This document shows, piece by piece, positions 1 through 64,000 of a DNA stretch of 64,000 nt (positions within the stretch are counted from its first letter, which is position 1; each line of letters begins with the position of its first letter). The notes beneath the pieces were generated by a model. The model saw only the letters and a program-made list of their open reading frames with translations. It was not told where the DNA came from and made no database searches. A program made the position numbers and the translations under genes. Source of the stretch: Dehalococcoidia bacterium (lineage in GTDB: Bacteria > Chloroflexota > Dehalococcoidia > Lucifugimonadales > UBA1127); NCBI GenBank assembly GCA_965217675.1, contig OZ244559.1, positions 2,243,216 through 2,307,215 on the forward strand, given 5' to 3'.

Positions 1-158
1 GACGGATCGCGGTCCAAGCCGATGACAACGCAGTCCGGTGCGGCGTTGAGGATGGCGACCGTGTGGCCACCCTCGCCCACCGTGCAATCGATATACGCGC
101 CGCCTGGGACCACCTCCAGCGCGTCCAAGACCTCTTTGACAAGGACAGGCGTATGCAC
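1..158 (-). CDS. rsmH: 16S rRNA (cytosine1402-N4)-methyltransferase RsmH, N-terminal 52 codons only (gene continues left of the window)
   Basis: Not in the ORF track (partial and short). My reverse-strand translation from GTG at 158 is [52 protein letters not shown]. This matches the conserved RsmH/MraW N-terminus, including the T-x-G-x-GGH SAM-binding motif and GxDRDP. Confidence 0.75.
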
Positions 159-236
159 TGGCTGGGCTCCAGCGTTCTGTGGCGTCACTTTTTAATGTCC
201 CAACTACGAAATCCCCTAGCCTCAGGGCGTGAGGCC

Positions 237-265
237 ATTAAATACCTAGTCGCCAAGCTTGTCAA
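237..265 (-). promoter_or_regulatory. Candidate sigma70-type promoter for rsmH
   Basis: The minus strand reads TTGACA (265-260), a 17-nt spacer, then TTTAAT (242-237). It sits in a low-GC intergenic region upstream of the rsmH start. Confidence 0.35.
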
Positions 266-506
266 CCCCTTTTAAAACTTTTTTAGAAATTGTCTCAAAA
301 CTTCACAGAATGTTTCTTCTGGTCCATGTTTAGCTACAAATACTCCTCCTAAACCTGCTCAATTGGACAGGTCCATCCTCCAGTAGAGGCCTTTTATGCG
401 TAATAGCTCTGGCCAAGAACCCTTTTCGCATGGCGTCTTGCGGCACCCCTGACAGTGCCAAATGTCGAACAGTCCGACCTATCGACTTCGGGGCGGGCAG
501 GCCCTG

Positions 507-515
507 TGCTATGAT
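507..515 (+). promoter_or_regulatory. Candidate extended -10 promoter (TGcTATGAT) for mogA
   Basis: TG at 507-508 and TATGAT at 510-515, about 19 nt upstream of the ATG at 534. Confidence 0.35.
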
Positions 516-533
516 GGGGACAACCGTCTTAGG

Positions 534-1040
534 ATGGAGGGACAACCCTTGTACACTGTAGCTATTCTGACATCAAGTGACGCTGGATCGCAAGGGCAAC
601 GTGACGACACAAGCGGGCAGTCCGCCTCCGAAATGGCTACGGCTGCGGGGTTCAATGTCACAATTCGCGAGGTCGTGCCCGACGACTATGAAACCATCGT
701 CGACCGGCTGACGCGGTGGTCGGAGCAGGTCAACGTCATCCTGACGACGGGCGGCACGGGGTTCGGACCTCGCGACGTAACACCGGAGGCGACGCGGGCA
801 GTGGTCGAGCGGCTGGCCCCGGGACTCTCCGAGATCATGCGGTACAAGACGTCGGAGTTCACCACGCTCTCCTACCTGAGCCGCGGGGTGTCCGGCACGC
901 GAGGGGGGTGTCTCATCGTCAACCTACCCGGCAGTCCCCGCGGGGTCCAACAGTGCCTGGACATCCTGCTGCCGCTGTTGCCTCACGCGCTGCAGACCAT
1001 GGAGGGCCCGACGCAGCAGCACCCGACAGGGTCCTTGTAG
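534..1040 (+). CDS. mog: MogA/MoaB-family molybdenum cofactor biosynthesis protein (molybdopterin adenylyltransferase)
   Basis: ORF 462..1040. It carries the family signatures ILTTGGTGFGPRDVTPEA and GSPRG. I place the start at the internal ATG 534 (MEGQPLYTVAILTSSD) because the candidate promoter lies inside the longer ORF. Confidence 0.85.
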   Translation: MEGQPLYTVAILTSSDAGSQGQRDDTSGQSASEMATAAGFNVTIREVVPDDYETIVDRLTRWSEQVNVILTTGGTGFGPRDVTPEATRAVVERLAPGLSEIMRYKTSEFTTLSYLSRGVSGTRGGCLIVNLPGSPRGVQQCLDILLPLLPHALQTMEGPTQQHPTGSL

Positions 1041-1184
1041 CCTCTCCGGACTGACAGACGCCGCGTCGCACGGCACAATCGTATGTGCGGACGCCCATAG
1101 CGCGCCCTTCTGGCGCCGGGATGGCCTGGAGGCCTGCCGAGCAGCGCAAACCCCCGCTTTTAAACGCGGTAAAAACGGAGTTTC

Positions 1185-1952
1185 ATGGACATCTCCATCC
1201 TGACCCTCTTCCCTGGCATGTTCGCCGGCCCGCTGGACCAGAGCATTCTGGGTCGCGCGCGTGAGCGCGGGCTCGTCTCCATTTCGCTCCACAACATCCG
1301 CGACCACGCGCTGGACAGGCACCACGTCGTCGACGACTCGCCCTTCGGCGGCGGGCCCGGCATGGTGATGAAGCCGGAGCCGCTGTTCCTCGCCGCGGAG
1401 GCCGTGAAGACCGAGCTCGCCGCACGCCGCGGGGCGTCGGTCGCGGACGCCGCGCCTGTCATCCTGCTCTCGCCGCAGGGGAGGCCGTTCACCCAGGCCG
1501 TCGCGCGGGAGCTGGCGGCGCACACGGCTCTCGTCTTCATCTGTGGGCGCTACGAGGGCGTGGACGCCCGCGTCGAGGAGGCGCTGGCAACCGACGTCAT
1601 CTCCATCGGCGACTACGTCCTCACCGGAGGCGAAATTCCGGCGATGGCAGTCATCGACGCAGTGGTGCGGCTGTTGCCGGGGGTGCTCGGCGACGACACC
1701 TCGGCGGACGACGAGTCCTTCTCCGAGGGACTGCTGGAGGGGCCGACGTACACGCGCCCGGCGGAGTACCGGGGCATGGCCGTCCCCGAAATCCTCCTTT
1801 CCGGCGACCACGGGGCCGTCGCGCGATGGCGTCGGCGGCAGGCGCTGCTGCGCACGTACCTTCGCCGCCCGGACCTGCTCGCGAGCGCGGACCTCACGGA
1901 CGCGGACCGCGCCTACCTGCGTGAGCTGGAACAGGGCGGGGCGCAGCAGTAA
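1185..1952 (+). CDS. trmD: tRNA (guanine37-N1)-methyltransferase
   Basis: ORF 1185..1952. [13 protein letters not shown]...[17 protein letters not shown]...[12 protein letters not shown] is a canonical TrmD sequence. An ACGGAG RBS lies upstream. Confidence 0.95.
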
Positions 1953-2007
1953 GGACGCGGCAACCCGCCCGCCTTCCGCGTAGAATCCCCCACCGCCACG
2001 GGGTATC

Positions 2008-4734
2008 ATGCACGCAATCCCCTCCAAAGGACGATGCTGGGCGTATATGGCGCGTTCACCAAGCAAGCAGCGCAGTAATAAGGCTGAGGACGCCGTCAAC
2101 GGCGACAGTGCTGCTGCGCCTGCCGTGACCCCCCTGCGCCGGCAGTACCTCGAGGTGAAGGCGCGCCACCCGGACGCCATCGTCCTCTTCCGCCTCGGCG
2201 ACTTTTACGAAACCTTCGACGAGGACGCGCGCACGGCAGCGGCGGAGCTCGACATCGTGCTGACGGGCCGGGACATGGGCAAGGGACAGCGGGTGCCGAT
2301 GGCCGGCGTGCCTGCGCACTCGCTGGAGGGGTACTTGGCACGACTCATCCGGCGCGGCTACAAGGTGGCCATCTGCGAGCAGGTCAGCGAGCCCGTGGCC
2401 GGCGGCGGATTGGTGGACCGCGACGTGGTGCGCGTGGTCACCCCCGGGACGGTGGTGGAGCCGGGCCTGCTGGACGAGCGGGCCAACAACTTCATCGCGG
2501 CTGTGGCGCTGCAGGGGGACCTCGCCGGGCTGGCCTACGCCGACATCACCACGGCCGAGTTCGCCACGGCGCAGGTGCCGCTGCTCACCCTGCCGCTGGA
2601 GCTGGAGCGCCTCGGCCCCGCGGAGCTGCTGGTCCCGGAGGAGCTGGACGCCGAGAGCATCCTCGGGTCGCTGAAGCGGCCGCAGGGCGACGATGGCGGT
2701 CCCACCGTCACGCCAATCGCTGATGCGCTGTCCCGGCTCGCGACGGCGCGGCGCACGCTGCTGGAGCACTTCGGCGTCACCTCACTGGAGGCCTACGGCT
2801 GCGAGGGCATGCCGCTGGCGGTCCGGGCTGCGGGCGCACTGCTTGCCTACCTGCAGGACACGCAAAAGGGCAACGTCGGGCAGATCACGGCGCTCCGCAC
2901 CTACTCGCCGGAACGGTACATGGTGCTGGACTACCAAACGCGCCGAAACCTGGAACTGTTCCGGGCAGGCCGCTTCGGGGGCGGCACTGCGCTGCTGGAC
3001 GTGCTCGACTACACGAAAACGCCCATGGGCGGGCGCCTCCTGCGGCGGTGGATGGGACAGCCGCTGCTGAACCGCGACGAACTGGAGCGCCGGCTCGACG
3101 CCGTGGCGTGGTTCCACGCGAGCAGCATCAGGAGGGAAAACACCGCGGCGCTGCTCGGCGGCATGAGCGACCTGGAGCGGCTGGTGAACCGGGTGACCGC
3201 CGGCAACGCGACTCCCCGCGAGGTGGTGTCGATGCGCCGCAGCTTGGAGGCGGTGCCCGCCATGCTCGACCTGCTGGCGGAGGGCGAAGCCGCCGTCGGC
3301 TGGCTGCGCGGCGACATGCACCCGTGCGAGGACGTCGTCGCGGTCATCGCGCAGGCCGTGAACGACGACGCGGTGTCGATGAGCGGCCACGAGGGCGTCG
3401 TGCGGCCCGGGTTCTCGGAGGAGCTGGACAACCTGCGAACGGCGTCGCGGGACGCGAAGGAGTACATCGCCGGACTGGAGCGGCAGGAGCGCGAGCGGTC
3501 GGGCATCGGGTCGCTCAAGGTGGGCTACAACAAGGTCTTCGGCTACTACCTGGAGGTGTCCAACTCGAACCTCGCGCGGGTGCCTGAGGAGTACATCCGG
3601 CGGCAGACGCTGGTAAACGCCGAGCGGTACATCACGCCGGAACTCAAGGAGTTCGAGGCGCTGATCCTGAACGCGGAGGAGCGGCTGGAGGAGCTGGAGA
3701 GCGCCATCTTCCGACAGGTGTGCCGTCAGGTGGCGAACGAGGCTTCCCGCATCCTGCAGACGGCGTCGGCGGTGGCGCAGGTGGACCTCTTCCGCGGCCT
3801 GGCGGAGGCGGCTTCGCGCAACGGCTACGTCCGCCCGGAGTTCGCGGAGGACGGTGTGCTGGAGATCACGGCGGGCCGGCACCCGGTGGTCGAGCACGTT
3901 GTCGGCGCGGGGGCCTTCGTGCCCAACGACACGTCGCTGGGTCAGGCGGGAGCGTCGCTGATGGTGCTGACGGGGCCCAACATGGCGGGGAAGTCGACGT
4001 ACATCAGGCAGGTGGCGCTCATCGTGCTGATGGCGCAGGTGGGCAGCTTTGTGCCGGCGGACGCGGCGCGCATGGGCATCGTCGACCGCATCTTCACCCG
4101 CGTCGGGCTGCAGGACGACCTGGCGACGGGGCAGTCGACGTTCATGGTCGAGATGGTGGAGACCGCCGCCATCCTGCACCACGCGACGTCGCAGTCGCTT
4201 GTTGTGCTGGACGAGATTGGCCGGGGCACGAGCACCTACGACGGGCTGGCCATCGCCCGCGCTGTCGCCGAGTACCTGCACAGCCACCCTCGGCTGGGGT
4301 GCAAGACGCTCTTCGCGACGCACTACCACGAGCTGACGGCGCTGGCCGACTACCTGCCCAACGTCGTGAACTACAACGTCTCCGCCGTGGAGGCCGACGG
4401 GCAGGTGACGTTCCTGCACCGCATCGTGCCGGGGGGTGCGGACCGCAGCTACGGCGTATACGTGGCGAGGCTCGCGGGGCTGCCGCAGCCTCTGGTGAAC
4501 CGTGCCCGCGAGCTGCTGGCGGAGCTGGAGGCGGACGACGCACCTCATCGCGGGGGGCGCGCGCGGGCGTCGACGACCCCGTCCGCGCAGCTCTCGCTGC
4601 TGCCGCCGCCGGACGACGGCCTCCGCGACGCGGTGCTCGGGCTGGACATCACGGAGATGACGCCGCTGGAGGCGCTGAACAAGCTGTACGCGTTGCAGCA
4701 GCAGGCGCGGGAGTCGCGCGACGGTTCACCGTAG
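2008..4734 (+). CDS. mutS: DNA mismatch repair protein MutS
   Basis: ORF 2008..4734 (908 aa). TPLRRQYLEVKARHPDAIVLFRLGDFYETF is the mismatch-binding domain, GPNMAGKSTY is the Walker A motif, and STFMVEM and DEIGRGTSTYDG are also present. An alternative start exists at ATG 2047. Confidence 0.95.
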   Translation: MHAIPSKGRCWAYMARSPSKQRSNKAEDAVNGDSAAAPAVTPLRRQYLEVKARHPDAIVLFRLGDFYETFDEDARTAAAELDIVLTGRDMGKGQRVPMAGVPAHSLEGYLARLIRRGYKVAICEQVSEPVAGGGLVDRDVVRVVTPGTVVEPGLLDERANNFIAAVALQGDLAGLAYADITTAEFATAQVPLLTLPLELERLGPAELLVPEELDAESILGSLKRPQGDDGGPTVTPIADALSRLATARRTLLEHFGVTSLEAYGCEGMPLAVRAAGALLAYLQDTQKGNVGQITALRTYSPERYMVLDYQTRRNLELFRAGRFGGGTALLDVLDYTKTPMGGRLLRRWMGQPLLNRDELERRLDAVAWFHASSIRRENTAALLGGMSDLERLVNRVTAGNATPREVVSMRRSLEAVPAMLDLLAEGEAAVGWLRGDMHPCEDVVAVIAQAVNDDAVSMSGHEGVVRPGFSEELDNLRTASRDAKEYIAGLERQERERSGIGSLKVGYNKVFGYYLEVSNSNLARVPEEYIRRQTLVNAERYITPELKEFEALILNAEERLEELESAIFRQVCRQVANEASRILQTASAVAQVDLFRGLAEAASRNGYVRPEFAEDGVLEITAGRHPVVEHVVGAGAFVPNDTSLGQAGASLMVLTGPNMAGKSTYIRQVALIVLMAQVGSFVPADAARMGIVDRIFTRVGLQDDLATGQSTFMVEMVETAAILHHATSQSLVVLDEIGRGTSTYDGLAIARAVAEYLHSHPRLGCKTLFATHYHELTALADYLPNVVNYNVSAVEADGQVTFLHRIVPGGADRSYGVYVARLAGLPQPLVNRARELLAELEADDAPHRGGRARASTTPSAQLSLLPPPDDGLRDAVLGLDITEMTPLEALNKLYALQQQARESRDGSP

Positions 4735-4736
4735 GT

Positions 4737-4752
4737 GCGATTCGCGAATCGC
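4737..4752. repeat. Dispersed repeat family C: perfect 16-nt palindrome GCGATTCGCGAATCGC
   Basis: It lies directly after the mutS stop. The same palindrome recurs at 48766-48781, and with one change at 49043-49058. Confidence 0.8.
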
Positions 4753-4821
4753 CTGCTCCCGCCCTTGCCCTCGCTATTGCGACCATTGAACATGTCTGGG
4801 AAAACGTAGAAGGAGAAAGCC

Positions 4822-5256
4822 ATGACGCAGTACATACCTTCACCCACGGACTGGGTGCGCGAGCAAGTGGAGCTCTATGAAGGCAGCGGCGGCAAGGAAG
4901 GCACGACGCTGCGGGAAACGGGCATGCCGGTCATCATCGTCACGAACGTCGGGAACAAGACCGGCGGCATCCGCAAGACCCCGCTCATGCGCGTCAAGGA
5001 TGGCGACAACTACGTCCTCGTAGGCTCGCGGGGCGGCGCGCCGAAACACCCGGTGTGGGTCTACAACCTGCGCGCCAACGGCGACGTCGAAATCCGGGAC
5101 ATGGCCGAGGTCCAAAGCATGCGCGTCCGTGAAGTCGATGACGACGCGGAACGGTCGCAGCTATGGGCGCTCGCCGTGGAGGCCTACCCGCCCTATGCGG
5201 AGTACCAGACCAGGACGTCGCGGCTGATACCGGTGTTCCTCGCGGAGCCTGCGTAG
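4822..5256 (+). CDS. Deazaflavin (F420)-dependent nitroreductase family protein (DDN/DUF385-like)
   Basis: ORF 4822..5256. The pattern IIVTNVGNKTGGIRKTPLMRVKDGDNYVLVGSRGGAPKHPVWVYNLRANGDVEI is typical of the DDN/PNPOx-like family. A GAAGGAGA RBS is present. Confidence 0.8.
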   Translation: MTQYIPSPTDWVREQVELYEGSGGKEGTTLRETGMPVIIVTNVGNKTGGIRKTPLMRVKDGDNYVLVGSRGGAPKHPVWVYNLRANGDVEIRDMAEVQSMRVREVDDDAERSQLWALAVEAYPPYAEYQTRTSRLIPVFLAEPA

Positions 5257-5375
5257 GGGAGTGGCTGGCAGACTAGATGTAGGGACGACGGAGAACCGGC
5301 CGTTCCCCTCCTTCTGCAGCCTCAGGACAGGCCTCGATTTCCCTCAGGCCGTACGGGGCTGTTGACGGAAGGCAA

Positions 5376-5384
5376 TGGTATAAT
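5376..5384 (+). promoter_or_regulatory. Candidate extended -10 promoter (TGgTATAAT) for glpX
   Basis: TG at 5376-5377 and TATAAT at 5379-5384, about 30 nt upstream of ATG 5416. Confidence 0.4.
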
Positions 5385-5415
5385 CCCTCGTGCCCTACTC
5401 AACCGGAGGTGTGCT

Positions 5416-6411
5416 ATGGCAACCCAGCGTTCCCGTCAACCCATCGAGCGCAACTTGGCCATGGAATTGGCCCGCGTGACGGAGGCCGCCGCTATGGCCG
5501 CCGTCCGCCACATGGGCATGGGCGACAAGGAGCTGGTGGACCAAGCCGCCGTGGACGCGATGCGCTACACCCTGGGCTATGTGCCGATGGACGGCGTGGT
5601 GGTCATCGGCGAGGGCGAGAAGGACGAGGCCCCCATGCTCTTCAACGGCGAGCACATCGGCAACGGGCTGCCGCCGGAGGTGGACATCGCGGTTGACCCC
5701 ATCGACGGCACGACGCTGCTGTCCAAGGGCCTGCCGGGGGCCATCGCCGTGGTAGCCCTATCGGCTCGCGGCACGATGAACGTGCCGGGCAACGTCTTCT
5801 ACATGAACAAGATCGCCGTGGGGCCCGACGCCCGCGACGCCATCGACGTCGAGGCAGGTGTGACCGACAACCTGCGCAACGTGGCGGAGGCCAAGGGGTG
5901 CAACGTCACGGACCTGACGGTGGTGATGCTGGACCGCCCTCGCCACGCGGAGATCCTGGCGGAGGTCCGTGCGGCAGGCGCGCACGTCAAGATGATCTCG
6001 GACGGCGACATTGTCGCGGGCATCCAGGCGGCGCTGCCGGGCACCGGCGTCGACATGCTGCTGGGCATCGGCGGGTCGCCGGAGGCGGTGCTGACGGCCG
6101 CGGCTATCCGGTGCATCGGCGGCAGAATCCTCTGCAAGGCGTGGCCCCGGGACGAGGCCGAGCGGGAACAGGCCATTGCCGACGGCGTGGACCTGGAGAA
6201 GGTGTACGACACCTACGACCTGGTGGGCGGCGAGGATGTCTTCTTCTCGGCGACGGGGGCCAGCACCGGCGACCTGCTCAAGGGCGTGAGGTTCGGCGAC
6301 GGCGGCGCGCAAACGCAATCGCTGGTGATGCGCTCGCGCTCCGGCACCGTCCGGTGGATAGACTCCATCCACGACTTCTCGCGGCTGGACAAGATCCGGT
6401 TTGAGGACTAG
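5416..6411 (+). CDS. glpX: Class II fructose-1,6-bisphosphatase (GlpX type)
   Basis: ORF 5362..6411. LAMELARVTEAAAMAAVRHMGMGDKELVDQAAVDAMR...DIAVDPIDGTT matches GlpX. I place the start at ATG 5416 (MATQRS), downstream of the candidate promoter. Confidence 0.9.
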   Translation: MATQRSRQPIERNLAMELARVTEAAAMAAVRHMGMGDKELVDQAAVDAMRYTLGYVPMDGVVVIGEGEKDEAPMLFNGEHIGNGLPPEVDIAVDPIDGTTLLSKGLPGAIAVVALSARGTMNVPGNVFYMNKIAVGPDARDAIDVEAGVTDNLRNVAEAKGCNVTDLTVVMLDRPRHAEILAEVRAAGAHVKMISDGDIVAGIQAALPGTGVDMLLGIGGSPEAVLTAAAIRCIGGRILCKAWPRDEAEREQAIADGVDLEKVYDTYDLVGGEDVFFSATGASTGDLLKGVRFGDGGAQTQSLVMRSRSGTVRWIDSIHDFSRLDKIRFED

Positions 6412-6420
6412 GGGAGCGCT

Positions 6421-6446
6421 CGTCATTCCGGAGAAAGCCGGAATCC
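6421..6446. repeat. Dispersed repeat family D hairpin (CGTCATTCCGGAGAAAGCCGGAATCC)
   Basis: The inverted repeat ATTCCGG...CCGGAAT has the same architecture as GGATTCCTGCCTTCGCAGGAATGACG at 48859 and 49136, and as related copies at 31147, 31272 and 56500. Confidence 0.7.
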
Positions 6447-6478
6447 AAGGAGTCAGTGCAACCTGAAATAGCTAGAAA

Positions 6479-6514
6479 GAGAAGCGGGCCGCGCATTGCG
6501 GCCCGCTTCTTTTT
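6479..6514 (+). terminator. Rho-independent terminator between convergent glpX and fba
   Basis: A 13-bp perfect stem (AGAAGCGGGCCGC / GCGGCCCGCTTCT) closes the loop GCATT and is followed by TTTTT. Confidence 0.65.
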
Positions 6515-6537
6515 GTGCCTCAGTAAGCCCTTCCCCC

Positions 6538-7575
6538 TTACACGGCGGCGGGTTGGCCCTCCATGGCGGGGCTGTACTTGCCCTGCTGGGCGGCGCTGGT
6601 GAGCTGGGCGCGGTGGTGGAAGGCCGCCTGCGCGGCACCGACGTTCGCCGCCTGGCCGGCCCACGCCTTCAGCGGCGCGCTCTGCAGCCCGCGGCCGAAG
6701 GAGTAGCTGATGGTCCACGGCGCACTGACCTTAGCGGCGTAGACGTTGATGGCGTTCAGGTTCACTGTCGCCTCGTCGTCGCTCTGGCCGCCGGAGAGGA
6801 AGACAATGCCCGGCATCATCGCGGGAATGGTGCGCTTGAAGCAGTCGACGGTCATCTCCCCGACGACCTCTGCGGGTGCGCGGTTCTCGGCGGAGGCGCC
6901 GGAGAGCACCATGTTTGGCTTGAGCAGCATGCACTCCAACTCGACGCCCTGGCGTTCGAGCTGCGCGAAGGTCTCGAGCAGCGTCGCCCTGGTGGCGGCG
7001 TAGCAGGCGTCGATGTCGTGGGTGCCGTCCATGAGGACCTCAGGCTCGACGATGGGCACTAGACCGGCGTCCTGGCTCAGGGCGGCGTAGCGGGCCAGCG
7101 CATGGGCATTGACCTCGATGCAGCGGGCCGTCGGGATGCCCGGGCCGACATTGATGACGGCGCGCCACTTGGCGAAGCGGGCGCCCAACTCGCGGTACTC
7201 GGCGAGTCGAGGGGCCAGGCCGTCGAGGCCCTCGGTCACGAGCTCGTTGGGCGAGCCGACCACGGGCTGTGTGCCCTTGTCGACCTTGATGCCGGGGATG
7301 ATGCCGCGGCTGGAGAGCACCTGCACCAGCGGGGTGCCGTCGGCGCCGTTCTGCCGGATGGTCTCGTCGTAGAGGATGACACCGCTGACATAGGCGTCGA
7401 CGCCGATCGTGCGGAAGAGCATCTCGCGGTAGTCGCGGCGGTTCTCCTCGGTGCTCTCGGCGTTGATGGAGTCGAATCGACGCTTGATTGTGCCGGAGCT
7501 TTCGTCGGCGGCGAGGATGCCCTTGCCGGGGGCGACGAGGGCCTTGGCGGTGGCGGCAAGCTTGGCGATGTCCAT
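6538..7575 (-). CDS. fba: Class I fructose-bisphosphate aldolase (eukaryotic-type glycolytic aldolase family)
   Basis: ORF 6538..7575 (345 aa). GKGILAADESSGTIKRRF and the LKPNMV region with the active-site Lys are present. An AGGAGG RBS is present. Confidence 0.9.
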   Translation of the reverse strand: MDIAKLAATAKALVAPGKGILAADESSGTIKRRFDSINAESTEENRRDYREMLFRTIGVDAYVSGVILYDETIRQNGADGTPLVQVLSSRGIIPGIKVDKGTQPVVGSPNELVTEGLDGLAPRLAEYRELGARFAKWRAVINVGPGIPTARCIEVNAHALARYAALSQDAGLVPIVEPEVLMDGTHDIDACYAATRATLLETFAQLERQGVELECMLLKPNMVLSGASAENRAPAEVVGEMTVDCFKRTIPAMMPGIVFLSGGQSDDEATVNLNAINVYAAKVSAPWTISYSFGRGLQSAPLKAWAGQAANVGAAQAAFHHRAQLTSAAQQGKYSPAMEGQPAAV

Positions 7576-7754
7576 GTTCAGCCTCCTTTGCGACGCTTAC
7601 GCGCGAATAGACAACGGGATGGAAGTCGCCCCTATCATACCCCAAAATCTCCTGGGTGCGTTGGCGCAGCGACGAGATATTTCAGTGGTGGGTGCGCCCG
7701 CGCGAGGTGTAAGGCGTGATACGCTGACTGCAGCCCATCGAGAACGGAGGCCCC

Positions 7755-8291
7755 ATGACGACCAGAGAGGAAACCCTCTACTTGCACCGCTACGAGAGCC
7801 CGCTGGGGGTCTACATCCTGGTGAGCTCCGATGAGGGCCTTGCGTGCGTGAAGCCGGAGGAACAGTCCTTCCCGGACCTCGACAAGTGGGAGCGGCAGGG
7901 CGCGCGATTCGAGGAGGGCGGCGCATACAACGCGCAGGCCGCCGCGCGGCTCGACGCCTACTTTGCGGGCGATCTGACGGAGTTCGACGTACCGCTGGAC
8001 ATGCGCGGGACACCCTTTCAGCGCCGCGTGTGGCAGGAGCTGACGACCATCCCCTACGGCCAAACGCGCTCCTACGGCGAGGTGGCGGCCGGCATCGGGA
8101 TGCCCACGGCGAGCCGGGCCGTGGGGAGCGCCAACGGCAGCAACCCGGTCTCGATCATCGTGCCGTGCCACCGGGTCATCGGCTCGAGCGGCAAGCTCGT
8201 GGGCTACGGCGGCGGGCTGCACCGCAAGGATGCGCTGCTGTCGCTGGAGACACGCGGCAACGGCAAAACGCTGGCGATGCCGGGGCTCTAG
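7755..8291 (+). CDS. ogt: Methylated-DNA--protein-cysteine methyltransferase
   Basis: ORF 7755..8291. It contains the active-site motif IIVPCHRVIGSSG and TPFQRRVWQEL. Confidence 0.9.
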   Translation: MTTREETLYLHRYESPLGVYILVSSDEGLACVKPEEQSFPDLDKWERQGARFEEGGAYNAQAAARLDAYFAGDLTEFDVPLDMRGTPFQRRVWQELTTIPYGQTRSYGEVAAGIGMPTASRAVGSANGSNPVSIIVPCHRVIGSSGKLVGYGGGLHRKDALLSLETRGNGKTLAMPGL

Positions 8292-8305
8292 GGGGCGCGG
8301 ATCCA

Positions 8306-9259
8306 CTAGCTCGGCAGCCGCGCACCGACGAAGTCCGTGTGCCCTCGCAGGAACGACGCAGCATCGGCGGCCCGCCGACCCTCAAGCTGCAGGTTCAGCA
8401 GGCCCAGCACGCCGTCGCCCGTGACGACCCCGATGGGCGCCGGCGCATGCTCCAGCGCGACGACCGTGCCCGGCGGCGCCCCGCCCCCCTCTGCGCTCGC
8501 TAGCAGCGCAATCGAGCGGAGCACCTTGAGCGTCGCGCCGTGCCACGTCGTGAACGCGCCCGGCCACGGGTCCATCGCCCGCACTAGGTTGTGGAGTTGC
8601 GCAGCGGAGCGGGTGAAGTCGAGCGCCCCGTCGGCCTTCTCCAGCTTCCGGCTGTACGTCGCCCTGCTCTCGTCCTGCGGCTCCGCGTCGATGCGACCGT
8701 CGGCCCACGCCGGCAGGATGCTCGCCAGCAGCTCACCGCCGCGTTCAAACAGGCGCGCCGTGAGGGCGCCGGCGGTGTCGTCGTCCGGGATAACGTGTTC
8801 CTCCTGCGCCACCACGGGGCCGGTGTCGGTGCCCTCGTCCAGCAGCATGACGCTGACCCCGGTGACGGCGTCGCCCTGCAGGATTGCCTCGGCGACGGGC
8901 GAGGGGCCTCGGTGGCGGGGCAGCAGCGAGGGGTGGACGTTCAGGCACCCGTGGGGCGCCACGTTCAGCAGCAGCGGCGGCAGGATACGGCCGTAGGACG
9001 CGACAACCATCGCGTCGGGCGCGAAGAGGGCGAGCTGCTCGGCAATCTCCGGCGTGCGCAGCGACGGGGGTTGGAGCACGGGGACGCCGTGCTCGCGCGC
9101 CCAGAGGGCTATTGGCGGCGAGGACAAGCCCCGGCCGCGGCCGGCGGGGCGGTCAGGTTGCGTGACCACCGACGCGACCTCATAACCTGCGCCAAAGAGG
9201 GTTGACAACACCGGCACGGCATAACCAGGCGTCCCGAGGAAAACTAATCGCACGGTCAT
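8306..9259 (-). CDS. fmt: Methionyl-tRNA formyltransferase
   Basis: ORF 8306..9268. MTVRLVFLGTPGYAVP..., HPSLLPRHRGPSP and a C-terminal Fmt domain are present. I prefer the ATG at 9259 over the TTG at 9268. Confidence 0.9.
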   Translation of the reverse strand: MTVRLVFLGTPGYAVPVLSTLFGAGYEVASVVTQPDRPAGRGRGLSSPPIALWAREHGVPVLQPPSLRTPEIAEQLALFAPDAMVVASYGRILPPLLLNVAPHGCLNVHPSLLPRHRGPSPVAEAILQGDAVTGVSVMLLDEGTDTGPVVAQEEHVIPDDDTAGALTARLFERGGELLASILPAWADGRIDAEPQDESRATYSRKLEKADGALDFTRSAAQLHNLVRAMDPWPGAFTTWHGATLKVLRSIALLASAEGGGAPPGTVVALEHAPAPIGVVTGDGVLGLLNLQLEGRRAADAASFLRGHTDFVGARLPS

Positions 9260-9268
9260 TTCCACCAA

Positions 9269-9623
9269 AACGCATTTTTGGGGCCAAGGTATGCGCCATC
9301 CAAGGCCAGAGGCAAGACTCCGGCCACAAATATCATCCTAGCTTGAATGTGTCTGCAAATACACACTATTGCCTCTCATTCCCATACGGCTTCTCTACAA
9401 TAGTTCCTATATTGTTGATTCACCTATGTAACAAATACAGTCCGTATTCTGCAAAATATATGTTTTGGACAGGTGCAGAACAGCGCCGCACCTACGCCTA
9501 GAACACATGCAGGCCGTCAAAATCGACAAAAACCGTGAAACATTATCCTAGAACGGCCCTCCGTCCGACTGGTACATTCGATGCTCTAGCCCAACTGTCG
9601 CATTCGCGCATTCGGCCTGTGCC
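9269..9623. other. Candidate chromosomal replication origin (oriC), or at least the dnaA promoter region
   Basis: A 355-bp non-coding stretch lies immediately upstream of dnaA and is visibly AT-rich against the GC-rich background. Only degenerate DnaA-box-like 9-mers are present: TTATCCTAG at 9543-9551, ATTTCCACC at 9259-9267, and GGTGAATCA on the reverse strand at about 9416-9424. AT-rich tracts lie at 9395-9465. Confidence 0.35.
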
Positions 9624-11039
9624 ATGGGCCGCGTGCTCGCCAGGGAGACGACTAGCGTGAGCTCCAGGGAACCCCGAAAGCTATGGGAAGCTGTGCTCGG
9701 CGACCTGCAGGTGCAGGTTGCCAGGCCAAGCTATGATACCTTCCTGAAGCAAACCGTGGGTATCGCCATAGCCGAGGACTGCCTCGTGGTTGCGGCGCCG
9801 AGCGCCTTCGCGGCGGAGTACCTCGGCAAGCGCATGAAGGGCGTTGTGCAGCGGGCGATCGAGCGCGTGTCGCGCGTTCCGATGGACGTGCGCTTCGAGG
9901 TGCAAGCGGCGAGCGCGATGGCGGCGTCGCCGGCGGCTGGGGCCACGGCTGTCGACGAAGTCGAGCCAGCCGGACCGTTGCCGGCGCCGAGGGTTGTCGG
10001 GCCGGGGGCTGCCCAGCTCCCGCTCGACCCACGCTACGTCTTCGGCCGCTTCACCGTCGGGGCGTCCAACGAGCTCGCCGTGGCGGCGGCGAAGGCGGCG
10101 GCGGAGTTTCCGGGCGAAAAGTACAACCCCGTCTTCCTCTACTCGCCGCCGGGGCTCGGGAAGACGCACCTGCTGCACGCCGTCGGGCACCGGGCGCGCG
10201 AGCGGGGGTTGCAGGCGCTCTATGTCAGCAGCGATCGCTTTGTGACGGAGTTCGTGACCTCCATCCGCGAGGGCAAGGCGGCGGAGTTTCGGGAGCGCTA
10301 CCGCCGCCCCGACGTGCTGCTGATGGACGACGTGCAGTTCCTCAGCGGCAAGGAGCAGACCCAGGAGGGACTGTTCCACATCTTCAACGAGCTTCACCAC
10401 TCGGGCCGGCAGGTGGTGCTGGCCTCCGACCGGCCGCCCCGCGCGCTGAAGCCGCTGGACGACCGGCTGCGGTCGCGCTTCGAGTGGGGGCTCATCGCCG
10501 ACATTCAGCCACCGGACCTGGAAACGCGGCTCGCGATCCTGCGGGCCAAGGCGGCGTCGCTCGACGTCGATGTGCCTGCCGACGTGATGGAGTCGCTGGG
10601 ACGGCGGGCAAGCCACAGCGTCCGCGAGCTCGAGGGATGCCTGAACCGGATCTCGGCGTACGCCGAGATGACGGGGCGCCCCGTGACCATTGACCTCGTG
10701 GAGCAGGCGCTCGGCGGTCTGGAAACGCGCTCCGAGCCGGTGGTGCACACCGCGGACGGGGTGATCGAGCAGGCGGCGCGGCTGTTCGCCACGACGGCGG
10801 CGGCCCTGAAGGGGCCCAAGCGCGAGCGGACCGTCTCGCACGCGCGGCATCTTGCCATGTACGTCATGCGAGAGGACATGGGGCTCGCGCTGACGGAGAT
10901 CGGCCGGGCCCTCGGCGGCCGCGACCACAGCACCGTCTTTCAGGCCGTCGGCAAGATTGCGGAGCGGCTGAAGGGCGACGCGTCGCTGCAACGTGACCTC
11001 GCCGCCCTGCGGGGCCGGGTGGGAAGCCGCGCGGCGTAG
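9624..11039 (+). CDS. dnaA: Chromosomal replication initiator protein DnaA
   Basis: ORF 9624..11039 (471 aa). YNPVFLYSPPGLGKTHLLHAVG is the Walker A motif, VLLMDDVQFL is the Walker B motif, VLASDRPP is present, and the C-terminal DNA-binding domain carries DHSTV. Confidence 0.95.
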   Translation: MGRVLARETTSVSSREPRKLWEAVLGDLQVQVARPSYDTFLKQTVGIAIAEDCLVVAAPSAFAAEYLGKRMKGVVQRAIERVSRVPMDVRFEVQAASAMAASPAAGATAVDEVEPAGPLPAPRVVGPGAAQLPLDPRYVFGRFTVGASNELAVAAAKAAAEFPGEKYNPVFLYSPPGLGKTHLLHAVGHRARERGLQALYVSSDRFVTEFVTSIREGKAAEFRERYRRPDVLLMDDVQFLSGKEQTQEGLFHIFNELHHSGRQVVLASDRPPRALKPLDDRLRSRFEWGLIADIQPPDLETRLAILRAKAASLDVDVPADVMESLGRRASHSVRELEGCLNRISAYAEMTGRPVTIDLVEQALGGLETRSEPVVHTADGVIEQAARLFATTAAALKGPKRERTVSHARHLAMYVMREDMGLALTEIGRALGGRDHSTVFQAVGKIAERLKGDASLQRDLAALRGRVGSRAA

Positions 11040-11173
11040 CCCCAGCCTCCAAACCCTTCCCACCTCCCCCCAACCCTTGCCCCGGCCCACCCCCTCCGGT
11101 ACAGTGTTTCCGGCCCGCCTGCCAGAAGCGTCGGCGTGTGCCGCCCATTCTACACTCGAATGGAGGACCAGGC

Positions 11174-11956
11174 ATGATTGGGACCAACACCCTGAAGGCA
11201 AAGCTGCGCAACGGCGAGGGCGTCATCGGCGCGTTCAACTCGATCCCGTCGCCAGACGCCGTGGAGATCCTGGGCTTCCTGGGCATGGACTTTGTCATCA
11301 TCGACGCGGAACACGGTGTGTCCGACCTGGAGTCGTGCGAGCACCAGGTGCGGGCGGCAGAGTCCGTCGGCATCTCCACCATGTGCCGCATCGCGCTGAA
11401 CCTGCCTCAGAACATCCTTCGCTACCTGGACACCGGCGTCATGGGCGCGCAGATCCCGCAGGTGAACTCCGCCGCGGAGGCGCGGTCCACCGTCGACGCG
11501 GTGCGCTACCCGCCGGTGGGGGTGCGCGGTCTGGCCGGCGTCCGCGCCGGGGGCTACGGCATCGGCATGGCCCTGGGCGACTACTTGAAGCTGGCCAACG
11601 AGGAGCTCATCCTGTGCGTGCAGATTGAGACGACGCAGGCCGTGGAGCAGGCGGCGGAGATCGTGGCGACGGAGGGCGTCGACCTGGTCTTCATCGGTCC
11701 GACGGACCTGTCCATCTCGATGGGCTATCCCGGCCAGCCGACGCACCCCGCGGTGATGGAGGCCATTGAGCACGTGGGGGTGGCCGCCGTCGCCGCTGGC
11801 AAGTGGGCCGGCACCATCGCCCGAGACGCCGACGCCTACGAGCACTGGCGCAACGTGGGCTACCAGTACCTGGCGACGGGCACACCCGCCTTCCTGGCAC
11901 AGGGGGCCCGCCAATACATCGAGAGCTGCCGGGAGCGCGAGAAGGCCGGAGCGTAG
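11174..11956 (+). CDS. HpcH/HpaI-family 2-keto-3-deoxyacid aldolase (GarL/HpaI-like)
   Basis: ORF 11138..11956. VIGAFNSIPSPDAVEILGFLGMDFVIIDAEHG...VRYPPVGVRG matches the family. I place the start at ATG 11174, which has a GGAGGA RBS. Confidence 0.85.
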   Translation: MIGTNTLKAKLRNGEGVIGAFNSIPSPDAVEILGFLGMDFVIIDAEHGVSDLESCEHQVRAAESVGISTMCRIALNLPQNILRYLDTGVMGAQIPQVNSAAEARSTVDAVRYPPVGVRGLAGVRAGGYGIGMALGDYLKLANEELILCVQIETTQAVEQAAEIVATEGVDLVFIGPTDLSISMGYPGQPTHPAVMEAIEHVGVAAVAAGKWAGTIARDADAYEHWRNVGYQYLATGTPAFLAQGARQYIESCREREKAGA

Positions 11957-11978
11957 GCATTTCCACAGCCGCGGGAGT

Positions 11979-12051
11979 CCGTTCGCCCTGAGCCCGTCGA
12001 GGGGTCGCTTGAACGCCACGGGAGTCCGTTCGCCCTGAGCCTGTCGAAGGG
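11979..12051 (-). repeat. Two copies of dispersed repeat family A (reverse orientation) between the aldolase and dehydrogenase genes
   Basis: CCGTTCGCCCTGAGCCCGTCGAGGGG lies at 11979-12004 and CCGTTCGCCCTGAGCCTGTCGAAGGG at 12026-12051. Both are preceded by GGGAGT, and the period is 47 bp. Confidence 0.85.
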
Positions 12052-12099
12052 TCTCCCGTAGAGGCGTCTGCAGGCAAGCTGGATTGAGGAGACAAGGCC

Positions 12100-12993
12100 A
12101 TGCACGTGGGATTTGTTGGACTGGGGCTGATGGGCGCCCCAATGAGCCGAAACCTGTTGAAGGCCGGGCACTCCGTCCGCGCCTGGAACCGCACAGCCTC
12201 CAAGGTGGACGCCTTCGTCTCGGACGGCGGCGAGGCGGCATCGTCGCCGCAGGACGCAGCCGCGGGCGCGGAGGTTGTGATCACGATGGTCACGGACTCC
12301 CCTGACGTGGAGGCGGTGATTCTGGGCGAGGGCGGCGTCATCCATGGCGCCGAGGCGGGGACGGTGGTCATCGACATGAGCACCATCTCGCCGGAGGTGA
12401 CCCGCACCGTCGGCGCGGCGCTGGCGGAACGGGGCGTGCCGATGTTGGACGCGCCCGTCAGCGGTGGCGTGCTTGGGGCGCAGAACGCCGCCCTCTCCAT
12501 CATGCTCGGCGGCGACCGGGAGGTTTTCGAGAGCGTGCGGCCCGTGCTGGAAGCGATGGGCACGCGCATCACCTACTGCGGCGAACTCGGCATGGGGCAG
12601 GTGACCAAGCTGGTGAACCAGGTCATCGTCGCCGGCACCATGGCGGCGGTGTCCGAGGGGCTGCTCTTCGGCGCGGCGGCGGGCGCTGACCTGCAGGCGG
12701 TGTTCTCGGCGGTCACCGGCGGCGCGGCCAACTCATGGCAACTCGAGAACCTGGGCGCGCGCCTGCTCAAGGACGACTTCGCACCTGGCTTCATGGTCCG
12801 CCTTCAGCAGAAGGACCTGCGGCTCATCATGGAGGCGGCACAGCAGATGAACCTGCCGTTGTTCACCACGCCGCTGGTGCACCACCTCTACCGGTCCGTC
12901 GAGGGGCAGGGCCACGGCGACGAGGGGACGCAGGCGTACATCAAGGCGCTGGAAGCCCTCGCCGGCGTGCAGGCCCGCTTCCCGGACGCATAG
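12100..12993 (+). CDS. NAD(P)-dependent beta-hydroxyacid dehydrogenase (tartronate semialdehyde / 3-hydroxyisobutyrate reductase family)
   Basis: ORF 12100..12993. It has the N-terminal Rossmann motif VGFVGLGLMGAPMSRNL and a family-typical length. Pairing with an HpcH aldolase resembles garL-garR. Confidence 0.85.
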   Translation: MHVGFVGLGLMGAPMSRNLLKAGHSVRAWNRTASKVDAFVSDGGEAASSPQDAAAGAEVVITMVTDSPDVEAVILGEGGVIHGAEAGTVVIDMSTISPEVTRTVGAALAERGVPMLDAPVSGGVLGAQNAALSIMLGGDREVFESVRPVLEAMGTRITYCGELGMGQVTKLVNQVIVAGTMAAVSEGLLFGAAAGADLQAVFSAVTGGAANSWQLENLGARLLKDDFAPGFMVRLQQKDLRLIMEAAQQMNLPLFTTPLVHHLYRSVEGQGHGDEGTQAYIKALEALAGVQARFPDA

Positions 12994-13010
12994 GGCGAGG
13001 GCAATCCACG

Positions 13011-13481
13011 GTGAAGCTCAGCTTCCACTGCAACATTCCCGCTCCCATCGAGGAGGTCTACGAGTACGTCACCGCCATGGGGCCGACGGGGACGATCGAC
13101 CAGGCGCTCTTCGTGCAGAAGTACGGCGAGCCGGTGCAGGAAGTCGACGGCGCCGTGCTCACCCGCGATACGGAGGACGACGCCGAAGCGCTGTGGCGCT
13201 GCACCTTCACCTACCCGGAACGACGCACCATGGAGGCCATAGATTCCTCATGGTCGGACCGGGAGGACGTCTTTGAGAGGGTGAAGGACGGCACCCGCTG
13301 GACGGTCACCTTCAACCCCAAGTCTCGCGCCCTCCACGGACTGGTGCAGTGGCTCTACTTCCTGGCCGTCGGCAAGTACCGGGTGGGCGTCCCGGTGCTC
13401 TCGCCGGTGGTGCAGCACTTCCGGCGGAAGGCGCGTGAGGCGGCCGAGTCAGGCGAGGAGCCGCCGGTCGTGGAGGAGTAG
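13011..13481 (+). CDS. Hypothetical protein, possibly SRPBCC/START-like
   Basis: This is the in-frame part of ORF 12735..13481, which overlaps the preceding gene. I place the start at GTG 13011 (VKLSFHCNIPAPIEEVYEYV...), just after the upstream stop. The fold assignment is a weak pattern-level guess. Confidence 0.45.
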   Translation: MKLSFHCNIPAPIEEVYEYVTAMGPTGTIDQALFVQKYGEPVQEVDGAVLTRDTEDDAEALWRCTFTYPERRTMEAIDSSWSDREDVFERVKDGTRWTVTFNPKSRALHGLVQWLYFLAVGKYRVGVPVLSPVVQHFRRKAREAAESGEEPPVVEE

Positions 13482-14056
13482 GGGCAATGCGCGTTCCGGT
13501 CACCCTGAGGCGCTCGAAACCTCTCCTGAGAGCCCACGGAGAGGGCGGCGCCCCGGGAGCGGGTGCCTCCACTCCCTGACACCGTCCCATTGCCCACACG
13601 CGTCGCCCGCCGCTACCCTCTCCCCATGAATGACTTCCTTTCTGGGCCAACAACCTCGTCGAGGTCACCAATTGTTTCGTTGCCGGTGCCCGTCGCGTCC
13701 GAGCCCGGGCCGGGTGCGGCACGCGTCGAGGGAGGTGGGCTCTCGCGCGCGTAAAACTTCGTACCAACGCAATTTATATCTGGGGAACGAATGCGCCAGC
13801 TACGATCACTCTCGGGAAAACAACCTCCCGCGGCTACCCATTTTAGCTACGACGAGGCGGAAAACTATTATTTCGGTGACCGCTCACCCACCGGGAAGAG
13901 AGAGGGCAACCTGAAGTGGCATGAGGCGATCGGGAGACCACGCCGTCGGACTGCGGACTTGGAAGGCCCGCGCCGCCTGCCGGGCGACGCCGGTTTCGCA
14001 GCGGTCTCCCTTCGCAGGGGCGACGAAAGGGGCGTCGGGAGGGACTACGCGATCTC

Positions 14057-14893
14057 CTACCCCAGCAGCGTAACGTTGTCGATGAGGCGGGTCTGCCCGA
14101 AACGCACCGCCAGCGACGACAGCGCAGGCCCGCTGACCGTGTCTAGCTCCACGAGCGACTCCGCATCCGCGATGCTGACGTAGTCGATGTTCGCCAGCGG
14201 CTCCTCAGCGATGCACTCTCGCATGGCGTCACGTATGGCTGCAGCGTCCCGCTCGCCCTCCGCCGCCATCTCCAGGGCGACGGTGAGGGCACCGGACACG
14301 ACGCGCGCAGCCTTGCGCTCCTCTCGGCTGAGGTTGCCGTTGCGGCTGGACATTGCGAGCCCGTCGCGCTCCCGCACCGTCGGCACCGCGACGATCTCGA
14401 CGGGCAGGCCAAGATCGGCCGCCATCTTGCGGATAACGAGCGCCTGCTGCGCGTCCTTCTGCCCAAAGTAGCTGCGGTCCGGCCCGAGGATGTTGAAGAG
14501 CTTGAGCACGACGGTGCAGACGCCGCGGAAGTGGCCGGGACGGTGCTCGCCCTCCAACCGCGCGGCGATGTCGCCCGGCTCCACCCACGTGCCGAAGCCC
14601 TCGGGGTACATCTCCGCGTCGGAGGGGACAACGACGACGTCCACGCCCTCGCGCTCCAGGACGCGCAGGTCATCGTGGACGGGGCGGGGGTAGGCGGCCA
14701 GGTCGCGCGTGTCCCCGAACTGTGTGGGGTTGACGTAGATGGTGGCTGCGACGGTTTTGCACTCGGCCCTAGCGCGCCTTACCAACGCCAGGTGGCCTGC
14801 GTGCAGGGCGCCCATGGTGAGCACCGCGCCCAGGGGCCGCTCCACGTCCTGCAGCGCCTCACGGGCCTCGGCGATGGTGGCGCAGACCTTCAT
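14057..14893 (-). CDS. panC: Pantoate--beta-alanine ligase
   Basis: ORF 14057..14893. TMGALHAGHLALVRRA and YVNPTQFG are present. Confidence 0.95.
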   Translation of the reverse strand: MKVCATIAEAREALQDVERPLGAVLTMGALHAGHLALVRRARAECKTVAATIYVNPTQFGDTRDLAAYPRPVHDDLRVLEREGVDVVVVPSDAEMYPEGFGTWVEPGDIAARLEGEHRPGHFRGVCTVVLKLFNILGPDRSYFGQKDAQQALVIRKMAADLGLPVEIVAVPTVRERDGLAMSSRNGNLSREERKAARVVSGALTVALEMAAEGERDAAAIRDAMRECIAEEPLANIDYVSIADAESLVELDTVSGPALSSLAVRFGQTRLIDNVTLLG

Positions 14894-14901
14894 GGGGTCG
14901 G

Positions 14902-15690
14902 CTAGCCCTCTCCGGGACGGAAGGCGTCCGCCCTGACGTCGGCGGCGTACTGGGCCACGGCGCCGCTGATGGTCTCCCCCACGTCCGCGTAGCGCTTGGC
15001 GTGCTTGGGGATGTAGGACGTGTTGTAGCCGAGGAGGTCGTGGATGACCTGCACCTGCCCATCGCAGTGCGGGCCGGCGCCGATGCCGATGGTGGGAATG
15101 GTCAGTCGCTCCGTGACGGCGCCCGCCACATCGTCGGGCACCAGCTCCAGGACGACGCTGAACGCGCCGGCCTGCTGGAGGGCAAGGGCATCCTGCAACA
15201 GTGCCTCTGCAGCCGCCTCGCCTTTGCCCTGCACGCGGTACCCGCCGAGCTGGTTCACAGACTGCGGGGTGAGTCCGACGTGGCCCATGACCGGAATGCC
15301 GGCCTCGGTGATGCGATGCACCGCCTCCGCGACGCGGACGCCGCCCTCCAGCTTCACCGACTGCGCGCCGGCATCCTGCAGGAAGCGTCCAGCATTCTGG
15401 AGGGCCTGCTCAGTGCTGAGATTGTAGGAGAGGAACGGCATGTCGGCGACTACCATTGCGCGCTCGGTGCCGCGCACCACCGCCGCCGTGTGGTGCAGCA
15501 TCACTTCCATTGTCACCGGGATGGTGGAGCTGTAACCCAGCACGACCTGCCCAAGACTGTCGCCGACGAGGATGACCGGCATCCCAGCCTCCTCCACCAG
15601 CTTGGCGGTGGGGTAGTCGTAGGCGGTCAGGACGGGAAACCGTTCCCCTCGCGACTTGAATCGCTGCACCTCGAGCGTCGTTATGCGCAT
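14902..15690 (-). CDS. panB: 3-methyl-2-oxobutanoate hydroxymethyltransferase
   Basis: ORF 14902..15690. FPVLTAYDYPTAKLVEEAGMPVILVGDSLG and GHVGLTPQS are present. Confidence 0.95.
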   Translation of the reverse strand: MRITTLEVQRFKSRGERFPVLTAYDYPTAKLVEEAGMPVILVGDSLGQVVLGYSSTIPVTMEVMLHHTAAVVRGTERAMVVADMPFLSYNLSTEQALQNAGRFLQDAGAQSVKLEGGVRVAEAVHRITEAGIPVMGHVGLTPQSVNQLGGYRVQGKGEAAAEALLQDALALQQAGAFSVVLELVPDDVAGAVTERLTIPTIGIGAGPHCDGQVQVIHDLLGYNTSYIPKHAKRYADVGETISGAVAQYAADVRADAFRPGEG

Positions 15691-16598
15691 GGCGCTCCCT
15701 CGTGTTCAGAGTTGGCATCGGCAACGGAAGCAGACAGCAGCTCGCGCAGCAGCGCTTCCTGCGGTCCGGTGAGCGTCCCCTTCTCCCGGGCGATGGGGAG
15801 AGAGGCCATCGAAAGGGCGGCGTACAGCGGCAGGAAGGCGGGCGCCCGGTCCGCGAGCGCGTCGAGGTGCATACGGACGACGCCGACGTCGCCGCGGGCC
15901 GCGGGGCCGGTCAGCGCCGCCGGCAGCCCCTGTAGCTCGATGTTGTTGAGGGTGCTGCGGGTCAGCGGCAACAGGGCTCGCATCCCCTGCTCCTCCAGCC
16001 CGGGCAAGCCGCTCCAAAGATCACCGGCCTGCTTCAGCAGCGTTGCGATGAGGCCGCACGCGGCGATGGCGCTGGCGTGGTACAACGCCCGGTCTTCGGA
16101 CGACAGCGCGATGGGCCACCCGCCTAGTCGCGACACCAGCTCGTCCAATGCCCCGCGCAATGGCGCCGGGGCCTCGATGGCGCAGGCAATGCCCTGGAAG
16201 GCCGTGGCCGGGTCAACGCCGGCCGTGAAGGTCTGCAGCGGATGCATCGCGCCGGCAAGTGCGCCGGAATCGGTGACCGGCGACAGCGCTTCGAGAGGGA
16301 GCGCTCCGGAGCAATGGATAGCCGCCTGCCCGGCGCGCCATCGGAGGGAAGCGGCGACGGCGTCGATGGCATCGTCCGGGACGGTGAGGAAGACGGTATC
16401 GCAGCGGTCCGCCACATCCTGCGGCGAGGCGGCATCGCAGCCGGCAATCTCGGCGGCGAGGTGTTCGGCAGAGGCGGCAGTACGGCTTGCGACAGCGCGG
16501 ACGCTGTAGCCGCATCGGTGCATCGCCTGCGCAAGGGTGGCGCCAAGAGCACCCGCGCCGATGAAGCCGACGTTGCCGAGGAGTTGAGCGGTGGTCAT
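15681..16598 (-). CDS. Rossmann-fold NAD(P)-binding oxidoreductase (ProC/DUF2520-like), candidate ketopantoate reductase of the pan operon
   Basis: This is the C-terminal 305 codons of ORF 15681..17126. I place the start at ATG 16598 (MTTAQLLGNVGFIGAGALGATLAQ), which includes a GxGxxG motif. Its stop overlaps the panB start by 10 nt. The N-terminal 176 codons of the track ORF look like non-coding read-through. Confidence 0.7.
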   Translation of the reverse strand: MTTAQLLGNVGFIGAGALGATLAQAMHRCGYSVRAVASRTAASAEHLAAEIAGCDAASPQDVADRCDTVFLTVPDDAIDAVAASLRWRAGQAAIHCSGALPLEALSPVTDSGALAGAMHPLQTFTAGVDPATAFQGIACAIEAPAPLRGALDELVSRLGGWPIALSSEDRALYHASAIAACGLIATLLKQAGDLWSGLPGLEEQGMRALLPLTRSTLNNIELQGLPAALTGPAARGDVGVVRMHLDALADRAPAFLPLYAALSMASLPIAREKGTLTGPQEALLRELLSASVADANSEHEGAPCA

Positions 16599-16765
16599 GT
16601 CTCTCGTCCCGGTCTGCAGGCAGCGGGACTCGGCGGGCACACGCGGCTGGCGTTCGAGGGAAACGCGAGTCTGAGAGGCGCCGTCGCGGTCATGCTGATC
16701 CCCGCGGCCAAAGATTGGGGTTGCCGGAACCCATTCGCCACCTGAGTCAGGTTGGCGTTGCCACA

Positions 16766-16793
16766 ATGATACCGCACGGGGCAAGCGTGTCAA
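16766..16793 (-). promoter_or_regulatory. Candidate promoter of the pan operon
   Basis: The minus strand reads TTGACA (16793-16788), a 16-nt spacer, then TATCAT (16771-16766). This would give a leader of about 160 nt. Confidence 0.35.
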
Positions 16794-16819
16794 CGGGACG
16801 GGGGAATTGGGGGAGGTTT

Positions 16820-17323
16820 CTACCGCTGATGGTCCATCATCTGTACCCATTGGGCGATGATCCGGTCGTCTTGGGGGAAGGCCAGGGGCGGGAGGTCGTC
16901 GACGGAGAAATAGCCCGCGCCGTCGATCTCCCAGGACTCCGTCGTGAGGCCGCCGCCGATAGCCTGGGCGCCGTAGGCTGCGACCACGATGGGGCGGCCA
17001 GAGACGGAGAAGAGCCCAACGAGGCCGGTGATGGTCACCTTCAGCCCGGTCTCCTCGAGGGCCTCGCGGGCGGCGGCTTCCTCGACGACCTCGCCCTGCT
17101 CCACATAGCCCCCGGGGAGGGCCCAACGGCCCTTCTCCTCGCCGTAACTTCGCTGCACCATGAGCAGTTTAGAGGAGTCTCCGACCAACACGGTGGCGAC
17201 CAGCTTCGGGCCGAGCTGCAGGATGACCTGGCACTGCGGGCAATAGGGCCGCCATTGGCCGTCCACGGTGCGGACGGTCACCGCGCTCCGACAGGTCGGA
17301 CAGCTTTCGAAATTCGTGAACAT
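16820..17323 (-). CDS. NUDIX hydrolase with N-terminal zinc-ribbon
   Basis: This is the C-terminal 167 codons of ORF 16820..17578, with the start at ATG 17323 (MFTNFESCPTCRS...CPQC). The Nudix box is GGYVEQGEVVEEAAAREALEETG. Confidence 0.85.
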   Translation of the reverse strand: MFTNFESCPTCRSAVTVRTVDGQWRPYCPQCQVILQLGPKLVATVLVGDSSKLLMVQRSYGEEKGRWALPGGYVEQGEVVEEAAAREALEETGLKVTITGLVGLFSVSGRPIVVAAYGAQAIGGGLTTESWEIDGAGYFSVDDLPPLAFPQDDRIIAQWVQMMDHQR

Positions 17324-17349
17324 CGTCACCCCTCGGCCAAATGGGGGTA

Positions 17350-17358
17350 TGCTATATG
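17350..17358 (+). promoter_or_regulatory. Candidate extended -10 promoter (TGcTATATG) for the MmgE/PrpD gene
   Basis: TG at 17350-17351 and TATATG at 17353-17358, in the divergent intergenic region. Confidence 0.3.
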
Positions 17359-17414
17359 CCGCCCTTTTGGCTGAACGCCCGTATGGTACACCACCGGAGG
17401 AGGTTCCCCAACAC

Positions 17415-18809
17415 ATGACCACGCTGACAGGCGCCATCACCCAGGAAACGGCTCGGTTCATTGTGGAGACGACGTATGACGACCTGCCGGATGCCCTCCG
17501 TGCGGAGTCGCTGCGCTGCATCGTGGACGGGATCGGGGTGATGCTGGCTGGCGTGCCCGAGGAGTGCACGCGGATCATCCACCGCTATGTGGAATCGTTG
17601 GGCGTGACCGGCGCGGCGCGTGTCCCCGGCGTCGCGGTGTCCTATCCGGCGGAGTTTGCGGCGCTGGCCGCGGGCGTGAGCGGCCATGCCCACGACTTCG
17701 ACGACACGCAGCTCGCATCGACGCCGGACCGGGTCTACGGGCTGCTGACCCACCCGACGGTACCCGCGCTCTCGGCGGCACTGGCGGTCGGGCAAGAGAC
17801 GGCTGCGACGGGGAAGGACCTTGTCCGCGCATTCAACATCGGCCTGGAGGTGGAATGCAAGCTGGCCGAGGCCGTCAACCCGCAGCACTACCAGCGGGGC
17901 TTCCACAGCACGGGTACGCTGGGGGTCTTCGCGTCAGCGGCCGCCACGGCGTCGCTGATGGGCCTTGACCACGAGCACACGCGGACGGCGCTGAGCATCG
18001 CGGGGTCCAAGAGCGCGGGGCTGCGGTGCAACTTCGGCACCATGACCAAGCCGTACCACTCGGGCGCGGCGGCGCAGAACGGCGTCGTCGCGGCCAAGCT
18101 GGCGTCGCTGGGCTACAGCGCCGACCCGTCAGGGCTGGACGGACCGTGGGGCTTCTTCGCGGTGGCGGGCGGTGGCGTCGACGAGGAATACGTGCTCGGC
18201 AAGCTGGGCAGTCCGTGGGCGCTTCTGGACCCCGGCGTATCCGTCAAGCCCTACCCGTGCGGGTCGCTGCTGCACCCGGCCATGGACGCGCTGCGGGGCC
18301 TGCTCATCGAGCATGACGTCGACCCCAACCGCATCAAGGAGGTGCGGCTTGGCACGGCATCGAACGTGTTGAACGCGCTGCGGTATGCGGTGCCGGAGAA
18401 CGCGCTGCAGGCCAAGTTCAGCGTGCAGTTCATGCTGGGCGTGCTGGCGCTCCGACGACGCGCGGGAATTGCCGAGTTCCGCGACGAGGTGGTGCAGAGC
18501 CCGGAGGTGCGGGCCATGATGCAAAGGGTGAAGCCGTACTTGGACGAGGGCATCGAGGCGCAGGGCTTCGAGCGCATTCGCAGCCGCGTCGAGGTGGAGC
18601 TAAGCGACGGCGCTGTGCTGACCCGGGAAGCCTCCGCGTCGCGCGGCACGCCGGAGTGGCCGATGTCGCGGGAGGACCTGGCGGAGAAGTTCACGGACTG
18701 TGCGGCGGGCGTGCTGTCGGCAGCTGCCATCCCCGCAGCGATCGCGGCAGCGTGGGGCGTAGAGGGGCTTGGCAGCGTGGGGGAGTTGCTGGACGCGGTG
18801 CAGGGGTAG
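17415..18809 (+). CDS. MmgE/PrpD family protein (2-methylcitrate dehydratase-like)
   Basis: ORF 17268..18809. I place the start at ATG 17415, which has a GGAGGA RBS. TARFIVETTYDDLPDALRAESLRCIVDGIGVMLAG and HAHDFDDT are typical of the family. Confidence 0.85.
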   Translation: MTTLTGAITQETARFIVETTYDDLPDALRAESLRCIVDGIGVMLAGVPEECTRIIHRYVESLGVTGAARVPGVAVSYPAEFAALAAGVSGHAHDFDDTQLASTPDRVYGLLTHPTVPALSAALAVGQETAATGKDLVRAFNIGLEVECKLAEAVNPQHYQRGFHSTGTLGVFASAAATASLMGLDHEHTRTALSIAGSKSAGLRCNFGTMTKPYHSGAAAQNGVVAAKLASLGYSADPSGLDGPWGFFAVAGGGVDEEYVLGKLGSPWALLDPGVSVKPYPCGSLLHPAMDALRGLLIEHDVDPNRIKEVRLGTASNVLNALRYAVPENALQAKFSVQFMLGVLALRRRAGIAEFRDEVVQSPEVRAMMQRVKPYLDEGIEAQGFERIRSRVEVELSDGAVLTREASASRGTPEWPMSREDLAEKFTDCAAGVLSAAAIPAAIAAAWGVEGLGSVGELLDAVQG

Positions 18810-18818
18810 GAGCAAAGC

Positions 18819-19078
18819 ATGGTCAGATACCCTGCTCTCATAGACGGTGAACCTGGGGCCTTTGGTGTGGTGTTTCCGGACATCGACGGGATTGGCGCAA
18901 TGGGCCAACGGTCGAGGAGGCCCTGGCAAACGCTAGGGCCGTGCTCTCGGATTACGCAATTGAAATGCAGCGGGACGGGACTGAAGTAGTGACGCCCAGC
19001 CCCTTGGATTCCATCGAAGTGCCAGACGGGGCACAACTGACCACCGTGCCACTCCACTTCGCTCCCACAGCAACCTAG
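18819..19078 (+). pseudogene. HicB-like antitoxin gene with a single-base frameshift
   Basis: It is not in the ORF track because both halves are under 60 aa. ATG 18819 follows a TAGGAG RBS and gives MVRYPALIDGEPGAFGVVFPDIDGIGAMG. The reading frame then shifts near 18904-18910. The next frame reads TVEEALANARAVLSDYAIEMQRDGTEVVTPSPLDSIEVPDGAQLTTVPLHFAPTAT, ending at TAG 19076-19078. The total length of 260 nt is one short of a multiple of 3. Confidence 0.65.
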
Positions 19079-19096
19079 GTCCGTTCCCCCTTCCCG

Positions 19097-19125
19097 TTGA
19101 CACCCCCATAGGCCCCGCCTACAAT
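19097..19125 (+). promoter_or_regulatory. Near-consensus sigma70 promoter of the rplU-rpmA operon
   Basis: TTGACA at 19097-19102, a 17-nt spacer, then TACAAT at 19120-19125, about 40 nt upstream of the rplU GTG. Confidence 0.55.
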
Positions 19126-19165
19126 AGTTATTTGCCGCGCATTCCCTTGAAAGGCGTTAACCATC

Positions 19166-19783
19166 GTGTCCAGCTACGCAGTAATCCAGACCGGCGGGAA
19201 GCAGTACCGGGTCCAGCCCGGCGACGTCATTGACGTTGAGAAGCTCGAGGAAGAGGTGGGCGCGCGGGTAGCGCTGTCCGACGTGCTGCTTGTCGGCGAA
19301 GACGATGCGGTTTCCGTGGGAACGCCCACCGTGGACGGGGCCCAGGTGACGGCAGAGGTCGCCGATCAGTTCCGCGGTCCGAAGATCATCGTTTACAAAT
19401 ACAAAGCCAAGACCCGCTACCGCCGCAAGAACGGCCATCGCCAGAGCTACACGCGGCTGCGCATCAGGCATATCCTGACCGGCGGCGCCGAGGAGCCCGA
19501 AGAAGTGGTGGCGGAGCCCGTCGCTGAAGAGACGGTAGAGGAAGCCGCACCGGCCCCGGCCCCTCGACGCAGGCGCCGCACGGCACAGCCCGCCGCGGCA
19601 ACCGAGGAGCAGGCGGCGGAAGCGGTCGCTGAGGAGCCCGTCGCGTCTGCTGAAGAAGCTGAGGCGGTGGAAGCTGTGGCAGAGGAGCCCGTTGCCTCTT
19701 CAGAAGAGCCTGAGGCCGCAGAAACTGGCGAAGCAGATTCCCAAGCGGAGGAACCCTCCGAGGGCGAAAAGAAGGCAGAGTAA
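19166..19783 (+). CDS. rplU: 50S ribosomal protein L21 with a C-terminal acidic Ala/Glu/Pro-rich extension of about 100 residues
   Basis: ORF 19166..19783 (GTG start). The N-terminal roughly 103 aa ([13 protein letters not shown]...[28 protein letters not shown]) are canonical L21. The remainder is low-complexity and contains a tandem 17-codon repeat. Confidence 0.9.
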
Positions 19784-19825
19784 CCGCTCCGCTTAACCGG
19801 GGCGAGGGAACCAGGGAGTAGAACA

Positions 19826-20083
19826 ATGGCCCATAAGAAGGGTGGCGGTTCCAGCCGGAACGGCAGAGACAGCAAGGGGCAGCGCCTCGGCGTCAAGGTG
19901 TACGGCGGCCAGGTGGTGCGCACCGGAGCGGTTCTGGTTCGGCAGCGCGGCACACGCATCTACCCCGGCAAGAACGTTGGGCTTGGACGCGACTTCACTC
20001 TGTTCGCACTCGCGGACGGCGAGGTGAAGTATGAGTGGGCGCTGAAGGACCGCAAGATGGCCAGCGTCTACCCGCAGGGGTAG
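19826..20083 (+). CDS. rpmA: 50S ribosomal protein L27
   Basis: ORF 19826..20083. [29 protein letters not shown] is present. Confidence 0.95.
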
Positions 20084-20122
20084 CTTAAAGGCTGCATCGT
20101 CGGGTTCAGGAGTGACTAGGCA

Positions 20123-20326
20123 ATGAAGACAGCGATACATCCACAGTGGCACGCAGAAGCAGTGGTACACTGCGTGTGCGGCAACACCTTCACCACCGGC
20201 TCAACGAAGCCGGAGTTGCGCGTGGAGATCTGCAACCGATGCCACCCGTACTTCACGGGTGAGCAGCGAATTGTGGACACCGAGGGCCGGGTCGAGCGCA
20301 TCAAGCGGAGGTACAACCTCAAGTAG
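20123..20326 (+). CDS. rpmE: 50S ribosomal protein L31 (Zn-ribbon type)
   Basis: ORF 20123..20326. MKTAIHPQW...CVCGNTF...[10 protein letters not shown] is present. Confidence 0.95.
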
Positions 20327-20338
20327 CGCGGACCGGAT

Positions 20339-20372
20339 CTCGGGGTGGTGCAAGCCACCCCGAGTTCTTTTT
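20339..20372 (+). terminator. Rho-independent terminator after rpmE
   Basis: A 10-bp stem (CTCGGGGTGG / CCACCCCGAG) closes the loop TGCAAG and is followed by TTCTTTTT. Confidence 0.7.
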
Positions 20373-20515
20373 CAGGGCAATTGGCGATTCCCAGTCCAGT
20401 TGGACATTGGACAGGCCCAGGCAAACGGAATGGGCGGGGCCGCCAGGGGAGAGGTTCCCGTATTCGCGGGAACGGCGTGAAGCAAGCGCAGGGAAGGCAA
20501 CGGGAGGACAACAGG

Positions 20516-21526
20516 ATGCCGCAGCCGTTCTACTACGGTGGTCAGGCCCTGATAGAGGGTGTGCTCATCAGGGGGCAGCGGAACGTGCGCATGGCCGTAC
20601 GCCGTCCCGATGGAGGCATCTGGACTGGGCCGCTCCCACTGAACCCCATCACGAGCGGCCGGCTTCGCCGCATTCCGCTGGTGCGGGGTGTGCTGGTGCT
20701 GGCCGAGGCACTGCTCATGGGCATGCGCGGATTGAACCGTTCGGCAGAAATTGCGATGGCGGACCCCGACGCGCCGCCTGTTCCCGACGGCGAGCAGCCG
20801 AAGGTCGGCAAGGCAGAGCGGGTCAGCATGGCGTTCACCATGGCGATCGCGCTTGTCTTCGGCATCGGCATCTTCTTCCTGCTGCCGCTGTTTGGCGCTC
20901 GCTCGCTCGACAGCGTTATCGAATCGTCCGTCGTGAGCAACTTGCTGGAGGGTGTCATCCGGTTGGCGATGCTGGTGGGGTACATCTGGCTCATCGGGCA
21001 CCTGAGGGACGTCAAACGCGTCTTTGCCTACCACGGCGCGGAGCACATGACCATCCACGCATACGAGCACGGGAGGCCTCTGGAGCCGGAGGAAATCGAG
21101 CAATTCCCGACGGCACACCCGCGCTGCGGCACGGCCTTCCTGCTGACCGTGGTGCTGGTGTCCGTGCTGGTATTTACGCTTGTGGGCCGCCCTTCCCTGG
21201 TATGGGCTGTGGTTTCCCGCATCGCGCTGGTGCCGGTAATCGCCGCTGTGAGCTACGAATTCCTGCGGTTCAGCGGGGCACACAGCGAGCGCGCTTGGGC
21301 GCAGATGCTGGCGTTCCCCGGCCTCATGCTGCAACGGCTCACCACGCGCTGGCCCGACCGCTCCCAGATTGAGGTGGCGGTAGCTGCGATGAACAGCACC
21401 CTGGCCGCGGACGGGGTCATCCCGGCGGGCAGGCCCTCAGACGACGCGTCGCCGGTCGAGGACGGCCCCTTGCGACAAGATTCAACGCAGGAGGGGCAGG
21501 CAGCCTCTGAGGGTGAAGCCAGATAG
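20516..21526 (+). CDS. DUF1385 family membrane protein (YqhQ-like)
   Basis: ORF 20345..21526. I place the start at ATG 20516 (MPQPFYYGGQALIEGVLIRG), downstream of the terminator. YHGAEHMTIHAYE is present. The position after rpmE is common for this family. Confidence 0.85.
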   Translation: MPQPFYYGGQALIEGVLIRGQRNVRMAVRRPDGGIWTGPLPLNPITSGRLRRIPLVRGVLVLAEALLMGMRGLNRSAEIAMADPDAPPVPDGEQPKVGKAERVSMAFTMAIALVFGIGIFFLLPLFGARSLDSVIESSVVSNLLEGVIRLAMLVGYIWLIGHLRDVKRVFAYHGAEHMTIHAYEHGRPLEPEEIEQFPTAHPRCGTAFLLTVVLVSVLVFTLVGRPSLVWAVVSRIALVPVIAAVSYEFLRFSGAHSERAWAQMLAFPGLMLQRLTTRWPDRSQIEVAVAAMNSTLAADGVIPAGRPSDDASPVEDGPLRQDSTQEGQAASEGEAR

Positions 21527-21532
21527 GGCTTG

Positions 21533-21541
21533 TGCTATACT
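21533..21541 (+). promoter_or_regulatory. Candidate extended -10 promoter (TGcTATACT) of the arginine operon
   Basis: TG at 21533-21534 and TATACT at 21536-21541, about 98 nt upstream of argJ. Confidence 0.35.
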
Positions 21542-21639
21542 CCTAGGGTTGTTTGCCAGAGGCCTCCACAACGGAATTTCCACCTATCCAGCCCTAATCG
21601 TTGTGCGCTGGAATAGACAACCAACCGTAGGAGACACCA

Positions 21640-22854
21640 ATGACACATGAAATAGCTGTTGTCCCGGACGGGTCTGTCACGACCCCGCTGGGATTCACCG
21701 CAGGGGGGACGTACGCTGGAATTCGCACGTACGCCCCGGGCAAAGTCGACCTAGGCATGCTCTTCTCAGACAGTCCGGCTACGGCCGCCGGGACCTACAG
21801 CCTGAACAAAATCCTCTCGCCTTCCGTGACTGTCAGCAGGCGGAACGTCGCTAGAGGCTATTCCCGCGGTGTGATTGTGAACAGCGGTTGCGCCAACTGC
21901 TCCGTCGGCGATCAGGGCCTGAAGGATGCCGAGGAGATGGCGTCGCTGGCCGCGGGCGTGGTCGGCGTGGCCGCCGAGGACATGGCTGTCAGCAGCACCG
22001 GGCTCATCGGCGTCGAGCTGCCCATGGGCCTCATCCGGAACGCCGTCGGCAATATCGAGCTCACCCGGGACGGCGGGCACGATTTCGCCCGGTCCATCAT
22101 GACCACGGACACGGTCAGCAAGGAGATTGCGGTCGCCTTCTCCGTAGGCGACGTCACCGTGACCGTTGCGGGCTGCTGCAAGGGCTCCGGCATGATCCAC
22201 CCCAACATGGCCACGATGCTTGCCTACCTGACCACCGACGCCGAGGTGGGCGCTGCCTTCCTGCAGGAGACCCTGAGCGAGGTGGTAGACGCCACATTCA
22301 ACATGGTGGACATTGACGGCGACACAAGCACGAACGACACCGTGCTGCTGTTCGCCAACGGCGCATCGGGCGCGGCAGCTGCCAAGGGGACACCGCAGGG
22401 CGAGGCTTTCGCCGCAGCTCTCTTGCAGGTGTGCACCCACCTGTCGCGGGAGATGGTGAAGGACGGCGAGGGCGCCACCAAGCTCATCGAAGTAACGGTG
22501 GACGGCGCGGAAAGCGTCGAGGATGCGCGGCTGGCGGCCCGTTCCGTGGCGAGCTCAATTCTGGTGAAGACAGCCATCCACGGAAACGACCCCAACTGGG
22601 GGCGCATCATGATGGCTGTTGGCAAGAGCGGCGCGGAGGTTGTTGAGAACAAGATCACCCTCCATGTGAACGACATCTGCATCATGGAGGCGGGTCTGCC
22701 CGTGCCGTACCTGCGGGAGTCGCTGGTGGCGTCCATGCACGGCGACGAGGTCCGCATCCGCGTAAGCCTTAACCTCGGCAACGGCGTGGCAGTCGGCTGG
22801 GGCTGCAATATGAGCGAGGAATTCGTCACCTTCAACAGCGCGTATACCACGTAG
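21640..22854 (+). CDS. argJ: Bifunctional glutamate N-acetyltransferase / amino-acid acetyltransferase
   Basis: ORF 21640..22854 (404 aa). It contains the autoprocessing region KGSGMIHPNMATMLAY and the C-terminal NSAYTT. Confidence 0.95.
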   Translation: MTHEIAVVPDGSVTTPLGFTAGGTYAGIRTYAPGKVDLGMLFSDSPATAAGTYSLNKILSPSVTVSRRNVARGYSRGVIVNSGCANCSVGDQGLKDAEEMASLAAGVVGVAAEDMAVSSTGLIGVELPMGLIRNAVGNIELTRDGGHDFARSIMTTDTVSKEIAVAFSVGDVTVTVAGCCKGSGMIHPNMATMLAYLTTDAEVGAAFLQETLSEVVDATFNMVDIDGDTSTNDTVLLFANGASGAAAAKGTPQGEAFAAALLQVCTHLSREMVKDGEGATKLIEVTVDGAESVEDARLAARSVASSILVKTAIHGNDPNWGRIMMAVGKSGAEVVENKITLHVNDICIMEAGLPVPYLRESLVASMHGDEVRIRVSLNLGNGVAVGWGCNMSEEFVTFNSAYTT

Positions 22855-22859
22855 AGAAG

Positions 22860-22897
22860 AGCGCCGCGTCCGGCAATCGGGCGCGGCGCTTTCAATT
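22860..22897 (+). terminator. Strong GC hairpin with a weak U tract between argJ and argB (possible partial terminator or processing site)
   Basis: A 13-bp stem (AGCGCCGCGTCCG / CGGGCGCGGCGCT, with one G-U pair) closes the loop GCAAT and is followed by TTCAATT. Confidence 0.3.
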
Positions 22898-22915
22898 GAG
22901 GCAACAGAGGAAACG

Positions 22916-23704
22916 GTGAGCGCAGCCAGACAACAGAAGCCCATCGTCATCAAGATTGGCGGCAGCACCCTGGGGAGCGGGGACACGACGCTGGAGGATG
23001 TTGTCGCCATGCAGCGGCGGGGGCTCGCGCCCGTCGTCGTCCACGGCGGCGGTCAGGTCATCAGCCGATGGATGGAGAAGACGGGCGCGGCGCCGCATTT
23101 TGTGCGAGGCATGCGGGTGACGGACGAGGCGGCGCTGGACATTGTGCTGGCCGTCCTCACGGGGCTGGTGAACAAACAGCTGGTGGCCTCTGTCCTGGCG
23201 CACGGCGGCAAGGCGATGGGATTCAGCGGGGCCGACGGGGGCATCCTGCAGGCGAAGACGCTGGACCCGGACCTGGGCTATGTGGGGGACATTACGAAGG
23301 TTGACGCGTCGCCGATCCAGGAGATGGTGGCGATGGGGTGGATCCCCGTCATTGCGCCGATCGCGGTGGGCCTGAACGGCGGGCCCGGAGCAACGCTGTA
23401 CAACATCAACGGTGACGTGGCCGCGGGTGAGTTGGCGGCGGCGTTGGAGGCGGAGCGGCTCATCTATCTGACGGACGTCGACGGCGTGATGGACGCAGGA
23501 AAGCGGACGGTGCCGCGGCTGCTGCCAGAGCAGGCAGAGTCGCTCATCGAGAGCGGCGTTGCCGCGGGGGGCATGATCCCCAAGCTGGAGGCATGCCTGA
23601 AGGCGCTACCCAAAGTGGGCACAGCGCAAATTTTGGACGGCAGAGAGCCCCACGCGCTCCTGGAGTGCCTGGAGGGCAGGGGTAAAGGCACACGCATTGG
23701 CTAA
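22916..23704 (+). CDS. argB: Acetylglutamate kinase
   Basis: ORF 22916..23704 (GTG start). IVIKIGGS...VVVHGGG...NINGDVAAGELAAAL is present. Confidence 0.9.
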   Translation: MSAARQQKPIVIKIGGSTLGSGDTTLEDVVAMQRRGLAPVVVHGGGQVISRWMEKTGAAPHFVRGMRVTDEAALDIVLAVLTGLVNKQLVASVLAHGGKAMGFSGADGGILQAKTLDPDLGYVGDITKVDASPIQEMVAMGWIPVIAPIAVGLNGGPGATLYNINGDVAAGELAAALEAERLIYLTDVDGVMDAGKRTVPRLLPEQAESLIESGVAAGGMIPKLEACLKALPKVGTAQILDGREPHALLECLEGRGKGTRIG

Positions 23705-23719
23705 GGCAAGGAGACGCTA

Positions 23720-26503
23720 ATGGCAGGCAATTTTGGCGGCGGTTTCGGCGGCGGCTTCCCAAACTTCGGTCAGCCGGGGCAAATTGGGACGCCGGAGATT
23801 CCGTGGCGGGGGTTGGTCCTGTGGGGCGGCGGCATTGCTCTGGTGATAGGGCTGTTCCTATTGGCCTTCTGGCTGCTGGACGTGTACACCAACTTCCTCT
23901 GGTTCGGTAACCTGGGGTTTGAGGGCGTGTACCGCACGATCCTGGTCCAACGCATCTGGCTCTTCTTCACCGGCACGCTCCTCTTCGCGATTATCTCATC
24001 GATCAGCGTTTGGCTTACATACCGCTACGGGCGGGGACCACAGGTGACGCCCGTGCCGGAAGAGACGCTGGAGTTGCTGAGGCCGCTTACGCTGGCTGGT
24101 GTGATCTTCGTCATTGCCATTGCCTCACTCATCTTCGGCGGCGTAGCGGGCGGCGGCTGGAACGTGGTGTTGGGCTACATCCACTCCACGAGTTTCGGCG
24201 TGTCGGACGCGCAGTTCGGCCAGGACGTCTCGTTCTTCGTCTTCACGCTGCCGTTGCACCAGCTGGTGCAGGGGTGGCTGCTGGGCGCGTTCATCGTGAC
24301 GTTGCTAATGAGCCTGGGCATGTACTTCGTTCACTTCAGCCTGCGGGGGGCCGTCTTTTCCTTGACGCCGCCCGTTCGGACGCACCTTTCGGTCTTGGGC
24401 GCGCTGTTGCTCTTCACCTTTGGGTACGGCTACTGGATCGACATCTACAACCTCGTTTTCTCGAACAACGGGGCGGTAGTGGGCGCCACGTACGCGGACG
24501 TCAACGCACGCATCCCGGGCCTGACGGTGCTCATCTTCATCGTCTCTGCGGGGGGCCTGCTTATGCTGCTCAACGCCTTCTGGCTGCGGGGCACACGGCT
24601 CATGGTGGGCATTGGGCTGCTGTGGGTGGGCGCGCTGATAATACTGCAGTTCGCGTGGCCCAACGCGGTGCAGCGGTTCCAAGTCATCCCGTCCGAGTTG
24701 GAGCGGGAGCGGCAGTTCATAGGCAGGAACATTGAGGCCACACGGGACGCCTTCGGGCTGAACCGCATCGCCGAGTCGTCGTACCCGATTCGGGAGAATC
24801 CCCGGGTGACCAAGGATATCGTCGAAGCGAACCCAGGGATCATCTCGAATCTGCGGCTGTGGGACCACCGGCCGTTCCTTGACACGTTGAACCAGATCCA
24901 GTTCATCCGGCTGTACTACGACTTCCAGGACGTAGACGTGGACCGGTACACGCTGGACGGCGAATATACGCAGCTCATGATAAGCGCGCGGGAGCTCTCT
25001 CCGGAGCGGCTGCCGCAGGAAGCCCAGAACTGGGTGAACCGGACGCTCCAGTTCACCCATGGCTTTGGCGTGGTCGCGGCGCCGGTGACGGAGTTCGCGG
25101 ACGACGGCAAGCCGGAATTCGTGCTGCAGGACGTGCCGCCCACGGGCAAGATCCCGGTGACCCGCCCGGAGGTCTACTACGGCGAAAACACGCGGGACTA
25201 CGTCGTCGCCAACTCCGGGGTGGAGGAGTTTTCCTACCCCACGGAGACGGACATTCCCGTTTACGAGCGGTATCAGGGCCATGGCGGCGTCCTCGTGAGC
25301 GGGTTCTTGCGACGGCTTGCCTACGCTTGGAAGTTCCGGGACCTGAACCTGCTGATCAGCGAGAACATCACGCCTGGCAGCCGAATCCAGTACAACCGGA
25401 ACATCCAGGAGCGAGTGGCGGACGTCGCCCCATTCCTGGTGATGGACAGTGATCCGTACGTGGTCGTGGTCAACGGCGAGTTGCAGTGGATTCAGGACGC
25501 GTACACGGTCACAAGCCGGTACCCGTACTCGACGCCGTTCTCCGGAGAATTGGGCGATTTCAACTACATTCGCAACAGCGTCAAGGTCGTCATGAGCGCG
25601 TACCAGGGCGACTTGACCTTCTACGTGATTGAGCCAACGGATCCGCTTGTCCAGACGTACCAGAAGGTGTTCCCCAAGCTCTTCACGCCCATTGACGAGA
25701 TCGACACCCGGCATCCGGGGCTCCGGGAGCACATCCGCTACCCGGAGGGCCTCTTTGAGGCGCAGGCGCAGCAGTACCTTCAGTACCACATGACGGATAC
25801 CACGGTCTTCTTCAACAAAGAGGACCAATGGAGCATCCCACAGGAGGAGTTCTTTAGTGCTCCGGAGATGATGCAGCCGTACTACCTCATCATGAAGCTG
25901 CCGGACTCCGTTCAAGAGGAGTTTGTGCTGCTGCTGCCGTTCACGCCTGCCGAACGCCCGAACATGGTGTCGTGGCTGGCGGCGCGCAACGACGGCGAGC
26001 GGTATGGCGAGCTGGTGAACTTCGTGTTCCCGCGGGGCAAGCAGCTGGACGGGCCACTGCAGGTCGAGGCCCGTATCGACAACGACCCGGATATCTCGCA
26101 GCAATTCACGCTGTGGGGGCAAGTCGGGTCACAGGTGCTTCGTGGGAACCTGCTTGTGGTCCCGATTGACAACACCATCCTGTATGTGGAGCCGGTGTTC
26201 CTGCAGGCGGAGAACCTCGCCTTCCCGGAACTCAAGCAAGTCATTGTCGCGGACGCGGGTGAGGTCGTGATGCGGCCAACGCTGCAGGCGGCCCTCGACG
26301 CGCTTACGGGCTCGAGCACACCTGCTCCATCGCTGGATACGCCGGTCCCCGTTGCGGACGCAGCGCCGCCCGCAGAGGCGGGGTCGCTGCAGGAAGCGCT
26401 GGGCGACGCGTCGGACGCCATCGAATCCCTGGATTTGGCGTTTGAAGAGTTGAGGCGATCCCTTGAGGAACTAAACCGGCTTGCGGAGGAGCAGCAACGA
26501 TGA
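23720..26503 (+). CDS. UPF0182 family large integral membrane protein
   Basis: ORF 23720..26503 (927 aa). It has multiple N-terminal TM helices followed by a large soluble domain. LWFGNLGFEGVYRTIL, GATYADVNARIP and NLLVVPIDNTILYVEPVFLQ are typical of UPF0182. An AAGGAGA RBS is present. Its stop overlaps the argD start (ATGA). Confidence 0.85.
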   Translation: MAGNFGGGFGGGFPNFGQPGQIGTPEIPWRGLVLWGGGIALVIGLFLLAFWLLDVYTNFLWFGNLGFEGVYRTILVQRIWLFFTGTLLFAIISSISVWLTYRYGRGPQVTPVPEETLELLRPLTLAGVIFVIAIASLIFGGVAGGGWNVVLGYIHSTSFGVSDAQFGQDVSFFVFTLPLHQLVQGWLLGAFIVTLLMSLGMYFVHFSLRGAVFSLTPPVRTHLSVLGALLLFTFGYGYWIDIYNLVFSNNGAVVGATYADVNARIPGLTVLIFIVSAGGLLMLLNAFWLRGTRLMVGIGLLWVGALIILQFAWPNAVQRFQVIPSELERERQFIGRNIEATRDAFGLNRIAESSYPIRENPRVTKDIVEANPGIISNLRLWDHRPFLDTLNQIQFIRLYYDFQDVDVDRYTLDGEYTQLMISARELSPERLPQEAQNWVNRTLQFTHGFGVVAAPVTEFADDGKPEFVLQDVPPTGKIPVTRPEVYYGENTRDYVVANSGVEEFSYPTETDIPVYERYQGHGGVLVSGFLRRLAYAWKFRDLNLLISENITPGSRIQYNRNIQERVADVAPFLVMDSDPYVVVVNGELQWIQDAYTVTSRYPYSTPFSGELGDFNYIRNSVKVVMSAYQGDLTFYVIEPTDPLVQTYQKVFPKLFTPIDEIDTRHPGLREHIRYPEGLFEAQAQQYLQYHMTDTTVFFNKEDQWSIPQEEFFSAPEMMQPYYLIMKLPDSVQEEFVLLLPFTPAERPNMVSWLAARNDGERYGELVNFVFPRGKQLDGPLQVEARIDNDPDISQQFTLWGQVGSQVLRGNLLVVPIDNTILYVEPVFLQAENLAFPELKQVIVADAGEVVMRPTLQAALDALTGSSTPAPSLDTPVPVADAAPPAEAGSLQEALGDASDAIESLDLAFEELRRSLEELNRLAEEQQR

Positions 26504-27708
26504 ACCAGTACATTGAGATGGAAAAGCAGTACTACATGGGCACGGTGCGCCGTCAGCCCGTCGTCATCGAACGGGGCCAGGGGTCGCGCGTCTGGGACAC
26601 GGACGGCAAGGAGTACCTAGACTTCACTGCGGGCTGGGCGGTCGATTGCCTCGGCCATTGCCCGCCGGTGATGGTGCAGGCCATCGCGGAGCAGGCCTCC
26701 ACACTCATCCAGACGTCCAACCAGTTCTACACGCTGCCGCAGCTCGACCTAGTGAAGATCCTCGTAGAGAACAGCTGCCTGGACAAGGTCTTCCTGTGCA
26801 ACAGCGGCGCGGAGGCCAACGAGGGCGCCATCAAGCTGGCCCGCAAGTACGGCCGCGAGAACCGGAACGGCGCCGTCGAAATCATTACGGCCGTAGATTC
26901 CTTCCATGGACGCACTCTTGGGGCGCTGGCGGCGACGGGCAACCCCAACTACCAGGCAAACTTCCTGCCGCTGATGACCGGATTCGTGAATGTCCCCTTC
27001 GGCGACATCGAGGCGATCAAAGCGGCAACGAACCCCGGCACCTGCGCCGTCATGCTCGAGCCGGTACAGGGCGAGGGCGGCGTCAATGTGCCCCCGGCAG
27101 ACTACCTCAAAGGCGTCCGCGAGTGGTGCGACGCGAACGGCCTGTTGCTCATTCTTGACGAGATCCAGACGGGCATCGGCCGGCTTGGCACGCTCTTTGG
27201 GTATGAGCAGTTCGACGTGGAGCCGGATGTCATGACGCTGGCCAAGGCAATGGGCGGCGGCGTGCCCATCGGCGCCTTTATGTGCAAGGACTCCTGCGAC
27301 GTGCTTCGCCCCGGCGACCACGGCAGCACCTACGGCGGCAACGCCCTCACCACCGCGGCGGCCTACGCCGTCGTCAAGGAGGTCATCGACGGCGGCTGGG
27401 TGGAGCACGGCCGCGTGATGGGTGAGCGGCTGAAGGCCGGACTCGAGCGGGTGAATGCCGCGCACGAGAACTCCGTCAAGGAGGTGCGCGGCATGGGCCT
27501 GCTGCTGGCCGTCGAGTTCCACGAGGCCATCGCGGGGGAAGTTGTCACGTCGTGCAATGCCGGCGGGCTGTTGCTGAACCCCGTGCGGCCGACTGCGGTG
27601 CGCTTCATGCCGGCGCTGAACGTCTCCGATGCCGAGGTGGACATTGCAGTGGACCGCTTCGAGCGCTCGCTGGTGGAAACGGTGGAGCGCGTCGGCAAGG
27701 CATCGTAG
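26500..27708 (+). CDS. argD: Acetylornithine aminotransferase
   Basis: ORF 26500..27708. LCNSGAEANEGAIKLAR, ILDEIQTGIGRLG and TLAKAMGGGVPIGA (the PLP Lys region) are present. Confidence 0.9.
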   Translation: MNQYIEMEKQYYMGTVRRQPVVIERGQGSRVWDTDGKEYLDFTAGWAVDCLGHCPPVMVQAIAEQASTLIQTSNQFYTLPQLDLVKILVENSCLDKVFLCNSGAEANEGAIKLARKYGRENRNGAVEIITAVDSFHGRTLGALAATGNPNYQANFLPLMTGFVNVPFGDIEAIKAATNPGTCAVMLEPVQGEGGVNVPPADYLKGVREWCDANGLLLILDEIQTGIGRLGTLFGYEQFDVEPDVMTLAKAMGGGVPIGAFMCKDSCDVLRPGDHGSTYGGNALTTAAAYAVVKEVIDGGWVEHGRVMGERLKAGLERVNAAHENSVKEVRGMGLLLAVEFHEAIAGEVVTSCNAGGLLLNPVRPTAVRFMPALNVSDAEVDIAVDRFERSLVETVERVGKAS

Positions 27709-27749
27709 GCATTCAACAGACACTCAATCGCACACTTGAAGGACGGGAG

Positions 27750-28952
27750 ATGGCAAAGCAGAAGGTGGTCTTGGCTTACAGTGGCGGTCTGGACACATCG
27801 GTGGCCATACCGTGGATAAAGGAGCACTACGACGCCGAGGTCATCACAGTGACAGCGGAGCTTGGGCAAGGCCGCGACCTTGAAGAGGTGAGGCTGAAGG
27901 CCCTGGCAACCGGCGCAGAGAAGGCCATTGTCCTGGACGGCCAGGACGCCTTCGTCGAGCGCTTTGTGTGGCCGGCCCTGCGCGCCGGCGCCATCTACGA
28001 GGCGCAGTACCCGCTGGCGACCGCCCTTGCGCGTCCGCTCATTGCGGAGTACCTGGCCAACGTTGCACTGGAAGAGGGAGCGGAGTTCGTCGCGCACGGC
28101 TGCACCGGCAAGGGCAATGACCAAGTGCGATTCGACGTGAGCGTGGGCGCGCTGGCGCCGCACCTGCAGGTCATCGCGCCAGCCCGCGAGTGGGGCATGA
28201 GCCGTGACGAGGAGATGGTCTACGCGGCCCAGCACAATGTTCCCGTCCCCAACACCAAGGACAGCCCCTTTTCCGTCGACGAAAACCTGTGGGGCCGCTC
28301 CATCGAGGCGGGGGTGCTGGAGGACCCGTGGAATGAGCCACCCGAGGAGATCTACGCATGGACCCGCTCCATGGCGGAGACGCCGGACGCTCCCCTGTAC
28401 CTGGAAATCGGATTTGAGCGTGGCATTCCGTTCTCGGTCAACGGCGAGACGCTGGGCGGCAAAGCGTTGGTGCTGCACCTGAACGCGCTGGCAGGCGAGC
28501 ATGGTGTGGGCCGCATCGACCACCTGGAGAACCGGCTGGTGGGCATCAAGTCGCGGGAGATCTATGAAGCTCCGGCGGGCGTCGTGCTACACGCGGCACA
28601 CCGGTCGCTGGAGACGCTGACACTGAGCCGTGACCAGATGCGGTTTCGGGAGCTGGTAGCGCAGCAATACGCCGAACTGGTGTACAACGGACTCTGGTTC
28701 TCTCGGCACCGGGAGGACTTGGACGCCTACGTGGACAGCATCCAGGACTTCGTGTCGGGCACGGTCCGGGTGCGGTTGCACAAGGGCACGTGCTCCGTCG
28801 TTGGTCGGCAGTCGCCACACGCGCTGTACGACTACGGCCTCGCAACGTACGACGAGGCGGACCAGTTTGACCACCAGGCGTCGGTGGGGTTCATCAAGGT
28901 ATTCGGGCTGCCGGTACGCACACAGGCCAAGCGGCAGCCGCGGCAATCGTAG
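27750..28952 (+). CDS. argG: Argininosuccinate synthase
   Basis: This is the in-frame part of ORF 27552..28952, with the start at ATG 27750 (MAKQKVVLAYSGGLDTSV). HGCTGKGNDQVRF is present. Confidence 0.95.
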   Translation: MAKQKVVLAYSGGLDTSVAIPWIKEHYDAEVITVTAELGQGRDLEEVRLKALATGAEKAIVLDGQDAFVERFVWPALRAGAIYEAQYPLATALARPLIAEYLANVALEEGAEFVAHGCTGKGNDQVRFDVSVGALAPHLQVIAPAREWGMSRDEEMVYAAQHNVPVPNTKDSPFSVDENLWGRSIEAGVLEDPWNEPPEEIYAWTRSMAETPDAPLYLEIGFERGIPFSVNGETLGGKALVLHLNALAGEHGVGRIDHLENRLVGIKSREIYEAPAGVVLHAAHRSLETLTLSRDQMRFRELVAQQYAELVYNGLWFSRHREDLDAYVDSIQDFVSGTVRVRLHKGTCSVVGRQSPHALYDYGLATYDEADQFDHQASVGFIKVFGLPVRTQAKRQPRQS

Positions 28953-28968
28953 GCAACCGGAGGGCGAC

Positions 28969-29277
28969 ATGGCAGACAAGTATGTGTACATCGCGGCAAT
29001 GGACGTGGACTCGGACAAGGAAGCCGACTTCAACGATTGCTATGACAATGAGCACGTACCCGCGCTGTTGAAGGTGCCGGGCGTGCTGAGCGCGAACCGC
29101 TATTGTGCGGAGGAGGGCTCGCCGAAGTACATTGCCGTGTACGAGATCGAGAGCCCGGACGTCGTGACGAGCGACGCGTGGGTGGCCGCGGCGGACTCAG
29201 GGCGCTGGCCAACGGAGATCCGGCCGTTCTGCCGGAACCGCAATCGAATCGTCTACAAGGCAATCGGCGGCGAGTAG
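28969..29277 (+). CDS. Small dimeric alpha/beta-barrel-like protein (EthD/DUF4286-like), function unknown
   Basis: This is the in-frame part of ORF 28801..29277, with the start at ATG 28969 (MADKYVYIAAMDVDSDKEADFNDCYDNEHVPALLKVPGVLSANRY...). The family assignment is pattern-level only. Confidence 0.55.
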   Translation: MADKYVYIAAMDVDSDKEADFNDCYDNEHVPALLKVPGVLSANRYCAEEGSPKYIAVYEIESPDVVTSDAWVAAADSGRWPTEIRPFCRNRNRIVYKAIGGE

Positions 29278-29314
29278 GGCGAGACCCCTCGGCGCGGGGA
29301 CGGCAGGCGGCACG

Positions 29315-29785
29315 ATGATCCACGACGGCAAGGACCGCTACGGGCGCTACCTGGAGGACTTCCAGGTGGGCGACGTCTACCGCCACTGGCCGGGCAAGAC
29401 CATCACAGAGAGCGACAACAACCTCTTTTGCCTGCTCACCATGAACCACAACCCCCTCCACCTGGACGAGAACGTCATGAAGGACCACCAGCACGGGCGC
29501 ATACTAGTTGCGGGCCCGCTGGTGCTCAGCGTGGCCGTCGGCATGAGCGTGATCGACACCTCGGGCCGGGCCATCGCCAACCTCGAGTACGAGAAGGTGG
29601 TGCACGACGGCCCGGTGTTCGCCGGCGACACCATCTACGCCGAAAGCGAAGTGCTGGAGGTGCGGGAGTCGGCGTCGCGGCCGGACCGGGGCGTCGTGTA
29701 CATCGAGACGCGCGTGCACAACCAGCGCCAAGAGCGGGTGCTGACCTACCGCCGCAGGTTCCTCGCCCCCAAGAGGCCGGCGTAA
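29315..29785 (+). CDS. MaoC-like (hot-dog fold) dehydratase / enoyl-CoA hydratase
   Basis: ORF 29315..29785 (156 aa). NNLFCLLTMNHNPLHLDE and GDTIYAESEVLEVRES are typical of MaoC dehydratase domains. The stop TAA overlaps the argH ATG (TAATG). Confidence 0.85.
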   Translation: MIHDGKDRYGRYLEDFQVGDVYRHWPGKTITESDNNLFCLLTMNHNPLHLDENVMKDHQHGRILVAGPLVLSVAVGMSVIDTSGRAIANLEYEKVVHDGPVFAGDTIYAESEVLEVRESASRPDRGVVYIETRVHNQRQERVLTYRRRFLAPKRPA

Positions 29786-31143
29786 TGGCGGACGAATATT
29801 CATCGCTGGACTACACGGCGTCGCTGCACTACGACTGGCGGCTCTACCGGGAGGACATCAGCGGTTCCCAGGCCCACGCCCGAATGCTCGCCCGCCAGGG
29901 CATCATCTCCGCTGACGAAGCCAATGGCATCTGCGCGGGCCTCGACGCCATCCGCCAAGAGATAGAGGACGGGTTTTTTCCGTGGCGGAAGGAGCTGGAA
30001 GACCTTCACATGAACGTGGAGGCGCGCCTCCACGACCTCATCGGCGAGACGGCCGGCAAGCTGCATACGGCCCGCTCCCGCAACGACCAGGTGGCGACGG
30101 ACATGCGGCTCTACGTGCGGCGCACGGCGGCGGAGACGGCCGACGCGCTGCGCGGGCTGCAGCGCGCACTGGCATCGGTGGCCGGCGAGCACGTGAACAC
30201 CGCCATGCCTGGTTACACGCACCTGCAGCGGGCGCAACCCGTGGTGCTTGCCCATCATCTTTTGGCCTATGTGGAGATGCTGGAGCGCGACGTGGAGCGG
30301 TTCCAACAGGCCGGCGCACGCGCCAACGTGATGCCGCTCGGCAGCGGCGCGCTGGCGGGGTCGCCGTACCCTCTCGACCGGGAGTCCGTCGCGGAGGAGC
30401 TCGGCTTCGACGGGGTCACGGCCAACAGCATGGACGCCGTGGCGGACCGGGACTTCGTGCTGGACTACCTATACGCCGCCTCGGCGTGCATGGCTCATCT
30501 CTCCCGCATGGGGGAGGAGTTCGTGCTGTGGTCGTCGGAGGAGTTTGGGTTCCTGCGGCTGGCGGATGATGACACCACCGGCAGCAGCATCATGCCGCAG
30601 AAGCGCAACCCTGACCTGGCCGAGCTTGCGCGCGGACGCACGGGGCGCGTCTACGGTCACCTCATGGGCATGCTCACGACTGTGAAGGGCCTGCCGCTCA
30701 CCTACAACCGCGACCTGCAGGAGGACAAGGAGGCGTTGTTCGACACGGTGGACACGCTCTTGCCGACGGTCTCGGCGTTCACACGGATGCTCGGCGGCGC
30801 GACCTTCAACCGCAAGCGCATGGCACAGGCAGCGGAGGGCGGCGGCTACAGCCTCGCGACGGACCTGGCCGACTACCTGGTGCGCAAGGGGCTGCCCTTC
30901 CGGAAGGCCCACGGCGTGGTGGCGCAGCTCACGCGCTACGCCGAGGACCGCGGCGCAGGGTTCGAAGACCTGTCGCTGGAGGACTACCGCTCGTTCTCGC
31001 CACTGTTTGACGAGGACGTGTTAAGCACGACGGTCGCGTCGGCACTGGATTCGCGAAACGTGCCGGGCGGGACGGCGCCGTCCCAAGTGGCGGCGGCGCT
31101 CCGGCGCGTGCGGGAACGGCTTGGCATGGAGCAGGAACCGTAG
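29785..31143 (+). CDS. argH: Argininosuccinate lyase
   Basis: This is the in-frame part of ORF 29428..31143, with the start at ATG 29785 (MADEYSSLDYTASLHYDWRLYREDISGSQAHARML). The GSSIMPQKRNPD signature is present. Confidence 0.9.
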   Translation: MADEYSSLDYTASLHYDWRLYREDISGSQAHARMLARQGIISADEANGICAGLDAIRQEIEDGFFPWRKELEDLHMNVEARLHDLIGETAGKLHTARSRNDQVATDMRLYVRRTAAETADALRGLQRALASVAGEHVNTAMPGYTHLQRAQPVVLAHHLLAYVEMLERDVERFQQAGARANVMPLGSGALAGSPYPLDRESVAEELGFDGVTANSMDAVADRDFVLDYLYAASACMAHLSRMGEEFVLWSSEEFGFLRLADDDTTGSSIMPQKRNPDLAELARGRTGRVYGHLMGMLTTVKGLPLTYNRDLQEDKEALFDTVDTLLPTVSAFTRMLGGATFNRKRMAQAAEGGGYSLATDLADYLVRKGLPFRKAHGVVAQLTRYAEDRGAGFEDLSLEDYRSFSPLFDEDVLSTTVASALDSRNVPGGTAPSQVAAALRRVRERLGMEQEP

Positions 31144-31146
31144 CCC

Positions 31147-31297
31147 CGTCCTTCCCGCGAAAGCGGGAATCCTGAGGGGGGTCGGGCTACGGGTTGGCTC
31201 TGGCCAATTGCAGAGCAGGCCCGCTAGAGAAGGCGTAGGCTGAACGGTTGGAGCACATCCCTCCCCTGCGTGGATTTCGGCTTTCGCCGGAAAGACG
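31147..31297. repeat. Inverted pair of family D hairpin repeats downstream of argH
   Basis: CGTCCTTCCCGCGAAAGCGGGAATCC at 31147-31172 and GGATTTCGGCTTTCGCCGGAAAGACG at 31272-31297 lie in opposite orientation, about 100 bp apart. Confidence 0.6.
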
Positions 31298-31337
31298 ATG
31301 GGCGGGGGCAGCAATCCATGAAGGACAGTAAGGCGCT

Positions 31338-32663
31338 TTGGCACTCTTAACGCCGAACATAGTCAAGCGGAACACCAACAAGGTGTTCTTCGGCTGGTGG
31401 ATTGTCGCCGGGGCCATCGGCATTCAGTTCCTGCATGGCGGACTGCTATTCCAGGCCTTTGGCGCCTACTTCGTGCGGCTGCAAGAGGAATTCGGCTGGA
31501 GCCGCGCCACCCTCTCCTGGTCGTTCTCCCTGCTGCGCGTCGAGAGCGGGCTGCTGGGGCCGCTGCAGGGCTGGCTCATCGATCGCTTTGGGCCGCGGTC
31601 GGTGCTGATTATCGGGCTGATCATCTTTGCGATCGGGTTCATGTTGCTTAGCCGGATAGACTCGCTATTGACCTTCTACCTCGCCTTTGTCGTCATCGCG
31701 ATTGGCAGCGGGCTCGGTGGGTTCCTCACCCTCTTCGTTAGCGTCTCCGCCTGGTTCCGGCGCCGGCGGGCAACGGCGCTGGCGCTCTCGCAGATTGGGG
31801 GAAGCATCGGCGGGATTTTCGTTCCTCTTGTTGCGCTGGCCCTGATCAACTTCGGGTGGCGGGATACTGCATTCGCCTCCGGCATCATCATCTTGGTGGT
31901 GGGCTTGCCGCTGACGCCGCTGATGCGAGCGAGGCCGGAAAAATACGGGATGCTGCCGGACGGCGGCCAGCGTTTCGAGCGAAGAACGGTGGAGACGCGG
32001 GCGCCGATTGATCCCGAGCGGGAGTTCACGGCGCGGGAGGCGATGCGGACGCCGGCCTTCTGGTTCATCTCGATGGGGCACGGGAGCGCGTTGTTTGTGG
32101 TGGGCGCCCTGATGGTGCACCTGATCCCGCACCTGGTACAGAAGCTGGGCGTCTCGCTTGAATCGGCGGCGGCTGTGGTGACGGTGATCACGACGGCGCA
32201 GATTGTCGGACTGGTGAGCGGCGGGGTCCTGGGCGATCGGATGGACAAGCGGCTCATCGCGGCGGCGTGCATGGTGGGCCATACGGTGGCGCTGATTGGC
32301 ATAGCCTATGCGGGGTCCCTGTGGCTGGTATACGCCTTCGCCGTAATTCACGGGCTGGCGTGGGGCGCCCGCGGTCCGCTGATGGGGGCGATACGCGCCG
32401 ATTACTTCGGGGTAAAGGCGATTGGGACGATCATGGGGTTTTCGTCGCTCATCGTGACCGTCGGCAACGTGTTTGGGCCGGTATTCGCGGGATGGATGGC
32501 GGACGTGCGGGGCGACTACGAGACGGGGTTTGTAATACTGGCGGCGATGACCGGCGTCGGGACGGTGTTCTTCCTCGCGTCCAAGCGGCCGTCGCGGCCC
32601 GAGAGCACGTGGGCACGGGGCCGTCGGCTTGTCATGCAGCGGCGCGCGAGGGAGCGGGACTAG
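31338..32663 (+). CDS. MFS transporter (oxalate/formate antiporter-like subfamily)
   Basis: ORF 31338..32663 (TTG start as given by the track; the start is uncertain). It has about 12 predicted hydrophobic segments and the motif GWLIDRFGPR. Confidence 0.8.
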   Translation: MALLTPNIVKRNTNKVFFGWWIVAGAIGIQFLHGGLLFQAFGAYFVRLQEEFGWSRATLSWSFSLLRVESGLLGPLQGWLIDRFGPRSVLIIGLIIFAIGFMLLSRIDSLLTFYLAFVVIAIGSGLGGFLTLFVSVSAWFRRRRATALALSQIGGSIGGIFVPLVALALINFGWRDTAFASGIIILVVGLPLTPLMRARPEKYGMLPDGGQRFERRTVETRAPIDPEREFTAREAMRTPAFWFISMGHGSALFVVGALMVHLIPHLVQKLGVSLESAAAVVTVITTAQIVGLVSGGVLGDRMDKRLIAAACMVGHTVALIGIAYAGSLWLVYAFAVIHGLAWGARGPLMGAIRADYFGVKAIGTIMGFSSLIVTVGNVFGPVFAGWMADVRGDYETGFVILAAMTGVGTVFFLASKRPSRPESTWARGRRLVMQRRARERD

Positions 32664-32765
32664 CGACACGGTCACAGCGCTCTCGCAACTCGATCCCGGC
32701 CGCGACCCGCGGGTCCAAGGGGCGTTAAGCAACAACGTCGAGGGTCAGCGGGCGAACTATGCATC

Positions 32766-34151
32766 ATGCCTTCGCGTTCTAGGAGAGTGGGAATTTCGGG
32801 TTTGACTACTCCGGACATACTTAAGAGGAACGCCAACCGCCTGTTCTATGGGTGGTGGATTGTCGCCGCGGCAATCGTCATTCAAGGTCTGCAGGGCGGC
32901 CTGTTGCTGCAGTCGTTTGGCGCCTACTTTCTGCGGCTGCAGGAAGAATTTGGGTGGAGCAGCGCAGCCCTTGCGTGGTCCTTCTCCATCCTGCAGCTGC
33001 AGAACGGTCTACTTGGCCCGGTGCAAGGCCTGCTTGTCGACCGGTTCGGTCCAAGGGTCGTGCTGACAGTTGGGGTAATCGTCCTTGCACTGGGATTTCT
33101 TATGCTCAGCCAAATCCAATCACTCTTGACGTTCTACCTGGCCTTTGTGGTCCTGTCGGTGGGATTTGGCCTGAGTGGGTACCTGACGCTCATCGTCGCC
33201 GTAGCAAACTGGTTTCAGCGCCGTCGTTCACTGGCGCTAGCGCTTTCCACGACGGGCTTGGGAATTGGCGGCATGCTGGTGCCCCTCGTGGCCATTTCCC
33301 TGAACTCCTTTGGATGGCGCAACACGGCCATCGCTTCATGCGCCATCATCCTCGCCGTGGGGCTGCCGTTGATGCCGATCATTCGCGGCAGACCCGAACG
33401 CTACGGCTTGCGACCGGATGGCGGTCCAGACCCGAGGGCAACCACCAACACCTCGCGGGCGGTGCAGACCGGACGGGACTTCACCGTAGGTGAGGCGATT
33501 CGCACGCCGGCGTTCTGGCTAATCTCCCTTGGTCACGGCAGCGCGTTGCTGGTGGTCGGCGCAATCATGGTTCACCTCATCCCCCACTTGGTGCACCGCC
33601 TGGACATGTCGCTGGAATCCGCGGCCCTCGTTGTCACGGTGATGACCATGACCTCCATGGTGGGACAGATCGGCGGAGGGCTCCTGGGCGACAGAATCGA
33701 CAAGCGGCTCATATGCGCGGCGGGAATGGTGGCGCATTGCGTGGCGCTCCTGGGAATCACGTTCGCCACGTCACTGGGCCTGGTCTACTTCTTTGCAATT
33801 CTCCATGGGTTGGCGTGGGGCGGCCGGGGACCACTCATGGGCGCGATTCGGGCCGACTACTTCGGGCGGCGGGCGCTGGGGACGATCATGGGGTTGTCTT
33901 CGGTCATTGTCACAATTGGAATCATGTTCGGACCGGTGTTTGCGGGGTGGATGGCGGATCTAAGGGGCGACTATCAGCTGGGTTTCGTTGTGCTGGCCAG
34001 CATGACAGGGCTGGCGTCAGTGTTCTTCCTGGCTGCGAAGAGGCCGCCACCGCCCACGCGCAGGTTGGCGGATATGCGAAGACGAGTCCTAGCGCGGCGG
34101 GAGCGGGAATCCGAACGGTGGGCGGAGGCCCGGAGCCGGGGGCAAGGCTAG
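32766..34151 (+). CDS. MFS transporter, tandem paralog of 31338..32663
   Basis: ORF 32766..34151. It is collinear with the upstream paralog from LTTPDILKRNANRLFYGWWIV onward. The true start may be TTG 32802. Confidence 0.8.
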   Translation: MPSRSRRVGISGLTTPDILKRNANRLFYGWWIVAAAIVIQGLQGGLLLQSFGAYFLRLQEEFGWSSAALAWSFSILQLQNGLLGPVQGLLVDRFGPRVVLTVGVIVLALGFLMLSQIQSLLTFYLAFVVLSVGFGLSGYLTLIVAVANWFQRRRSLALALSTTGLGIGGMLVPLVAISLNSFGWRNTAIASCAIILAVGLPLMPIIRGRPERYGLRPDGGPDPRATTNTSRAVQTGRDFTVGEAIRTPAFWLISLGHGSALLVVGAIMVHLIPHLVHRLDMSLESAALVVTVMTMTSMVGQIGGGLLGDRIDKRLICAAGMVAHCVALLGITFATSLGLVYFFAILHGLAWGGRGPLMGAIRADYFGRRALGTIMGLSSVIVTIGIMFGPVFAGWMADLRGDYQLGFVVLASMTGLASVFFLAAKRPPPPTRRLADMRRRVLARRERESERWAEARSRGQG

Positions 34152-34186
34152 CCTCGATTGCCGGCCCGCCCCCGCGCGCTGAAGAG

Positions 34187-34384
34187 CTAGGTGGGCGTCC
34201 CCGACATGACGCCGGATTCGATGTAGGCCTCACCCATGCTCTTGTAGGTGGAAGTCGTGCCGCCGAAGTCGACCTCGTACCTGGGCTGCGCCTGGCCGGG
34301 GCTGACCACCTCGTACAGGGCAGCGCTGCCGTTGGGGCCATCGATGGTGTGGAGCAAGGTGCGGGTGCTGTTGCCAGTGGTCAT
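34187..34384 (-). CDS. Small hypothetical protein (65 aa)
   Basis: ORF 34187..34384. A strong RBS (CAGGAGGTAGGT) lies directly upstream of the ATG. I recognise no family. Confidence 0.45.
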   Translation of the reverse strand: MTTGNSTRTLLHTIDGPNGSAALYEVVSPGQAQPRYEVDFGGTTSTYKSMGEAYIESGVMSGTPT

Positions 34385-34567
34385 ACCTACCTCCTGAAAG
34401 TCTTGTAGTCAGGCAAGGATACCGAAAGTTCTTCGCCTGTTCAATAGGTCAGAGCAGGCGGCCTGAACTGAGCTCCTAGGAGGGGGCGTCGTTGGCTACG
34501 GCAGGCTACGCGCCTACTATATGACGCCCAAGTCGATGCCGAGACCGGCACATTGGAGAGGGGTCGC

Positions 34568-34936
34568 ATGATTTCGAAGATCGCCACGCAAGCAGTGTAT
34601 GTGGACGACCAGCCGGCAGCCGTCCGGTTCTGGACCGAGCGGGTGGGCTTCGAGCTGCGCTTCGAGGCGGATATGGGGCCTGATGCCAAGTGGATCGAGG
34701 TCGGACCGCCGGGCGCTGAGTCAAACCTCGTGATCTATCCAAAGTCAATAATGGAGGACTGGGCGGAGCGCAAACCCTCCATCGTTTTTGTTTGCGAGGA
34801 CATCTACGCGACCCATCGGGAGATGGCCGCACACGGCGTAACGTTCACCCAAGAGCCGCAGGCGATGCCGTGGGGCCACTTCGGCATCTTCATTGACGAG
34901 GACGGCAACTGGTACGGCCTCAGACAGAGTGGGTAG
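34568..34936 (+). CDS. VOC (glyoxalase/bleomycin-resistance/dioxygenase) family protein
   Basis: ORF 34553..34936, with a probable start at ATG 34568 (MISKIATQAVYVDDQPAAVRFWTERVGFE). The C-terminal WGHFGIFIDEDGNWYGL is typical of the family. Confidence 0.8.
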   Translation: MISKIATQAVYVDDQPAAVRFWTERVGFELRFEADMGPDAKWIEVGPPGAESNLVIYPKSIMEDWAERKPSIVFVCEDIYATHREMAAHGVTFTQEPQAMPWGHFGIFIDEDGNWYGLRQSG

Positions 34937-34975
34937 ACGCATCTCGCTCAGGTGGCGGCAAGGGACACCTGCCCA

Positions 34976-36202
34976 CTAACGTTGGCGTCCCAACAGCCGA
35001 GACAGCTCTGCCAAAGCCGGGTGACTGGCGCCCGCCGCCGAGGGCATTTTCTCATACCGCTCAAGCAGCTCCGACTCTGAAAATTGCTGGGGCCAGTCCA
35101 AGTTGACGGAAATCCGGTCACCCTGCATTTCCAGGACGGAGAGATTGAATAGGCCTGCTATGTCACGCCCATACGCCTTTGCGGGATGCTTGAGACTCGA
35201 ATAGTACGGCATCGACTGTAGTACCCAGTCTTCTGGGCTGAGAGGTCCTGCGTTCAGCAGTAGATTAAGAGTCAGCAATTGCCGTTCGGCCAACGCCCGA
35301 CGGCGAGGGCTACGGAGCTTGCTGAACAACGACTGGGCAAACTCCCGGAAAAGCAGGCGCTTTGTGTGCGTCGTGACCTCCTGGACCAGTGCGCTGCAAC
35401 GCTGCGTCACCGCTGGGAGGCTGAAAGTCAAGAACGGCGTGAGGTCGTGGCCTCTCCTTCGCGACTCATATAGAGCTGCAAGATATGCACCCTGGTTCTC
35501 GTAATAGTAGTTGGAGAGGCTAACCATCACCATGTCATTGACCCCCGCCTCCCGCAGCATGAACGCCTCCAAGGCACGGGCAGTGCGGCCATTGCCGTCA
35601 TCAAATGGATGCATAGCGCCGATGTGATAGTGGGCAGCCATTGCCTGGATGATGCGGTCGTGTCCGCGGAATTCCCCAGCAATAGCCTGACAGAGCGCCT
35701 CAAGAACTGCAGCAGTCTCATCTCCACCCTCCGCACCACGGCAGAGAGGGGACCCGAAGGTGACGTTGGACCCGGTGCGACGCAGTTCGCCGGGCACGCA
35801 GTGATCATCGTCGCAGCCGGTAACTATGCGACGGTGGATGTCGAGTACCAACTGCGCGGTCACCGGAAGGTCATTGGGGAGGGAACGCAGCCAACGGTAG
35901 GTCGCATCGGCTGAGCGGAGCTGCCGTTGAGAGTGGTTGAGATTGGCAATTACAGCAGTTGGGTCCAGAGCTTGGGCTTGCTCCTGCGGTGTGAATGCCG
36001 CTCCCTCGATCCGTGTCGTGCCCACCACCTCCAACCGTAGCTGCTCCTCATGGACTTGTTCGATCCATTGAGGCAAATAGGGCATCTGTTTCAGAACGCC
36101 CGCCGCAGTCTTAGCTTCAATCAGCAACCGAGCTATAGCCATGACGTCGTAGCGGACCCAAGGATCCGGCTGCACGTAGAGACTTGCACTTAGCGTTGTC
36201 AT
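34976..36202 (-). CDS. Fic/DOC (Fido) family protein, probable AMP-transferase with an intramolecular inhibitory helix
   Basis: ORF 34976..36202 (408 aa). It has the canonical Fic motif HPFDDGNGRTARAL and an upstream TTRIEG matching the [ST]xxxE[GN] inhibitory motif. The gene is visibly less GC-rich than its neighbours. Confidence 0.9.
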   Translation of the reverse strand: MTTLSASLYVQPDPWVRYDVMAIARLLIEAKTAAGVLKQMPYLPQWIEQVHEEQLRLEVVGTTRIEGAAFTPQEQAQALDPTAVIANLNHSQRQLRSADATYRWLRSLPNDLPVTAQLVLDIHRRIVTGCDDDHCVPGELRRTGSNVTFGSPLCRGAEGGDETAAVLEALCQAIAGEFRGHDRIIQAMAAHYHIGAMHPFDDGNGRTARALEAFMLREAGVNDMVMVSLSNYYYENQGAYLAALYESRRRGHDLTPFLTFSLPAVTQRCSALVQEVTTHTKRLLFREFAQSLFSKLRSPRRRALAERQLLTLNLLLNAGPLSPEDWVLQSMPYYSSLKHPAKAYGRDIAGLFNLSVLEMQGDRISVNLDWPQQFSESELLERYEKMPSAAGASHPALAELSRLLGRQR

Positions 36203-36420
36203 GTATAGCTCATTTCCAGTTCATTTCCAAATCACCGCATCTATTTTGTATATACCATGGTAAGAGTAGACCCGTTTCATTTCAACTTCATGTCTCATCC
36301 ATTTCCGGCTCATTGTCTTGGGAAACGACCCTTGGCGCCCAACTGAAACTTGCCTCAACCACAAGAAGAGGGCCCTCCCACGCGGGAAGCCCCTCTCCAT
36401 TCGTTCCGATTCGTTTGCGG

Positions 36421-37344
36421 CTAGGCCTTAGCGGGGGCTAGCTGCCCCAGGATCTGCCCCGCGTTGTGGTGGGACATCGTTTCGATCTCGGTCGGTGTGA
36501 AACCATTGTCCAGCAGGTTCTCAATGAACATGCCGAGACCCTCCTCCACCCACGGTGCCGTGCTCTGGCCCAGGTCGGTGGACAGGATGGTGGAGCTGGG
36601 GCCGAGGGTGCGGATGTTGTCGTACACGGTGGACCACTCCACCTTCTTGGTGTAGGGCTGCGTGAAGCAGCGCTCGAACATGACGTCGTGCTGGGCCAGC
36701 GCGCGCTGTTGGTCCTGGTCAAGGTAGGTCGCCGGGAACTCGGGGTGGGTGATGACGACGCGGTTAACCTTGGCCTCGAGAGCAGCCTTGACCACGGGGA
36801 GCATCTCTTCGGGCGCGATGTGGCCGGTGGCGAGGATCATGTCGTACTCGGCGATGACCTCCATGCACTGCCGGGCCGCGTCGGTGACCTTGCCGTCGAC
36901 AACAACCTTGACGGGGTCGCCGGCGATGCCCTTTTCCCGCATGGCCCGGGCGATGGTCATCCAGTAGGGCTGCGGCTTGCCATCGACGTTCTCGCCGGTG
37001 ATGTTCTTGACTTCGTTTTCCGCGTCGACGGTGGGGAACCAAACGACCTTGTTGCCGAGCCGGCCCGCGACGTCGACGGCCAACGGATTCATGCCGCCCA
37101 TGGAGTTGTTGAGGACGAGGCCGCCAAAGGCTCGGATCTGCGGGAACATCTGGTTGATGAGGCTGGCCCGGTCCGCAGTGCAAATGTAGTGGGACTTGAG
37201 CACCACGCCGGCCATGCCGGCCTCTATGGCGTGCTCGGCCAAAACGATGTCGTTGAACTTGCGCGGGAGCACGTCGGGCTCACTGTGGATGTGCATGTCG
37301 TACGCGCCGCGAATTAACTCCTTGACTGCTGCCTCGTCGGCCAT
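36421..37344 (-). CDS. DUF6282-like amidohydrolase-fold (TIM-barrel metal hydrolase-like) protein
   Basis: ORF 36421..37344 (307 aa). The N-terminal DMHIHSEPD (HxH) and AGMAGVVLKSHY...GGLVLNNSMGGMNP fit the family pattern. The assignment is pattern-level only. Confidence 0.6.
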   Translation of the reverse strand: MADEAAVKELIRGAYDMHIHSEPDVLPRKFNDIVLAEHAIEAGMAGVVLKSHYICTADRASLINQMFPQIRAFGGLVLNNSMGGMNPLAVDVAGRLGNKVVWFPTVDAENEVKNITGENVDGKPQPYWMTIARAMREKGIAGDPVKVVVDGKVTDAARQCMEVIAEYDMILATGHIAPEEMLPVVKAALEAKVNRVVITHPEFPATYLDQDQQRALAQHDVMFERCFTQPYTKKVEWSTVYDNIRTLGPSSTILSTDLGQSTAPWVEEGLGMFIENLLDNGFTPTEIETMSHHNAGQILGQLAPAKA

Positions 37345-37481
37345 GGCCTTCTCCTCTCAAATGCGCAGCCACCGCTGCAATGAATGTAGGGCGATGGTAG
37401 CCAGTGGGCAGTTGCGCTGTCAACAGCGAGGTGTCAGCACAGCAGCCCGGCGTGGGTGTTATGCTTGCCGCGGAGGCCTCC

Positions 37482-38999
37482 ATGAACGCTGACGACGCCG
37501 CCCAAGCGATACTGGACTACCACCGGCAAACCAACCACTCCGTGGAGAGTGTGCGGGCCGGCAATATCTCGCTAGACTTCTCCAACCTGCCGCGGCTGTA
37601 CAAGCTCTATCGACGAGCGGAGACCGTGCCGCTGCCGGAAGAGTCTGCGCCCTCGGGCGTGCCCGCGCTCGAAGCTATTTCGGGGGACGCGCCCACTCGA
37701 GACGGCGCGCCAACGCTGGAGGATGTGGCCGCGCTGCTCAAGCTCTCGGCGGGCATCACCAAATGGCTCAAGGTGCCCAACGGCCAGATGGCCTTTCGCG
37801 CGGCGTCCTGCACCGGCGCGCTCTATCACATCGAACTGTACCTGGTGTGCGAGGACCTACCGGGCTTGCCCGCCGGGGTGTACCAGTACGGAGCGCAGGA
37901 CAACGCGCTCCGTCGTGTGCGGTCGGGGGACTACCGTGGTGCGCTGGCGGCGGCGACGGCGGGCCACCCGGCGGTGGCATCCGCGCCGGTGACCATCGTG
38001 TACACGAGCGTCTTCTGGCGGAACGCGTGGAAGTACCAGAGCCGCGCCTACCGCCACGCCTACTGGGACTGCGGCACCATTCTTGCGAATACGCTGTCGG
38101 TGGCGTCGTCGCGGGGGCTGCCGGCACGGGTAGTCACGGGATTCGCGGACGACGCAGTGAACAAGGTCCTCGACGTCGACGGCGTGCGAGAGGCGGCCGT
38201 GGCTATCGTGCCCGTGGGCGGCGGAAGCACGCCCGTCACACCGACGCCCGCGCCTGAGCGGGTGAACCTCGAGACGATGCCCTACTCTCCAAAGGAGATT
38301 GACTACCCAATCATCCGCGCGACGCACACTGCCACGTCGCTGGACGAGGCGGGCGCGGCTGCGTGGCGGGCCATCGAGGGGAGCGCGCAAGCGGCGTCGA
38401 GTGCGCCGCTGACTGTCGAGGCGGGGGCAGAGTCCGTTGAGCGGGTGATCCTCCGGCGCGGGTCCACGCGACAGTTTCAGTTGGCGTCCATCGACGCCGA
38501 GGCCCTCCGCACGATGCTGGCCGCCGCCATGCGGCCGGTGCCGGGCGACTGGCCCTCACTCGACGGGGTCCCCGTCAACGGTCTGTACCTCATCGTAAAC
38601 AACGTCGACGGTTTGGCGCCGGGCGGGTACGTCTACCACGCGGAGGCAGGCGAGCTTGAGATGCTGCACTCCGGCGACCACCGCTTTATAGCGGGGCATC
38701 TGGGGCTGAACCAGGCGCTGGCCCACGACGCCGCGGTCAACTGCTACTTCCTCACCGACCTCGACGCCGTGACCGCCGCCATGGGCGCTCGCGGCTACCG
38801 CGCGGCGCAGCTTGACGCGAGCATTCGCGCGGGACGCCTCTACCTCTCCGCGTACTCGATGGGCCTAGGCGCGACGGGCCTCACCTTCTTCGACGACGAG
38901 GTGACGCAGTTCTTCTCGCCCCACGCGGCGGGCAAAAGCGTCATGTTCCTCACGCTGCTGGGCGTGCCGCAGAAGCGCTCGCGGGTCATGCCTGAGTAG
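37482..38999 (+). CDS. SagB/ThcOx-type nitroreductase-fold dehydrogenase, two tandem domains
   Basis: ORF 37404..38999. I place the start at ATG 37482, which has a GGAGG RBS (MNADDAAQAILDYHRQTNHS...LDFSNLPRLYKLY). The SagB-type N-terminal signature is followed by a second nitroreductase-like half (RRGSTRQF...). Confidence 0.75.
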   Translation: MNADDAAQAILDYHRQTNHSVESVRAGNISLDFSNLPRLYKLYRRAETVPLPEESAPSGVPALEAISGDAPTRDGAPTLEDVAALLKLSAGITKWLKVPNGQMAFRAASCTGALYHIELYLVCEDLPGLPAGVYQYGAQDNALRRVRSGDYRGALAAATAGHPAVASAPVTIVYTSVFWRNAWKYQSRAYRHAYWDCGTILANTLSVASSRGLPARVVTGFADDAVNKVLDVDGVREAAVAIVPVGGGSTPVTPTPAPERVNLETMPYSPKEIDYPIIRATHTATSLDEAGAAAWRAIEGSAQAASSAPLTVEAGAESVERVILRRGSTRQFQLASIDAEALRTMLAAAMRPVPGDWPSLDGVPVNGLYLIVNNVDGLAPGGYVYHAEAGELEMLHSGDHRFIAGHLGLNQALAHDAAVNCYFLTDLDAVTAAMGARGYRAAQLDASIRAGRLYLSAYSMGLGATGLTFFDDEVTQFFSPHAAGKSVMFLTLLGVPQKRSRVMPE

Positions 39000-39121
39000 G
39001 GGCCGACGCTGTGCGGGGACGTGCGGGAGGCCAACAAAGTGTCCAGCGCAGACCGGCGCCCAAAATGCTGACGAGAGTAGTGTAGTCTTTGCCTGGATGA
39101 GAGCAGAGGCGGAGGAGGCCC

Positions 39122-40855
39122 GTGGCAACGGCACAGACAAACCCTGACTTGCTCTATCAGCCGGATGAGCAGCCTCCCCATTTGGCGTCGCTCGGCCTGG
39201 GCTTTCAGAGCGTCATGGGCCGGCTGGCGGCGATGGCGGCGACCGCATCCATCATAGCCGCGGCAGGAGGGCAGTCCGACAGCTACCTGTCATGGATCTT
39301 CTTTTCGGCGTTGGTCGTTTGTGGGCTGGGCACCAGCCTCCAGATTTACCGGATTTGGCGGTTCGGGTCAGGGTACGCGCTCAGCATAGTCTCCGGTACT
39401 GCGTTTATCGCGGTCTGCACCAGCGCGCTGTTGGAGGGCGGGCCGGCGATGCTGTCCAGCCTCATCGTCGTGTCAGCGGTGATCCAGTTCTTCCTGATCT
39501 CGCGGCTCTCGTTATTACGCCGGATTCTCACGCCGGTGGTGGCCGGCACGGTACTCATGCTGCTGGCGGCCACGAACTTGACGGTGGTGATGGGCAGGCT
39601 GTCGGACGTGCCGGAGGGGGCGTCGCTTGCCAGCGCTCCCATCGTCGCCGGCGTCACGTTGGTTGCTCTGTTGTCGCTGAGGCTGTTCGCCTCGGCGAAG
39701 CTGCAGCAATGGGCCCCGATCATCGCGATCCTTTTGGGCGGCGCGTTGGCAGTCCCGTTGGGTCTGTACGACCTGAGCAACGTCGCGGCGGCGGCCTGGG
39801 TCGGGATCCCCGAAGTCACTTGGGCCGGGTTCGACCTCAGCTTTGGCGCGTCGTTCTGGGCGTTACTGCCGGGGTTCGTCATCGTCAACCTCGCGTTGGC
39901 CGTCAACTCCACCAGCGACAGCGTCATCATTCAACAAATAGCGTGGCGCAGGCCGCGGGCCACTGATTTTCGGATGGTCCAGGGGGGACACTTTCTCGGC
40001 GTGCTGACCAATTTGCTCGCCGCCCTCGTGGGGACGCTGCCGAACAATATCGGCGCAGCCAGTTCGGCGCGGGTCGTCCTCACCGGGGTCGCCGCCCGGC
40101 GCGTCGGCCTGTACGGCGGCGCCATTCTGATAGCCGTGGCGTTTTCACCCAAGCTGGTAGCCCTCCTCATCGCCATTCCCCGTCCTGCGCTGGTGGCCTA
40201 CATGCTGTTCATGCTGTCTCTGCTCTTTGTGCAGGGCATGAGCACCGTTACCCGTGAGGGGTTGAGCGGGCGGAGGGCATCTGTAGTGGGAATCTCCCTC
40301 TGGATAGGACTGGGCATTCAGAATGATCTGATCTTCCCGGACCTTCTTACCGGTACGCTTGGGACATTTCTCGGCAGCGGCATGACCATGGGCGCCCTCT
40401 CGATCCTTCTGCTCAATATGTTGATGGAGGGGACCTCTTCCCGGGCCAAGCGTCTGAAGGTGGCGATGGGCCCCTCCGCCCTGCCCGAGATCGACGCGTT
40501 CCTGCAGGAGTATGCAACACAGACCGGATGGAACGACGAGTCCACCGACAGACTGCGTGCGGTAGGTGAGGAGACTGTGTCGAGTCTGCTGCCGGACGGC
40601 GACCTCGCGGCAAGCGATCGGCGAAACCTGACGCTCAGCGTGCGCCGCTCCGACGACAAGCTTGAACTGGAGTTCATGACCACTTCCGACGAGGAGAATC
40701 TGGAAGACCGATTGGCGTATCTGAGCGATCAGCCCGAGATCGGCATCGAGCGGGAAGTCTCATACCGCCTGCTGCAACACTATGCGTCGTCAGTCCAGCA
40801 CCGCAAGTACCACAACATCGACATCGTCACCGTGGAGGTCAAGGGAAGTCGCTGA
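39122..40855 (+). CDS. NCS2 (nucleobase:cation symporter-2 / xanthine-uracil permease) family transporter with an extra cytoplasmic C-terminal domain of about 140 aa
   Basis: ORF 39122..40855 (GTG start, 577 aa). About 430 aa of polytopic permease come first. A soluble tail follows (KRLKVAMGPSALPEIDAFLQEY...RLRAVGEETVSSLL...LTLSVRRSDDKLELEFMTTSDE...IVTVEV). Its secondary-structure pattern resembles RsbW/SpoIIAB-type GHKL domains, but it lacks their N and G boxes. Confidence 0.75.
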   Translation: MATAQTNPDLLYQPDEQPPHLASLGLGFQSVMGRLAAMAATASIIAAAGGQSDSYLSWIFFSALVVCGLGTSLQIYRIWRFGSGYALSIVSGTAFIAVCTSALLEGGPAMLSSLIVVSAVIQFFLISRLSLLRRILTPVVAGTVLMLLAATNLTVVMGRLSDVPEGASLASAPIVAGVTLVALLSLRLFASAKLQQWAPIIAILLGGALAVPLGLYDLSNVAAAAWVGIPEVTWAGFDLSFGASFWALLPGFVIVNLALAVNSTSDSVIIQQIAWRRPRATDFRMVQGGHFLGVLTNLLAALVGTLPNNIGAASSARVVLTGVAARRVGLYGGAILIAVAFSPKLVALLIAIPRPALVAYMLFMLSLLFVQGMSTVTREGLSGRRASVVGISLWIGLGIQNDLIFPDLLTGTLGTFLGSGMTMGALSILLLNMLMEGTSSRAKRLKVAMGPSALPEIDAFLQEYATQTGWNDESTDRLRAVGEETVSSLLPDGDLAASDRRNLTLSVRRSDDKLELEFMTTSDEENLEDRLAYLSDQPEIGIEREVSYRLLQHYASSVQHRKYHNIDIVTVEVKGSR

Positions 40856-41830
40856 TGTGCTGGCGTGAGTGTTTGCAGCAGTGCCCCTCGTGCCTATCGC
40901 GGGCCGCCGCCCTGACTCCACCCTGCTCAGCCCCGAGATGAAATTCTGCGCCGCTTGCGACAACGGCCTGCCTCGAAGGGTTACCACACCGGCAATCTCC
41001 TCCGCCAGAAGGTTCGGAAGCAGCAGGATGTCCAACTCCGCGGCGTCGCCGGGAGAGATGGCGATTTCCGGGAGAACGGAGATGCCCGCGCCGCCCGTCA
41101 TGTACTGCTTGATGGCCTCCATGCTGTCGGTTTCCACCGCGAGATCGTAGCTGATGCCCCGCTTGCGGAAGGCGTCGTCCAGCAGGTTGCGAGTGCGGGA
41201 AGCGGCTCTGAGCATGACCAGGGGCCACCGGGCAAGCGTGCTGTAGGAGATCTCCCGCTGGTCGGTTACCGGGTGACCCTTGGGCGCCGCCAGCACCCTG
41301 CGAATCGTGAACAGGGGAGCGAAGTCAAAGCCGACGGGGATGTCGGCGGTGGGCACGATGCCGAGGTCCGCCTCGCCCGACGCCACCTTCGCGAGGATGT
41401 CGGCCTCGCCCACGGACCAGAGGCGGAGCAGCGTGTCGGGGTACTTCTGGCGAAAGTTTCGCACGGGCCTGGGCAGCACCTGCGCGATGAGGGCGGAGGT
41501 GGTAACGGCGGTCACGGGACTCGTCTGCTCCAGGTCGAACCGGAAGGATTCCAGCGCGCCCATACCCTCCACCAGCGGGCCGGCCATCTCGAGCAGCACG
41601 GCACCGGCCGTCGTGAGTTGGACGGGCCGCTTCCCGCGAATGAGCATCTCCATGCCAACCTCCTCCTCCAGCCTCTTCAGGCGCTTGGTTGCCGCGGGCT
41701 GCCCCAGATTGAGGGCGCGCGCCGCCCCGGATATGCTGCCCAGTTTGGCGACAGCACAAAAGGTCCGCAGTTCCCGAAAGTCCAAATCTTCCCTCCGGAT
41801 GTATTCCCGATTGGAATTGACCATAGACAT
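40790..41830 (-). CDS. LysR-family transcriptional regulator
   Basis: This is part of ORF 40790..41935, with the start at ATG 41830 (MSMVNSNREYIRREDLDFRELRTFCAVAKLGSISGAARALNLGQPAATKRLKRLEEEVG). Its 3' end overlaps the convergent permease gene by 66 nt. Confidence 0.9.
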   Translation of the reverse strand: MSMVNSNREYIRREDLDFRELRTFCAVAKLGSISGAARALNLGQPAATKRLKRLEEEVGMEMLIRGKRPVQLTTAGAVLLEMAGPLVEGMGALESFRFDLEQTSPVTAVTTSALIAQVLPRPVRNFRQKYPDTLLRLWSVGEADILAKVASGEADLGIVPTADIPVGFDFAPLFTIRRVLAAPKGHPVTDQREISYSTLARWPLVMLRAASRTRNLLDDAFRKRGISYDLAVETDSMEAIKQYMTGGAGISVLPEIAISPGDAAELDILLLPNLLAEEIAGVVTLRGRPLSQAAQNFISGLSRVESGRRPAIGTRGTAANTHASTSATSLDLHGDDVDVVVLAVLD

Positions 41831-41839
41831 CGCTATGCA

Positions 41840-41869
41840 TTGACAACTAGCCGAATCAAAGGCGATACT
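41840..41869 (+). promoter_or_regulatory. Candidate promoter of the LysR-divergent operon
   Basis: TTGACA at 41840-41845, an 18-nt spacer, then GATACT at 41864-41869. The -35 lies 10 bp from the LysR start codon, which is the typical LysR divergent layout. Confidence 0.35.
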
Positions 41870-41915
41870 CCCCACTAACCAGTAGAATTGTGTGCACCGC
41901 GAAGGGAGGACTACC

Positions 41916-42797
41916 ATGGCAAAGTTCAGAATCATGCCCCACAGCCGCCTGCAGGAGTGGGTGGCCGAGGAGAAGGGGTACTTTACCGACGAGGGGTTGG
42001 ACTACGAGTTTATCCGTGGCCGGCAATTGTCCGCGCAGCCCTCTGTCACGTCCACGGACCAAGCGCCCGTCGAGGTCAAGCGGGGCGCATTTGAGGGGAT
42101 GTCCGAGGGCCGCGCGTGCGAGATCAGCTCCGCGTGCCACTGGGCCGTCAACATGGCCGCCCACGGACAGAGCGGCCGCATGTGGGGCCACGCCTACTCC
42201 GTGACGCCCTCCGGCATCTGGGTCGCCCCCGAGTCCGACATCCGGGAGCCCGAAGAGTTGGCCGGCGTGCCGGTGGCCGTCGGCTACCACTCCGGCAGCC
42301 ACTTCTCGGCAATCCAGGCGCTGGAGCCCTTCCTGTCCAAGGAAGACATCAACCTGCAGTTTGTCGGCGGGCCGGTGGACCGCGCCCAGCTCTCGCTGGA
42401 CCGCAGGGTGCAGGCCGCCAACGTCTTCGGCACGCCTTCGTACGTGCTGGAGCAGCAGGGTTTCCGCAAGGTTGTGGACACCAGCTTCATGATCGGCTTC
42501 CTGATCAACGGCGACGCCACCGACGAGCAGCTCTGGGCATATTTCAACGCCCTGCAGCGCGCGCAGCGGGAGATTGACGTTGCCAAGGAGAAGTACCAGC
42601 ACTACTTCCTCACGGAGATCCCGGAGAAGTTCAAGCCGTACTTCAACTACCGCAAGGCCGGCATCGGCGAGCGGCTGGTCTTCGAGCCGTACACGCAGGA
42701 GACCTTCGAGCGGACGCACCGGTGGATGGTCGAGTGGGGCATCTTCGGCGAGGACCAGGTGGGCCACGCCTCGTACGCAGAGGCGGTCCACGCCTAA
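41916..42797 (+). CDS. Cytoplasmic NMT1/THI5-like (type 2 periplasmic-binding-protein fold) protein, function unknown
   Basis: ORF 41892..42797. I place the start at ATG 41916, which has a GGGAGGA RBS (MAKFRIMPHSRLQEWVAEEKGYFTDEGLDYEF). There is no signal peptide. The family call is pattern-level only. Confidence 0.55.
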   Translation: MAKFRIMPHSRLQEWVAEEKGYFTDEGLDYEFIRGRQLSAQPSVTSTDQAPVEVKRGAFEGMSEGRACEISSACHWAVNMAAHGQSGRMWGHAYSVTPSGIWVAPESDIREPEELAGVPVAVGYHSGSHFSAIQALEPFLSKEDINLQFVGGPVDRAQLSLDRRVQAANVFGTPSYVLEQQGFRKVVDTSFMIGFLINGDATDEQLWAYFNALQRAQREIDVAKEKYQHYFLTEIPEKFKPYFNYRKAGIGERLVFEPYTQETFERTHRWMVEWGIFGEDQVGHASYAEAVHA

Positions 42798-42981
42798 GCC
42801 AGCGCCTTGGATTGTACGAAGAGGGCTCCGGCAAGACCGGGGCCCTTTTCTTTTTCGGCGCGCGGTGGCGCGGGTCACTGGCGTCCAGTAGACTGCGGCT
42901 GCAACGGAGGCGGTCGGCGCCGCTTGCCTCGCTTCGAGGCTGCAAGAGCGGACCGCAAATCGACAACAGGAGGCGTGGACC

Positions 42982-43938
42982 ATGAGCGAGAGTGCAAGCG
43001 TCAGGCTCCGAAGGTCAATCAACGACACCAAGCTACTCCTAATGCCCGGCGGATTCAGCCCGCTGGCCGCTCGGATGGCGGAATCGCTGGGATTCGAGTC
43101 GTTCTTCCTGGCGGGATCGCAGGTGAACGCGCACATGTACGGCAAGCCGGACATCGGGCTGCTGGGACTCAAGGAGATGGCGGACGGCGTCCGCAACATC
43201 GCAGCGGTGTCGTCGATTCCGGTGCTGGTGGACTCGGACACGGGGTACGGCAACGCGGTCAACGTCTACCACGCTACGGAGGGCTTCATTCGCGCGGGCG
43301 CGGCCGGCCTGCACCTCGAGGACCAGCTGGCCCCCAAGCTCTCCGGCACGGCCGCCGGCAAGCGGTGCATCCCCGTCGAGGAGGCCGTGGGCAAGTACAA
43401 GGCGGCGGTGGCGGCGCGGGACTCCATCGACCCGGACTTCGTCATCTGCGCGCGGTGCGACTTCATCGGCGCGGAGGGCGGCGATTTCGAGGGCGCGGTG
43501 GAACGGTGCATCAGGTACAAGGAGGAGGCCGGCGTCGACCTCATCTGGCTGAACAACGTCCAGCAGAAGGAGGAAGTGCGCGCGGCGTCGGAGCGCATCC
43601 CCGGCGCGGTCATGCCCTCCTTCGGCGGCCCGCCGCCCGGGCCGACGCTGGAGGAGCTGCAGGAGTGGGGCGCCGCAGTCGCCATCTTCCCGGCGCTGAC
43701 CAGCTCCGTCGGCCTGCAGGCGGTGTGGGATCTGCTGAACGACTTCAAGGAGCGCGGCCTCGTGGCCATGGATGAGCGGCGTCAGCAGGCGGCGGCCGGC
43801 AAGTGGGGCGCCGTTCGCCTCCACGACTTCGTGCACCCCGGCGACGCACTGGTGCGGGGGATTGAGGACGAGTACCTGCCGCAGGAATCGAAGCGGGACT
43901 ACGACTCCACCTTCGGGCACTACACACCGCCGACGTAG
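42982..43938 (+). CDS. Isocitrate lyase / PEP mutase superfamily enzyme (methylisocitrate lyase / oxaloacetate decarboxylase-like)
   Basis: ORF 42982..43938. PGGFSPLAARMAESLGFESFFLAGS, VLVDSDTGYGNA and GAAGLHLEDQ are superfamily hallmarks. The catalytic-loop region reads KLSGTAAGKRCIP rather than the KKCGH of true lyases. Confidence 0.8.
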   Translation: MSESASVRLRRSINDTKLLLMPGGFSPLAARMAESLGFESFFLAGSQVNAHMYGKPDIGLLGLKEMADGVRNIAAVSSIPVLVDSDTGYGNAVNVYHATEGFIRAGAAGLHLEDQLAPKLSGTAAGKRCIPVEEAVGKYKAAVAARDSIDPDFVICARCDFIGAEGGDFEGAVERCIRYKEEAGVDLIWLNNVQQKEEVRAASERIPGAVMPSFGGPPPGPTLEELQEWGAAVAIFPALTSSVGLQAVWDLLNDFKERGLVAMDERRQQAAAGKWGAVRLHDFVHPGDALVRGIEDEYLPQESKRDYDSTFGHYTPPT

Positions 43939-43983
43939 AGAGTTGGCCGGTCCATTAACGCCCGAACGGGGAAGTCCGCGCAA

Positions 43984-43992
43984 TGCTATAAT
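43984..43992 (+). promoter_or_regulatory. Consensus extended -10 promoter (TGcTATAAT) upstream of the hydrolase-his operon
   Basis: TG at 43984-43985 and TATAAT at 43987-43992, about 48 nt upstream of ATG 44041. Confidence 0.5.
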
Positions 43993-44040
43993 GTCAGCTA
44001 CGGTCGTGATTTCTGTCACGTAGCCGCAAACCCTGGCTGC

Positions 44041-44781
44041 ATGAGGTCTCGCACGATGCAACCCCGGCGTTTCACGCTACGTTTTCTGGGCTTTTCGCTT
44101 GCCATCGCCTGCTTGGCGATTGTGGCGTTTGCCGCCTGCTCTAGCGAGGAGGAGGCGCCGCCTCTGGGGCCCGGCGAGGTGGAGTTCACGTCGACGGACG
44201 GGGTCACGCTGCGGGGCCGCCACTACGGCAATGGCGACGTCACCGTGGTGCTCGCACACATGCGCCCGTCCGACCAGGAGAGCTGGAGGCCCTTTGCGGA
44301 GTCCCTGGCGGCCCAAGGGTATTCGGCCTTCACCTTTAACTTCCGAGGCTACTCGCCTTCGGGGGGAGACAAGGACATTGGCCTGATTGACCTGGACCTC
44401 GGGGGCGCCCTGGACTATCTGGCCACCCAAGGGGTGCAGCAGCCGGTGCTCGTCGGGGCGAGCATGGGGGGCACCGCTGCCGTCAAGGTGGCGGCGAACC
44501 GCGACGTGGGCGGGATCTTCGTCATTTCAGCGCCCGCAGCTATAGACGGGCTGTCCGCGGCCGACTATGTCGCCAACGTGAAGGAGCCCAAGTTCTTCAT
44601 GGTCGCCGAGGACGACCTCAGCGCAAGGACGGACGGCGCGGCGCTCTACGACGCCTCCAGCGGCGAGCGGTTCTACGAGGTCTTCACGGGCGGCGAGCAC
44701 GGCTCGGACCTGGTCTACGGCCGGCACAGCGAGCTGGTGCAGGGCAGGATCGTGGAGTTTCTGGAGCAATTCACACAATGA
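44041..44781 (+). CDS. Secreted/lipoprotein alpha/beta-hydrolase
   Basis: ORF 44041..44781. It has an N-terminal signal with Cys (LAIVAFAAC-SSEEE) and the nucleophile elbow GASMGG. The stop overlaps the hisH start (ATGA). Confidence 0.75.
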   Translation: MRSRTMQPRRFTLRFLGFSLAIACLAIVAFAACSSEEEAPPLGPGEVEFTSTDGVTLRGRHYGNGDVTVVLAHMRPSDQESWRPFAESLAAQGYSAFTFNFRGYSPSGGDKDIGLIDLDLGGALDYLATQGVQQPVLVGASMGGTAAVKVAANRDVGGIFVISAPAAIDGLSAADYVANVKEPKFFMVAEDDLSARTDGAALYDASSGERFYEVFTGGEHGSDLVYGRHSELVQGRIVEFLEQFTQ

Positions 44782-45404
44782 GCGCACCCAATATCGCCCT
44801 CATAAACTATGGCGCAGGCAACCTTCGGAGCGTCTCCAAGGCGCTGGAGAGCCTGGGCGCCAACGTGCTCGTGACCTCGGACCCGGCGGAGATCGGCGCG
44901 GCCGACGGCCTGGTGCTGCCGGGGCAGGGGGCATGCGATACGGCGATGGTGGCGCTGGAGGCGCACAGCCTCACGGAGTCGGTGCGACAGGCCATCGCGG
45001 ACGAGAAGCCGTTCTTCGGCGTGTGCCTTGGGCTGCAATTGCTCTTCGACTACACGGAGGAGAAGGACGCCAAGTGCCTCGGCGTCATCCCCGGCCGGGT
45101 GCGGAAGTTCCCGACGGGGCTAAAGGTCCCGCACATGGGCTGGAACACCGTCGAACTGCTGCAGCCGGAGCACCCGGTGTTTGAAGACGTGCCGCAGAAC
45201 AGCCACTTCTACTTCGTTCACAGCTACTATCCGGACCCGGAGTCCTCCGATGCAACGGCCGCGGTCACTGACTACGGGCTGCGGTTCTGTTGCGCCGTCG
45301 CGCAGGGAAACGTCGTGGCCACGCAATTCCACCCGGAGAAGAGCGGTCCGGTGGGACTACGGCTATACGGCAACTTCTTGCGCATGGTACGGTCTATAGC
45401 GTAA
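44778..45404 (+). CDS. hisH: Imidazole glycerol phosphate synthase, glutamine amidotransferase subunit
   Basis: ORF 44778..45404. NYGAGNLRSV, GVCLGLQLLF and FHPEKSG are present. Confidence 0.95.
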   Translation: MSAPNIALINYGAGNLRSVSKALESLGANVLVTSDPAEIGAADGLVLPGQGACDTAMVALEAHSLTESVRQAIADEKPFFGVCLGLQLLFDYTEEKDAKCLGVIPGRVRKFPTGLKVPHMGWNTVELLQPEHPVFEDVPQNSHFYFVHSYYPDPESSDATAAVTDYGLRFCCAVAQGNVVATQFHPEKSGPVGLRLYGNFLRMVRSIA

Positions 45405-45445
45405 CCTCTGGCAACGAAGCAACCGGCATCGATGGAGGTCGACCC

Positions 45446-45661
45446 ATGGGCAAGTTTCAGAAGGGGGACATGGTACAGGTCCCCAGCACCATTCGAGGCA
45501 TACAGGAACAGATCATTGGCCAGCGGGGCCGCATAATTACGGAGGTCCCGGAGCGCACGATGCCCTCCACCTACGGCGAGGGCGACGCGGTGTACCTCAT
45601 CCGCTTTGATGGAGTGACCGACTCCTACTTTGTGGAAGAGCACAATCTGGAATCGGCGTAG
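45446..45661 (+). CDS. Small hypothetical protein (71 aa) inserted between hisH and hisA
   Basis: This is the in-frame part of ORF 45290..45661, with ATG 45446 preceded by a GGAGG RBS. The sequence MGKFQKGDMVQVPSTIRG... gives an SH3/KOW-like impression only. Confidence 0.5.
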   Translation: MGKFQKGDMVQVPSTIRGIQEQIIGQRGRIITEVPERTMPSTYGEGDAVYLIRFDGVTDSYFVEEHNLESA

Positions 45662-45724
45662 CTTCCGGGGCCACACCCGCATGAGGGCGGTGGGAGCCCA
45701 TCCCATTCCAAGGGCGGTCTCACA

Positions 45725-46471
45725 ATGGACGTCATCCCGGCAATAGACCTGCGGGGAGGCCGTTGCGTCCGTCTTTACCAAGGTGACTACGCGCAGGAAG
45801 AAGTCTTTGGCACTGACCCCGTGGCCCTGGCGCTGCGATGGCAGGCAGAAGGCGCAACGTTCCTGCACGTCGTCGACCTGGACGGCGCAGCATCCGGCGA
45901 GCCCGCGAACCTTGACGCCATCCGCGCCATCGTCGAAGCCGTGAACGTTCCGGTGGAAGTCGGCGGCGGGATCCGGGACATGAAGAAGGCCGACACCCTG
46001 GCGGAATACGGCGTGAGCCGGCTGGTGCTGGGCACGTCCGCCGTTGAGAACCCGGACTTCTTGGCCGCGATGCTGGAGCGATACGGCGCTGAGCGGGTTG
46101 CGGTCTCCGTCGACGCACGGGACGGCTGGGCGGCCGTTCGAGGGTGGCTGCAGCCCTCCCACCTGCGGGCGCTGGACCTGATGAAGCAGATGGCGGCGAT
46201 GGGCGTGGATTGCCTGGAGTACACGGACATCAGCCGTGACGGCACCCTGACGGAACCCAACTTTGAAGGGGTGATGGAGGCGGTGAACAACGTATCCGCC
46301 CACATCATCGCCGCGGGGGGCGTCGCGAGCGCGCGGCACCTGGAGCGGCTGGCGGGGCTCGGCGTAGACGGCGCGATCGTCGGGACGGCGCTGTACACGG
46401 GCGCAGTCGACCTGCGGGAGGCGCTGCAACTGGTCGCCGACTCGCCCGCGGCGGGGAATCGACCGGCATAA
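45725..46471 (+). CDS. hisA: ProFAR isomerase
   Basis: ORF 45725..46471. MDVIPAIDLRGGRCVRLYQGDY and GGGIRD are present. Confidence 0.95.
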   Translation: MDVIPAIDLRGGRCVRLYQGDYAQEEVFGTDPVALALRWQAEGATFLHVVDLDGAASGEPANLDAIRAIVEAVNVPVEVGGGIRDMKKADTLAEYGVSRLVLGTSAVENPDFLAAMLERYGAERVAVSVDARDGWAAVRGWLQPSHLRALDLMKQMAAMGVDCLEYTDISRDGTLTEPNFEGVMEAVNNVSAHIIAAGGVASARHLERLAGLGVDGAIVGTALYTGAVDLREALQLVADSPAAGNRPA

Positions 46472-46521
46472 CCCAAGCCTGAGACAGCGGCCCGAACTGC
46501 GGCCGCCGGTAAACGTTCGAC

Positions 46522-47097
46522 ATGGAAAGGACCACCATGACCCAGAAGTCTGACCAATCGGTGCCATCACAGACCCTGTCCGAGCAGATCGATCCCCTGC
46601 GCATCCTGGCGCAGTTGCCACTTCGGCCATACCAGCAGCTTGGCGACTTCCGTTGCGGCAAGGGCGCGCTGACGATCCCTCTTGCGAAGCACACCTTTGA
46701 CGGCAAGGTCTATGCCACGGATGAGTCCGAAGCCGCCCGGGATGTGCTGACGACAAAGCTGGCGCAGACGCGCCTCTCCAACACGGTGGTCTATGACCCG
46801 AAAGACGAGGACTCCGTAGTGGAGGCGGACCTGCTGGATGGGGCGCTGGTGGCGCTGAGCCTTTCCACCATCAAGACGAGCAAGCCGGCGATGCTGAAGC
46901 GCGTCGCGAAGGCCCTGAAGCGCGGCGGCTGGGCTGCCATCATCGAGTGGACGAAGTCGGACGCCGACGAGGGGCCCGCGCTGGACAAGCGGCTGACGGA
47001 GGCGGAGCTCGTCGACTTCGGCAAGCAGGCGGGGTTCCGCTTCGCCGAAAAGCGCGACCTGTCGAGCCGCTACTTCATGGTGCTGCTGAGGAAATAG
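46522..47097 (+). CDS. Class I SAM-dependent methyltransferase-like protein inserted between hisA and hisF
   Basis: ORF 46522..47097 (alternative start ATG 46537). It has a degenerate motif I (LGDFRCGKGALT) and LKRGGWAAIIEW (post-II/III region). Confidence 0.65.
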   Translation: MERTTMTQKSDQSVPSQTLSEQIDPLRILAQLPLRPYQQLGDFRCGKGALTIPLAKHTFDGKVYATDESEAARDVLTTKLAQTRLSNTVVYDPKDEDSVVEADLLDGALVALSLSTIKTSKPAMLKRVAKALKRGGWAAIIEWTKSDADEGPALDKRLTEAELVDFGKQAGFRFAEKRDLSSRYFMVLLRK

Positions 47098-47148
47098 CCG
47101 CGACCGGGGGGCCGAGCGCCTTCCGACGAACGGGCGGCTGAACACACC

Positions 47149-47928
47149 ATGCTGACGAAACGCATCATCCCCTGCCTTGACGTGAAGCGCGGACGCGTTG
47201 TGAAGGGCGTCCGCTTCCTTGACCACCGCGACGCCGGCGACCCCGTGGAGATGGCGTCCCTCTACAACGAGGCGGGGGCCGACGAGCTGGTCTTCTACGA
47301 CATCACCGCATCGGCAGAGGGCCGCTCCATCATGCTGGACGTGGTCTCGCAGGTGGCGGAGCAGGTCTTCATCCCCCTAGCCGTCGGCGGTGGGCTGCGC
47401 TCCGTGAAGGACATGCACACCATGCTGCTTGCGGGCGCGGACAAGGTCTCCATCAACACGGCGGCGGTGGAGAACCCGGACCTCATCCGCGAGGGGGCGG
47501 ACCAATTCGGCTCTCAGTGCATCGTGCTGGGGCTCGACGCGATGCGCTTGCCCGACACCGACCCCGTTCGCTGGGAGGTCCGGACGCGCACCGGCGTTGG
47601 CGGCGGGCAGACCTCGGGGCTCGACGCCATCGAGTGGGCGGCGCGAGCCGTCGAGCTGGGCGCGGGCGAGATCGTCGTGAACAGCATGGACGCCGACGGC
47701 ACACAGGCGGGGTATGACATCGAACTGCTGCGAAAGCTGTCGGAGGTGGTGACGGTGCCCGTCGTCGCGAGCGGCGGCGCGGGGAGCCCGGAGCACATGC
47801 TGCACGCGCTGCAGGAGGGCCGCGCCGACGCGGGGCTGGCGGCGAGCATCTTCCACTACGGCACATACTCCATCGCCGAGGTGAAGGCGTACCTCTCGGA
47901 GCACGGCGTGCCCATCCGGCCGATCTAG
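47149..47928 (+). CDS. hisF: Imidazole glycerol phosphate synthase, cyclase subunit
   Basis: ORF 47149..47928. [20 protein letters not shown] and [12 protein letters not shown] are present. Confidence 0.95.
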
Positions 47929-48114
47929 GGCCGCTGAGCGCCCCTTCGGCGAATCCTCAGGCTTCCACACGCTCAAATCAAACCTTCACGCTGGGGGACT
48001 CGTTTTGCGTCCCGCGTCGCTGCGCCGACTCGTCTTGCAGATAGGGGGTCGTAGCTGACCGGAGGACTCGGCCACGAGACCGCGTTTCAAGAATTTCAAA
48101 ACGAGTCCCATCCG

Positions 48115-48558
48115 TTACGAGCCATATCGAATCCGCTGTTCAATGCGGACCATGCGGGACAGGGTCCCCATGGCGCGCACGACGAGATTAAAGTCCACGC
48201 CGTCTTCTGCCAAGTGAGCGGCGAGCTTGAGGCGCATGACGGCGATTTCATGGTTGAGAAATTGCATTTTCAGGGTGTCGGGGAATTCATCCTGCTGTTC
48301 CGGGGTCAGGGCTTTGGCGTAGAGGCCGTGCTTGACGGCGTTCCGGTTGCCGGGCTGGCCCCCGGTCTTCTTGCGAGATGGGTCATCTACCCCCTCTGCA
48401 CCTGCGCCCTCTATGGCGGAATCCTCCACGGAAGGGTCATTCATGGCGGGGAGCTCCAAGGCGTCATCGTTGAGGACGCCATTCCCTGGGGAGTTCTTCA
48501 CGGCGATACGGATGATGTTGGTGATGTCCTTTTCGAGGTCCTTGAATGGGTCTTCCAT
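48115..48558 (-). CDS. Hypothetical protein (147 aa) with a GNxNAxKHG motif
   Basis: This is part of ORF 48115..48669. I place the start at ATG 48558, which has a GGAAGGTGA RBS (MEDPFKDLEKD...). GGQPGNRNAVKHGLYAKALTPEQ is a motif I associate with small phage/plasmid-borne proteins. The region has lower GC. Confidence 0.5.
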   Translation of the reverse strand: MEDPFKDLEKDITNIIRIAVKNSPGNGVLNDDALELPAMNDPSVEDSAIEGAGAEGVDDPSRKKTGGQPGNRNAVKHGLYAKALTPEQQDEFPDTLKMQFLNHEIAVMRLKLAAHLAEDGVDFNLVVRAMGTLSRMVRIEQRIRYGS

Positions 48559-48692
48559 GGTCACCTTCCTTGCATGTGGTGTTTGTCCCAGAGGGTAGCG
48601 GGGGCTGCGGCTTCGGCGCGAGGGGTTCGTGTCAGGGTAGAGGGCATACAGGTCGCGCTCTTGCGGCAACAGATGAGGGCGCAGGCGATGCG

Positions 48693-49244
48693 CCCTTCGA
48701 CAGGCTCAGGGCGAACGGGGCGAGGGGGGGGGCTGTGGGGTGAGGTTCCCGCTGCTGCGGGACGGGCGATTCGCGAATCGCCCCTACGGACTGGGTTGGC
48801 GTTCGGGGTTTCGCGACGGCGGTGGTAGTGGGGTTGCCCCTCTTTGCCCCGCCCCTCTGGATTCCTGCCTTCGCAGGAATGACGAGAGGGGGCGCAGGAA
48901 TGACGATGGGGGGGCAGGAATGACGAGAGCGGGGCGCGGGAATGACGACGCGGGGGGGCAGGGAGGCCCTTCGACAGGCTCAGGGCGAACGGGCGGGGGG
49001 GGGGGGGGGCTGAGGGGTGAGGTTCCCGCTGCTGCGGGACGGGCGATTCGTGAATCGCCCCTACGGACTGGGTTGGCGTTCGGGGTTTCGCGACGGCGGT
49101 GGTAGTGGGGTTGCCCCTCTTTGCCCCGCCCCTCTGGATTCCTGCCTTCGCAGGAATGACGAGAGTGGGGCAGGGATGGCGATAGCGGGGCACGAATGAC
49201 GATGCGGTGGTGGCGAGGATGATGATGAGGTGGTCGCGGGGCGG
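48693..49244 (+). repeat. Two tandem copies (about 274 and 278 bp) of a composite unit built from repeat families A, B, C and D
   Basis: Unit 1 spans 48693-48966 and unit 2 spans 48967-49244. Each starts with CCCTTCGACAGGCTCAGGGCGAACGG, followed by a G-run. Next come GAGGTTCCCGCTGCTGCGGGAC and GGGCGATTCG(C/T)GAATCGCCCCTACGG. Each ends with ...CCCCTCTGGATTCCTGCCTTCGCAGGAATGACGA. Unit 1 ends with 3 extra GC(A/G)GGAATGACGA half-repeats. Confidence 0.9.
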
Positions 49245-49428
49245 CCCTTCGACAGGCTCAGGGCGAACGGGGCGCGGGGGCGCGGGTATGGCGGGGGCGG
49301 CCCTTCGACAGGCTCAGGGCGAACGGGGGCGGGGGCGCGGGTATGGCGCGGCGCGGCCCTTCGACAGGCTCAGGGCGAACGGCAGGCGGGGGCGCGGGGA
49401 GGCCCTTCGACAGGCTCAGGGCGAACGG
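49245..49428 (+). repeat. Array of four family A repeats at 56/56/46-bp spacing
   Basis: Core 26-mers lie at 49245, 49301, 49357 and 49403. The intervening G-rich segments are themselves near-identical (GGCGCGGGGGCGCGGGTATGGCG...). Confidence 0.9.
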
Positions 49429-49466
49429 GGCGGCGGGGGCGCACCATGACGGATGCGTATGTGGGA

Positions 49467-49475
49467 TGCTATTAT
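49467..49475 (+). promoter_or_regulatory. Candidate extended -10 promoter (TGcTATTAT) of leuCD
   Basis: TG at 49467-49468 and TATTAT at 49470-49475, about 47 nt upstream of leuC. Confidence 0.4.
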
Positions 49476-49522
49476 GGCATCGCCCCAATTTTGGATACCT
49501 TTAGTTTGAAGAGGTTGTAGCT

Positions 49523-50929
49523 ATGCCTGGAAAGACCATGTTTGAGAAGATCTGGGACTCGCACGTAGTGGCGGAGGAGCCGGGGAAGCCCGCGTTGCTC
49601 TACGTCGACCTGCACCTGGTGCACGAGGTGACGTCGCCGCAGGCCTTCGACGGGCTGCGGATGGCGGGTCGGCGGGTGCGCCGGCCGGACCTGACGGTCG
49701 CCACCGCAGACCACGACGTCCCGACGACGGACCGCTCGCAGCCCATCGAGGACCCCATCGCGGTGCAGCAGTTGGAGCACCTGTCCAACGACGCCCGGGA
49801 ATTCAACATCCCGCTGGCGGACATCCACAGCCCGCTGCAGGGCATCGTCCACATCATCGGGCCGGAGCAGGGGTACACGCAGCCGGGCAAGGTCATCGTC
49901 TGCGGCGACAGCCACACGGCGACGCATGGCGCGTTCGGCGCGTTCGCGCTGGGCGTGGGCACGTCGGAGGTGGAGCACGTGCTGGCCACGCAGACGCTGC
50001 GGCAGGCCAAGCAAAAGACGATGCAGGTGGACGTGAACGGCCCGCTGCCATACGGCGTGACGGCCAAGGACCTCATTCTCGCCATCATCGGGCAGATCGG
50101 CATTGACGGCGGCACGGGCCACGTCATCGAGTACACCGGTCAGGGCATCCGCGACCTCTCGATGGCCGGGCGCATGACGGTCTGCAACATGTCCATCGAG
50201 GGCGGCGCGAGGGCCGGGATGGTCGCGCCGGACGAGACGACGTTCGACTACCTTCGCGGCAGGGCGAACGCGCCCCAGGGCGACGCCTTCGACGAGGCGG
50301 TCGAGCGGTGGAAGCAGCTTCCGACGGACCCCGACGCCGTCTACGACGCGACGGTCGTCATCGAGGCGGCGGAGCTGTCGCCGATGGTGTCGTGGGGCAC
50401 CAACCCCGGGCAGGTGACGATGGTCACGAGCCGAGTGCCGGACCCAGCCAGCTTCGCCCACCCCGCGGACCGCGAGAGCGCGGAGCGGGCGCTGCGGTAC
50501 ATGGGGCTGGAGCCTAACACGCCCATCGAGGACATCCCGATTGACCGCGTATTCATCGGCTCCTGCACCAACTCGCGCATCGAGGACCTGCGGGACGCCG
50601 CGGCGGTGGTGAAGGGGCTCACGGTGAGCTCACGCGTCGGCGCGATGGTGGTGCCGGGCTCGTACGCGATCAAGCAGCAGGCGGAGGCCGAGGGCCTGGA
50701 CCGCATCTTCCTGGACGCGGGCTTCGAGTGGCGCAACGCGGGTTGCTCCATGTGCCTCGCGATGAACCCGGACCAGCTCCTACCCCAGGAGCGGTGCGCA
50801 TCGACGTCCAACCGCAACTTCGAGGGTCGGCAGGGCAAGGACGGACGCACACACCTGGTGAGCCCGCAGATGGCGGCCGCAGCGGCGATTGCGGGGCACT
50901 TTGTGGACATACGAGAGTGGAACAACTAG
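49523..50929 (+). CDS. leuC: 3-isopropylmalate dehydratase large subunit
   Basis: ORF 49523..50929. [18 protein letters not shown] and the cluster-ligand motifs [11 protein letters not shown] and NAGCSMCL are present. Confidence 0.95.
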
Positions 50930-50976
50930 GGGCGGGCACAGACATCGAAGCCGCCCAACACCCAAGGAGGACAGCA

Positions 50977-51564
50977 ATGGACGCATTCACGGCGCACACC
51001 GGTGTGGTGTTGCCAATGGACCGTGTGAACGTGGACACGGACCAGATCATTCCGAAGCAGTTCCTGAAGCGGGTTGAGCGCACGGGGTACGAGGACTTCT
51101 TGTTCTTCGACTGGCGCTTCAACGCGGACGGGTCGCCGAACGAGGACTTTGTGCTGAACTTCCCGGGGTACAAGGACGCCTCGGTGCTGGTGGCGGGCCG
51201 CAACTTCGGGTGCGGGTCGTCGCGGGAGCACGCGCCGTGGGCGCTGCAGCAGTACGGGTTCCGGACGATCATCGCATCGAGCTTCGCCGACATCTTCTAC
51301 AACAACTGCCTGCAGAACGGGCTGCTGCCCGTGCGCCTCAACGAGAAGGACGTGGACCACATCATGATCCAGTCCAAGGAGGCGCCGGGCTACCAGGTGA
51401 CCGTCGACCTGGAGAACTGCACGGTGTCGGACGGGCACGGGTTCAGCGCATCCTTCGACATGGACGAGTTCCGTCGCTTCTGCATGCAGAACGGCCTCGA
51501 CGACATCGGCCTGACGATGCAGGACGAGGACGCCATCAGCGCCTTCGAGGCGCAGCAGGCGTAG
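50977..51564 (+). CDS. leuD: 3-isopropylmalate dehydratase small subunit
   Basis: This is the in-frame part of ORF 50728..51564, with ATG 50977 after an AGGAGG RBS. VDTDQIIPKQFLK and GRNFGCGSSREHAPWAL are present. Confidence 0.95.
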   Translation: MDAFTAHTGVVLPMDRVNVDTDQIIPKQFLKRVERTGYEDFLFFDWRFNADGSPNEDFVLNFPGYKDASVLVAGRNFGCGSSREHAPWALQQYGFRTIIASSFADIFYNNCLQNGLLPVRLNEKDVDHIMIQSKEAPGYQVTVDLENCTVSDGHGFSASFDMDEFRRFCMQNGLDDIGLTMQDEDAISAFEAQQA

Positions 51565-51585
51565 GTCTCAGTAGTCGCACACAGC

Positions 51586-51646
51586 GAGGCCCCATCCGGC
51601 CTTGGGTCCTTCGGGGACCTGGTTACGGACGGGGCCTCTGCGTTTT
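51586..51646. terminator. Compound hairpin between convergent leuD and VOC genes
   Basis: The outer stem GAGGCCCC (51586-51593) / GGGGCCTC (51631-51638) encloses an inner GGTCC-TTCG-GGGACC hairpin. It is followed by TGCGTTTTG. Confidence 0.45.
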
Positions 51647-51655
51647 GCTGGGACG

Positions 51656-52015
51656 TTAGCCCTTCACGAGGCCGATGCAGTTGCCGTCGGGGTCCGCGAA
51701 CATGGCGACGACGATGTCCATGCCGGGCACCTGCATTGCGCCGAGAATCACCGTGGCCCCCAGCGACACGGCCTTGTCCAGGTAGGCCTGCGGGTCGTCG
51801 ACCTGTGCATACACGGACACGTAGACGCCCCCGCCCTGGTCGGCGCCGCCGATGCCGCCGTTGATGCCAAGGCCGCCCTCGTCCTGGGTGAGGGCAAGGC
51901 CGTAGCCCGCGGGGTTGTTGCTGTCTATGGTCCATCCAAAGAGGCTCGAGTAGAAGGACTGCGTCTTTGAGGTGTCTGACCCCATGATCTCAAAGTGCAC
52001 GATTGGGTTTGGCAT
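51656..52015 (-). CDS. VOC (glyoxalase) family protein
   Basis: This is part of ORF 51656..52051, with the start at ATG 52015 after a GGAGGA RBS (MPNPIVHFEIMGSD...FADPDGNCIGLVKG). Confidence 0.8.
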   Translation of the reverse strand: MPNPIVHFEIMGSDTSKTQSFYSSLFGWTIDSNNPAGYGLALTQDEGGLGINGGIGGADQGGGVYVSVYAQVDDPQAYLDKAVSLGATVILGAMQVPGMDIVVAMFADPDGNCIGLVKG

Positions 52016-52182
52016 GCCATCCTCCGGTTTTGTTGTTGCCGCCCTTCGCATGGGCGCGGTTCATGTTGCGTAGGCATCGCGCGGGGTGTCAAGCGATGCG
52101 TGGCAGGTAACGCTGCGACATTCCCTTGACGCGCATACCCTCCGCTTCCTATGCTGCCGGTGACTCTAAGGAGGTGCACACC

Positions 52183-52551
52183 ATGGCAGACGATGTTCGA
52201 GAGATCTTGACTATGGGAGAGCTGGTGGACATCACCACCACCGGGCGCAAGTCGGGGGAGGCCCGGCGAATCGAAATACGGCTCCACGTGCTGGACGGCC
52301 GGTTCTACCTCTCGGGTCGACCGGGGATGCCTCGCAGCTGGCTGGCAAACATGGCCGCGCACCCGGAGATGACGCTGCACCTCAAGCAGGCGATCGTGCA
52401 GGACGTGCCCTTGACGGCGACCGTGATCTCGGATGCGGACGAACGCAAGCGGGTCTTCGCGCTGATGCTGGAGCGCGAGGAGCGGATGTCGCACGTCGAC
52501 GTGGATGTTTGGGCGGCGACGGCCCCGCTGGTCGAGCTGATGCCGGTGTAG
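52183..52551 (+). CDS. Deazaflavin-dependent nitroreductase (DDN/DUF385-like) family protein, second copy in window
   Basis: This is part of ORF 52126..52551, with ATG 52183 after an AAGGAGGTG RBS. ITTTGRKSGEARRIEIRLHVLDGRFYLSGRPG...WLANMAAHPEMTLH is present. Confidence 0.75.
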   Translation: MADDVREILTMGELVDITTTGRKSGEARRIEIRLHVLDGRFYLSGRPGMPRSWLANMAAHPEMTLHLKQAIVQDVPLTATVISDADERKRVFALMLEREERMSHVDVDVWAATAPLVELMPV

Positions 52552-52585
52552 GCGTCGCGCTACAGGCGCATAGGGAGAACCCTGG

Positions 52586-52879
52586 ATGGTTGCAAAACCC
52601 CTGCCGGACGGGCTGGTTCCCAGCGGAAGCTCACCGGCATTCACCGCTGCCACCATGCCAGACGCGCTCCGGCGGGAGCACGCGTTGGGCACTGGACATT
52701 GGGGATTGCTGCACGTGCTCGAGGGTAGCGTCACATTTGTTGACATGGGCGCAGGCAGCGAGCAACTGGTCTCGGCGCCTGGGACCGTTCCCATCCACCC
52801 TCAGTCGCCGCACCGGCTGATTGTCAGCGGTCCCGTGAGGGTTCGAATCGACTTCTTTGTCGAACAGAACCCCGCCTGA
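52586..52879 (+). CDS. DUF1971 (YeaR / TehB N-terminal-like) cupin-type protein
   Basis: ORF 52586..52879. MPDALRREHALGTGHWGLLHVLEGSVTF and the C-terminal RIDFFV match the DUF1971 pattern. Confidence 0.65.
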   Translation: MVAKPLPDGLVPSGSSPAFTAATMPDALRREHALGTGHWGLLHVLEGSVTFVDMGAGSEQLVSAPGTVPIHPQSPHRLIVSGPVRVRIDFFVEQNPA

Positions 52880-52903
52880 GAACGGCCGCCGTTCCGCCCT
52901 CGA

Positions 52904-53161
52904 CTAGAACAAGCTGCCCGTCGTCGCGAAGGCCGAGCCTGCCGGCAGCGTGGCGACCTCGAGCGAAATGCGGGCGCCACGCTCGCGGCCGCGACTGTAG
53001 AGCTGGCCCACCATGCGAGCGGCCTCCTCCGCGTCGACGCAGAGCGACTTGCCGCTAGCCACGCCGGTGCCCTCGTCGAGGACGCTGACGCGCAGCTGGT
53101 CCTCAAAGCCCTCGAGCCGCTGGAGCTTGATCTGGATGCGCTCTTCCGTCATGGTTGCCAT
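52904..53161 (-). CDS. Small hypothetical protein (85 aa)
   Basis: This is part of ORF 52904..53227. I place the start at ATG 53161, which has a GGAGG RBS 9 nt upstream (MATMTEERIQIKLQRLEGFEDQL...). The longer start at 53227 would lie upstream of the predicted promoter. Confidence 0.45.
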   Translation of the reverse strand: MATMTEERIQIKLQRLEGFEDQLRVSVLDEGTGVASGKSLCVDAEEAARMVGQLYSRGRERGARISLEVATLPAGSAFATTGSLF

Positions 53162-53193
53162 TTCGCTTGCCTCCGTTCGGAATGTCTGGAGGT

Positions 53194-53234
53194 ATTTTAG
53201 AACATAGTTTCTTAGTTTGTCAAACATGTGTTCT
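53194..53234 (-). promoter_or_regulatory. Near-consensus promoter overlapped by two LexA (GAAC-N4-GTTC)-like dyads
   Basis: The minus strand reads TTGACA (53223-53218), an 18-nt spacer, then TAAAAT (53199-53194). The dyads are AGAACATAGTTTCT (53199-53212) and CAAACATGTGTTCT (53221-53234). Each has one half-site mismatch, and their centres are 22 bp apart. Confidence 0.4.
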
Positions 53235-53240
53235 GAAACG

Positions 53241-53501
53241 AAGGGGCGGCGGGGCTTGGGAAGGGCCTCGATAGCAGGAGGCGAGGTTCCCGCCTGCGCG
53301 GGAACGACGGGGTAGGCGTACGCGGGGGTGCGCGGGGGCTGGTGGTGAAGGGAGACCCTTCGACAGGCTCAGGGCCAACGGATTCGCGAAACGGGCCTGT
53401 AACGGATTGGGTTAGGTCGTCTTGCGTCGCGATACGGTCTGCAGGGACGGCACGAGGGACTTGAAGTACTCGTAGGCGTGGGAGGCGCGGCGCTCCCAGT
53501 C
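53241..53501. repeat. Left copy of a direct repeat of about 230-260 bp flanking the S51 peptidase gene
   Basis: It aligns with 54364-54585 through AAGGGGCG..., GAGGTTCCCGCCTGCGCGGGAAC, family A (53356-53381) and GGATTGGGTTAGGTCGTCTTGCG...CGCTCCCAGTC. This left copy carries an extra insert of about 40 bp. Confidence 0.85.
53412..53501 (-). pseudogene. Duplicated 3' fragment (29 codons + stop) of the class II aldolase gene
   Basis: The reverse translation is DWERRASHAYEYFKSLVPSLQTVSRRKTT*. The aldolase C-terminus is DWERRASHAYEYFRSLVPSLQTVARRKTT*. It has no start codon and lies 3 nt from the S51 stop codon. Confidence 0.75.
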
Positions 53502-53504
53502 TCG

Positions 53505-54206
53505 CTATTTGATCTGTTGCGCATTCAGAGGAGTTTCCACTACCTGTCCCCCTGTCAGCTCGACACGGTAGGCTGCCGCTCCAACCCTCCCGCTGACCAC
53601 TTCAGACACCTCGGTCCCCGTGAAGTGTATCGCGGCATCATCGTCAATGGCATATCCGGGTGGGAACCCTTCAGAAATGAGGCTGTGGTAGAGGGGCCGG
53701 CGCTGCTCTTCGCCATCGTAGTGGGGGCAGTGGGAGCCTGGAAGGAATCCCAAACCGTCGTACAGAGACTTGAGTTCGTTCACGTCGAAGGAGTCAGTGG
53801 TGCCGCATTCAAACCAGCAAAGGGACCCTGCGCTTCCACCGCACAGCACAATGCCGGCGTCCCAGGCCTCCTTCAACGCCAGGTCGACGCCGTGGGCCCG
53901 CCATACGGCCAGTAGGTTGGCTGTGTTGCCGCCCAATACGAGGATGACGTCCTGGCTGAGGAGATAGTCTCGGATGTCTCGCACCGTGCGGCTGAACAGC
54001 TCCAAGTGGGAGGGCTCGCAGCGAGAGGCCGGAAAGTTGCTGTAAAACCGGAGGAGATTGGCTGGGGAGTCACCGGTGGCGGTGGGAATGCAGCATACCC
54101 TGGGCCGGTCCTTGCCCGCTAGAGACAGGACATAGTTGTGTAGCGGGTGCATCCCGACCGCGACCGGTCTGGTTCCTCCGAATGCGACAATGTGCTTTCC
54201 TTCCAT
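53505..54206 (-). CDS. Peptidase S51 family (dipeptidase E / cyanophycinase-like) protein
   Basis: This is part of ORF 53505..54269, with the start at ATG 54206 (MEGKHIVAFGG...). VILVLGGNTANLL and CGGSAGSLCWFE (nucleophile Ser region) are present. Confidence 0.8.
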   Translation of the reverse strand: MEGKHIVAFGGTRPVAVGMHPLHNYVLSLAGKDRPRVCCIPTATGDSPANLLRFYSNFPASRCEPSHLELFSRTVRDIRDYLLSQDVILVLGGNTANLLAVWRAHGVDLALKEAWDAGIVLCGGSAGSLCWFECGTTDSFDVNELKSLYDGLGFLPGSHCPHYDGEEQRRPLYHSLISEGFPPGYAIDDDAAIHFTGTEVSEVVSGRVGAAAYRVELTGGQVVETPLNAQQIK

Positions 54207-54363
54207 GCTCTCCCCACTTCGCAAGCCAAGCAGCCAATCGGTGTGCAGCCAACGGAGAATACCATACAACTTGAACCTACGGGCTGAGGGCAGCGCCGGA
54301 CTGCAGGTCCAGCACGAACCTCAACGCGAGGTCTCCTGGTTTGGCAGGCATTCGTTTTGAATC

Positions 54364-54585
54364 AAGGGGCGTGGTGGGTCTTGCAAAGGGCCTCGATGGC
54401 GGAGGGCGAGGTTCCCTCCTGCGCGGGAACGACGGGTAGGGCGCCCAATCCGTTTGTATGCGCCCCTTCGACAGGCTCAGGGCGAACGGATTGGGTTAGG
54501 TCGTCTTGCGGCGGGCGACGGTCTGAAGGGACGGAACGAGGGAGCGGAAGTACTCGTAGGCGTGGGAGGCGCGGCGCTCCCAGTC
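54364..54585. repeat. Right copy of the direct repeat flanking the S51 peptidase gene (includes the authentic aldolase 3' end)
   Basis: See 53241-53501. This copy contains family B (54408-54430) and family A (54464-54489). Confidence 0.85.
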
Positions 54586-55257
54586 GGGGCCGAACTCGGC
54601 GACGTACTCGTCGGTGAGCGGGACGGGCGTGCCGACAATGCTGGCGACGACCTGCATGATGGCCGCGCGCTCGAGGTAGATCGTGTTGCTGACGGAGTGG
54701 TCGACGGTCTGGCCGACGACCACGACGCCGTGGCCTCGCAGGAGGGCGGCGGTGCGGTCGCCAAGGCAGTCGGCGACGGCCTTCCCGTCCTCCCACGAGG
54801 TGATGAGGCGCGGGTGCGGGAAGATGGGCGTCTCCGGCGCGAAGGGGAGCGCCTGGTTGTAGAGGGGTTTGATGGGCACGTTGCCCGCGCCGATGGACGT
54901 GGCGATGAGCTGGTGGGTGTGGACGACGGAGCCGACGTCGGGGCGGGCGAGCATGATGGCGACGTGCAGCATTGTTTCACGGGGCGGCACCGGCGCGTCG
55001 ATGACTCGGCCGCTCTGCTTGCTGGGGTCCCACTGGCTGCCGGTCCCCGCGGCGTAGGCATCGAGGTCGACCTCTACGAGGTCACGGGCGGTGACTTGGT
55101 TGTGGGCCTTCAGGACGGGCTTGATGATCATCCTGTTGGCGCCGGGAATACGGGCGCTGACGTGACCGTGGAAGTCGACGAGACCCTGGTGGTCGAGGAT
55201 GTGCGAGCTCTCGGCGACCTGCTGCTTGAGGCGTCGGATCTCGGCTTGGGAGGGCAT
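54496..55257 (-). CDS. Class II aldolase/adducin family protein
   Basis: ORF 54496..55257. DFHGHVSARIPG, the metal-ligand region VVHTHQLIATS, and LLRGHGVVVVGQT are present. Confidence 0.85.
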   Translation of the reverse strand: MPSQAEIRRLKQQVAESSHILDHQGLVDFHGHVSARIPGANRMIIKPVLKAHNQVTARDLVEVDLDAYAAGTGSQWDPSKQSGRVIDAPVPPRETMLHVAIMLARPDVGSVVHTHQLIATSIGAGNVPIKPLYNQALPFAPETPIFPHPRLITSWEDGKAVADCLGDRTAALLRGHGVVVVGQTVDHSVSNTIYLERAAIMQVVASIVGTPVPLTDEYVAEFGPDWERRASHAYEYFRSLVPSLQTVARRKTT

Positions 55258-55324
55258 GGCGGTCCTTTCTGCGTTGGTGTGTCGGGGTGTAGGTTACCGC
55301 ATTTTTGCGGAGGTTGTGGAACGT

Positions 55325-55786
55325 TCAGCGATTGCCGCCGCGCGCTTCCTTGCCGACTCTGTAGAGGTAGTGGCCGAGGAGGAGCACGAAGGTGGCGAGG
55401 ACGACGTGGAAGAGGGCGGGCAGGCTTCGTGCGAACCACTCTACGTCGGTCAGGAACGTGAGCCCGGCGACGAGTCGAATCGCCATGACGGCGAAGTAGG
55501 CGCCGCCGAGGATGAAGCAGGCGTTGTGCTTCCACGATGCGGGTCGCACGGCGTCCGCTCGCACGAGGAAGAGCACCCGGGCAAGCAGTGCGATGATTGC
55601 CACCTGCGTCGCGAGGAGCAGGGGGTAGGGCAGGGCGGAACCTTGCCAAGCGTCGAAAGAGGGCAGGAACGGGACAGGGCCCACCCACTGCACCACCTGC
55701 GCCAGCACTCGCAGGACGAACAGCACTGTGAGCGCGGCCATCCAGGGCAGGTAGCGGCTATGGATGGGGGTCGTGTCTTTGTTCAT
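55325..55786 (-). CDS. Hypothetical integral membrane protein (about 4 TM)
   Basis: ORF 55325..55786. It has four long hydrophobic segments. I recognise no family. Confidence 0.5.
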   Translation of the reverse strand: MNKDTTPIHSRYLPWMAALTVLFVLRVLAQVVQWVGPVPFLPSFDAWQGSALPYPLLLATQVAIIALLARVLFLVRADAVRPASWKHNACFILGGAYFAVMAIRLVAGLTFLTDVEWFARSLPALFHVVLATFVLLLGHYLYRVGKEARGGNR

Positions 55787-55890
55787 CAGTGCGAGACCAG
55801 GTCAGCGTACCAGACGAAAGCGCCACGATTGAGAGCAGGTTACACTATTGGGCGCACTGGCAAGTCGCCGTTCTAACAGGGAAGTGTGAT

Positions 55891-56462
55891 GTGAAACGTG
55901 AGCCTCCGTTGTGGTTAATCGTGACGGGCCCGCCCGCCGCCGGAAAGACTACCCTGGCCAGAAGACTTGCAATGGACCTAGATATACCTCTGTATGAAAA
56001 GGATGTCTTCAAGGACACCCTCTTTCAAACTCTGGGCTCTGGCGATAAAGCTTGGTCTCAGCAAGTTGGCATGGCCGCGATTCGCTTGTTGTTTCTCGTT
56101 GCCGACCGGATGTTACGCACAGGGGCATCGCTAACCACCGAATGCAACTTCGCCACACGGCTGTCCTCCGAGCAAGTTGGCGAGATTGCGGAAGGCGCTC
56201 GAGCAAGCGTCATTCAAGTCCATTGCTCGGCCCCCCAGATATCTTGGTGGAGCGAAACGCGGCGCGGTTGGCGCCGCCCAACTTGCGCCCCGGTCACCAC
56301 GTCATGACCAGCGAGGAATTGCTAGAGGGTGTCCGCTCTGGAGTCTGGGAGCCGCTTGAGGTTTCTTCAAAGATCGTTCGCGTGGATACCTCTGGCTCTT
56401 TCAACTATGCGAGCGTCCTACGGGACATTGTCCAAGATGCGCCGCATCCAAGCCGCGACTGA
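55891..56462 (+). pseudogene. P-loop kinase-like (AAA_33 / zeta-toxin-like) ATP-binding protein, frameshifted in a C6 run
   Basis: GTG 55891 gives VKREPPLWLIVTGPPAAGKTTLARRLA... in the frame of ORF 55789..56307. The homologous C-terminus (PDILVERNAARL...VRVDTSGSF...) continues in the frame of ORF 56052..56462. The switch occurs at CCCCCC 56231-56236, and one extra C would restore a single ORF. Confidence 0.65.
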
Positions 56463-56499
56463 TAGCGCAGGGCATCCCGCTCCACATCCCCGCCCCTCT

Positions 56500-56525
56500 G
56501 GATCCCGGCCTCCGCCGGGATGACG
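56500..56525 (+). repeat. Family D hairpin repeat (GGATCCCGGCCTCCGCCGGGATGACG)
   Basis: It is preceded by CCGCCCCTCT, as in the copies at 48859 and 49136. Confidence 0.7.
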
Positions 56526-56533
56526 AACGGAGG

Positions 56534-59251
56534 TTAGCCGGCGGCGGGGATTTCCTCGGGTTCCGTGACCTTGACGACCTTGACGGCGCAGGCCTTGAAC
56601 TCGGCTGTCTCCGTTACCGGGTCGTGGGCGTCTGTGGTGAGGATGTTGGTCAGCACGCCCTCCGGGAAGTGGAAGGTCATGAAGACGACGCCCTCTGGCG
56701 ACTTGTCGGTGATGATGACGTTCAGTTGCAGGCTGCCTCGGCGCGAAGAGATTTCCACGAGGTCGCCGTCCACGATGCCAAGCGCAGCCGCGTCGTCGGG
56801 GTGGACCTCCAGGCCCTCCCGAGGGACCAGCAACTCGAAGCCTTCGACGCGGCCCGTCTGGGTGCCTGTGTGGTAGGTGGCGCGACGGCGACCCGTCGTC
56901 AGGATGAGCGGGTACTCCTCGTCCGGCGGCTCCGCCAGGTCGACGTGGGGCACGGGCTGGAAGTAGCCCTTCTCCGAGAAGAACTCCTCCTTGTGCAGGT
57001 ACGGCGTGCCGGGGTGGTCTGTGGTGGGGCACGGCCACTGGATGCCCTGCAGCCGGATGCGGTCGTAGTTGATGCCCGCCAGGATGGGCGAGTTCCGCGC
57101 CTGCTCGTCCCAGACCTCGCTGGCGTGGTTGTAGTGGAGCGGGTAGCCCATGCGGTTGATGATTTCGAGGAAGATCTCCCAGTCGGAGCGGGCCTCGCCG
57201 GGGGGCTCGACAGCCTTGTTGAGGAGCTGCACGCGGCGCTCGGTGTTCGAGAAGGTGCCGTCCACCTCGGCGAAGGCGGCTGCGGGCAGGACGATGTCCG
57301 CCATCTTGGCGGTGTCGGTCAGGAACATGTCCTGCACGACGAGGAACTCGACCCTGTCCAGCGCCGCGCGGGTCTTGAGCACGTTGGCGTCGGACACGGC
57401 GGTGTTCTCACCCATGATGTACACGACGCGGACCTTGTCCTCGAGTATTTCGTCGAGAATGGAGATCTTGGTCTTGCCGGGGTTGGGGTCGATGGGGACG
57501 CCCCACTCGCGCTCCCATGCCTCGCGCGCCTCAGTGTTGCTGATGCGCTGGTAGCCGGGCAGGTAGTTGGGGGTGCACCCGGCGTCGCCGGCGCCCTGCA
57601 CGTTGTTCTGGCCACGCAGGGGGTTCACGCCGGCGCTCTCCATGCCGAAGTAGCCGCACAGCAGCCCGAGGTTGGCCAGCGACTGCACGTTGTGGACGCC
57701 GCAGGAGTGCTCCGTGATGCCTAGGGTGTAGATGATGGCAGCATTGCCGGCGGTGGCGTACTCGCGGGCGGTGTCGATGATGTCCTGCGCGGGGACGCCG
57801 GAGATCTTCTCCGCGACCTGCGGGGTGTAGCCCTTCACGAACTCCGCCAGCTCCTCGATCCCCTCGGTGCGGCGCTCCACGTATTCCTTGTTGTAGAGCC
57901 CCTCCTTGATGATGACGTGGGCCATGGCGTTGTAAAGGGGAATGTCAGTGCCGATGCGCAGGCGCAGCCAGCGGTCGGCCAGGCCGGTGAGCTCGATGCG
58001 GCGCGGGTCCGCGACGATGAGCCTCGCGCCCTTGGAGACGGCCCGCTTCACGCGGAGCGCCAGCACGGGGTGGGTTTCCGTGGTGTTGGTGCCCGTGGCG
58101 AAGATGAGCTTGGCGTTCTCCAACTCGGCGATGGAGTTGGTCATCGCGCCGCGCCCGACCATGACCGCCATACCGGCGATCGTGGGGGCGTGTCAGGTGC
58201 GCGAACAGTTGTCGATGTTGTTGGTGCCGATGACGGCGCGGGCCAGCTTCTGCATGAGAAAGTTGCCCTCGCTGGGGGCGCGGGCCGAACTCCACAGGGC
58301 GAAGGCGTTGGGGCCGGACTCGGCCTTCACGGTCTGGAACTTGTCGACGAGCAGGCTCAGGGCCTCCTCCCACGTCGCGGGCTGCAGGACGCCGTCCCGA
58401 CGAATGAGCGGGGTCTTGAGGCGGTCGGGGCTTCGAATGAAGTCGATGCCGAACTGGCCCTTGACGCAGAGCGAACCGGCGCTGGCGGGGGCGTCCCAAT
58501 CGGGCGTCACGCCGATGAACTCGCCGTGGGCGACGTTCAGCTCGATGCCGCAACCGGTGCCGCAGAAGGGGCAGATGGAGCGCACCTTGGTGACGTCCTC
58601 CGCCACTGCCTTGCCGAGCATCTTCCGGTCCATGAGCGCGCCCGTGGGGCACGTCTGGATGCACTGGCCGCAGAAGGTGCAGTTGCTGCCCAAGAGGCTC
58701 TCGTGGAAGGGCGCGACGATGTTCGTGCCGAAGCCGCGGCCCTCCGGGATGATGGCGTGGGCCTGCTCCAGCTCGTTGCAGACGCGGGTGCAGCGGTAGC
58801 ACAGGATGCACTGGGAGTAGTCGCGGGCGATGAAGGGGTTGGTGTCCTCCGGGATGCGGCCGCTGATGGCGCCGTCGTAGTAGTCCGTCGCGACGCCGTA
58901 GTCACCCGCCAGCGAGTGGAGCTCGCAGGGGCCGCGCTCGATGCAGGAGCGGCACTCCTCCGTGGGGTTCTCGGAAAGGACGAGCTTGAGGATGGTCTTC
59001 CGGTTCTCCTCCAGCTCGTCGTCGCTGGTGGTTACGTTCATGTCGGCCTGCAGGGCGTGGGCGCAGGACGCGACGGGCAGCCGTCGGCCATCCACCTTCA
59101 CGACGCACAGGCGGCAGCTCGCGGAGGGGTCGACGCGGGAGTCGTAGCAGAGGGTCGGGACATCCGCGCCGCAACGCCGGGCGGCTTCGAGGATGGTCTC
59201 GCCGTCCTGCAGCTCGACCTTGTTTCCGTCTATGGTTGCCGTGACACTCAT
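56534..59251 (-). CDS. fdhA: NAD-type formate dehydrogenase alpha subunit (2Fe-2S / 4Fe-4S / molybdopterin domains) with an in-frame UGA read as selenocysteine
   Basis: ORFs 58193..59251 and 56534..58171 are in the same frame. They are separated only by TGA (58195-58193) plus 7 sense codons. The junction reads NNIDNCSRT-U-HAPTIAGMAVMVGRGAMTNS, aligning with the active-site (C/U)H of formate dehydrogenases. The N-terminus has NuoG-like Fe-S motifs, and the C-terminus has the molybdopterin-binding beta-barrel. Confidence 0.85.
58159..58195 (-). promoter_or_regulatory. UGA codon plus candidate bacterial SECIS hairpin
   Basis: The mRNA reads UGA CACGCCCCCAC GAUCGCC GGUAU GGCGGUC AUGG. A 7-bp stem starts 11 nt after the UGA. 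It can be extended by A-U, C-G and C-G after one mismatch. The loop contains GGU, at the same codon position as the GGU in the loop of the E. coli fdhF SECIS. Confidence 0.6.
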
Positions 59252-59313
59252 TGCCGTCTCCCCGCTTCCCTAGCCGACTGTGCGCCGCTGGGAGAAGGAT
59301 GATACACCCTCTG

Positions 59314-60969
59314 TTAGATAAAGTGGCAGACGCCAGCCGGGCAGACACCCTGACGGTGGGCTTCCAACTCCTCGCCGAAGAATCGCACCAGACCGTGCAA
59401 GACGAGCGGCGCCGCCTGCCCAAGCCCGCATGCGGAGTTGGCCGACATGGCCGCGCCGATCTCGTTGAACTCGTCCATCATGCTCGGCGACGGCTCTGCG
59501 CGGCCGGTGAGGGCGTCGAGGCGCTCTCGGAGGCGGACGGTGCCGACTCGACAGGGGAAGCACTTGCCGCAGCTTTCGGCCTCGTAGAAGAGCATGCAGG
59601 TGCGCACGAGGTCGACCACGCAGCAGGCGTCGTCGAACACCACGACGCCGCCGGAGCCGAGCGCAAAGCCGTGCTGCCGAGGCGCGGCGTAGTCAAGGGG
59701 CATGTCCAGGTGCTCGGCCGCCAACAGGCCGCCGGAGATGCCGCCGAGGGTGTATCCCTTTACCCTGCGGCCGGGCAGCGCGCCGCCGCCCGCGCCCTCG
59801 ATGAGCTCACGGGCCGTGACGCCGAGAGGGAGCTCGTAGGGGCCGGGGCGGGCCACGCGGCCGCTGACGGAGTAGAGCTTGGTGCCGGCGTTATCGTCCC
59901 GCCCCAGCGACCGGTACCAGTCTGCGCCGCGCTCCAGGATAGATGGCACGGAGCAGAACGTCTCGACGTTGTTGATGACGGTGGGCAGACCCCACAACCC
60001 CTTCTGCGTCGGGAAGGGCGGGCGCTCACGGGGCCAGGGCACGAGGCCCTCCAGCGAGTTCAGCAGCGACGTCTCCTCGCCGCACACGTAGGAGCCAAGA
60101 CCCCGCGCGACCTGCAGGTCGAAGTTGAACGCGCCGCCGAGGGCGCCGTCGCCTATGAGCCCGGCGGCCTCCGCCTCCGCGATGGCCTCGTTGAGGACGT
60201 CGCAGGCCTCCGGGTACTCGTAGCGGAGGTAGATGACGCCCGCCGTGGCGCCGACGACGTGGCCGGCGATGGCCATGGATTCGATCAGGAGGTGGGGATT
60301 GAGGTGGAGCAGCGGACGGTCCTTGAAGGTGCCCGGCTCGCCCTCGTCGGCGTTGCAGACCACGTACTTCTGGTCGCCGGGGGTCTCGCGGACGGCCTGC
60401 CACTTGGCGGCGAGGGGGAAGCCCGCGCCGCCGCGGCCTAGGAGGCCGCCAGCACGCAGCGTTTCGAGCGCGTCGGCGTCGGCGTCCTGCTCGACCAGGC
60501 GGCGAAGCTGCGCGTAACCGCCGTTGGCGCGGTAGACGTCAAGGTTGCGGAGGCCGGGCGTGCGTATGTCGCGAAAGAGGACCTCCTCCACGCCGTCGAC
60601 AGCGTCGGCGGGCGGTGGCGGCGGCAGGAACGGGTCGGCGGCTGTGCCACGGAAGCGGCCATCGGCGAGCGTCGCGGGGGCCTGGTCGCACAGGCCGGGG
60701 CAGGCGATGCCCTCGCCGGGCGTGCCGCGTCCCACGCCGACCCCAGGGAGGCAGCAGGCGGGGCCGCCGCACGTGCCCTCTCGCAGCAAGTGGTCCTTGC
60801 CGAGGTTGGAGTAGTGGTAGAAGGAGGCAGCCTGGTGGACATAGGCCGGGGAAATCTTGAGGGCCTTTGCGATGCCGTTCAGGGTCTCCTCTGACATCAT
60901 GCCGGGTTGCTCCATGGCGTCATGGAGCATCGGAAGGAACGGCGCATGGGCCCTGGTGCTGTCTGCCAT
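59314..60969 (-). CDS. Formate dehydrogenase beta / NADH dehydrogenase subunit (fused NuoE-like + NuoF-like, FMN and NAD binding, 4Fe-4S)
   Basis: This is part of ORF 59314..61005, with a probable start at ATG 60969. GLLGRGGAGFPLAAKW, CNADEGEPGTFKDR and ESCGKCFPCRVGT are present. Confidence 0.85.
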   Translation of the reverse strand: MADSTRAHAPFLPMLHDAMEQPGMMSEETLNGIAKALKISPAYVHQAASFYHYSNLGKDHLLREGTCGGPACCLPGVGVGRGTPGEGIACPGLCDQAPATLADGRFRGTAADPFLPPPPPADAVDGVEEVLFRDIRTPGLRNLDVYRANGGYAQLRRLVEQDADADALETLRAGGLLGRGGAGFPLAAKWQAVRETPGDQKYVVCNADEGEPGTFKDRPLLHLNPHLLIESMAIAGHVVGATAGVIYLRYEYPEACDVLNEAIAEAEAAGLIGDGALGGAFNFDLQVARGLGSYVCGEETSLLNSLEGLVPWPRERPPFPTQKGLWGLPTVINNVETFCSVPSILERGADWYRSLGRDDNAGTKLYSVSGRVARPGPYELPLGVTARELIEGAGGGALPGRRVKGYTLGGISGGLLAAEHLDMPLDYAAPRQHGFALGSGGVVVFDDACCVVDLVRTCMLFYEAESCGKCFPCRVGTVRLRERLDALTGRAEPSPSMMDEFNEIGAAMSANSACGLGQAAPLVLHGLVRFFGEELEAHRQGVCPAGVCHFI

Positions 60970-61046
60970 AACTCCATTGTACGTACGGGCAATGAATATC
61001 CACAATCAACAATGGGTGCGTTGGGATTATTCTATGTGCGAATAAC

Positions 61047-61080
61047 AGAATAGGCCCCGCCAGTGGCGGGGCCTATTCTG
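61047..61080 (-). terminator. Terminator hairpin after the vWA gene
   Basis: A perfect 15-bp stem (AGAATAGGCCCCGCC / GGCGGGGCCTATTCT) closes a 4-nt loop and is followed on the minus strand by GTTATT. Confidence 0.6.
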
Positions 61081-61092
61081 GGGTGGGATTCC

Positions 61093-62892
61093 CTATCTGC
61101 TGTAGCCCGACCCACTCTCCGAGTAGCTGGGCAGCCCGCCGTTCAGGCGCTCCAACAGGAAGACGAAGTCCCGGTAAGCGTCCAGGTTGCCAAGCTGCTG
61201 GTCGAGGGGCAGCAGCCGGTGGTACAGGTCCGCAAGGTCTCGCTGGACGTAGCCGGCGCCGTTGCTGTCCACGTTGGGCAGGCTGGCGTAGCGGTCCGCC
61301 GCCAGCGCGACCAGCGCGCCGAAGTCGAGCAGCGCAGCGGCCTGGGCGTCGTTTGGCTGGCCCGCCCGGCTGGCCAGTGTCTCCGTCTGGCGGTTGGAAA
61401 GCCCGGTGCCGGGGGTGACCCAGCGGAGCTGCACGTCGCCGAGGTGCTCAGTAACCGTGGGGTTCACCTGCGCGCTGGGGCGGAGCCGCACCTCGTAGAA
61501 CACGGTGGTGGCTGTGCCCATCGGGATCTCCGCGAACTCCTTGCGGTCCTGGGTGAAGGACTCGTCGGAGGTGACGCGGTTCTCGTAGCCCACCAGCCGC
61601 CAGTTCTCGACGACCGCGGGGTTCCAGCGCACCTGGGCTCGCGTCTGGTCGGCGAAGGGGATCGAAAGCGGGAGCCAGCTGTCGCGACTGAAGGTGGCGC
61701 GCGCCTGATTGACGTCGCTCAGGTAGCGGTACCAGCCGTTGCCGTGCTGGGCCAGTTGCTCCAGCAGCTCGTCGTTGTAGTTCTCAATGCCCACGCCGAT
61801 GGTGATGAGGCGCAGGGGGTTCCGGCTGTTGCGGTCGTAGGCGGACTCCAGGATGGCGAAGGGGTCCGTGGCGTCGACGTTGGCCACGCCGTCCGACATG
61901 AGGATGACGTAGTTGTGGGCGTCGGGCCGGTCGCGGCGGGCGCGGTCCGCGAGCCGCACACCCAGGTCCAGGCCGGCCTGCACGTTTGTCGACCCGCGGG
62001 GGCGCAGGCGGTCTATCGAGCTGCGGACGTCACGGTCATCGGGACCGGTGTGTTCAACCGTGAGGTTGCGAACCACGTTATCGGTGAAGTGCACAACGGC
62101 GATGCGGTCGTCGCTCTGGAGGCTGCGCCGGATGGACTCCGCGGCCTGCTGAGCGATGTCGACGCGGTTGCCCGAGCCCATGGAGCCGGAGGCGTCGAGG
62201 ACGAGTGTCACGTTGAGGGGCGCGTTGTCCTGGAACTCAGGCGCCTGGAAGCCGATGCGCACCAGGTGCATTTCGCCATTGAGGGGGTGCGGGATGGCGT
62301 CCGTGGTGATGGCGAAGCTGTCCTCGTGTGCCGGGAGCTCATAGCCGTAGTTGAAGGCGTTGACCCACTCCTCGGCGCGGACGGAGTCGGGGTCCACCTG
62401 GTGGCCGGCCTGGGCCCAGTTCAGGGCGAGCTGGTAGGACGTGCGGTCCGTGTCGAGGCTGAAGGTCGACACGGCGTCGTTCACGGTGGCGACGAACCCG
62501 GACTGCCGGTAGTCCTGGAAGTTGGTCGCGGACGGGGGCGACGGCTGGTACAGCGGAGGGGCCCCGGCAATGGCGGCGGAACCCTGCGAGCCGGAGCCAC
62601 GCAAGAAGGCGTCGCCGCTTGCGGGTGCGCTGGATGGGGCCAGCGGCATTGAGGCCGCAGATGGCTGGCTGTTGGCGCTGCTTGCTGCCGGCATTGCTGT
62701 CGGCGCAGCCGCCGCTGGTGCGGGCTGTTGCGGCTCGCGGCTAGTCGTTGTCGTTGTGGACGACGAGGCGCTGTCTTCAGCGTAGAATCGCCCACCGTCG
62801 TCACCGCCGCAGGCCACTGCGCCGAGCAGGAGCGCGGAAGCGCAGGCCGCCATCGCGGCCAGCTGTATTTTCTTGGCAAATGACTTCTTCAT
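61093..62892 (-). CDS. von Willebrand factor type A (vWA) domain lipoprotein (YfbK/DUF3520-like)
   Basis: This is part of ORF 61093..63222, with the start at ATG 62892 (MKKSFAKKIQLAAMAACASALLLGAVAC). A Ser/Ala/Pro/Thr-rich linker follows. The MIDAS motif is VLDASGSM, and MSDGVAN is present. Confidence 0.85.
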   Translation of the reverse strand: MKKSFAKKIQLAAMAACASALLLGAVACGGDDGGRFYAEDSASSSTTTTTSREPQQPAPAAAAPTAMPAASSANSQPSAASMPLAPSSAPASGDAFLRGSGSQGSAAIAGAPPLYQPSPPSATNFQDYRQSGFVATVNDAVSTFSLDTDRTSYQLALNWAQAGHQVDPDSVRAEEWVNAFNYGYELPAHEDSFAITTDAIPHPLNGEMHLVRIGFQAPEFQDNAPLNVTLVLDASGSMGSGNRVDIAQQAAESIRRSLQSDDRIAVVHFTDNVVRNLTVEHTGPDDRDVRSSIDRLRPRGSTNVQAGLDLGVRLADRARRDRPDAHNYVILMSDGVANVDATDPFAILESAYDRNSRNPLRLITIGVGIENYNDELLEQLAQHGNGWYRYLSDVNQARATFSRDSWLPLSIPFADQTRAQVRWNPAVVENWRLVGYENRVTSDESFTQDRKEFAEIPMGTATTVFYEVRLRPSAQVNPTVTEHLGDVQLRWVTPGTGLSNRQTETLASRAGQPNDAQAAALLDFGALVALAADRYASLPNVDSNGAGYVQRDLADLYHRLLPLDQQLGNLDAYRDFVFLLERLNGGLPSYSESGSGYSR

Positions 62893-63395
62893 GGAACCCC
62901 ACCTCTCTCTTCGTTCTAGAGCGGGACCGACACCCCTGGTCCCCCGAGGCCTCCGCGGCGCTAGCAACCGCGTCACATGCTTATACGCTTCCTCGGGCGG
63001 AACGGTTCCCAGCGGATTGGGCTGCAGGGGGTGGCATGGAAGCTGGCGCAAATATGGCGAGATTGGGGGCGAAAGGCCGTGAATTTGATGGTTTTCCGGG
63101 GTGAAGAGGTGGTTGTGTCGGGACGACGTGAGTCCGAGGCGGGGTGTCGCGGATGTGGCCGGAGGGGGTTGTCTTGGCAATGGATTTTTAGCGGGCTTGC
63201 CGCTGATTGGGTATAAATCCAAAAAGTTTTTTCATGCCCCCCCGCTGTCGGGGCCGAATCCGCACGATCCTCGAGACCGAATGTGCGGGCGAGGAGCGCC
63301 GCGACGCGAGAGTGGAGGCGATGTGCTGGTCCATGGGGGAGGGTAGCAGGGGCGTCGGCGTTGGCGCGAGGGGTTGGTGTCAGGGTGGGGGTACC

Positions 63396-63520
63396 CCCTT
63401 CGACAGGCTCAGGGCGAACGGACTTGGGAAGCGCGCGTGCGGTGGGGAGTGGCGCGCGAGGGCGGGGGTGATGCGGCGGCTGCTGGTGGAAGGCCCTTCG
63501 ACAGGCTCAGGGCGAACGGA
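63396..63520 (+). repeat. Two family A repeats (63396-63421, 63495-63520) in the vWA / OCD intergenic region
   Basis: Both copies match CCCTTCGACAGGCTCAGGGCGAACGG exactly. A degenerate family D element follows at about 63533-63565. Confidence 0.85.
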
Positions 63521-63586
63521 CGCCACTGTCACTCTGGATTCCGTCCCTGCTCCCGCGGGCAAGACGTGCGGCGCGGCGCAAGCCCG

Positions 63587-64000
63587 CTACCAGCGGGGCA
63601 GGGACTCTCCGGTTAGGGCGAATGTGGAGCCGAGGCCTTGGGAGACGGCCCACTCGTAGCCCCAGGTGGCGACGAAGAGGTCGTGGACGTTGCCGCCGGT
63701 GAGGTCGTAGATGACGCGGTCGTCAGGCGACCGGCGCGGGTCGGCAACCCCGTCCATGATGGGGCCGAGCTCGGTGACGTCGTCGCGGGAGAAGAGGCCC
63801 TTCTCGATGAGGCCATCGTAGGGCGGGCGCGGCACGGGCTCGTGGACCAGGGCGTTCCAGTTCACCGTGGCGACGTGGCAGGCCAGCACAAACTCCTCCG
63901 TGAGCTGCTTGGCCGCCATGGAGATGACCAGAGCGCCCGGCTTGACCCACTCGAGGTCCACCAGCGGCTCATGGACGTCGAAGTGGCCGGGGGCGCAGAG
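63587..64000 (-). CDS. Ornithine cyclodeaminase / mu-crystallin family protein, C-terminal part (gene continues right of the window)
   Basis: ORF 63587..63961 stays open to the window edge (…GHFDVHEPLVDLEWVKPGALVISMAAKQ…DLTGGNVHDLFVA). The pattern fits OCD/mu-crystallin C-terminal regions. Confidence 0.7.
   Translation of the reverse strand, partial: LCAPGHFDVHEPLVDLEWVKPGALVISMAAKQLTEEFVLACHVATVNWNALVHEPVPRPPYDGLIEKGLFSRDDVTELGPIMDGVADPRRSPDDRVIYDLTGGNVHDLFVATWGYEWAVSQGLGSTFALTGESLPRW

Follow-up and report, generated by a model that had tools for sequence, protein, structure and literature searches.

Canonical operons of the cyclic arginine pathway include argCJBD(F)(R)GH in Actinobacteria and, in Bacillus, argCJBD-carAB-argF. 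Another kind of precedent is provided by conserved operons of mixed function, the so-called uber-operons, such as secY-adk-map in the spc ribosomal operon. The locus analysed here, from an uncultured Dehalococcoidia-type member of the Chloroflexota, shares with the canonical arg operons the relative order argJ-argB-argD-argG-argH and ArgJ-type acetyl recycling, but differs from them in that a gene for a UPF0182 family membrane protein parts argB from argD, putative passenger genes part argG from argH, and argC, argF and carAB are missing from the window, that is, from the whole 64-kb stretch of DNA that was analysed. With the spc operon it would share the long-term retention of unrelated housekeeping genes in an operon under selection on other grounds, except that the host in this case is an amino-acid biosynthetic operon and that only one bacterial class shows the conservation.

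In Actinobacteria, the UPF0182 family (Pfam PF03699, COG1615) has been linked to FtsH/YccA membrane-protein quality control, an association that was proposed from chemical genomics together with AF3 models (2026 preprint, bioRxiv 10.1101/2025.11.14.688347). The statement of the initial annotation that UPF0182 has no established function was thus nearly right, the qualification being this preprint. The UPF0182 protein of the window has in common with MSMEG_1959, Rv3193c, DIP0733 and cg0896 a full-length Pfam match as well as the combination of 7 TM helices with a large extracytoplasmic domain (bioRxiv 10.1101/2025.11.14.688347); in contrast to these proteins, it falls below the curated subfamily cutoffs and is encoded in an arg operon. 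The FtsH/YccA association is a proposal for Actinobacteria, and neither ftsH nor yccA was a neighbour at any UPF0182 locus examined. In Leptospirillum, UPF0182 is found inside a speH-speE-odc cluster (ornithine to spermidine; PMC7231039). Both this 'spermidine cluster' and the present operon embed UPF0182, in a lineage-specific manner, among genes for ornithine-derived cationic nitrogen compounds, although the partners are polyamine genes there and arginine synthesis genes here, and the phylum differs.

Gene content and junctions of the arginine cluster

Open reading frame calls followed by Pfam and NCBIfam scans yield, on the plus strand, the order argJ-argB-UPF0182-argD-argG-(102-aa barrel protein)-MaoC-argH, in agreement with the order and the single strand given in the initial annotation. 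The features of the locus are:

21533-21541, plus strand: extended -10 promoter-like motif TGCTATACT, in the DUF1385-argJ gap
21640-22854, plus strand: argJ, bifunctional ornithine acetyltransferase / N-acetylglutamate synthase, 404 aa
22858-22892, plus strand: perfect 15-bp GC-rich hairpin, then UUUCAAUU, in the argJ-argB gap
22916-23704, plus strand: argB, acetylglutamate kinase, short 262-aa form
23720-26503, plus strand: UPF0182 family membrane protein, 927 aa, PF03699
26500-27708, plus strand: argD, acetylornithine aminotransferase, 402 aa
27750-28952, plus strand: argG, argininosuccinate synthase type I, 400 aa
28969-29277, plus strand: 102-aa protein, predicted alpha+beta-barrel (AF2/Foldseek fold match)
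29315-29785, plus strand: MaoC-type enoyl-CoA hydratase, single hot-dog, 156 aa, PF01575 and PF19315
29785-31143, plus strand: argH, argininosuccinate lyase, 452 aa
31144-31240, plus strand: structured GC-rich region after argH, in the 194-nt gap before MFS genes

All five arginine enzymes pass curated NCBIfam equivalog or subfamily cutoffs: ArgJ (PF01960, E 2e-133; NF003802, 454 bits against a cutoff of 351), ArgB (PF00696; TIGR00761, 229 bits against 151), ArgD (PF00202; TIGR00707, 450 against 410), ArgG (PF00764 and PF20979; NF001770, 581 against 334) and ArgH (PF00206 and PF14698; TIGR00838, 584 against 279). The absence of argC, argF and carAB, originally noted for the cluster, extends to the ~60 ORFs that were Pfam-scanned over the entire 64 kb, and no argR was seen. 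Spacings within the cluster range from -4 to 61 nt. The 15-nt gap between argB and UPF0182 holds an AAGGAG ribosome-binding site, the UPF0182/argD junction is -4 nt (stop and start overlapping as ATGA), and the MaoC stop and the argH start overlap by 1 nt as TAATG, which places the start of argH at the ATG at 29785; the junction sequences thus bear out the one spacing and the two overlaps that had been claimed. The other gaps are 61, 41, 16 and 37 nt.

Transcription of the cluster

Judging by its sequence features, the arg cluster is probably transcribed as a single transcript. The TGCTATACT motif, with GTGAAG as a weak -35 element 17 nt upstream, is identical in the window and in two other loci (L001 and L002), the extended -10 consensus TGnTATACT precedes argJ in 13-14 loci, and 14 of 26 loci have TGnTAYAMT in the 200 nt before argJ. 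When entire operons were scanned, 13 matches to the motif fell upstream of argJ and 5 elsewhere; the whole window contains only 4 matches, none of them inside the cluster (21640-31143). Terminator-like matches in the region are at the shuffle level (10 against 9.1 expected). The hairpin between argJ and argB has an MFE of -30.4 kcal/mol (z -4.2), with none of 200 shuffles folding as well; neither its sequence nor its position is conserved in the other loci compared, and it may act as an attenuator or a weak terminator, or else stabilise the mRNA. The GC-rich region after argH (MFE -49.1 kcal/mol, z -2.25), which has no U-tract, is likely to mark the end of the transcription unit.

Could the genes be simply adjacent, forming a co-directional array in which UPF0182 and the MaoC pair are expressed separately from the arg genes, owing to promoters within the array or to termination at the argJ-argB hairpin? 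The strength of the hairpin after argJ and its partial U-tract are compatible with this possibility, as are the 100-200-nt gaps or inserted genes around UPF0182 in some relatives, the TGCTACAAT motif upstream of argD in L018, and the restriction of the consensus promoter scan to sigma-70-like promoters. Nevertheless, we regard it as quite improbable, considering that junctions of 15 nt, -4 nt and a 1-nt overlap leave no non-coding room for a promoter, that the argJ-type motif was not found inside the window's cluster, and that the hairpin, apart from being unconserved, lies upstream of argB and so cannot part UPF0182 from either argB or argD. What continues to weigh against the single-operon reading is that weak internal promoters might exist and that the hairpin could attenuate transcription.

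Conservation of the UPF0182-arg linkage

The gene-neighbourhood comparison that the initial annotation had proposed, performed on loci sampled through UPF0182 and MaoC anchors, reveals that the arg linkage of UPF0182 is kept across Dehalococcoidia and is confined to that class. The order argJ-argB-UPF0182-argD is present in 23 of 80 species-level GTDB UPF0182 loci, in all 5 further contig look-ups (UPF0182 identity 48-87%) and in each of the 13 MaoC-anchored metagenome loci where UPF0182 and argD were both detected. Over 40 independent loci share this order, far beyond what chance would give; with conservation in relatives demonstrated, the possibility that it is unique to one genome, which the initial annotation had held against its own proposal, falls away. 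The labelled arg-linked cases all belong to Dehalococcoidia, SAR202 or Chloroflexota. In Dehalococcoidia, the insertion of UPF0182 is class-wide and is traceable down to UPF0182 identities of 40-41%, and in the NJ tree the arg-linked UPF0182 proteins cluster together. The coupling is tight in most lineages: with starts estimated, 18 of 25 loci have no more than 21 nt between argB and UPF0182, and 13 of 22 no more than 22 nt between UPF0182 and argD. At three loci (L018, L050 and L072), genes were inserted at the argJ-argB and UPF0182-argD junctions, with argB and UPF0182 still adjacent. In six relatives, argC directly precedes argJ.

None of the 57 other UPF0182 loci is arg-linked; these come from ~15 phyla and include Anaerolineae, Caldilineae, Chloroflexia, Cyanobacteria, Deltaproteobacteria, Latescibacterota, Firmicutes and archaea, among others. 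No neighbour family is enriched around them (the maximum being 4 of 142 neighbours, or a GGDEF regulator at 7 of the 57 loci). The UPF0182-arg linkage is unusually old, which is not proof of a role of UPF0182 in arginine synthesis.

The UPF0182 protein and its possible tie to arginine or polyamine physiology

The UPF0182 protein matches PF03699 with an E-value of 2e-270 (899.5 bits against a gathering score of 27), residues 40-799 aligning to profile positions 6-770 of 770, and scores below the cutoffs of the NCBIfam subfamilies PRK02509, PRK00068 and PRK12438 (767 against 949, 759 against 995 and 471 against 1254, respectively). Its layout comprises ~7 TM helices in residues 30-315, an acidic extracytoplasmic domain of ~600 aa and a C-terminal helix. 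The hydropathy profile has 6 clear TM segments in residues 37-312, followed by a 615-aa acidic soluble part; the seventh segment is in the 205-264 stretch, where the AF2 model places a helix at 217-247. In that model (pLDDT 70.8 overall), the TM bundle is confident, with the helices in 29-320 at pLDDT 75-96.

Class-level retention of an unrelated, translationally coupled gene, at ~40% identity and with every flanking gene reshuffled, is unusual and, by standard gene-neighbourhood reasoning, would count towards a functional link. Under such a hypothesis, UPF0182 would have a functional connection with the arginine, ornithine or polyamine physiology of these bacteria, perhaps by handling such cationic nitrogen compounds at the membrane or by coupling the homeostasis of the envelope or of membrane proteins to their supply, and selection for co-regulation would hold it beside argB. 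The class-wide and tightly coupled adjacency fits this proposal, and so does the persistence of the argB-UPF0182 pair at the three loci where other junctions broke. Moreover, no genomic context other than the arg operon turned out to be conserved for the family. In Leptospirillum, UPF0182 is independently grouped with speH, speE and an ornithine-decarboxylase-like gene (PMC7231039), which connects it to this area of metabolism a second time. However, there is no arg, spe or decarboxylase neighbour at the 57 other loci, and even within the class, the Dehalococcoidales relatives L009 and L014 retain UPF0182 without arg neighbours. Furthermore, about two thirds of the protein is extracytoplasmic, with only short cytoplasmic loops to meet the soluble Arg enzymes, and the actinobacterial phenotypes point to FtsH/YccA, not to amino-acid metabolism. 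Taken together, these observations make a functional tie appear unlikely to us. The initial annotation had left the choice between a functional link and lineage-specific operon scrambling. Scrambling does apply to the argG-argH slot, whereas the placement of UPF0182 is conserved throughout the class; taken as a whole, that interpretation is partly supported. For the export, sensing or acyl-carrier side reaction that had been mentioned as examples, we found no evidence in support.

The argG-argH slot and the MaoC-type hydratase

The slot between argG and argH, which in the window accommodates the 102-aa gene and MaoC, is empty at some other loci; elsewhere it contains an acyl-CoA dehydrogenase (ACAD) with MaoC, a gene for a GNAT or an SPFH protein, or an unknown gene of 161 or 210 aa. 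The slot is really scrambled between lineages. Among the fetched loci, only L001 has the 102-aa gene in the arg cluster, and a 60%-identical homologue of its product is encoded after two acyl-CoA dehydrogenase genes. The AF2 model of the 102-aa protein (pLDDT 94.6) is a beta-alpha-beta-beta-alpha-beta fold of ~100 aa, that is, the ferredoxin-like dimeric alpha+beta-barrel fold of the EthD/ABM superfamily. A Foldseek search gave 69 PDB matches at E <=1e-3, the best of which is EthD 2ftr (E 3e-5, TM 0.67), with ABM (3gz7, TM 0.80), LsrG and MhuD about as near as EthD. Hence 'EthD/DUF4286-like', the first label of this protein, holds for the fold but not for the family: the HMM scores are under the cutoffs for both DUF4286 (PF14114, 19.5 against 25.8) and EthD (TIGR02118, 17.4 against 30.5).

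The product of the next gene, initially labelled a MaoC-like dehydratase, does contain a MaoC domain (PF01575, 66.1 against a gathering score of 27; PF19315 MC_hydratase, 68.1 against 26.5) but would be better described, from its sequence relationships, as an Ich/Mch-type dicarboxyl-enoyl-CoA hydratase of the itaconyl-/mesaconyl-CoA hydratase clade, with an acyl-CoA dehydrogenase as its usual partner. Among PDB entries it comes closest to beta-methylmalyl-CoA dehydratase 8hgn (E 2e-28), and its score is under the RipB/Ich equivalog cutoff (NF038241, 137.3 bits against 340). With RipB/Ich and Mch, to which its best family and PDB matches belong, the protein shares the MaoC hot-dog fold, and its relatives outside arg operons share a RipC/CitE-like lyase neighbour with the Rip/Ict-Ich-Ccl pathway. 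It differs from the double hot-dog Mch in being single-domain, and from RipB/Ich in that the upstream partner is an acyl-CoA dehydrogenase, not a CoA transferase, and that the gene in the window overlaps argH. ACAD is directly upstream of MaoC in 39 of the 80 MaoC loci, and a CitE/RipC-like lyase directly downstream in 24, all of them non-arg; no transferase was noted next to these non-arg relatives, and the window's cluster has neither a CoA transferase (RipA/Ict) nor a lyase (RipC/Ccl).

Conceivably, the MaoC protein and the barrel protein, or elsewhere the acyl-CoA dehydrogenase, run a side reaction that serves the arginine pathway, for example, by processing a fumarate- or dicarboxylate-derived CoA ester from around the ArgG and ArgH steps. 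Indeed, MaoC is directly upstream of argH, with small gaps, in ~20 of the 80 MaoC-anchored loci, its identity across arg-linked lineages (56-88%) is as high as that of the arg enzymes, and the C4/C5-dicarboxyl-enoyl-CoA substrates of the clade (mesaconyl- and itaconyl-CoA) are chemically near fumarate. We find this very improbable all the same: 54 of the 80 MaoC loci are free of any arg gene, with ACAD-MaoC-CitE-like lyase modules that are typical of dicarboxylate or acyl-CoA catabolism, several SAR202-type loci have an SDR gene and pyrF after MaoC instead of argH, other lineages put unrelated genes, or none, in the same slot, and the cluster includes no CoA-ligase or CoA-transferase gene. To our knowledge, established biochemistry of the canonical arginine pathway requires no such MaoC-type step.

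A scenario for the origin of the operon

The scenario that we favour, and consider reasonably probable, is that the arg genes form one operon, in which UPF0182 is a passenger of ancient date that became locked in, and the genes ahead of argH are more recent passengers. The region would be a single polycistronic operon for the argJ, B, D, G and H steps of the cyclic ArgJ pathway, transcribed from the conserved extended -10 promoter that closely precedes argJ to a point after argH. UPF0182, presumably a housekeeping membrane protein with its 7 TM helices and large extracytoplasmic domain, would have come to separate argB from argD in an ancestor early in the history of the class Dehalococcoidia. 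Lacking a separate promoter, the gene would depend for its translation on reinitiation or close coupling behind argB, and argD in turn on the ATGA overlap. UPF0182 would thus have become locked into an operon that selection maintains for the arg genes, such that its product would be co-expressed with the arginine enzymes without itself belonging to the pathway. A further insertion of younger date, between argG and argH, might have introduced a module of an acyl-CoA dehydrogenase and the Ich/Mch-like MaoC hydratase, the small alpha+beta-barrel gene taking the place of the dehydrogenase in this lineage.

Elsewhere in the same window, the his cluster is broken by hydrolase and methyltransferase genes, suggesting that this genome habitually carries passenger genes in its biosynthetic operons.

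Organization and expression of the arginine gene cluster

Nine genes are tightly packed on the forward strand of the window between 21.5 and 31.2 kb, among which five arginine biosynthesis genes and three non-arg genes can be named:

21640-22854, +, argJ (Pfam/NCBIfam)
22916-23704, +, argB (Pfam/NCBIfam)
23720-26503, +, UPF0182 membrane protein, 927 aa (PF03699, E 2e-270)
26500-27708, +, argD (Pfam/NCBIfam)
27750-28952, +, argG (Pfam/NCBIfam)
28969-29277, +, 102-aa ORF
29315-29785, +, MaoC-type hydratase, 156 aa
29785-31143, +, argH (Pfam/NCBIfam), starting at ATG 29785

All five arginine enzymes score above the curated Pfam and NCBIfam cutoffs, and the UPF0182 and MaoC assignments hold at the level of Pfam; the models for the RipB/Ich equivalog, EthD and the curated UPF0182 subfamilies are not matched at their cutoffs. 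The tight junctions claimed in the initial annotation are indeed present: a gap of 15 nt, with AAGGAG inside it, separates argB from UPF0182, the UPF0182 stop overlaps the argD start (ATGA), the MaoC stop overlaps the argH start (TAATG), and the remaining gaps are 16-61 nt long. The reported absence of argC, argF and carAB likewise stands, none being detected when about 60 ORFs from across the window were scanned with Pfam. The one weak point of that description is the label 'EthD/DUF4286-like' for the 102-aa ORF, which scores under both family cutoffs. The cluster is an arginine operon for the cyclic ArgJ pathway; its architecture is unusual yet class-wide. The ArgB protein encoded here (22916-23704) is a short form of 262 aa that lacks the N-terminal extension usual in arginine-inhibited hexameric acetylglutamate kinases.

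Is this cluster transcribed as a unit? The sequence TGCTATACT at 21533-21541, in the gap between the DUF1385 gene and argJ, is an extended -10 motif that is invariant in the window and in two related loci, L001 and L002, despite protein differences of up to 45%. In 14 of 26 loci, a match to the consensus TGnTAYAMT lies in the 200 nt preceding argJ, regardless of the upstream gene; counted over all the operons, there are 13 matches upstream of argJ versus 5 elsewhere. The whole window contains four matches, none within the cluster and one ahead of the his cluster. A structured GC-rich stretch lies 3' of argH, terminator-like matches are no commoner than in shuffled sequence, and no riboswitch, leader or T-box was found with Rfam over the whole window at gathering thresholds. 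Judged from sequence, these features fit a single transcription unit that would begin near 21548 and end shortly after 31143; that the genes form a mere array and not an operon appears quite improbable for a cluster with such overlaps.

Between argJ and argB, a perfect 15-bp GC hairpin (22858-22892, +; -30.4 kcal/mol, z -4.2) is followed on its 3' side by UUUCAAUU. In the close relative L001 this gap holds another, dissimilar GC-rich hairpin, and distant relatives have none, so a conserved attenuator was rejected. Immediately 5' of argJ and on the same strand are rplU, rpmA, rpmE and DUF1385 (19166-21526, +), an order shared with L001 and L002. From the DUF1385 stop to the promoter motif of argJ, no terminator-like hairpin was found, and read-through into argJ from the ribosomal-protein genes is possible.

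Conservation of the UPF0182 context

A protein search with UPF0182 yields hundreds of Chloroflexota homologues, and in all five contigs that were looked up (homologues at 87, 55, 54, 51 and 48% identity) the order argJ-argB-UPF0182-argD-argG...argH is seen. The gene-neighbourhood comparison proposed in the initial annotation demonstrates that the arg linkage is conserved. Among 80 UPF0182 loci (37-49% identity) from a scan of GTDB with one genome per species, searched by tblastn with the proteins of the window, 23 have argB immediately 5' of UPF0182, mostly with argJ before and argD after, and each of these carries a Dehalococcoidia, SAR202 or Chloroflexi/Chloroflexota label. In the same search, no arg gene adjoins UPF0182 in any of the other 57 loci, which comprise 17 from other Chloroflexota (including Dehalococcoidales, Anaerolineae, Caldilineae and Chloroflexia) and 40 from about 15 other bacterial and archaeal phyla; the remaining arg-type matches there are only aminotransferases in two loci: in L066 about 500 nt 3' of UPF0182, and in L082 far away on the opposite strand. 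A second sample of 80 metagenome loci, anchored on MaoC rather than on UPF0182, includes 13 with both UPF0182 and argD, and UPF0182 is immediately 5' of argD in every one of them. By estimated junctions, 18 of 25 loci have an argB-UPF0182 gap of no more than 21 nt, and 13 of 22 a UPF0182-argD gap of no more than 22 nt; three loci carry extra genes inside other junctions and keep the argB-UPF0182 adjacency. In a neighbor-joining tree, arg-linked UPF0182 proteins cluster, with unlinked Dehalococcoidales sequences branching beside them, a topology that, crude as such a tree is, fits one early gain followed by losses. The argB-UPF0182-argD linkage is solid and surprisingly old, and it most likely means that the genes are co-expressed, not that the pathway has gained a biochemical step.

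The flanks beyond the arg genes are conserved among the closest relatives only. In at least 20 Dehalococcoidia loci (including L004, L084 and L165-L167), ribulose-phosphate 3-epimerase (rpe) lies 3' of argH; the window has, instead of rpe, two paralogous MFS transporter genes (31338-32663 and 32766-34151) of the lactate or oxalate/formate type. In the relative L166 (7578-8987), a 469-aa ArgB fused to an N-terminal GNAT acetyltransferase directly precedes UPF0182, and L002 has a separate 141-aa GNAT gene between argG and argH; both GNAT proteins could be short N-acetylglutamate synthases.

What could UPF0182 do in an arginine operon?

Few bacterial membrane-protein families whose function is unsettled are as widespread as UPF0182, which is universal in Actinobacteria, including M. 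tuberculosis, and present in many other phyla. The protein has about seven transmembrane helices in the first 315 residues, followed by an acidic domain of about 600 aa; in its AF2 model (pLDDT 70.8), residues 381-523 are poorly modelled. No sequence relative was found in the PDB, and a Foldseek comparison of the model with the PDB gave no match (best E 0.08, TM-score at most 0.09), so the idea of a GT-C-like glycosyltransferase is unsupported. A 2026 preprint ties UPF0182 to FtsH and YccA by correlated chemical-genomic phenotypes in three Actinobacteria and predicts a tetrameric periplasmic dome (bioRxiv 10.1101/2025.11.14.688347). In Leptospirillum, according to another report, UPF0182 lies within a speH-speE-odc cluster (PMC7231039). 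The passages on UPF0182 in these two sources do not mention arg linkage. Outside Dehalococcoidia, 142 ORFs neighbouring UPF0182 were clustered all-versus-all and scanned with Pfam; no neighbour was enriched, and no ftsH, yccA, speE, speH or decarboxylase gene was among them. The one strongly conserved context that we found for the family is its place in the arg operon of Dehalococcoidia.

The explanation that we favor, with some reservation, is that this is a single arg operon in which UPF0182 is an ancient promoter-less passenger and the genes for the hydratase and the barrel protein are more recent passengers, sitting at a position open to insertions. Under this scenario, UPF0182 would have been fixed early in Dehalococcoidia without a promoter of its own and retained through selection on the surrounding operon, and the genes for the hydratase and the 102-aa barrel protein would have arrived later. 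Passengers of this kind are tolerated in this genome, since the his cluster of the window holds an embedded hydrolase and a methyltransferase.

The main rival, that UPF0182 is functionally tied to arginine, ornithine or polyamine physiology, draws on how deep and tight the arg linkage is, on the way argB and UPF0182 stay paired where other junctions are broken, and on the spe cluster of Leptospirillum (PMC7231039), but the 57 other loci have no such neighbour, the topology of the protein is mostly extracytoplasmic, and the actinobacterial phenotypes in the preprint are FtsH-type (bioRxiv 10.1101/2025.11.14.688347); we regard it as doubtful. A bolder version gives the family as such a physiological role connected to ornithine, arginine or polyamine metabolism, in which case the arg context would reflect regulatory or functional coupling, not a frozen accident. 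Two unrelated lineages have fixed UPF0182 within operons of the ornithine/arginine/polyamine area, namely Dehalococcoidia, where throughout the class it is translationally coupled between argB and argD, and Leptospirillum, where it stands with speH, speE and an odc-like gene (PMC7231039); even so, this proposal seems unlikely. The arg context may thus be a clue to the function of UPF0182, or it may be a clean natural case of a promoter-less passenger locked over the long term in a selected operon. In practical terms, the gene order argB-UPF0182-argD offers an easy synteny marker by which contigs of Dehalococcoidia and SAR202 can be recognised.

The slot between argG and argH

The closest family of the MaoC protein is the itaconyl-CoA hydratase RipB/Ich (137 bits versus a cutoff of 340), and the closest structure is beta-methylmalyl-CoA dehydratase 8hgn (E 2e-28). 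Among the 80 loci of the MaoC subfamily, an acyl-CoA dehydrogenase (ACAD) gene is immediately 5' of MaoC in 39, a CitE/RipC-like lyase is immediately 3' in 24, all without arg genes, and arg genes are absent altogether from 54. For a hydratase of a subfamily so distributed, a side reaction related to the arginine pathway appears highly improbable. Many Dehalococcoidia and SAR202 loci carry the ACAD-MaoC pair, which is flanked there by argG and argH or else precedes an SDR gene and pyrF; in place of ACAD, the window has the 102-aa gene. Its product, which has no sequence relatives in the PDB, is modelled with high confidence as a ferredoxin-like alpha+beta barrel (pLDDT 94.6) about equally similar to EthD, ABM monooxygenases, LsrG and MhuD; in another genome, a homologue with 60% identity is found 3' of two ACAD genes. 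The contents of the slot vary by lineage: a GNAT gene, uncharacterised genes of 161 or 210 aa, an SPFH/HflK-like gene, ACAD-MaoC with two retropepsin-like ORFs, or nothing. For MaoC, ACAD and whatever else occurs inside these arg operons, position is no safe basis for assigning a gene to a pathway.

The SPFH/HflK-like gene, found between argG and argH in one Dehalococcoidia genome (L028, 16124-17065), belongs to the same operon as UPF0182. HflK-type proteins are FtsH modulators, and the occurrence of this gene in one operon with a family that has a proposed FtsH link is a single case that may be a coincidence.

Three further genes of the window are possibly involved in organic-acid metabolism, and no connection of any of them to the MaoC hydratase was found:

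11138-11956, +, HpaI/GarL-type aldolase
17268-18809, +, MmgE/PrpD-family protein, far under the PrpD cutoffs
42982-43938, +, PEP-mutase/isocitrate-lyase-family protein

The first was considered as a CitE-type lyase partner of MaoC and rejected, being an aldolase and not a CitE-type CoA-ester lyase.

Other loci in the window

The his cluster (44041-47928, +) is a second biosynthetic operon with unrelated passengers, in the order alpha/beta-hydrolase, hisH, hisA, SAM-methyltransferase, hisF, and TGCTATAAT is located ahead of it at 43984:

44041-44781, +, alpha/beta-hydrolase, stop overlapping the hisH start
46522-47097, +, SAM-methyltransferase, between hisA and hisF

On the reverse strand, a NuoG/FdhA-like molybdopterin oxidoreductase (56534-59251, -) appears as two same-frame ORFs split by a single TGA, and a NuoF-like gene (59314-61005, -) lies immediately upstream. 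The TGA is embedded in the motif NCSRT-TGA-HAPTIAG, which we take to be the expected selenocysteine position of formate dehydrogenase alpha subunits, making this a candidate selenocysteine codon.

Follow-up and report, generated by a model that had tools for sequence, protein, structure and literature searches.

A small conserved gene of Dehalococcoidia with a near-consensus promoter overlapped by two candidate LexA-type operators

What is known of the SOS response beyond the core repair genes derives almost entirely from a handful of cultured phyla. Annotation usually misses the effectors that halt division or adjust RecA and LexA, which are small and evolve fast. SulA has about 170 amino acids and a RecA-like fold, DinI is an acidic RecA modulator of 81 amino acids, and DdrR is a co-repressor in Acinetobacter. 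In E. coli, the lexA promoter and the colicin promoters carry tandem SOS boxes, an arrangement that gives tight, late-induced repression. The Dehalococcoidia, most of them uncultured, are plentiful in marine and subsurface environments. Apart from the LexA site of Dehalococcoides, which Fernandez de Henestrosa and co-workers reportedly determined by experiment to be GAAC-N4-GTTC (J Bacteriol 2002, 184:6073), little work has been done on how they respond to DNA damage. D. mccartyi encodes LexA (DET0274), so that the class includes this repressor.

The closest described counterparts of the promoter analysed here are the LexA operators of this type, also called Cheo boxes. The Gram-positive LexA consensus is CGAACRNRYGTTYC, and one to three boxes are present per lexA promoter (PMC2248561). 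In C. difficile, the boxes of lexA, recA and ruvC have the form GAAC-N4-GTTT, and SPR showed binding of purified LexA to the operator of recA, AGAACAAATGTTTG (PMC4234289). Paired boxes are also found in phage GIL01, where dinBox1 and dinBox1b lie in the P1 promoter (PMC4551915).

The locus described here lies in a 64,000-nucleotide (64-kb) stretch of Dehalococcoidia DNA, called the window below, in which a small gene on the minus strand is preceded by a strong promoter and two dyads of the Cheo-box type. The features, all on the minus strand, are as follows.

52904..53161, minus strand: coding sequence of the 85-residue protein, stop codon included; supported by conserved homologues, dN/dS and predicted fold
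53170..53174, minus strand: Shine-Dalgarno sequence GGAGG, 8 nt before the ATG; GGAGG or GGAG in every orthologous leader
53186..53187, minus strand: predicted transcription start, A or G, inferred 7-8 nt past the -10 hexamer; leader of about 26 nt
53194..53199, minus strand: -10 hexamer TAAAAT, from the promoter scan; TAAACT, TATACT or TATTAT in orthologues
53199..53212, minus strand: proximal dyad (operator 2), AGAAACTATGTTCT on the coding strand, centre near -19.5; candidate operator
53218..53223, minus strand: -35 hexamer TTGACA, 18-nt spacer to the -10 hexamer (17 nt in the orthologous loci L009-L011, L018 and L019)
53221..53234, minus strand: distal dyad (operator 1), AGAACACATGTTTG on the coding strand, centre near -41.5; candidate operator
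52872..52885, minus strand: weak terminator-like hairpin, 5 pairs and a poor T tract; low confidence

The open reading frame, listed as uncharacterised in a preliminary description of this DNA, turned out to be a real and conserved gene. Its 85-residue product has 34 homologues with 57-98% identity, the alignment of which revealed a conserved start context (M-[AT]-T-[ML]-T) and 17 invariant columns, and the dN/dS values against 14 orthologues range from 0.07 to 0.37, at dS values of up to 0.5-2.5. A sceptical reading would be that the frame is not a gene at all and that the promoter drives either a small non-coding RNA or a 107-residue frame beginning at 53227; the frame is indeed short and without family assignment, and in one database entry (P0004) the protein begins at a start codon further upstream. 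The 107-residue frame was rejected since it is not conserved and is interrupted by in-frame TAA or TAG codons in L005, L007 and L015, and no RNA family was detected with Rfam. The low dN/dS values, obtained where synonymous change is saturated, as well as the conserved start context, the conserved GGAGG and a confident structure prediction, likewise speak against such a reading, which is hardly credible and, in view of the in-frame stops and the dN/dS values, effectively refuted.

The small protein had seven genome matches, all in Dehalococcoidia/Chloroflexota metagenome-assembled genomes, which bears out the earlier guess of a Chloroflexota (Dehalococcoides-type) lineage; three of them are complete chromosomes of 2.6-2.9 Mb (OZ252245.1, OX638292.1 and OZ220679.1). 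More copies were present in ENA, Logan and JGI metagenomes, including a marine Tara Oceans assembly, while a scan of metagenome contigs for orthologues yielded one short locus only (L014) and a profile search of 1.84 billion representative proteins recovered approximately six genuine clusters. Judged from these searches, the protein is a narrow orphan family limited to a Dehalococcoidia sublineage. A few homologues (P0031 from JGI, P0008, P0010, P0012 and P0029) have aberrant C-termini, one of them being named ribosomal protein L18; these most likely stem from frameshifted or chimeric short metagenome contigs, and are not real fusions.

The gene resides in a conserved core block and not in a mobile element, with a conserved order of formate-dehydrogenase-like genes, a class II aldolase gene, the small gene, an F420H2-quinone-reductase-like gene, a glyoxalase gene, leuD and leuC. 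In L013 the neighbourhood differs while the promoter-operator block is intact, and no transcription factor is conserved beside the small gene in the related loci. That the cassette moves with its gene, with no conserved linked regulator, points to a global repressor acting in trans. As a separate observation on L013 (3072-6425; ERZ25072823 contig_17), the small gene there lies approximately 3.5 kb from a cluster of dnaB, DnaB_2 (DnaD-like) and IstB/DnaC-like genes.

On the upstream side, the window contains a direct repeat of about 220-260 nt (53243-53501 and 54368-54585), 82-97% identical in three collinear blocks, which flanks a peptidase S51 gene (53505-54269, minus strand). In the downstream copy, positions 53413-53500 form a pseudo-3' end of the class II aldolase gene (encoding ...WERRASHAYEYFKSLVPSLQTVSRRKTT followed by a stop), and this copy stops 8 nt upstream of the conserved operator block. 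The S51 gene occupies the same place in L001 and L017 and is missing from L015/L016 and L009, and it seems to have arrived by an insertion in which the aldolase-proximal intergenic region was duplicated. A dispersed intergenic repeat with the core CCCTTCGACAGGCTCAGGGC occurs in 12 copies in the 64 kb (10 of them exact), where none would be expected, at 11985-12051, 48693-49422, 53356-53375, 54464-54483 and 63396-63513; the tandem cluster at 49245-49422 creates spurious open reading frames that read 'PFDRLRANG' or 'LSLSKG'. A Fic/DOC-family gene (34976-36202, minus strand) is located in a stretch of lower GC3 (0.65) and is unrelated to the small gene.

The minus-strand promoter TTGACA-18-TAAAAT that had been proposed upstream of the gene was confirmed by a promoter scan, in which TTGACA (53223-53218) and TAAAAT (53199-53194), separated by 18 nt, agree with the consensus at 11 of 12 positions. 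It was the top-scoring of the two promoter sites found in the scanned 2.5 kb, where 0.4 sites were expected, and it lies in a local A+T-rich island (48% G+C, compared to approximately 65% for the genome). Up to the start codon, the minus strand reads ...TTTC AGAACACATGTTTGACAAACTAAGAAACTATGTTCTAAAAT ACCTCCAGACATTCCGAACGGAGGCAAGCGAA ATG..., with the ATG at 53161. At the other end of the gene, the weak hairpin listed above falls in the 24 nt that separate the small gene from a convergent DUF1971 gene.

Directly after the -10 hexamer, the sequence CCTCC could pair with the Shine-Dalgarno GGAGG (window 53170-53192, minus strand), and a CCUCC/GGAGG leader hairpin of -8 to -11 kcal/mol was predicted in most orthologues. 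The z-scores were weak (-0.6 to -2.2) and RNAalifold gave no consensus structure over the orthologous leaders, and a leader hairpin sequestering the Shine-Dalgarno sequence was consequently rejected as a demonstrated feature. The CCUCC probably lies upstream of the inferred transcription start, and CCTCC may be a G+C-rich discriminator instead of a hairpin arm.

The two imperfect GAAC-N4-GTTC dyads noted in the preliminary description are present in the sequence as stated, with their centres 22 bp apart and one mismatch each to the core; on the plus strand, the 14-mers read AGAACATAGTTTCT (53199-53212) and CAAACATGTGTTCT (53221-53234). Relative to the inferred transcription start they span approximately -48 to -35 and -26 to -13, so that candidate operators lie over the core promoter as they do in LexA-regulated promoters. 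The proximal dyad abuts the -10 hexamer as had been said, its last T being common to both (1-nt overlap), while the statement that the distal dyad covers the -35 hexamer was slightly overstated, since it overlaps three of the six bases (TTG).

Compared to the described operators, the distal dyad AGAACACATGTTTG differs from the C. difficile recA operator AGAACAAATGTTTG inside the N4 only, and it fits CGAACRNRYGTTYC (with GTTY allowed) at all but the two outermost positions, although this consensus is a Gram-positive one and may not be that of the host. The proximal dyad has 4 mismatches over the 13 specified positions of the same consensus, and one of these falls in the 8-base core. The palindromes match GAAC-N4-GTTC imperfectly, yet within the range of validated sites. 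Like the Cheo-box operators of B. subtilis DinR/LexA, C. difficile recA and D. ethenogenes lexA/uvrA, the dyads have GAAC/GTTC half-sites separated by four bases, an A/T-rich spacer that fits RNRY and a tolerated GTTT variant half, and they likewise overlap a core promoter in a number that falls within the range of one to three boxes. Unlike in these operators, the core of both boxes here contains a mismatch, A and T take the place of C and G at the outermost positions, and the gene has no known SOS function.

The second close parallel is offered by the tandem SOS boxes of E. coli lexA, the colicin promoters and GIL01 P1, where, as here, two operators approximately two helical turns apart together cover a strong promoter, with one near-consensus and one degenerate member in some lineages. 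In contrast to these systems, cooperativity is inferred for the present locus, the spacing among its orthologues is 21-23 bp, and it has no known co-repressor.

The occurrence of such boxes in the window was compared to chance expectation. Boxes with at most one mismatch are not enriched (16 seen, 21 expected). A pair 20-24 bp apart was seen once, compared to 0.033 expected per 64-kb window, and a pair was reached in 10 of 300 first-order Markov simulations. Taken alone, the pairing is only suggestive of more than chance, and the decisive evidence is comparative. A single box in the window has a perfect GAAC-N4-GTTC core (40664-40675, TGAACTGGAGTTCA); its spacer is G+C-rich, it falls within the 3' part of a gene of the xanthine/uracil permease family, and it probably arose by chance. 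With this lone intragenic exception, the earlier remark that the window holds no other such dyad was fair. Further Cheo-like boxes in the window and the related loci were restricted to the orthologous promoters and a few chance sites in coding or G+C-rich sequence. A scan of viral contigs with AGAACNNNTGTTTGACAAA gave 67 matches, which is near the chance expectation, and many of these were gene starts of the form 'GGAG..ATGTTTGACAAA'. None of the 67 was accompanied by a second dyad and a -10 hexamer, which argues that the cassette is not a mobile or phage promoter.

The comparative evidence comes from a phylogenetic footprint, an alignment of 20 orthologous upstream regions, 18 of which were anchored (15 of the 18 being distinct). 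The dyads are conserved in all 20 promoters, in the pattern that would be expected of a GAAC-N4-GTTC dimer operator. The outer half-sites AGAAC and TGTTCT are invariant in 20/20 promoters (2.0 bits each), and the mean conservation from TTTC-AGAAC to the -10 hexamer is 1.35 bits per column, compared to 0.33 in the upstream flank; sequences upstream of -52 cannot be aligned. The synonymous divergence of the adjacent coding sequence is considerable (dS 0.2-2.5), with flanking DNA and synonymous sites diverged to saturation. Within the block, the variation is concentrated in the N4 spacers, the stretch between the dyads and the inner half-sites. The spacers found were ACAT, GAAT, ACTT, ATAT, AAAT and GCAT, with a T at position 9 in all promoters, in keeping with the RNRY rule.

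The inner half-sites remain GAAC/GTTC-like in most lineages. In the proximal dyad, the inner (left) half is GAAA, GAAT or AAAC depending on the lineage, and three distinct forms, each one change away from GAAC, are what selection for a weak GAAC-like half-site is expected to leave. In the distal dyad, the high-G+C clade has GTTT as the inner (right) half, and the most divergent orthologues, which constitute a low-G+C marine group, have GATT or GAGT; in this group, the better of the two sites is the proximal one. The outer half-sites are separated by 26 nt in the 18 anchored promoters, by 25 nt in L019 and by 27 nt in L012, and the centre spacing drifts between 21 and 23 bp. A strict 26-nt gap maintained by compensating indels would fit L009-L011 and L018 and was dropped in view of L019 and L012. 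The varying gap instead suggests two separate dimer sites approximately two turns apart, and not one rigid element.

Could the footprint merely reflect a strong constitutive promoter under selection, bound by no regulator, the dyad symmetry being coincidental? Contacts with RNA polymerase do explain part of the conservation (TTGACA and TAnAcT), single one-mismatch boxes are not enriched in the window, and both dyads are imperfect. Promoter function alone, however, does not explain the invariance of AGAAC, 4-8 nt upstream of the -35 hexamer, or of TGTTC, at -17 to -13, as these elements are not contacted by sigma-70 and correspond neither to an extended -10 nor to an A/T-rich UP element. The freely varying spacers between the half-sites, the three versions of GAAC kept in the weak proximal half and the rarity of a pair at this spacing also argue against a constitutive promoter, which we consider improbable.

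If a protein binds the dyads, LexA is the best-supported candidate, and the sequence comparisons make it somewhat more probable than its competitors taken together. The conserved operators found in the orthologous promoters are what a LexA-regulated promoter would be expected to show, and the small gene is thus a probable new, lineage-specific member of the SOS (LexA/Cheo-box) regulon. Several findings count against LexA: both dyads depart from a perfect core, the inner half of the distal one decays to GATT/GAGT in the most divergent orthologues, the outer half-sites lie 25 to 27 nt apart, the outermost bases are A and T where the B. subtilis consensus has C and G, the centre at -41.5 would also suit a class II activator, and the gene product resembles no known SOS protein. 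Neither lexA nor recA was found in the window or in approximately 300 kb of related loci by tblastn with E. coli, B. subtilis and M. tuberculosis queries, so that this DNA offered no lexA, recA or uvrA promoter of the lineage, and in the relatives no lexA lies within 10 kb of the small gene, as judged by tblastn with queries of the same kind. A Pfam search of ten large open reading frames of the window identified MutS and no core SOS genes.

A different dimeric regulator with AGAAC/GTTCT half-sites and N4 spacing (of the CRP/FNR, XRE or another family), responding to a stress other than DNA damage, is the main rival, an unlikely yet appreciable possibility. It could either repress, or activate from -41.5 and repress from -19.5. 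The footprint proves selection on the site and not the identity of the binder, the outer A and T depart from the LexA consensus of B. subtilis, and the protein is without a link to DNA repair. Moreover, a 14-bp geometry of 5-N4-5 is common to the CRP/FNR family, and -41.5 is the position of class II activators. On the other hand, the half-sites agree exactly with the Cheo box, the distal dyad equals a validated LexA operator outside the N4, and no other bacterial regulator described with a GAAC-N4-GTTC consensus is known to us. The promoter also has a perfect -35 and a near-perfect -10 hexamer, which are normally missing where a class II activator is needed, and the perfect -35 argues for repression over class II activation.

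With LexA as the binder, the following mechanism can be envisaged. The monocistronic gene, which would encode a cytoplasmic protein and has a near-consensus sigma-70-type promoter, would be held shut by a dimeric global repressor, most probably a LexA of Gram-positive or 'Cheo box' specificity (GAAC-N4-GTTC). Two dimers centred at about -41.5 and -19.5 would sit approximately two helical turns apart on the same face of the DNA, covering the -35 hexamer, the spacer and the edge of the -10 hexamer, so that RNA polymerase is excluded and transcription is off. Upon DNA damage, self-cleavage of LexA stimulated by RecA would free a very strong promoter, and the short leader and good Shine-Dalgarno sequence would allow a rapid burst of the small protein. 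By analogy, binding is expected to repress, maybe cooperatively, and the gene to be inducible by damage. From E. coli and Gram-positive precedents, we infer that double operators on a near-consensus promoter would mark a tightly silent function that is induced late or strongly.

The encoded protein is soluble and acidic (9.1 kDa, pI 5.1, GRAVY -0.10), and a Kyte-Doolittle maximum of 0.99 over a 19-residue window indicates no transmembrane or hydrophobic segment. The AlphaFold2 model (mean pLDDT 80.7) has the order β1-β2-β3-α-β4, with strands at residues 8-15, 23-31 and 34-42, a helix at 44-61, a further strand at 64-71 and a disordered tail at 72-85; the conserved basic residues R15, R24, R59, R61 and R64 are on the surface of the model. 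Searches of Pfam, NCBIfam, PHROG and PDB sequence profiles gave no family match, and Foldseek searches of PDB and BFVD returned nothing at E<=0.001. The top Foldseek matches were β-β-β-α-β sub-domains with a TM score of about 0.4, from proteins (TsaB/YeaZ, glucokinase and a terminase nuclease) that we take to have RNase-H-like or ASKHA folds.

A sub-threshold match to HATPase_c (PF02518) was obtained, scoring 14 bits against a cut-off of 26.4 and spanning profile positions 23-77 of 111, and the similarity, over residues 5-63, recurs in 22 of 28 family members with E-values of 0.016-0.07. It stems from a hairpin, 'I.I.L...V.V.DEGTG', that resembles the G1-box region. A GHKL ATPase domain was rejected, since the score is below the cut-off and the DxGxG-like 'LDEGTG' is present without the N and G2 boxes; the similarity is possibly a remnant or a coincidence. 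In the high-G+C clade, the C-terminal tail (residues 72-85; window 52904-52948) has a conserved hydrophobic ending, ...A[FY]A..GSLF or ...AGLL, which could be a short interaction or degradation motif. The marine-group proteins are without this ending and terminate in ...GLIPLN.

The earlier suggestion that the gene might encode a cell-division inhibitor or toxin received no positive support: the protein is soluble with a pI of 5.1, has no match to SulA, YneA, DinI or a toxin, and lexA is not adjacent. A SulA-type inhibitor was rejected, as no Pfam match other than HATPase_c was obtained at E<=10 and the 85-residue protein has a different fold. For membrane inhibitors of the YneA, ChiZ, DivS, SosA or SidA type, the protein lacks a transmembrane segment and a LysM domain, and its gene is not divergent from lexA; a membrane-anchored division inhibitor is therefore less likely. 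The DinI family was rejected because neither Pfam nor NCBIfam gave a match and no DinI appeared in the PDB fold search. LexA-controlled type I toxins (TisB, DinQ or SymE-like) were dismissed as well, the protein being hydrophilic and folded and Rfam finding no RNA.

With the known small SOS proteins (DinI, SulA, YneA, ChiZ, DivS, SosA, SidA and DdrR), the product nevertheless has in common that it is small, lineage-restricted, poorly annotated and preceded by a putative SOS operator, and DinI is similar to it in size and acidity. It differs from them in having no sequence family match and no significant structural neighbour, and the predicted β-β-β-α-β fold is presumably not that of DinI. Our best guess, by analogy with DinI, DdrR and phage gp7, which modulate RecA or LexA-type repressors, is that the soluble protein serves this lineage as an SOS effector or modulator of its own. 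The more specific proposal of a new soluble SOS effector released in a burst, serving as a division or replication checkpoint or as a RecA/LexA modulator, is speculative and rather doubtful. If it is true, the basic residues and the disordered tail with its GSLF/GLL ending would be the interaction determinants. We are not aware of any SOS checkpoint protein reported from Chloroflexota.

The small gene is a candidate for a new class of damage-induced effector, and its strongly conserved, doubly operated promoter offers an entry point to the biology of this lineage, as well as a ready-made reporter of the SOS state for metatranscriptomes. Should the binder not be LexA, the locus would instead define the operator of an unknown global regulator in the lineage. 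The main interest of the finding lies in the handle that it may give on the damage response of the uncultured Dehalococcoidia.

Follow-up and report, generated by a model that had tools for sequence, protein, structure and literature searches.

An S51 peptidase gene between two copies of an aldolase gene end: a probable insertion with target duplication in Dehalococcoidia

The window analysed here, a stretch of 64,000 nt of DNA, carries on one strand an intact class II aldolase gene, an S51 peptidase gene, an orphan copy of the end of the aldolase gene, and a gene coding for a conserved protein of unknown family, hereafter geneX (Table 1). The source lineage is an uncultured, SAR202-like member of the Dehalococcoidia from a marine or sponge environment. 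Orthologues of the aldolase in L001-L006 and L045 are 91-97% identical to it, and homologues of the S51 peptidase are mostly 233 aa long. In profile searches the S51 peptidase scored under the cut-offs for PepE and cyanophycinase, and exact look-ups of the aldolase and S51 proteins of the window matched no record. Only sub-threshold chance matches were returned by an Rfam scan of positions 52800-55400, and no terminator-like site was found in 53100-54700. The promoter of geneX is conserved in 10 genomes, and the boundary of the duplication described below, at 53207, falls inside its spacer.

Table 1. Features of the aldolase-S51-geneX locus, in window positions
Feature	Position	Strand	Description
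Class II aldolase/adducin-family gene	54496-55257	-	ORF of 253 aa, intact; PF00596, 1.1e-32
R_right (target copy, 255 bp)	54331-54585	-	Contiguous with the 5' part of the aldolase gene
R_right, aldolase 3' end	54496-54585		
R_right, 26-mer	54464-54489		
R_right, hairpin	54410-54433		
R_right, promoter remnant	54331-54372		Degenerate copy of the geneX promoter's upstream half; TTTGACAAAC to GCCTGCCAAAC
5' part of insert	54204-54330	-	The S51 gene's own upstream region
S51 peptidase gene	53505-54203	-	232 aa; ATG at 54203, TAG at 53505-53507; PF03575, 1.2e-43
Whole insert (829 bp)	53502-54330	-	Absent from sister genomes
Orphan fragment	53412-53501	-	Copy of aldolase codons 225-253 and stop
R_left (target copy, 295 bp)	53207-53501	-	Contiguous with geneX; carries the orphan end of the aldolase and, in functional form, the geneX promoter's upstream half
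R_left, 26-mer	53356-53381		
R_left, hairpin	53285-53308		
R_left, additional module			24-nt GATTCGCGAAACGGGCC, between two AACGGATT octamers
geneX promoter	53194-53223	-	TTGACA, 18-nt spacer, TAAAAT; 11/12 matches
geneX	52904-53161	-	Conserved 85-aa protein of unknown family

The S51 gene is bracketed by two direct repeats, R_left and R_right, which the original prediction had drawn as segments 53241-53501 and 54364-54585 with an identity of about 85-90%. Alignment bears out the estimate, at 87.0% over aligned pairs (187 matches, 28 mismatches and 53 gap columns in a global alignment of these coordinates, or 69.8% over all columns). Gapless blocks pair 53401-53501 with 54485-54585 (101 nt, 91%), 53243-53318 with 54368-54443 (76 nt, 82%), and 53356-53384 with 54464-54492 (29 nt, 97%); chance similarity is excluded by the BLASTN E value of 7.6e-36 for the 101-nt block. 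The repeats are therefore real, but their limits had been set too short, the distal end lying about 35 nt further out, at 53207 in R_left and 54331 in R_right. These extra ~35 nt align with a score of 33, compared with 14.7 +/- 2.7 for shuffled sequences, none of 1000 shuffles reaching 33, and past the extended end the two copies show no similarity, the score there being reached by 309 of 1000 shuffles. R_left and R_right are 85-87% identical over aligned bases. Each copy comprises the last 29 aldolase codons with the stop codon, the same intergenic repeat modules, and one half, the upstream one, of the geneX promoter; the duplicated segment reaches about 205 bp of non-coding sequence beyond the aldolase stop codon.

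The details predicted for the left copy were upheld. The orphan fragment encodes DWERRASHAYEYFKSLVPSLQTVSRRKTT followed by a stop codon, to be compared with DWERRASHAYEYFRSLVPSLQTVARRKTT and stop for aldolase residues 225-253; it begins 3 nt past the stop codon of the S51 gene, and the junction between shared and unrelated sequence is sharp, directly after CGCTCCCAGTC. Several repeat modules had likewise been listed as common to both segments, and all are present in both, but only the 26-mer family, with 12 copies in the window, is clearly dispersed. The hairpin GGTTCCCGCCTGCGCGGGAACGAC occurs at these two R sites only, at up to three mismatches, and GGATTGGGTTAGG was rejected as a dispersed module, being found solely at both R copies and containing the aldolase stop codon.

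The order aldolase, S51 gene, orphan fragment and geneX is common to the window and to its closest relatives L001, L045 and L132, whereas in the sister genomes L002 and L006 the aldolase is directly succeeded by geneX within 150-200 bp, and the repeated segment is single-copy. This opposition of filled and empty sites supports the proposal that the locus is the scar of a cassette insertion. The duplication is absent from L002, L003, L004, L006 and L009; L002 and L006 each have one aldolase-geneX interval, to which both R copies can be aligned, and neither copy was found in the donor-type S51 loci examined (L049-L051, L133 and L134). A clade formed by the window, L001 and L045 was recovered in 200/200 bootstraps, and among carriers S51 identities of 97.8% and 96.1% stand beside aldolase identities of 97.2% and 94.9%. 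Since the four carriers fall in one clade and S51 divergence runs parallel to that of the aldolase, the distribution fits a single vertical origin. Two full-length aldolase paralogs, the arrangement expected from decay of a duplicate, were not found at this site in any of 48 loci, and the similarity of the R copies is not limited to the repeat modules, as it also extends over a portion of a promoter and 90 nt of unique coding sequence.

The insert consists of nothing but the S51 gene with some 125 nt of native upstream sequence and the 5 nt that follow the stop codon, and it is homologous end to end with S51 loci in unrelated contexts (85.8% identity with L133 over 54329 to 53500, and 84.9% with L136 over 54342 to 53500). 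Its upstream region, which holds a promoter-like TGGTATTCT, is homologous to those of L133 and L136, and to those of L050 and L051 from about 54300. The 35 nt that separate R_right from the S51 homology were rejected as filler, L133 and L136 showing them to be native S51 upstream sequence; a short-word BLAST search found no source for them. The S51 gene is the single long ORF of the insert that matches a protein family, no transposase or recombinase being found there, nor any inverted repeat pairing the two ends.

Both joints lie in unique sequence, one at aldolase codon 225 and the other within the geneX promoter, in the spacer that separates its -35 box from its -10 box. The 3' joint, at 53501/53502, shows a microhomology of 2 nt (GA), the donor reading TAGCGAGA/gcc, the target ccccGA/CTGG, and the product TAGCGAGA/CTGG. 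The 5' joint falls within a patch of similarity, 13 of 17-18 nt, between the geneX promoter (TTGACAAACTAAGAAAC) and an S51 upstream motif (TTGACAAAATCAAGAAC), and is spanned by a palindromic motif, GAGACCTCGCGTTGAGGTTC at 54316-54335, the right part of which belongs to the insert. Neither joint is inside a repeat module, and the suggested mediation of the event by dispersed intergenic repeats finds no support. The modules are, to judge from their position, passengers in the duplicated target interval and not mediators.

The phylogeny of the S51 gene departs from that of the genomes: the S51 copies of the window clade group with those of the B and D contexts, and not with those of sister genomes. 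This grouping was found in 199/200 replicates of a nucleotide NJ analysis, a type of tree that can be pulled by base composition, and in 120/200 replicates of a protein NJ analysis built from database proteins. The ~125-nt non-coding region upstream of S51 is common only to B/D-type loci, and GC3 is 0.71 in the S51 gene, 0.92 and 0.90 in its two neighbours, and 0.57-0.59 in the B/D-type copies. The L004 and L006 genomes keep an S51 gene elsewhere, at a thiolase locus. Taken together, phylogeny, upstream homology and composition show a probable source of the insert in an S51 locus of the kind now present in lower-GC relatives (contexts B and D). A metagenome scan for S51 returned no close relatives apart from the partial L120.

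Across related genomes the S51 gene occurs in at least four contexts. The thiolase context has empty sites in L138 and L139, and in L135 and L120 it contains an orphan of the last ~20 codons of the upstream gene, which starts 5 nt after the S51 stop codon and, like the aldolase orphan, begins with CTGG; the duplication at this locus is 67 bp. By manual count, the orphan of L135/L120 shows 3 differences from the thiolase end of L134 and 7 from that of L135 itself, and it is followed by an extra segment of 1.9 kb that L134 and L049 lack. The S51 gene of L136 and L137 stands, along with an IS630-like gene, between two copies of a 43-nt direct repeat in which the 5' motif is included. Among 1.28 Mb of related loci, gene-bracketing repeats with unique coding sequence were found at S51 only; the other gene-bracketing repeats consisted entirely of intergenic repeat modules, the case in L002 is a tandem paralogue pair containing Ns, and the flanking repeats of L054, considered as a duplicated gene end, proved to be dispersed modules. 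Of 81 S51 loci tested, four had an orphan, all of them from contexts A and C (L001, L045, L132 and L135). The limits of the moved segment vary by context, the 3' end lying at +5 or +128 nt and the 5' end between -17 and -142 nt. This second, independent S51 insertion with a similar orphan hints that something more regular than a one-off accident may be at work.

We propose that the locus arose through an old single insertion with target duplication, made by illegitimate joints, a reading to which we assign a probability of about 80%, this figure covering the insertion and the target duplication by such joints and not any one enzymatic route. The event would date to an ancestor common to at least four species-level lineages of Dehalococcoidia: 829 bp of DNA would have been joined into the short spacer between aldolase and geneX, with the 3' joint, in aldolase codon 225, placed 295 bp upstream in target coordinates of the 5' joint in the geneX promoter spacer. 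Because of this offset, the 295-bp interval would have come to stand on both sides of the insert, and it is for this reason that the aldolase would have kept its 3' end and geneX its complete promoter. Later, the copies would have diverged to ~85% identity, with indels in the repeat modules, decay of the redundant half-promoter and some exchange between R_left and R_right. The comparisons above show the insertion, its limits and joints, its age and the kind of donor, and the enzymology is inferred from them. As to the route, we tentatively favour, at somewhat under even odds, a one-step replicative template switch of the MMBIR/FoSTeS kind as the most likely one, in which synthesis would leave the target, copy S51, and come back 295 bp behind. 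Template-switch insertions with small copy-number gains at the site and microhomology have been documented (PMC5120786). Integration of a circle, or repair in two steps, would yield the same product.

Integration of a circle would take the form of a Campbell-type event, in which a small circle with S51 already attached to an aldolase-geneX interval of its own entered by one homologous crossover within that interval. The arrangement R-insert-R with intact neighbours is exactly the product of a single crossover, R-S51-R could in turn give rise to such circles and thereby spread to related genomes, and the mixed left-right pattern of FKS and FRS would suit chimeric copies and later conversion alike. 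Such a circle, however, already needs both illegitimate joints, and so would explain the spread of the structure and not its origin; moreover, the carriers form one clade whose S51 and aldolase divergences fit vertical descent from a single event, and neither a circle junction nor a plasmid context was seen. We consider this origin unlikely, and a two-step history somewhat more so. In the latter, S51 with more of its native flank would first have entered the geneX promoter spacer without duplication, splitting the -35 from the -10 box, after which homology-facilitated illegitimate recombination (HFIR) with wild-type DNA of a relative, homologous on the geneX side and illegitimate just past the S51 stop codon, would have restored the promoter and added the orphan and the second interval copy. 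Transformable bacteria provide documented cases of HFIR, a process also invoked to explain orphaned 3' ends of genes (PMC5361080; PMC3240628), and donor-derived orphans would suit the thiolase locus, where the L135/L120 orphan is nearer to the gene end of L134 and is followed by the 1.9-kb extra segment; but the counts at that locus rest on very few sites, and the scheme takes two rare events and an intermediate never observed.

The recurrence of S51 could also be taken to mean that the gene and its 5' palindromic motif form a recurrently mobilised single-gene unit which has no integrase of its own and inserts behind co-oriented genes by an as yet undescribed route, a recombinase or nuclease acting in trans recognising the motif and producing a long, variable target duplication, of tens to hundreds of bases, that includes the 3' end of the upstream gene. 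The multiple contexts of S51, the thiolase context with its empty sites and orphans, the common CTGG start, and the restriction to S51 of gene-bracketing repeats with unique coding sequence in the 1.28 Mb speak for it, and the 43-nt repeats of L136 might be a third footprint beside those at the aldolase and thiolase loci. It is nevertheless improbable given that segment limits differ by context, that the duplications measure 67 and 295 bp, that no recombinase or terminal repeats were found, and that so few of the S51 loci have an orphan. Even more doubtful is entry of S51 by recombination between short dispersed repeats of the 26-mer and hairpin families: although the interval is rich in modules found scattered over the window and related genomes, and hairpin-forming repeats could stall replication and favour a nearby template switch, neither joint is in a module, the S51 donor loci have no modules at the limits of homology, and the duplicated segment takes in 90 nt of unique coding sequence and half a promoter. 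The least probable account holds that a tandem aldolase duplicate once flanked S51 and was deleted down to its last 29 codons. Many distant relatives do have a second class II aldolase next door, but that gene shows only ~32% identity, is encoded on the opposite strand, and is missing from close relatives; in addition, the duplication covers the ~205 bp of non-coding sequence past the stop codon, including half of the geneX promoter, and the DNA between the copies is wholly S51-locus sequence up to 5 nt past the stop.

Comparison with known systems places the proposed insertion in familiar territory. Like the products of FoSTeS/MMBIR, the locus holds a segment copied from elsewhere, joints with 2 nt and 13/17 nt of homology, and a doubled target interval (PMC5120786), and it has neither a recombinase gene nor terminal repeats. 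It differs in that accounts of FoSTeS/MMBIR come mostly from human and yeast rearrangements and from bacterial amplifications, while here the process would have to be read from an old product, ~10-15% diverged; nor are iterative switches or extra templated pieces visible at the locus, the latter because the apparent filler is S51 upstream sequence. A Campbell-type insertion-duplication similarly leaves a homologous segment directly repeated around the insert and the neighbours intact, yet it needs a circle with the target segment, whereas this locus has no vector, plasmid or integrative-element genes, and its insert is one gene. HFIR is known in Acinetobacter, Streptococcus pneumoniae and Pseudomonas stutzeri, and resembles the present case in that foreign DNA is joined at microhomology beside a homologous anchor and an orphan 3' end lies downstream of the newcomer (PMC5361080; PMC3240628). 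In Rhs/T6SS effector loci, for whose orphaned 3' gene ends HFIR is invoked, by contrast, a module displaces the variable 3' end and the immunity gene; at the S51 locus the 3' end was duplicated almost unchanged, nothing was displaced, and the genes are metabolic.

Transposons and insertion sequences also flank inserted DNA with a direct target duplication, but one of 2-14 bp, compared with 255-295 bp here and 67 bp in the thiolase context; nor does the S51 locus show a transposase, terminal inverted repeats, or a short duplication of fixed length. Site-specific integrative elements, among them tRNA-gene islands and prophages in icd, enter the 3' end of a gene and carry its replacement. They share with the S51 locus a functional target and an insert flanked by direct repeats of the target gene's 3' end; in contrast, this locus lacks an integrase and a short identical core, the repeat runs 205 bp past the gene, and the cargo is a single gene. 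Indeed, no recombinase is encoded in the insert, no integrase is found among the genes from 51.6 to 56.3 kb, and the R copies, at 85-87% identity, differ by indels as well and have no apparent distinct core. An integron cassette, with an attC site at its 3' end and an array beside an integron integrase, finds no counterpart either, as S51-locus homology stops 5 nt past the stop codon and the neighbours are the aldolase and geneX, and the breakpoints expected in a dispersed repeat for a REP- or MITE-like rearrangement lie elsewhere. The locus thus belongs to a descriptive class defined by a monophyletic filled site with its empty site, repeats that are copies of the target, and joints with short homology or none, and it exemplifies clearly, if with an ordinary mechanism, the gain of a gene by illegitimate recombination.

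With the empty site, the filled site, a donor-type locus and both joints all available, it constitutes an unusually complete natural record of the gain of a single gene in a streamlined uncultured lineage without mobile-element machinery. It illustrates that abundant intergenic repeats need not drive gene gain even where they are present at the site, that an insertion can, thanks to a long target duplication, hit a gene end and a promoter while damaging neither, and that direct repeats of 255-295 bp can persist over species-level divergence. The practical value is modest, namely a clade marker, a caution for annotation where orphan gene ends occur, and, in the second S51 case, a lead for a wider search.

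The orphan fragment is in frame with the S51 gene (TAG, one codon, 29 codons, stop) and is still an open frame in all genomes examined, its 4-16 differences in 90 nt being too few to give power to a selection test. Differences between the left and right copies are mixed across genomes, as in the codons for FKS and FRS. The geneX promoter is flanked or overlapped by two GAAC-N4-GTTC-like boxes.

Three co-oriented minus-strand genes occupy 52.9-55.3 kb of the window: a class II aldolase-family gene, a gene for an S51 peptidase that scores under the NCBIfam cut-offs for PepE and cyanophycinase, and a conserved gene, geneX. Our analyses show that an 829-bp single-gene segment carrying the S51 gene was inserted between the other two through illegitimate joints, with duplication of the target.

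Genes at the S51 locus and the flanking copies of the duplicated target
Feature	Window coordinates	Strand	Length	Support
Class II aldolase-family gene	54496-55257	minus		PF00596, 1.1e-32
S51 peptidase gene	53505-54203	minus		PF03575, 1.2e-43
geneX (conserved)	52904-53161	minus	85 aa	no family match
R_left (direct-repeat copy)	53207-53501		295 bp	alignment of copies and of relatives' copies
R_right (direct-repeat copy)	54331-54585		255 bp	alignment of copies and of relatives' copies

The two segments originally predicted to bracket the S51 gene do align as direct repeats, with 87.0% identity over aligned pairs and 53 gap columns in a global alignment, and with three gapless blocks of 101 nt (91%; BLASTN E = 7.6e-36), 76 nt (82%) and 29 nt (97%). 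The left copy was likewise correctly described as holding the last 29 codons and stop of the aldolase gene, 3 nt from the S51 stop codon; its frame is intact and codes for aldolase residues 225-253, two of which differ from the real C-terminus. The repeats had been drawn too short, since significant similarity extends a further 35-40 nt or so (CCCCTT...GAxAC; score reached by 0 of 1000 shuffles) and none is found beyond (309 of 1000 shuffles), which gives the lengths of R_left and R_right in the table, with 84.7% identity over aligned pairs. This added stretch consists of the geneX promoter's upstream half (TTGACA, 18-nt spacer and TAAAAT at 53223-53194, 11 of 12 matches in a promoter scan). 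The edge of the duplication falls inside the promoter spacer. R_left keeps the working promoter, which together with two GAAC-N4-GTTC-like boxes is nearly invariant in 10 genomes, and the redundant half in R_right has drifted from TTTGACAAAC to GCCTGCCAAAC.

Scanning genomes with the aldolase as query yielded 48 loci, each of them in an uncultured Dehalococcoidia, SAR202 or Chloroflexota genome. The order aldolase, S51, 29-codon aldolase fragment and geneX recurs in L001 (97% amino acid identity), in L045 (95%) and in L132, a locus found through the S51 protein, and all three carry the flanking duplication. The arrangement looked for in relatives, an aldolase followed by geneX with no peptidase, occurs in L002 and L006 (91-92%), where geneX begins 150-200 bp past the aldolase and the interval is present once. 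All 200 bootstrap replicates of a neighbour-joining tree of aldolase nucleotides 1-672 united the window copy, L001 and L045 as a clade, whose sister group comprised L002, L006 and L003, and a single gain on the stem of this clade is the simplest reading. We consider the structure old and vertically inherited since its formation, because the carriers differ from the window by 6-12% of nucleotides across its whole length and their S51 identity follows their aldolase identity.

Close homologues of the S51 gene are many and lie in differing contexts: between a CoA-transferase-thiolase pair and a convergent EcKL kinase gene (context A; L049, L134, L135); after DUF1177, AroM, luciferase and Cys/Met enzyme genes and before a molybdopterin oxidoreductase gene (context B; L050, L051, L133); or in a BrxC/BrxD-methylase defence island beside an IS630-like gene (context D; L136, L137). 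Judged by contig identity, L049 shares a chromosome with L004, and L135 with L006, so that sister genomes lacking S51 in the aldolase-geneX slot possess one at the thiolase locus. Homology to L133 runs from 54329 to 53500 (85.8%) and to L136 from 54342 to 53500 (84.9%), covering the insert in full, together with the ~125 nt that precede the ATG, whereas context A copies match it only from -17 to the stop (81-84%). The S51 genes of the window clade grouped with context B and D copies in 199 of 200 replicates of a nucleotide neighbour-joining tree and in 120 of 200 of a protein tree, in which 74 replicates placed them with context A instead. Sister-genome copies from context A formed a group of their own (171/200). 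GC3 is 0.71 for the S51 gene, 0.92 for the aldolase and 0.90 for geneX, compared with 0.57-0.59 for B and D copies and 0.78-0.86 for A copies. Taken together, homology extent, trees and GC3 point to a relative of lower GC as the source: the insert would be a copy from one of its B/D-type loci, since then partly ameliorated, and not a vertical orthologue of the S51 genes of the sister genomes. In almost all of the genomes sampled, the DNA around S51 is rearranged: L051 differs from L133 and L050 by an inserted 1.7-kb segment (5420-7160) with a 381-aa ORF of no known family about 82 nt downstream of S51, and upstream of S51 there is an extra SGL-family gene in L050 and an IS-like DUF4096 gene in L133.

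Both joints can be placed by comparison with these loci. At the 3' joint the native S51 locus of L133 reads ...CAAATAG CGAGA GCCTAGC, the aldolase GGCCCCGA CTGGGAG and the window CAAATAG CGAGA CTGGGAG; the window follows the S51 locus up to CGAGA and the aldolase from CTGGGAG, so the switch lies 5 nt past the S51 stop, with GA shared. At the 5' joint (slash), the geneX promoter, TTGACAAACTAAGAAAC/TATG, and the motif upstream of S51, TTGACAAAATCAAGAAC/CTTCG in L136 and TGGACAAAATCGAAAAC/CTTCG in L133, agree, when aligned on the joint without gaps, in 13 of 17-18 positions, a similarity whose chance we estimate at roughly 1e-3; the left arm of a palindromic sequence (GAACCT-N8-AGGTTC) is where the joint sits. 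Because the 3' joint is 295 bp upstream of the 5' joint in target coordinates, the interval is present twice and both neighbours are whole. Empty and filled sites, donor-type loci and joints support the original prediction of the scar of an inserted gene cassette; ORF, family and repeat searches of the insert revealed no transposase, integrase, terminal inverted repeat or attC-like end.

Entry mediated by dispersed intergenic repeats, as originally proposed, is contradicted by the position of the joints, neither of which touches the 26-mer CCCTTCGACAGGCTCAGGGCGAACGG or the hairpin. Among the repeat modules listed, the 26-mer, present 12 times in the window, is the only one that is clearly dispersed; the hairpin and GGATTGGGTTAGG, which includes the aldolase stop codon, were found in the window at R_left and R_right only. 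The joints equally contradict a decayed aldolase paralogue, and the neighbouring second aldolases that might have supported it are about 32% identical, on the opposite strand and confined to distant relatives.

Three routes of insertion give the same product, and the choice among them is inferred. We favour a replicative template switch (probability about 0.4), which would give the product in a single step and is compatible with joints of short homology: synthesis would leave the target in the promoter spacer, copy S51 and return 295 bp behind. Insertion by template switching, accompanied by a small copy-number gain where the segment lands, has been described (PMC5120786). Single-crossover integration of a circle already carrying the interval seems unlikely, as it would explain the spread of the structure better than its origin. 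Somewhat less likely still is a two-step route, with blunt insertion at the promoter and then repair with wild-type DNA of the kind seen in homology-facilitated illegitimate recombination (PMC5361080, PMC3240628), the intermediate it requires not having been seen. By whichever route it arose, the structure adds a well-documented case to a kind of event already known: the gain of a gene through illegitimate recombination in which the target is duplicated.

The thiolase locus offers a parallel. In L135, a 67-nt copy of the last ~20 codons and stop of the thiolase gene lies 5 nt past the S51 stop (4875-4941 and 5708-5774, 82% identical), and the partial contig L120 has the same orphan after S51 (~441-508). 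L138 and L139 have empty sites, the thiolase gene abutting the convergent EcKL gene (near 6161), and L134 and L049 carry S51 there without an orphan. We regard this site as a second, independent S51 insertion. Gene-bracketing direct repeats with unique coding sequence were found only for S51, in context A and in the aldolase-geneX setting, among 1.28 Mb of related loci and 81 S51 loci. A 43-nt direct repeat (86% identical; 4848-4890 and 7541-7583) encloses S51 together with an IS630-like gene pair (HTH_23 and DDE_3) in the defence island of L136 and L137; it holds the promoter-like TTGACAAAATCAAGAAC and the palindrome, which mark the 5' limit of S51 homology. Elsewhere among the fetched loci this motif occurred upstream of S51 in L133, besides one weak match with 8 mismatches in L043. 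Since the moved segment has different limits from one context to another, we do not think that S51 is a discrete mobile element. Both orphans, of the aldolase and of the thiolase, open with CTGG no more than 5 nt past the S51 stop, and on the basis of this recurrence there is a small chance that S51 is the sign of a more regular process of insertion.

After insertion, the two copies came to differ by indels in the repeat modules, including a 24-nt module between two AACGGATT octamers present in R_left only. In the 90-nt coding part, differences are mixed between copies and genomes and the FKS/FRS codon variants follow neither, which suggests occasional exchange between the copies. The orphan frame is open in all carriers examined and, in the window (53412-53507), L001 and L045, in frame with S51 (TAG, one codon, 29 codons, stop), so that translation past the TAG would lengthen the peptidase by 30 residues. 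This arrangement is probably due to chance, since the thiolase orphan of L135 is out of frame; with 4-16 differences only, the orphan gives no power for a selection test.

Upstream of geneX (53190-53240 on the minus strand of the window; L001-L011), both promoter boxes belong to the LexA (Cheo) type of Gram-positive bacteria: AGAACACATGTTT overlies the -35 element, and AGAAACTATGTTCT precedes the -10. geneX may be a small DNA-damage-induced gene. The evidence for the boxes is their conservation, not their number, the window having one occurrence of the motif where chance alone predicts 0.45. A gene for an MrfA-like repair helicase divergently adjoins this promoter in L004 and L005. The aldolase-geneX spacer is a variable slot among relatives, occupied by this DEAD-box helicase gene (855 aa, reverse strand) in L004 (10740-13380) and L005 (10740-12900), by a Pro/Thr-rich 221-aa ORF in L003 (10760-12000) and by a hydrophobic ORF of 177-194 aa in L009 (10740-11660), L010 and L011; none of these slots shows a flanking duplication, and the S51 case alone has one. 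In the distant relatives L013-L046 (66-76% aldolase identity), the next gene is usually the oppositely oriented second class II aldolase, ~100-2000 bp downstream and unrelated to the orphan fragment. Beside the locus, a plus-strand gene for an AAA_33/zeta-toxin-like P-loop kinase (55789-56307; GC 0.57 and GC3 0.61, below its neighbours) varies in position among relatives: in L045 it lies between the membrane-protein gene and the aldolase, in L006 it is only 48% identical, and in L001 none was detected. This gene, too, may have been moved or acquired recently.

Dense intergenic repeats form an array at 48680-49430, upstream of a gene starting near 49524, and occur also at 11985-12051 and 63396-63513. 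In the array, the 26-mer occurs six times, alongside several hairpin units of the GGAATGACG type and a 175-nt unit present twice (48718-48892 and 48995-49169; spacing 277 nt, 97% identity), and the exact 20-mer core of the repeats is confined to the close clade among the fetched loci. A further 300-nt direct repeat (32014-32313 and 33469-33768; spacing 1455 nt, 71% identity) probably corresponds to two tandem paralogous genes.
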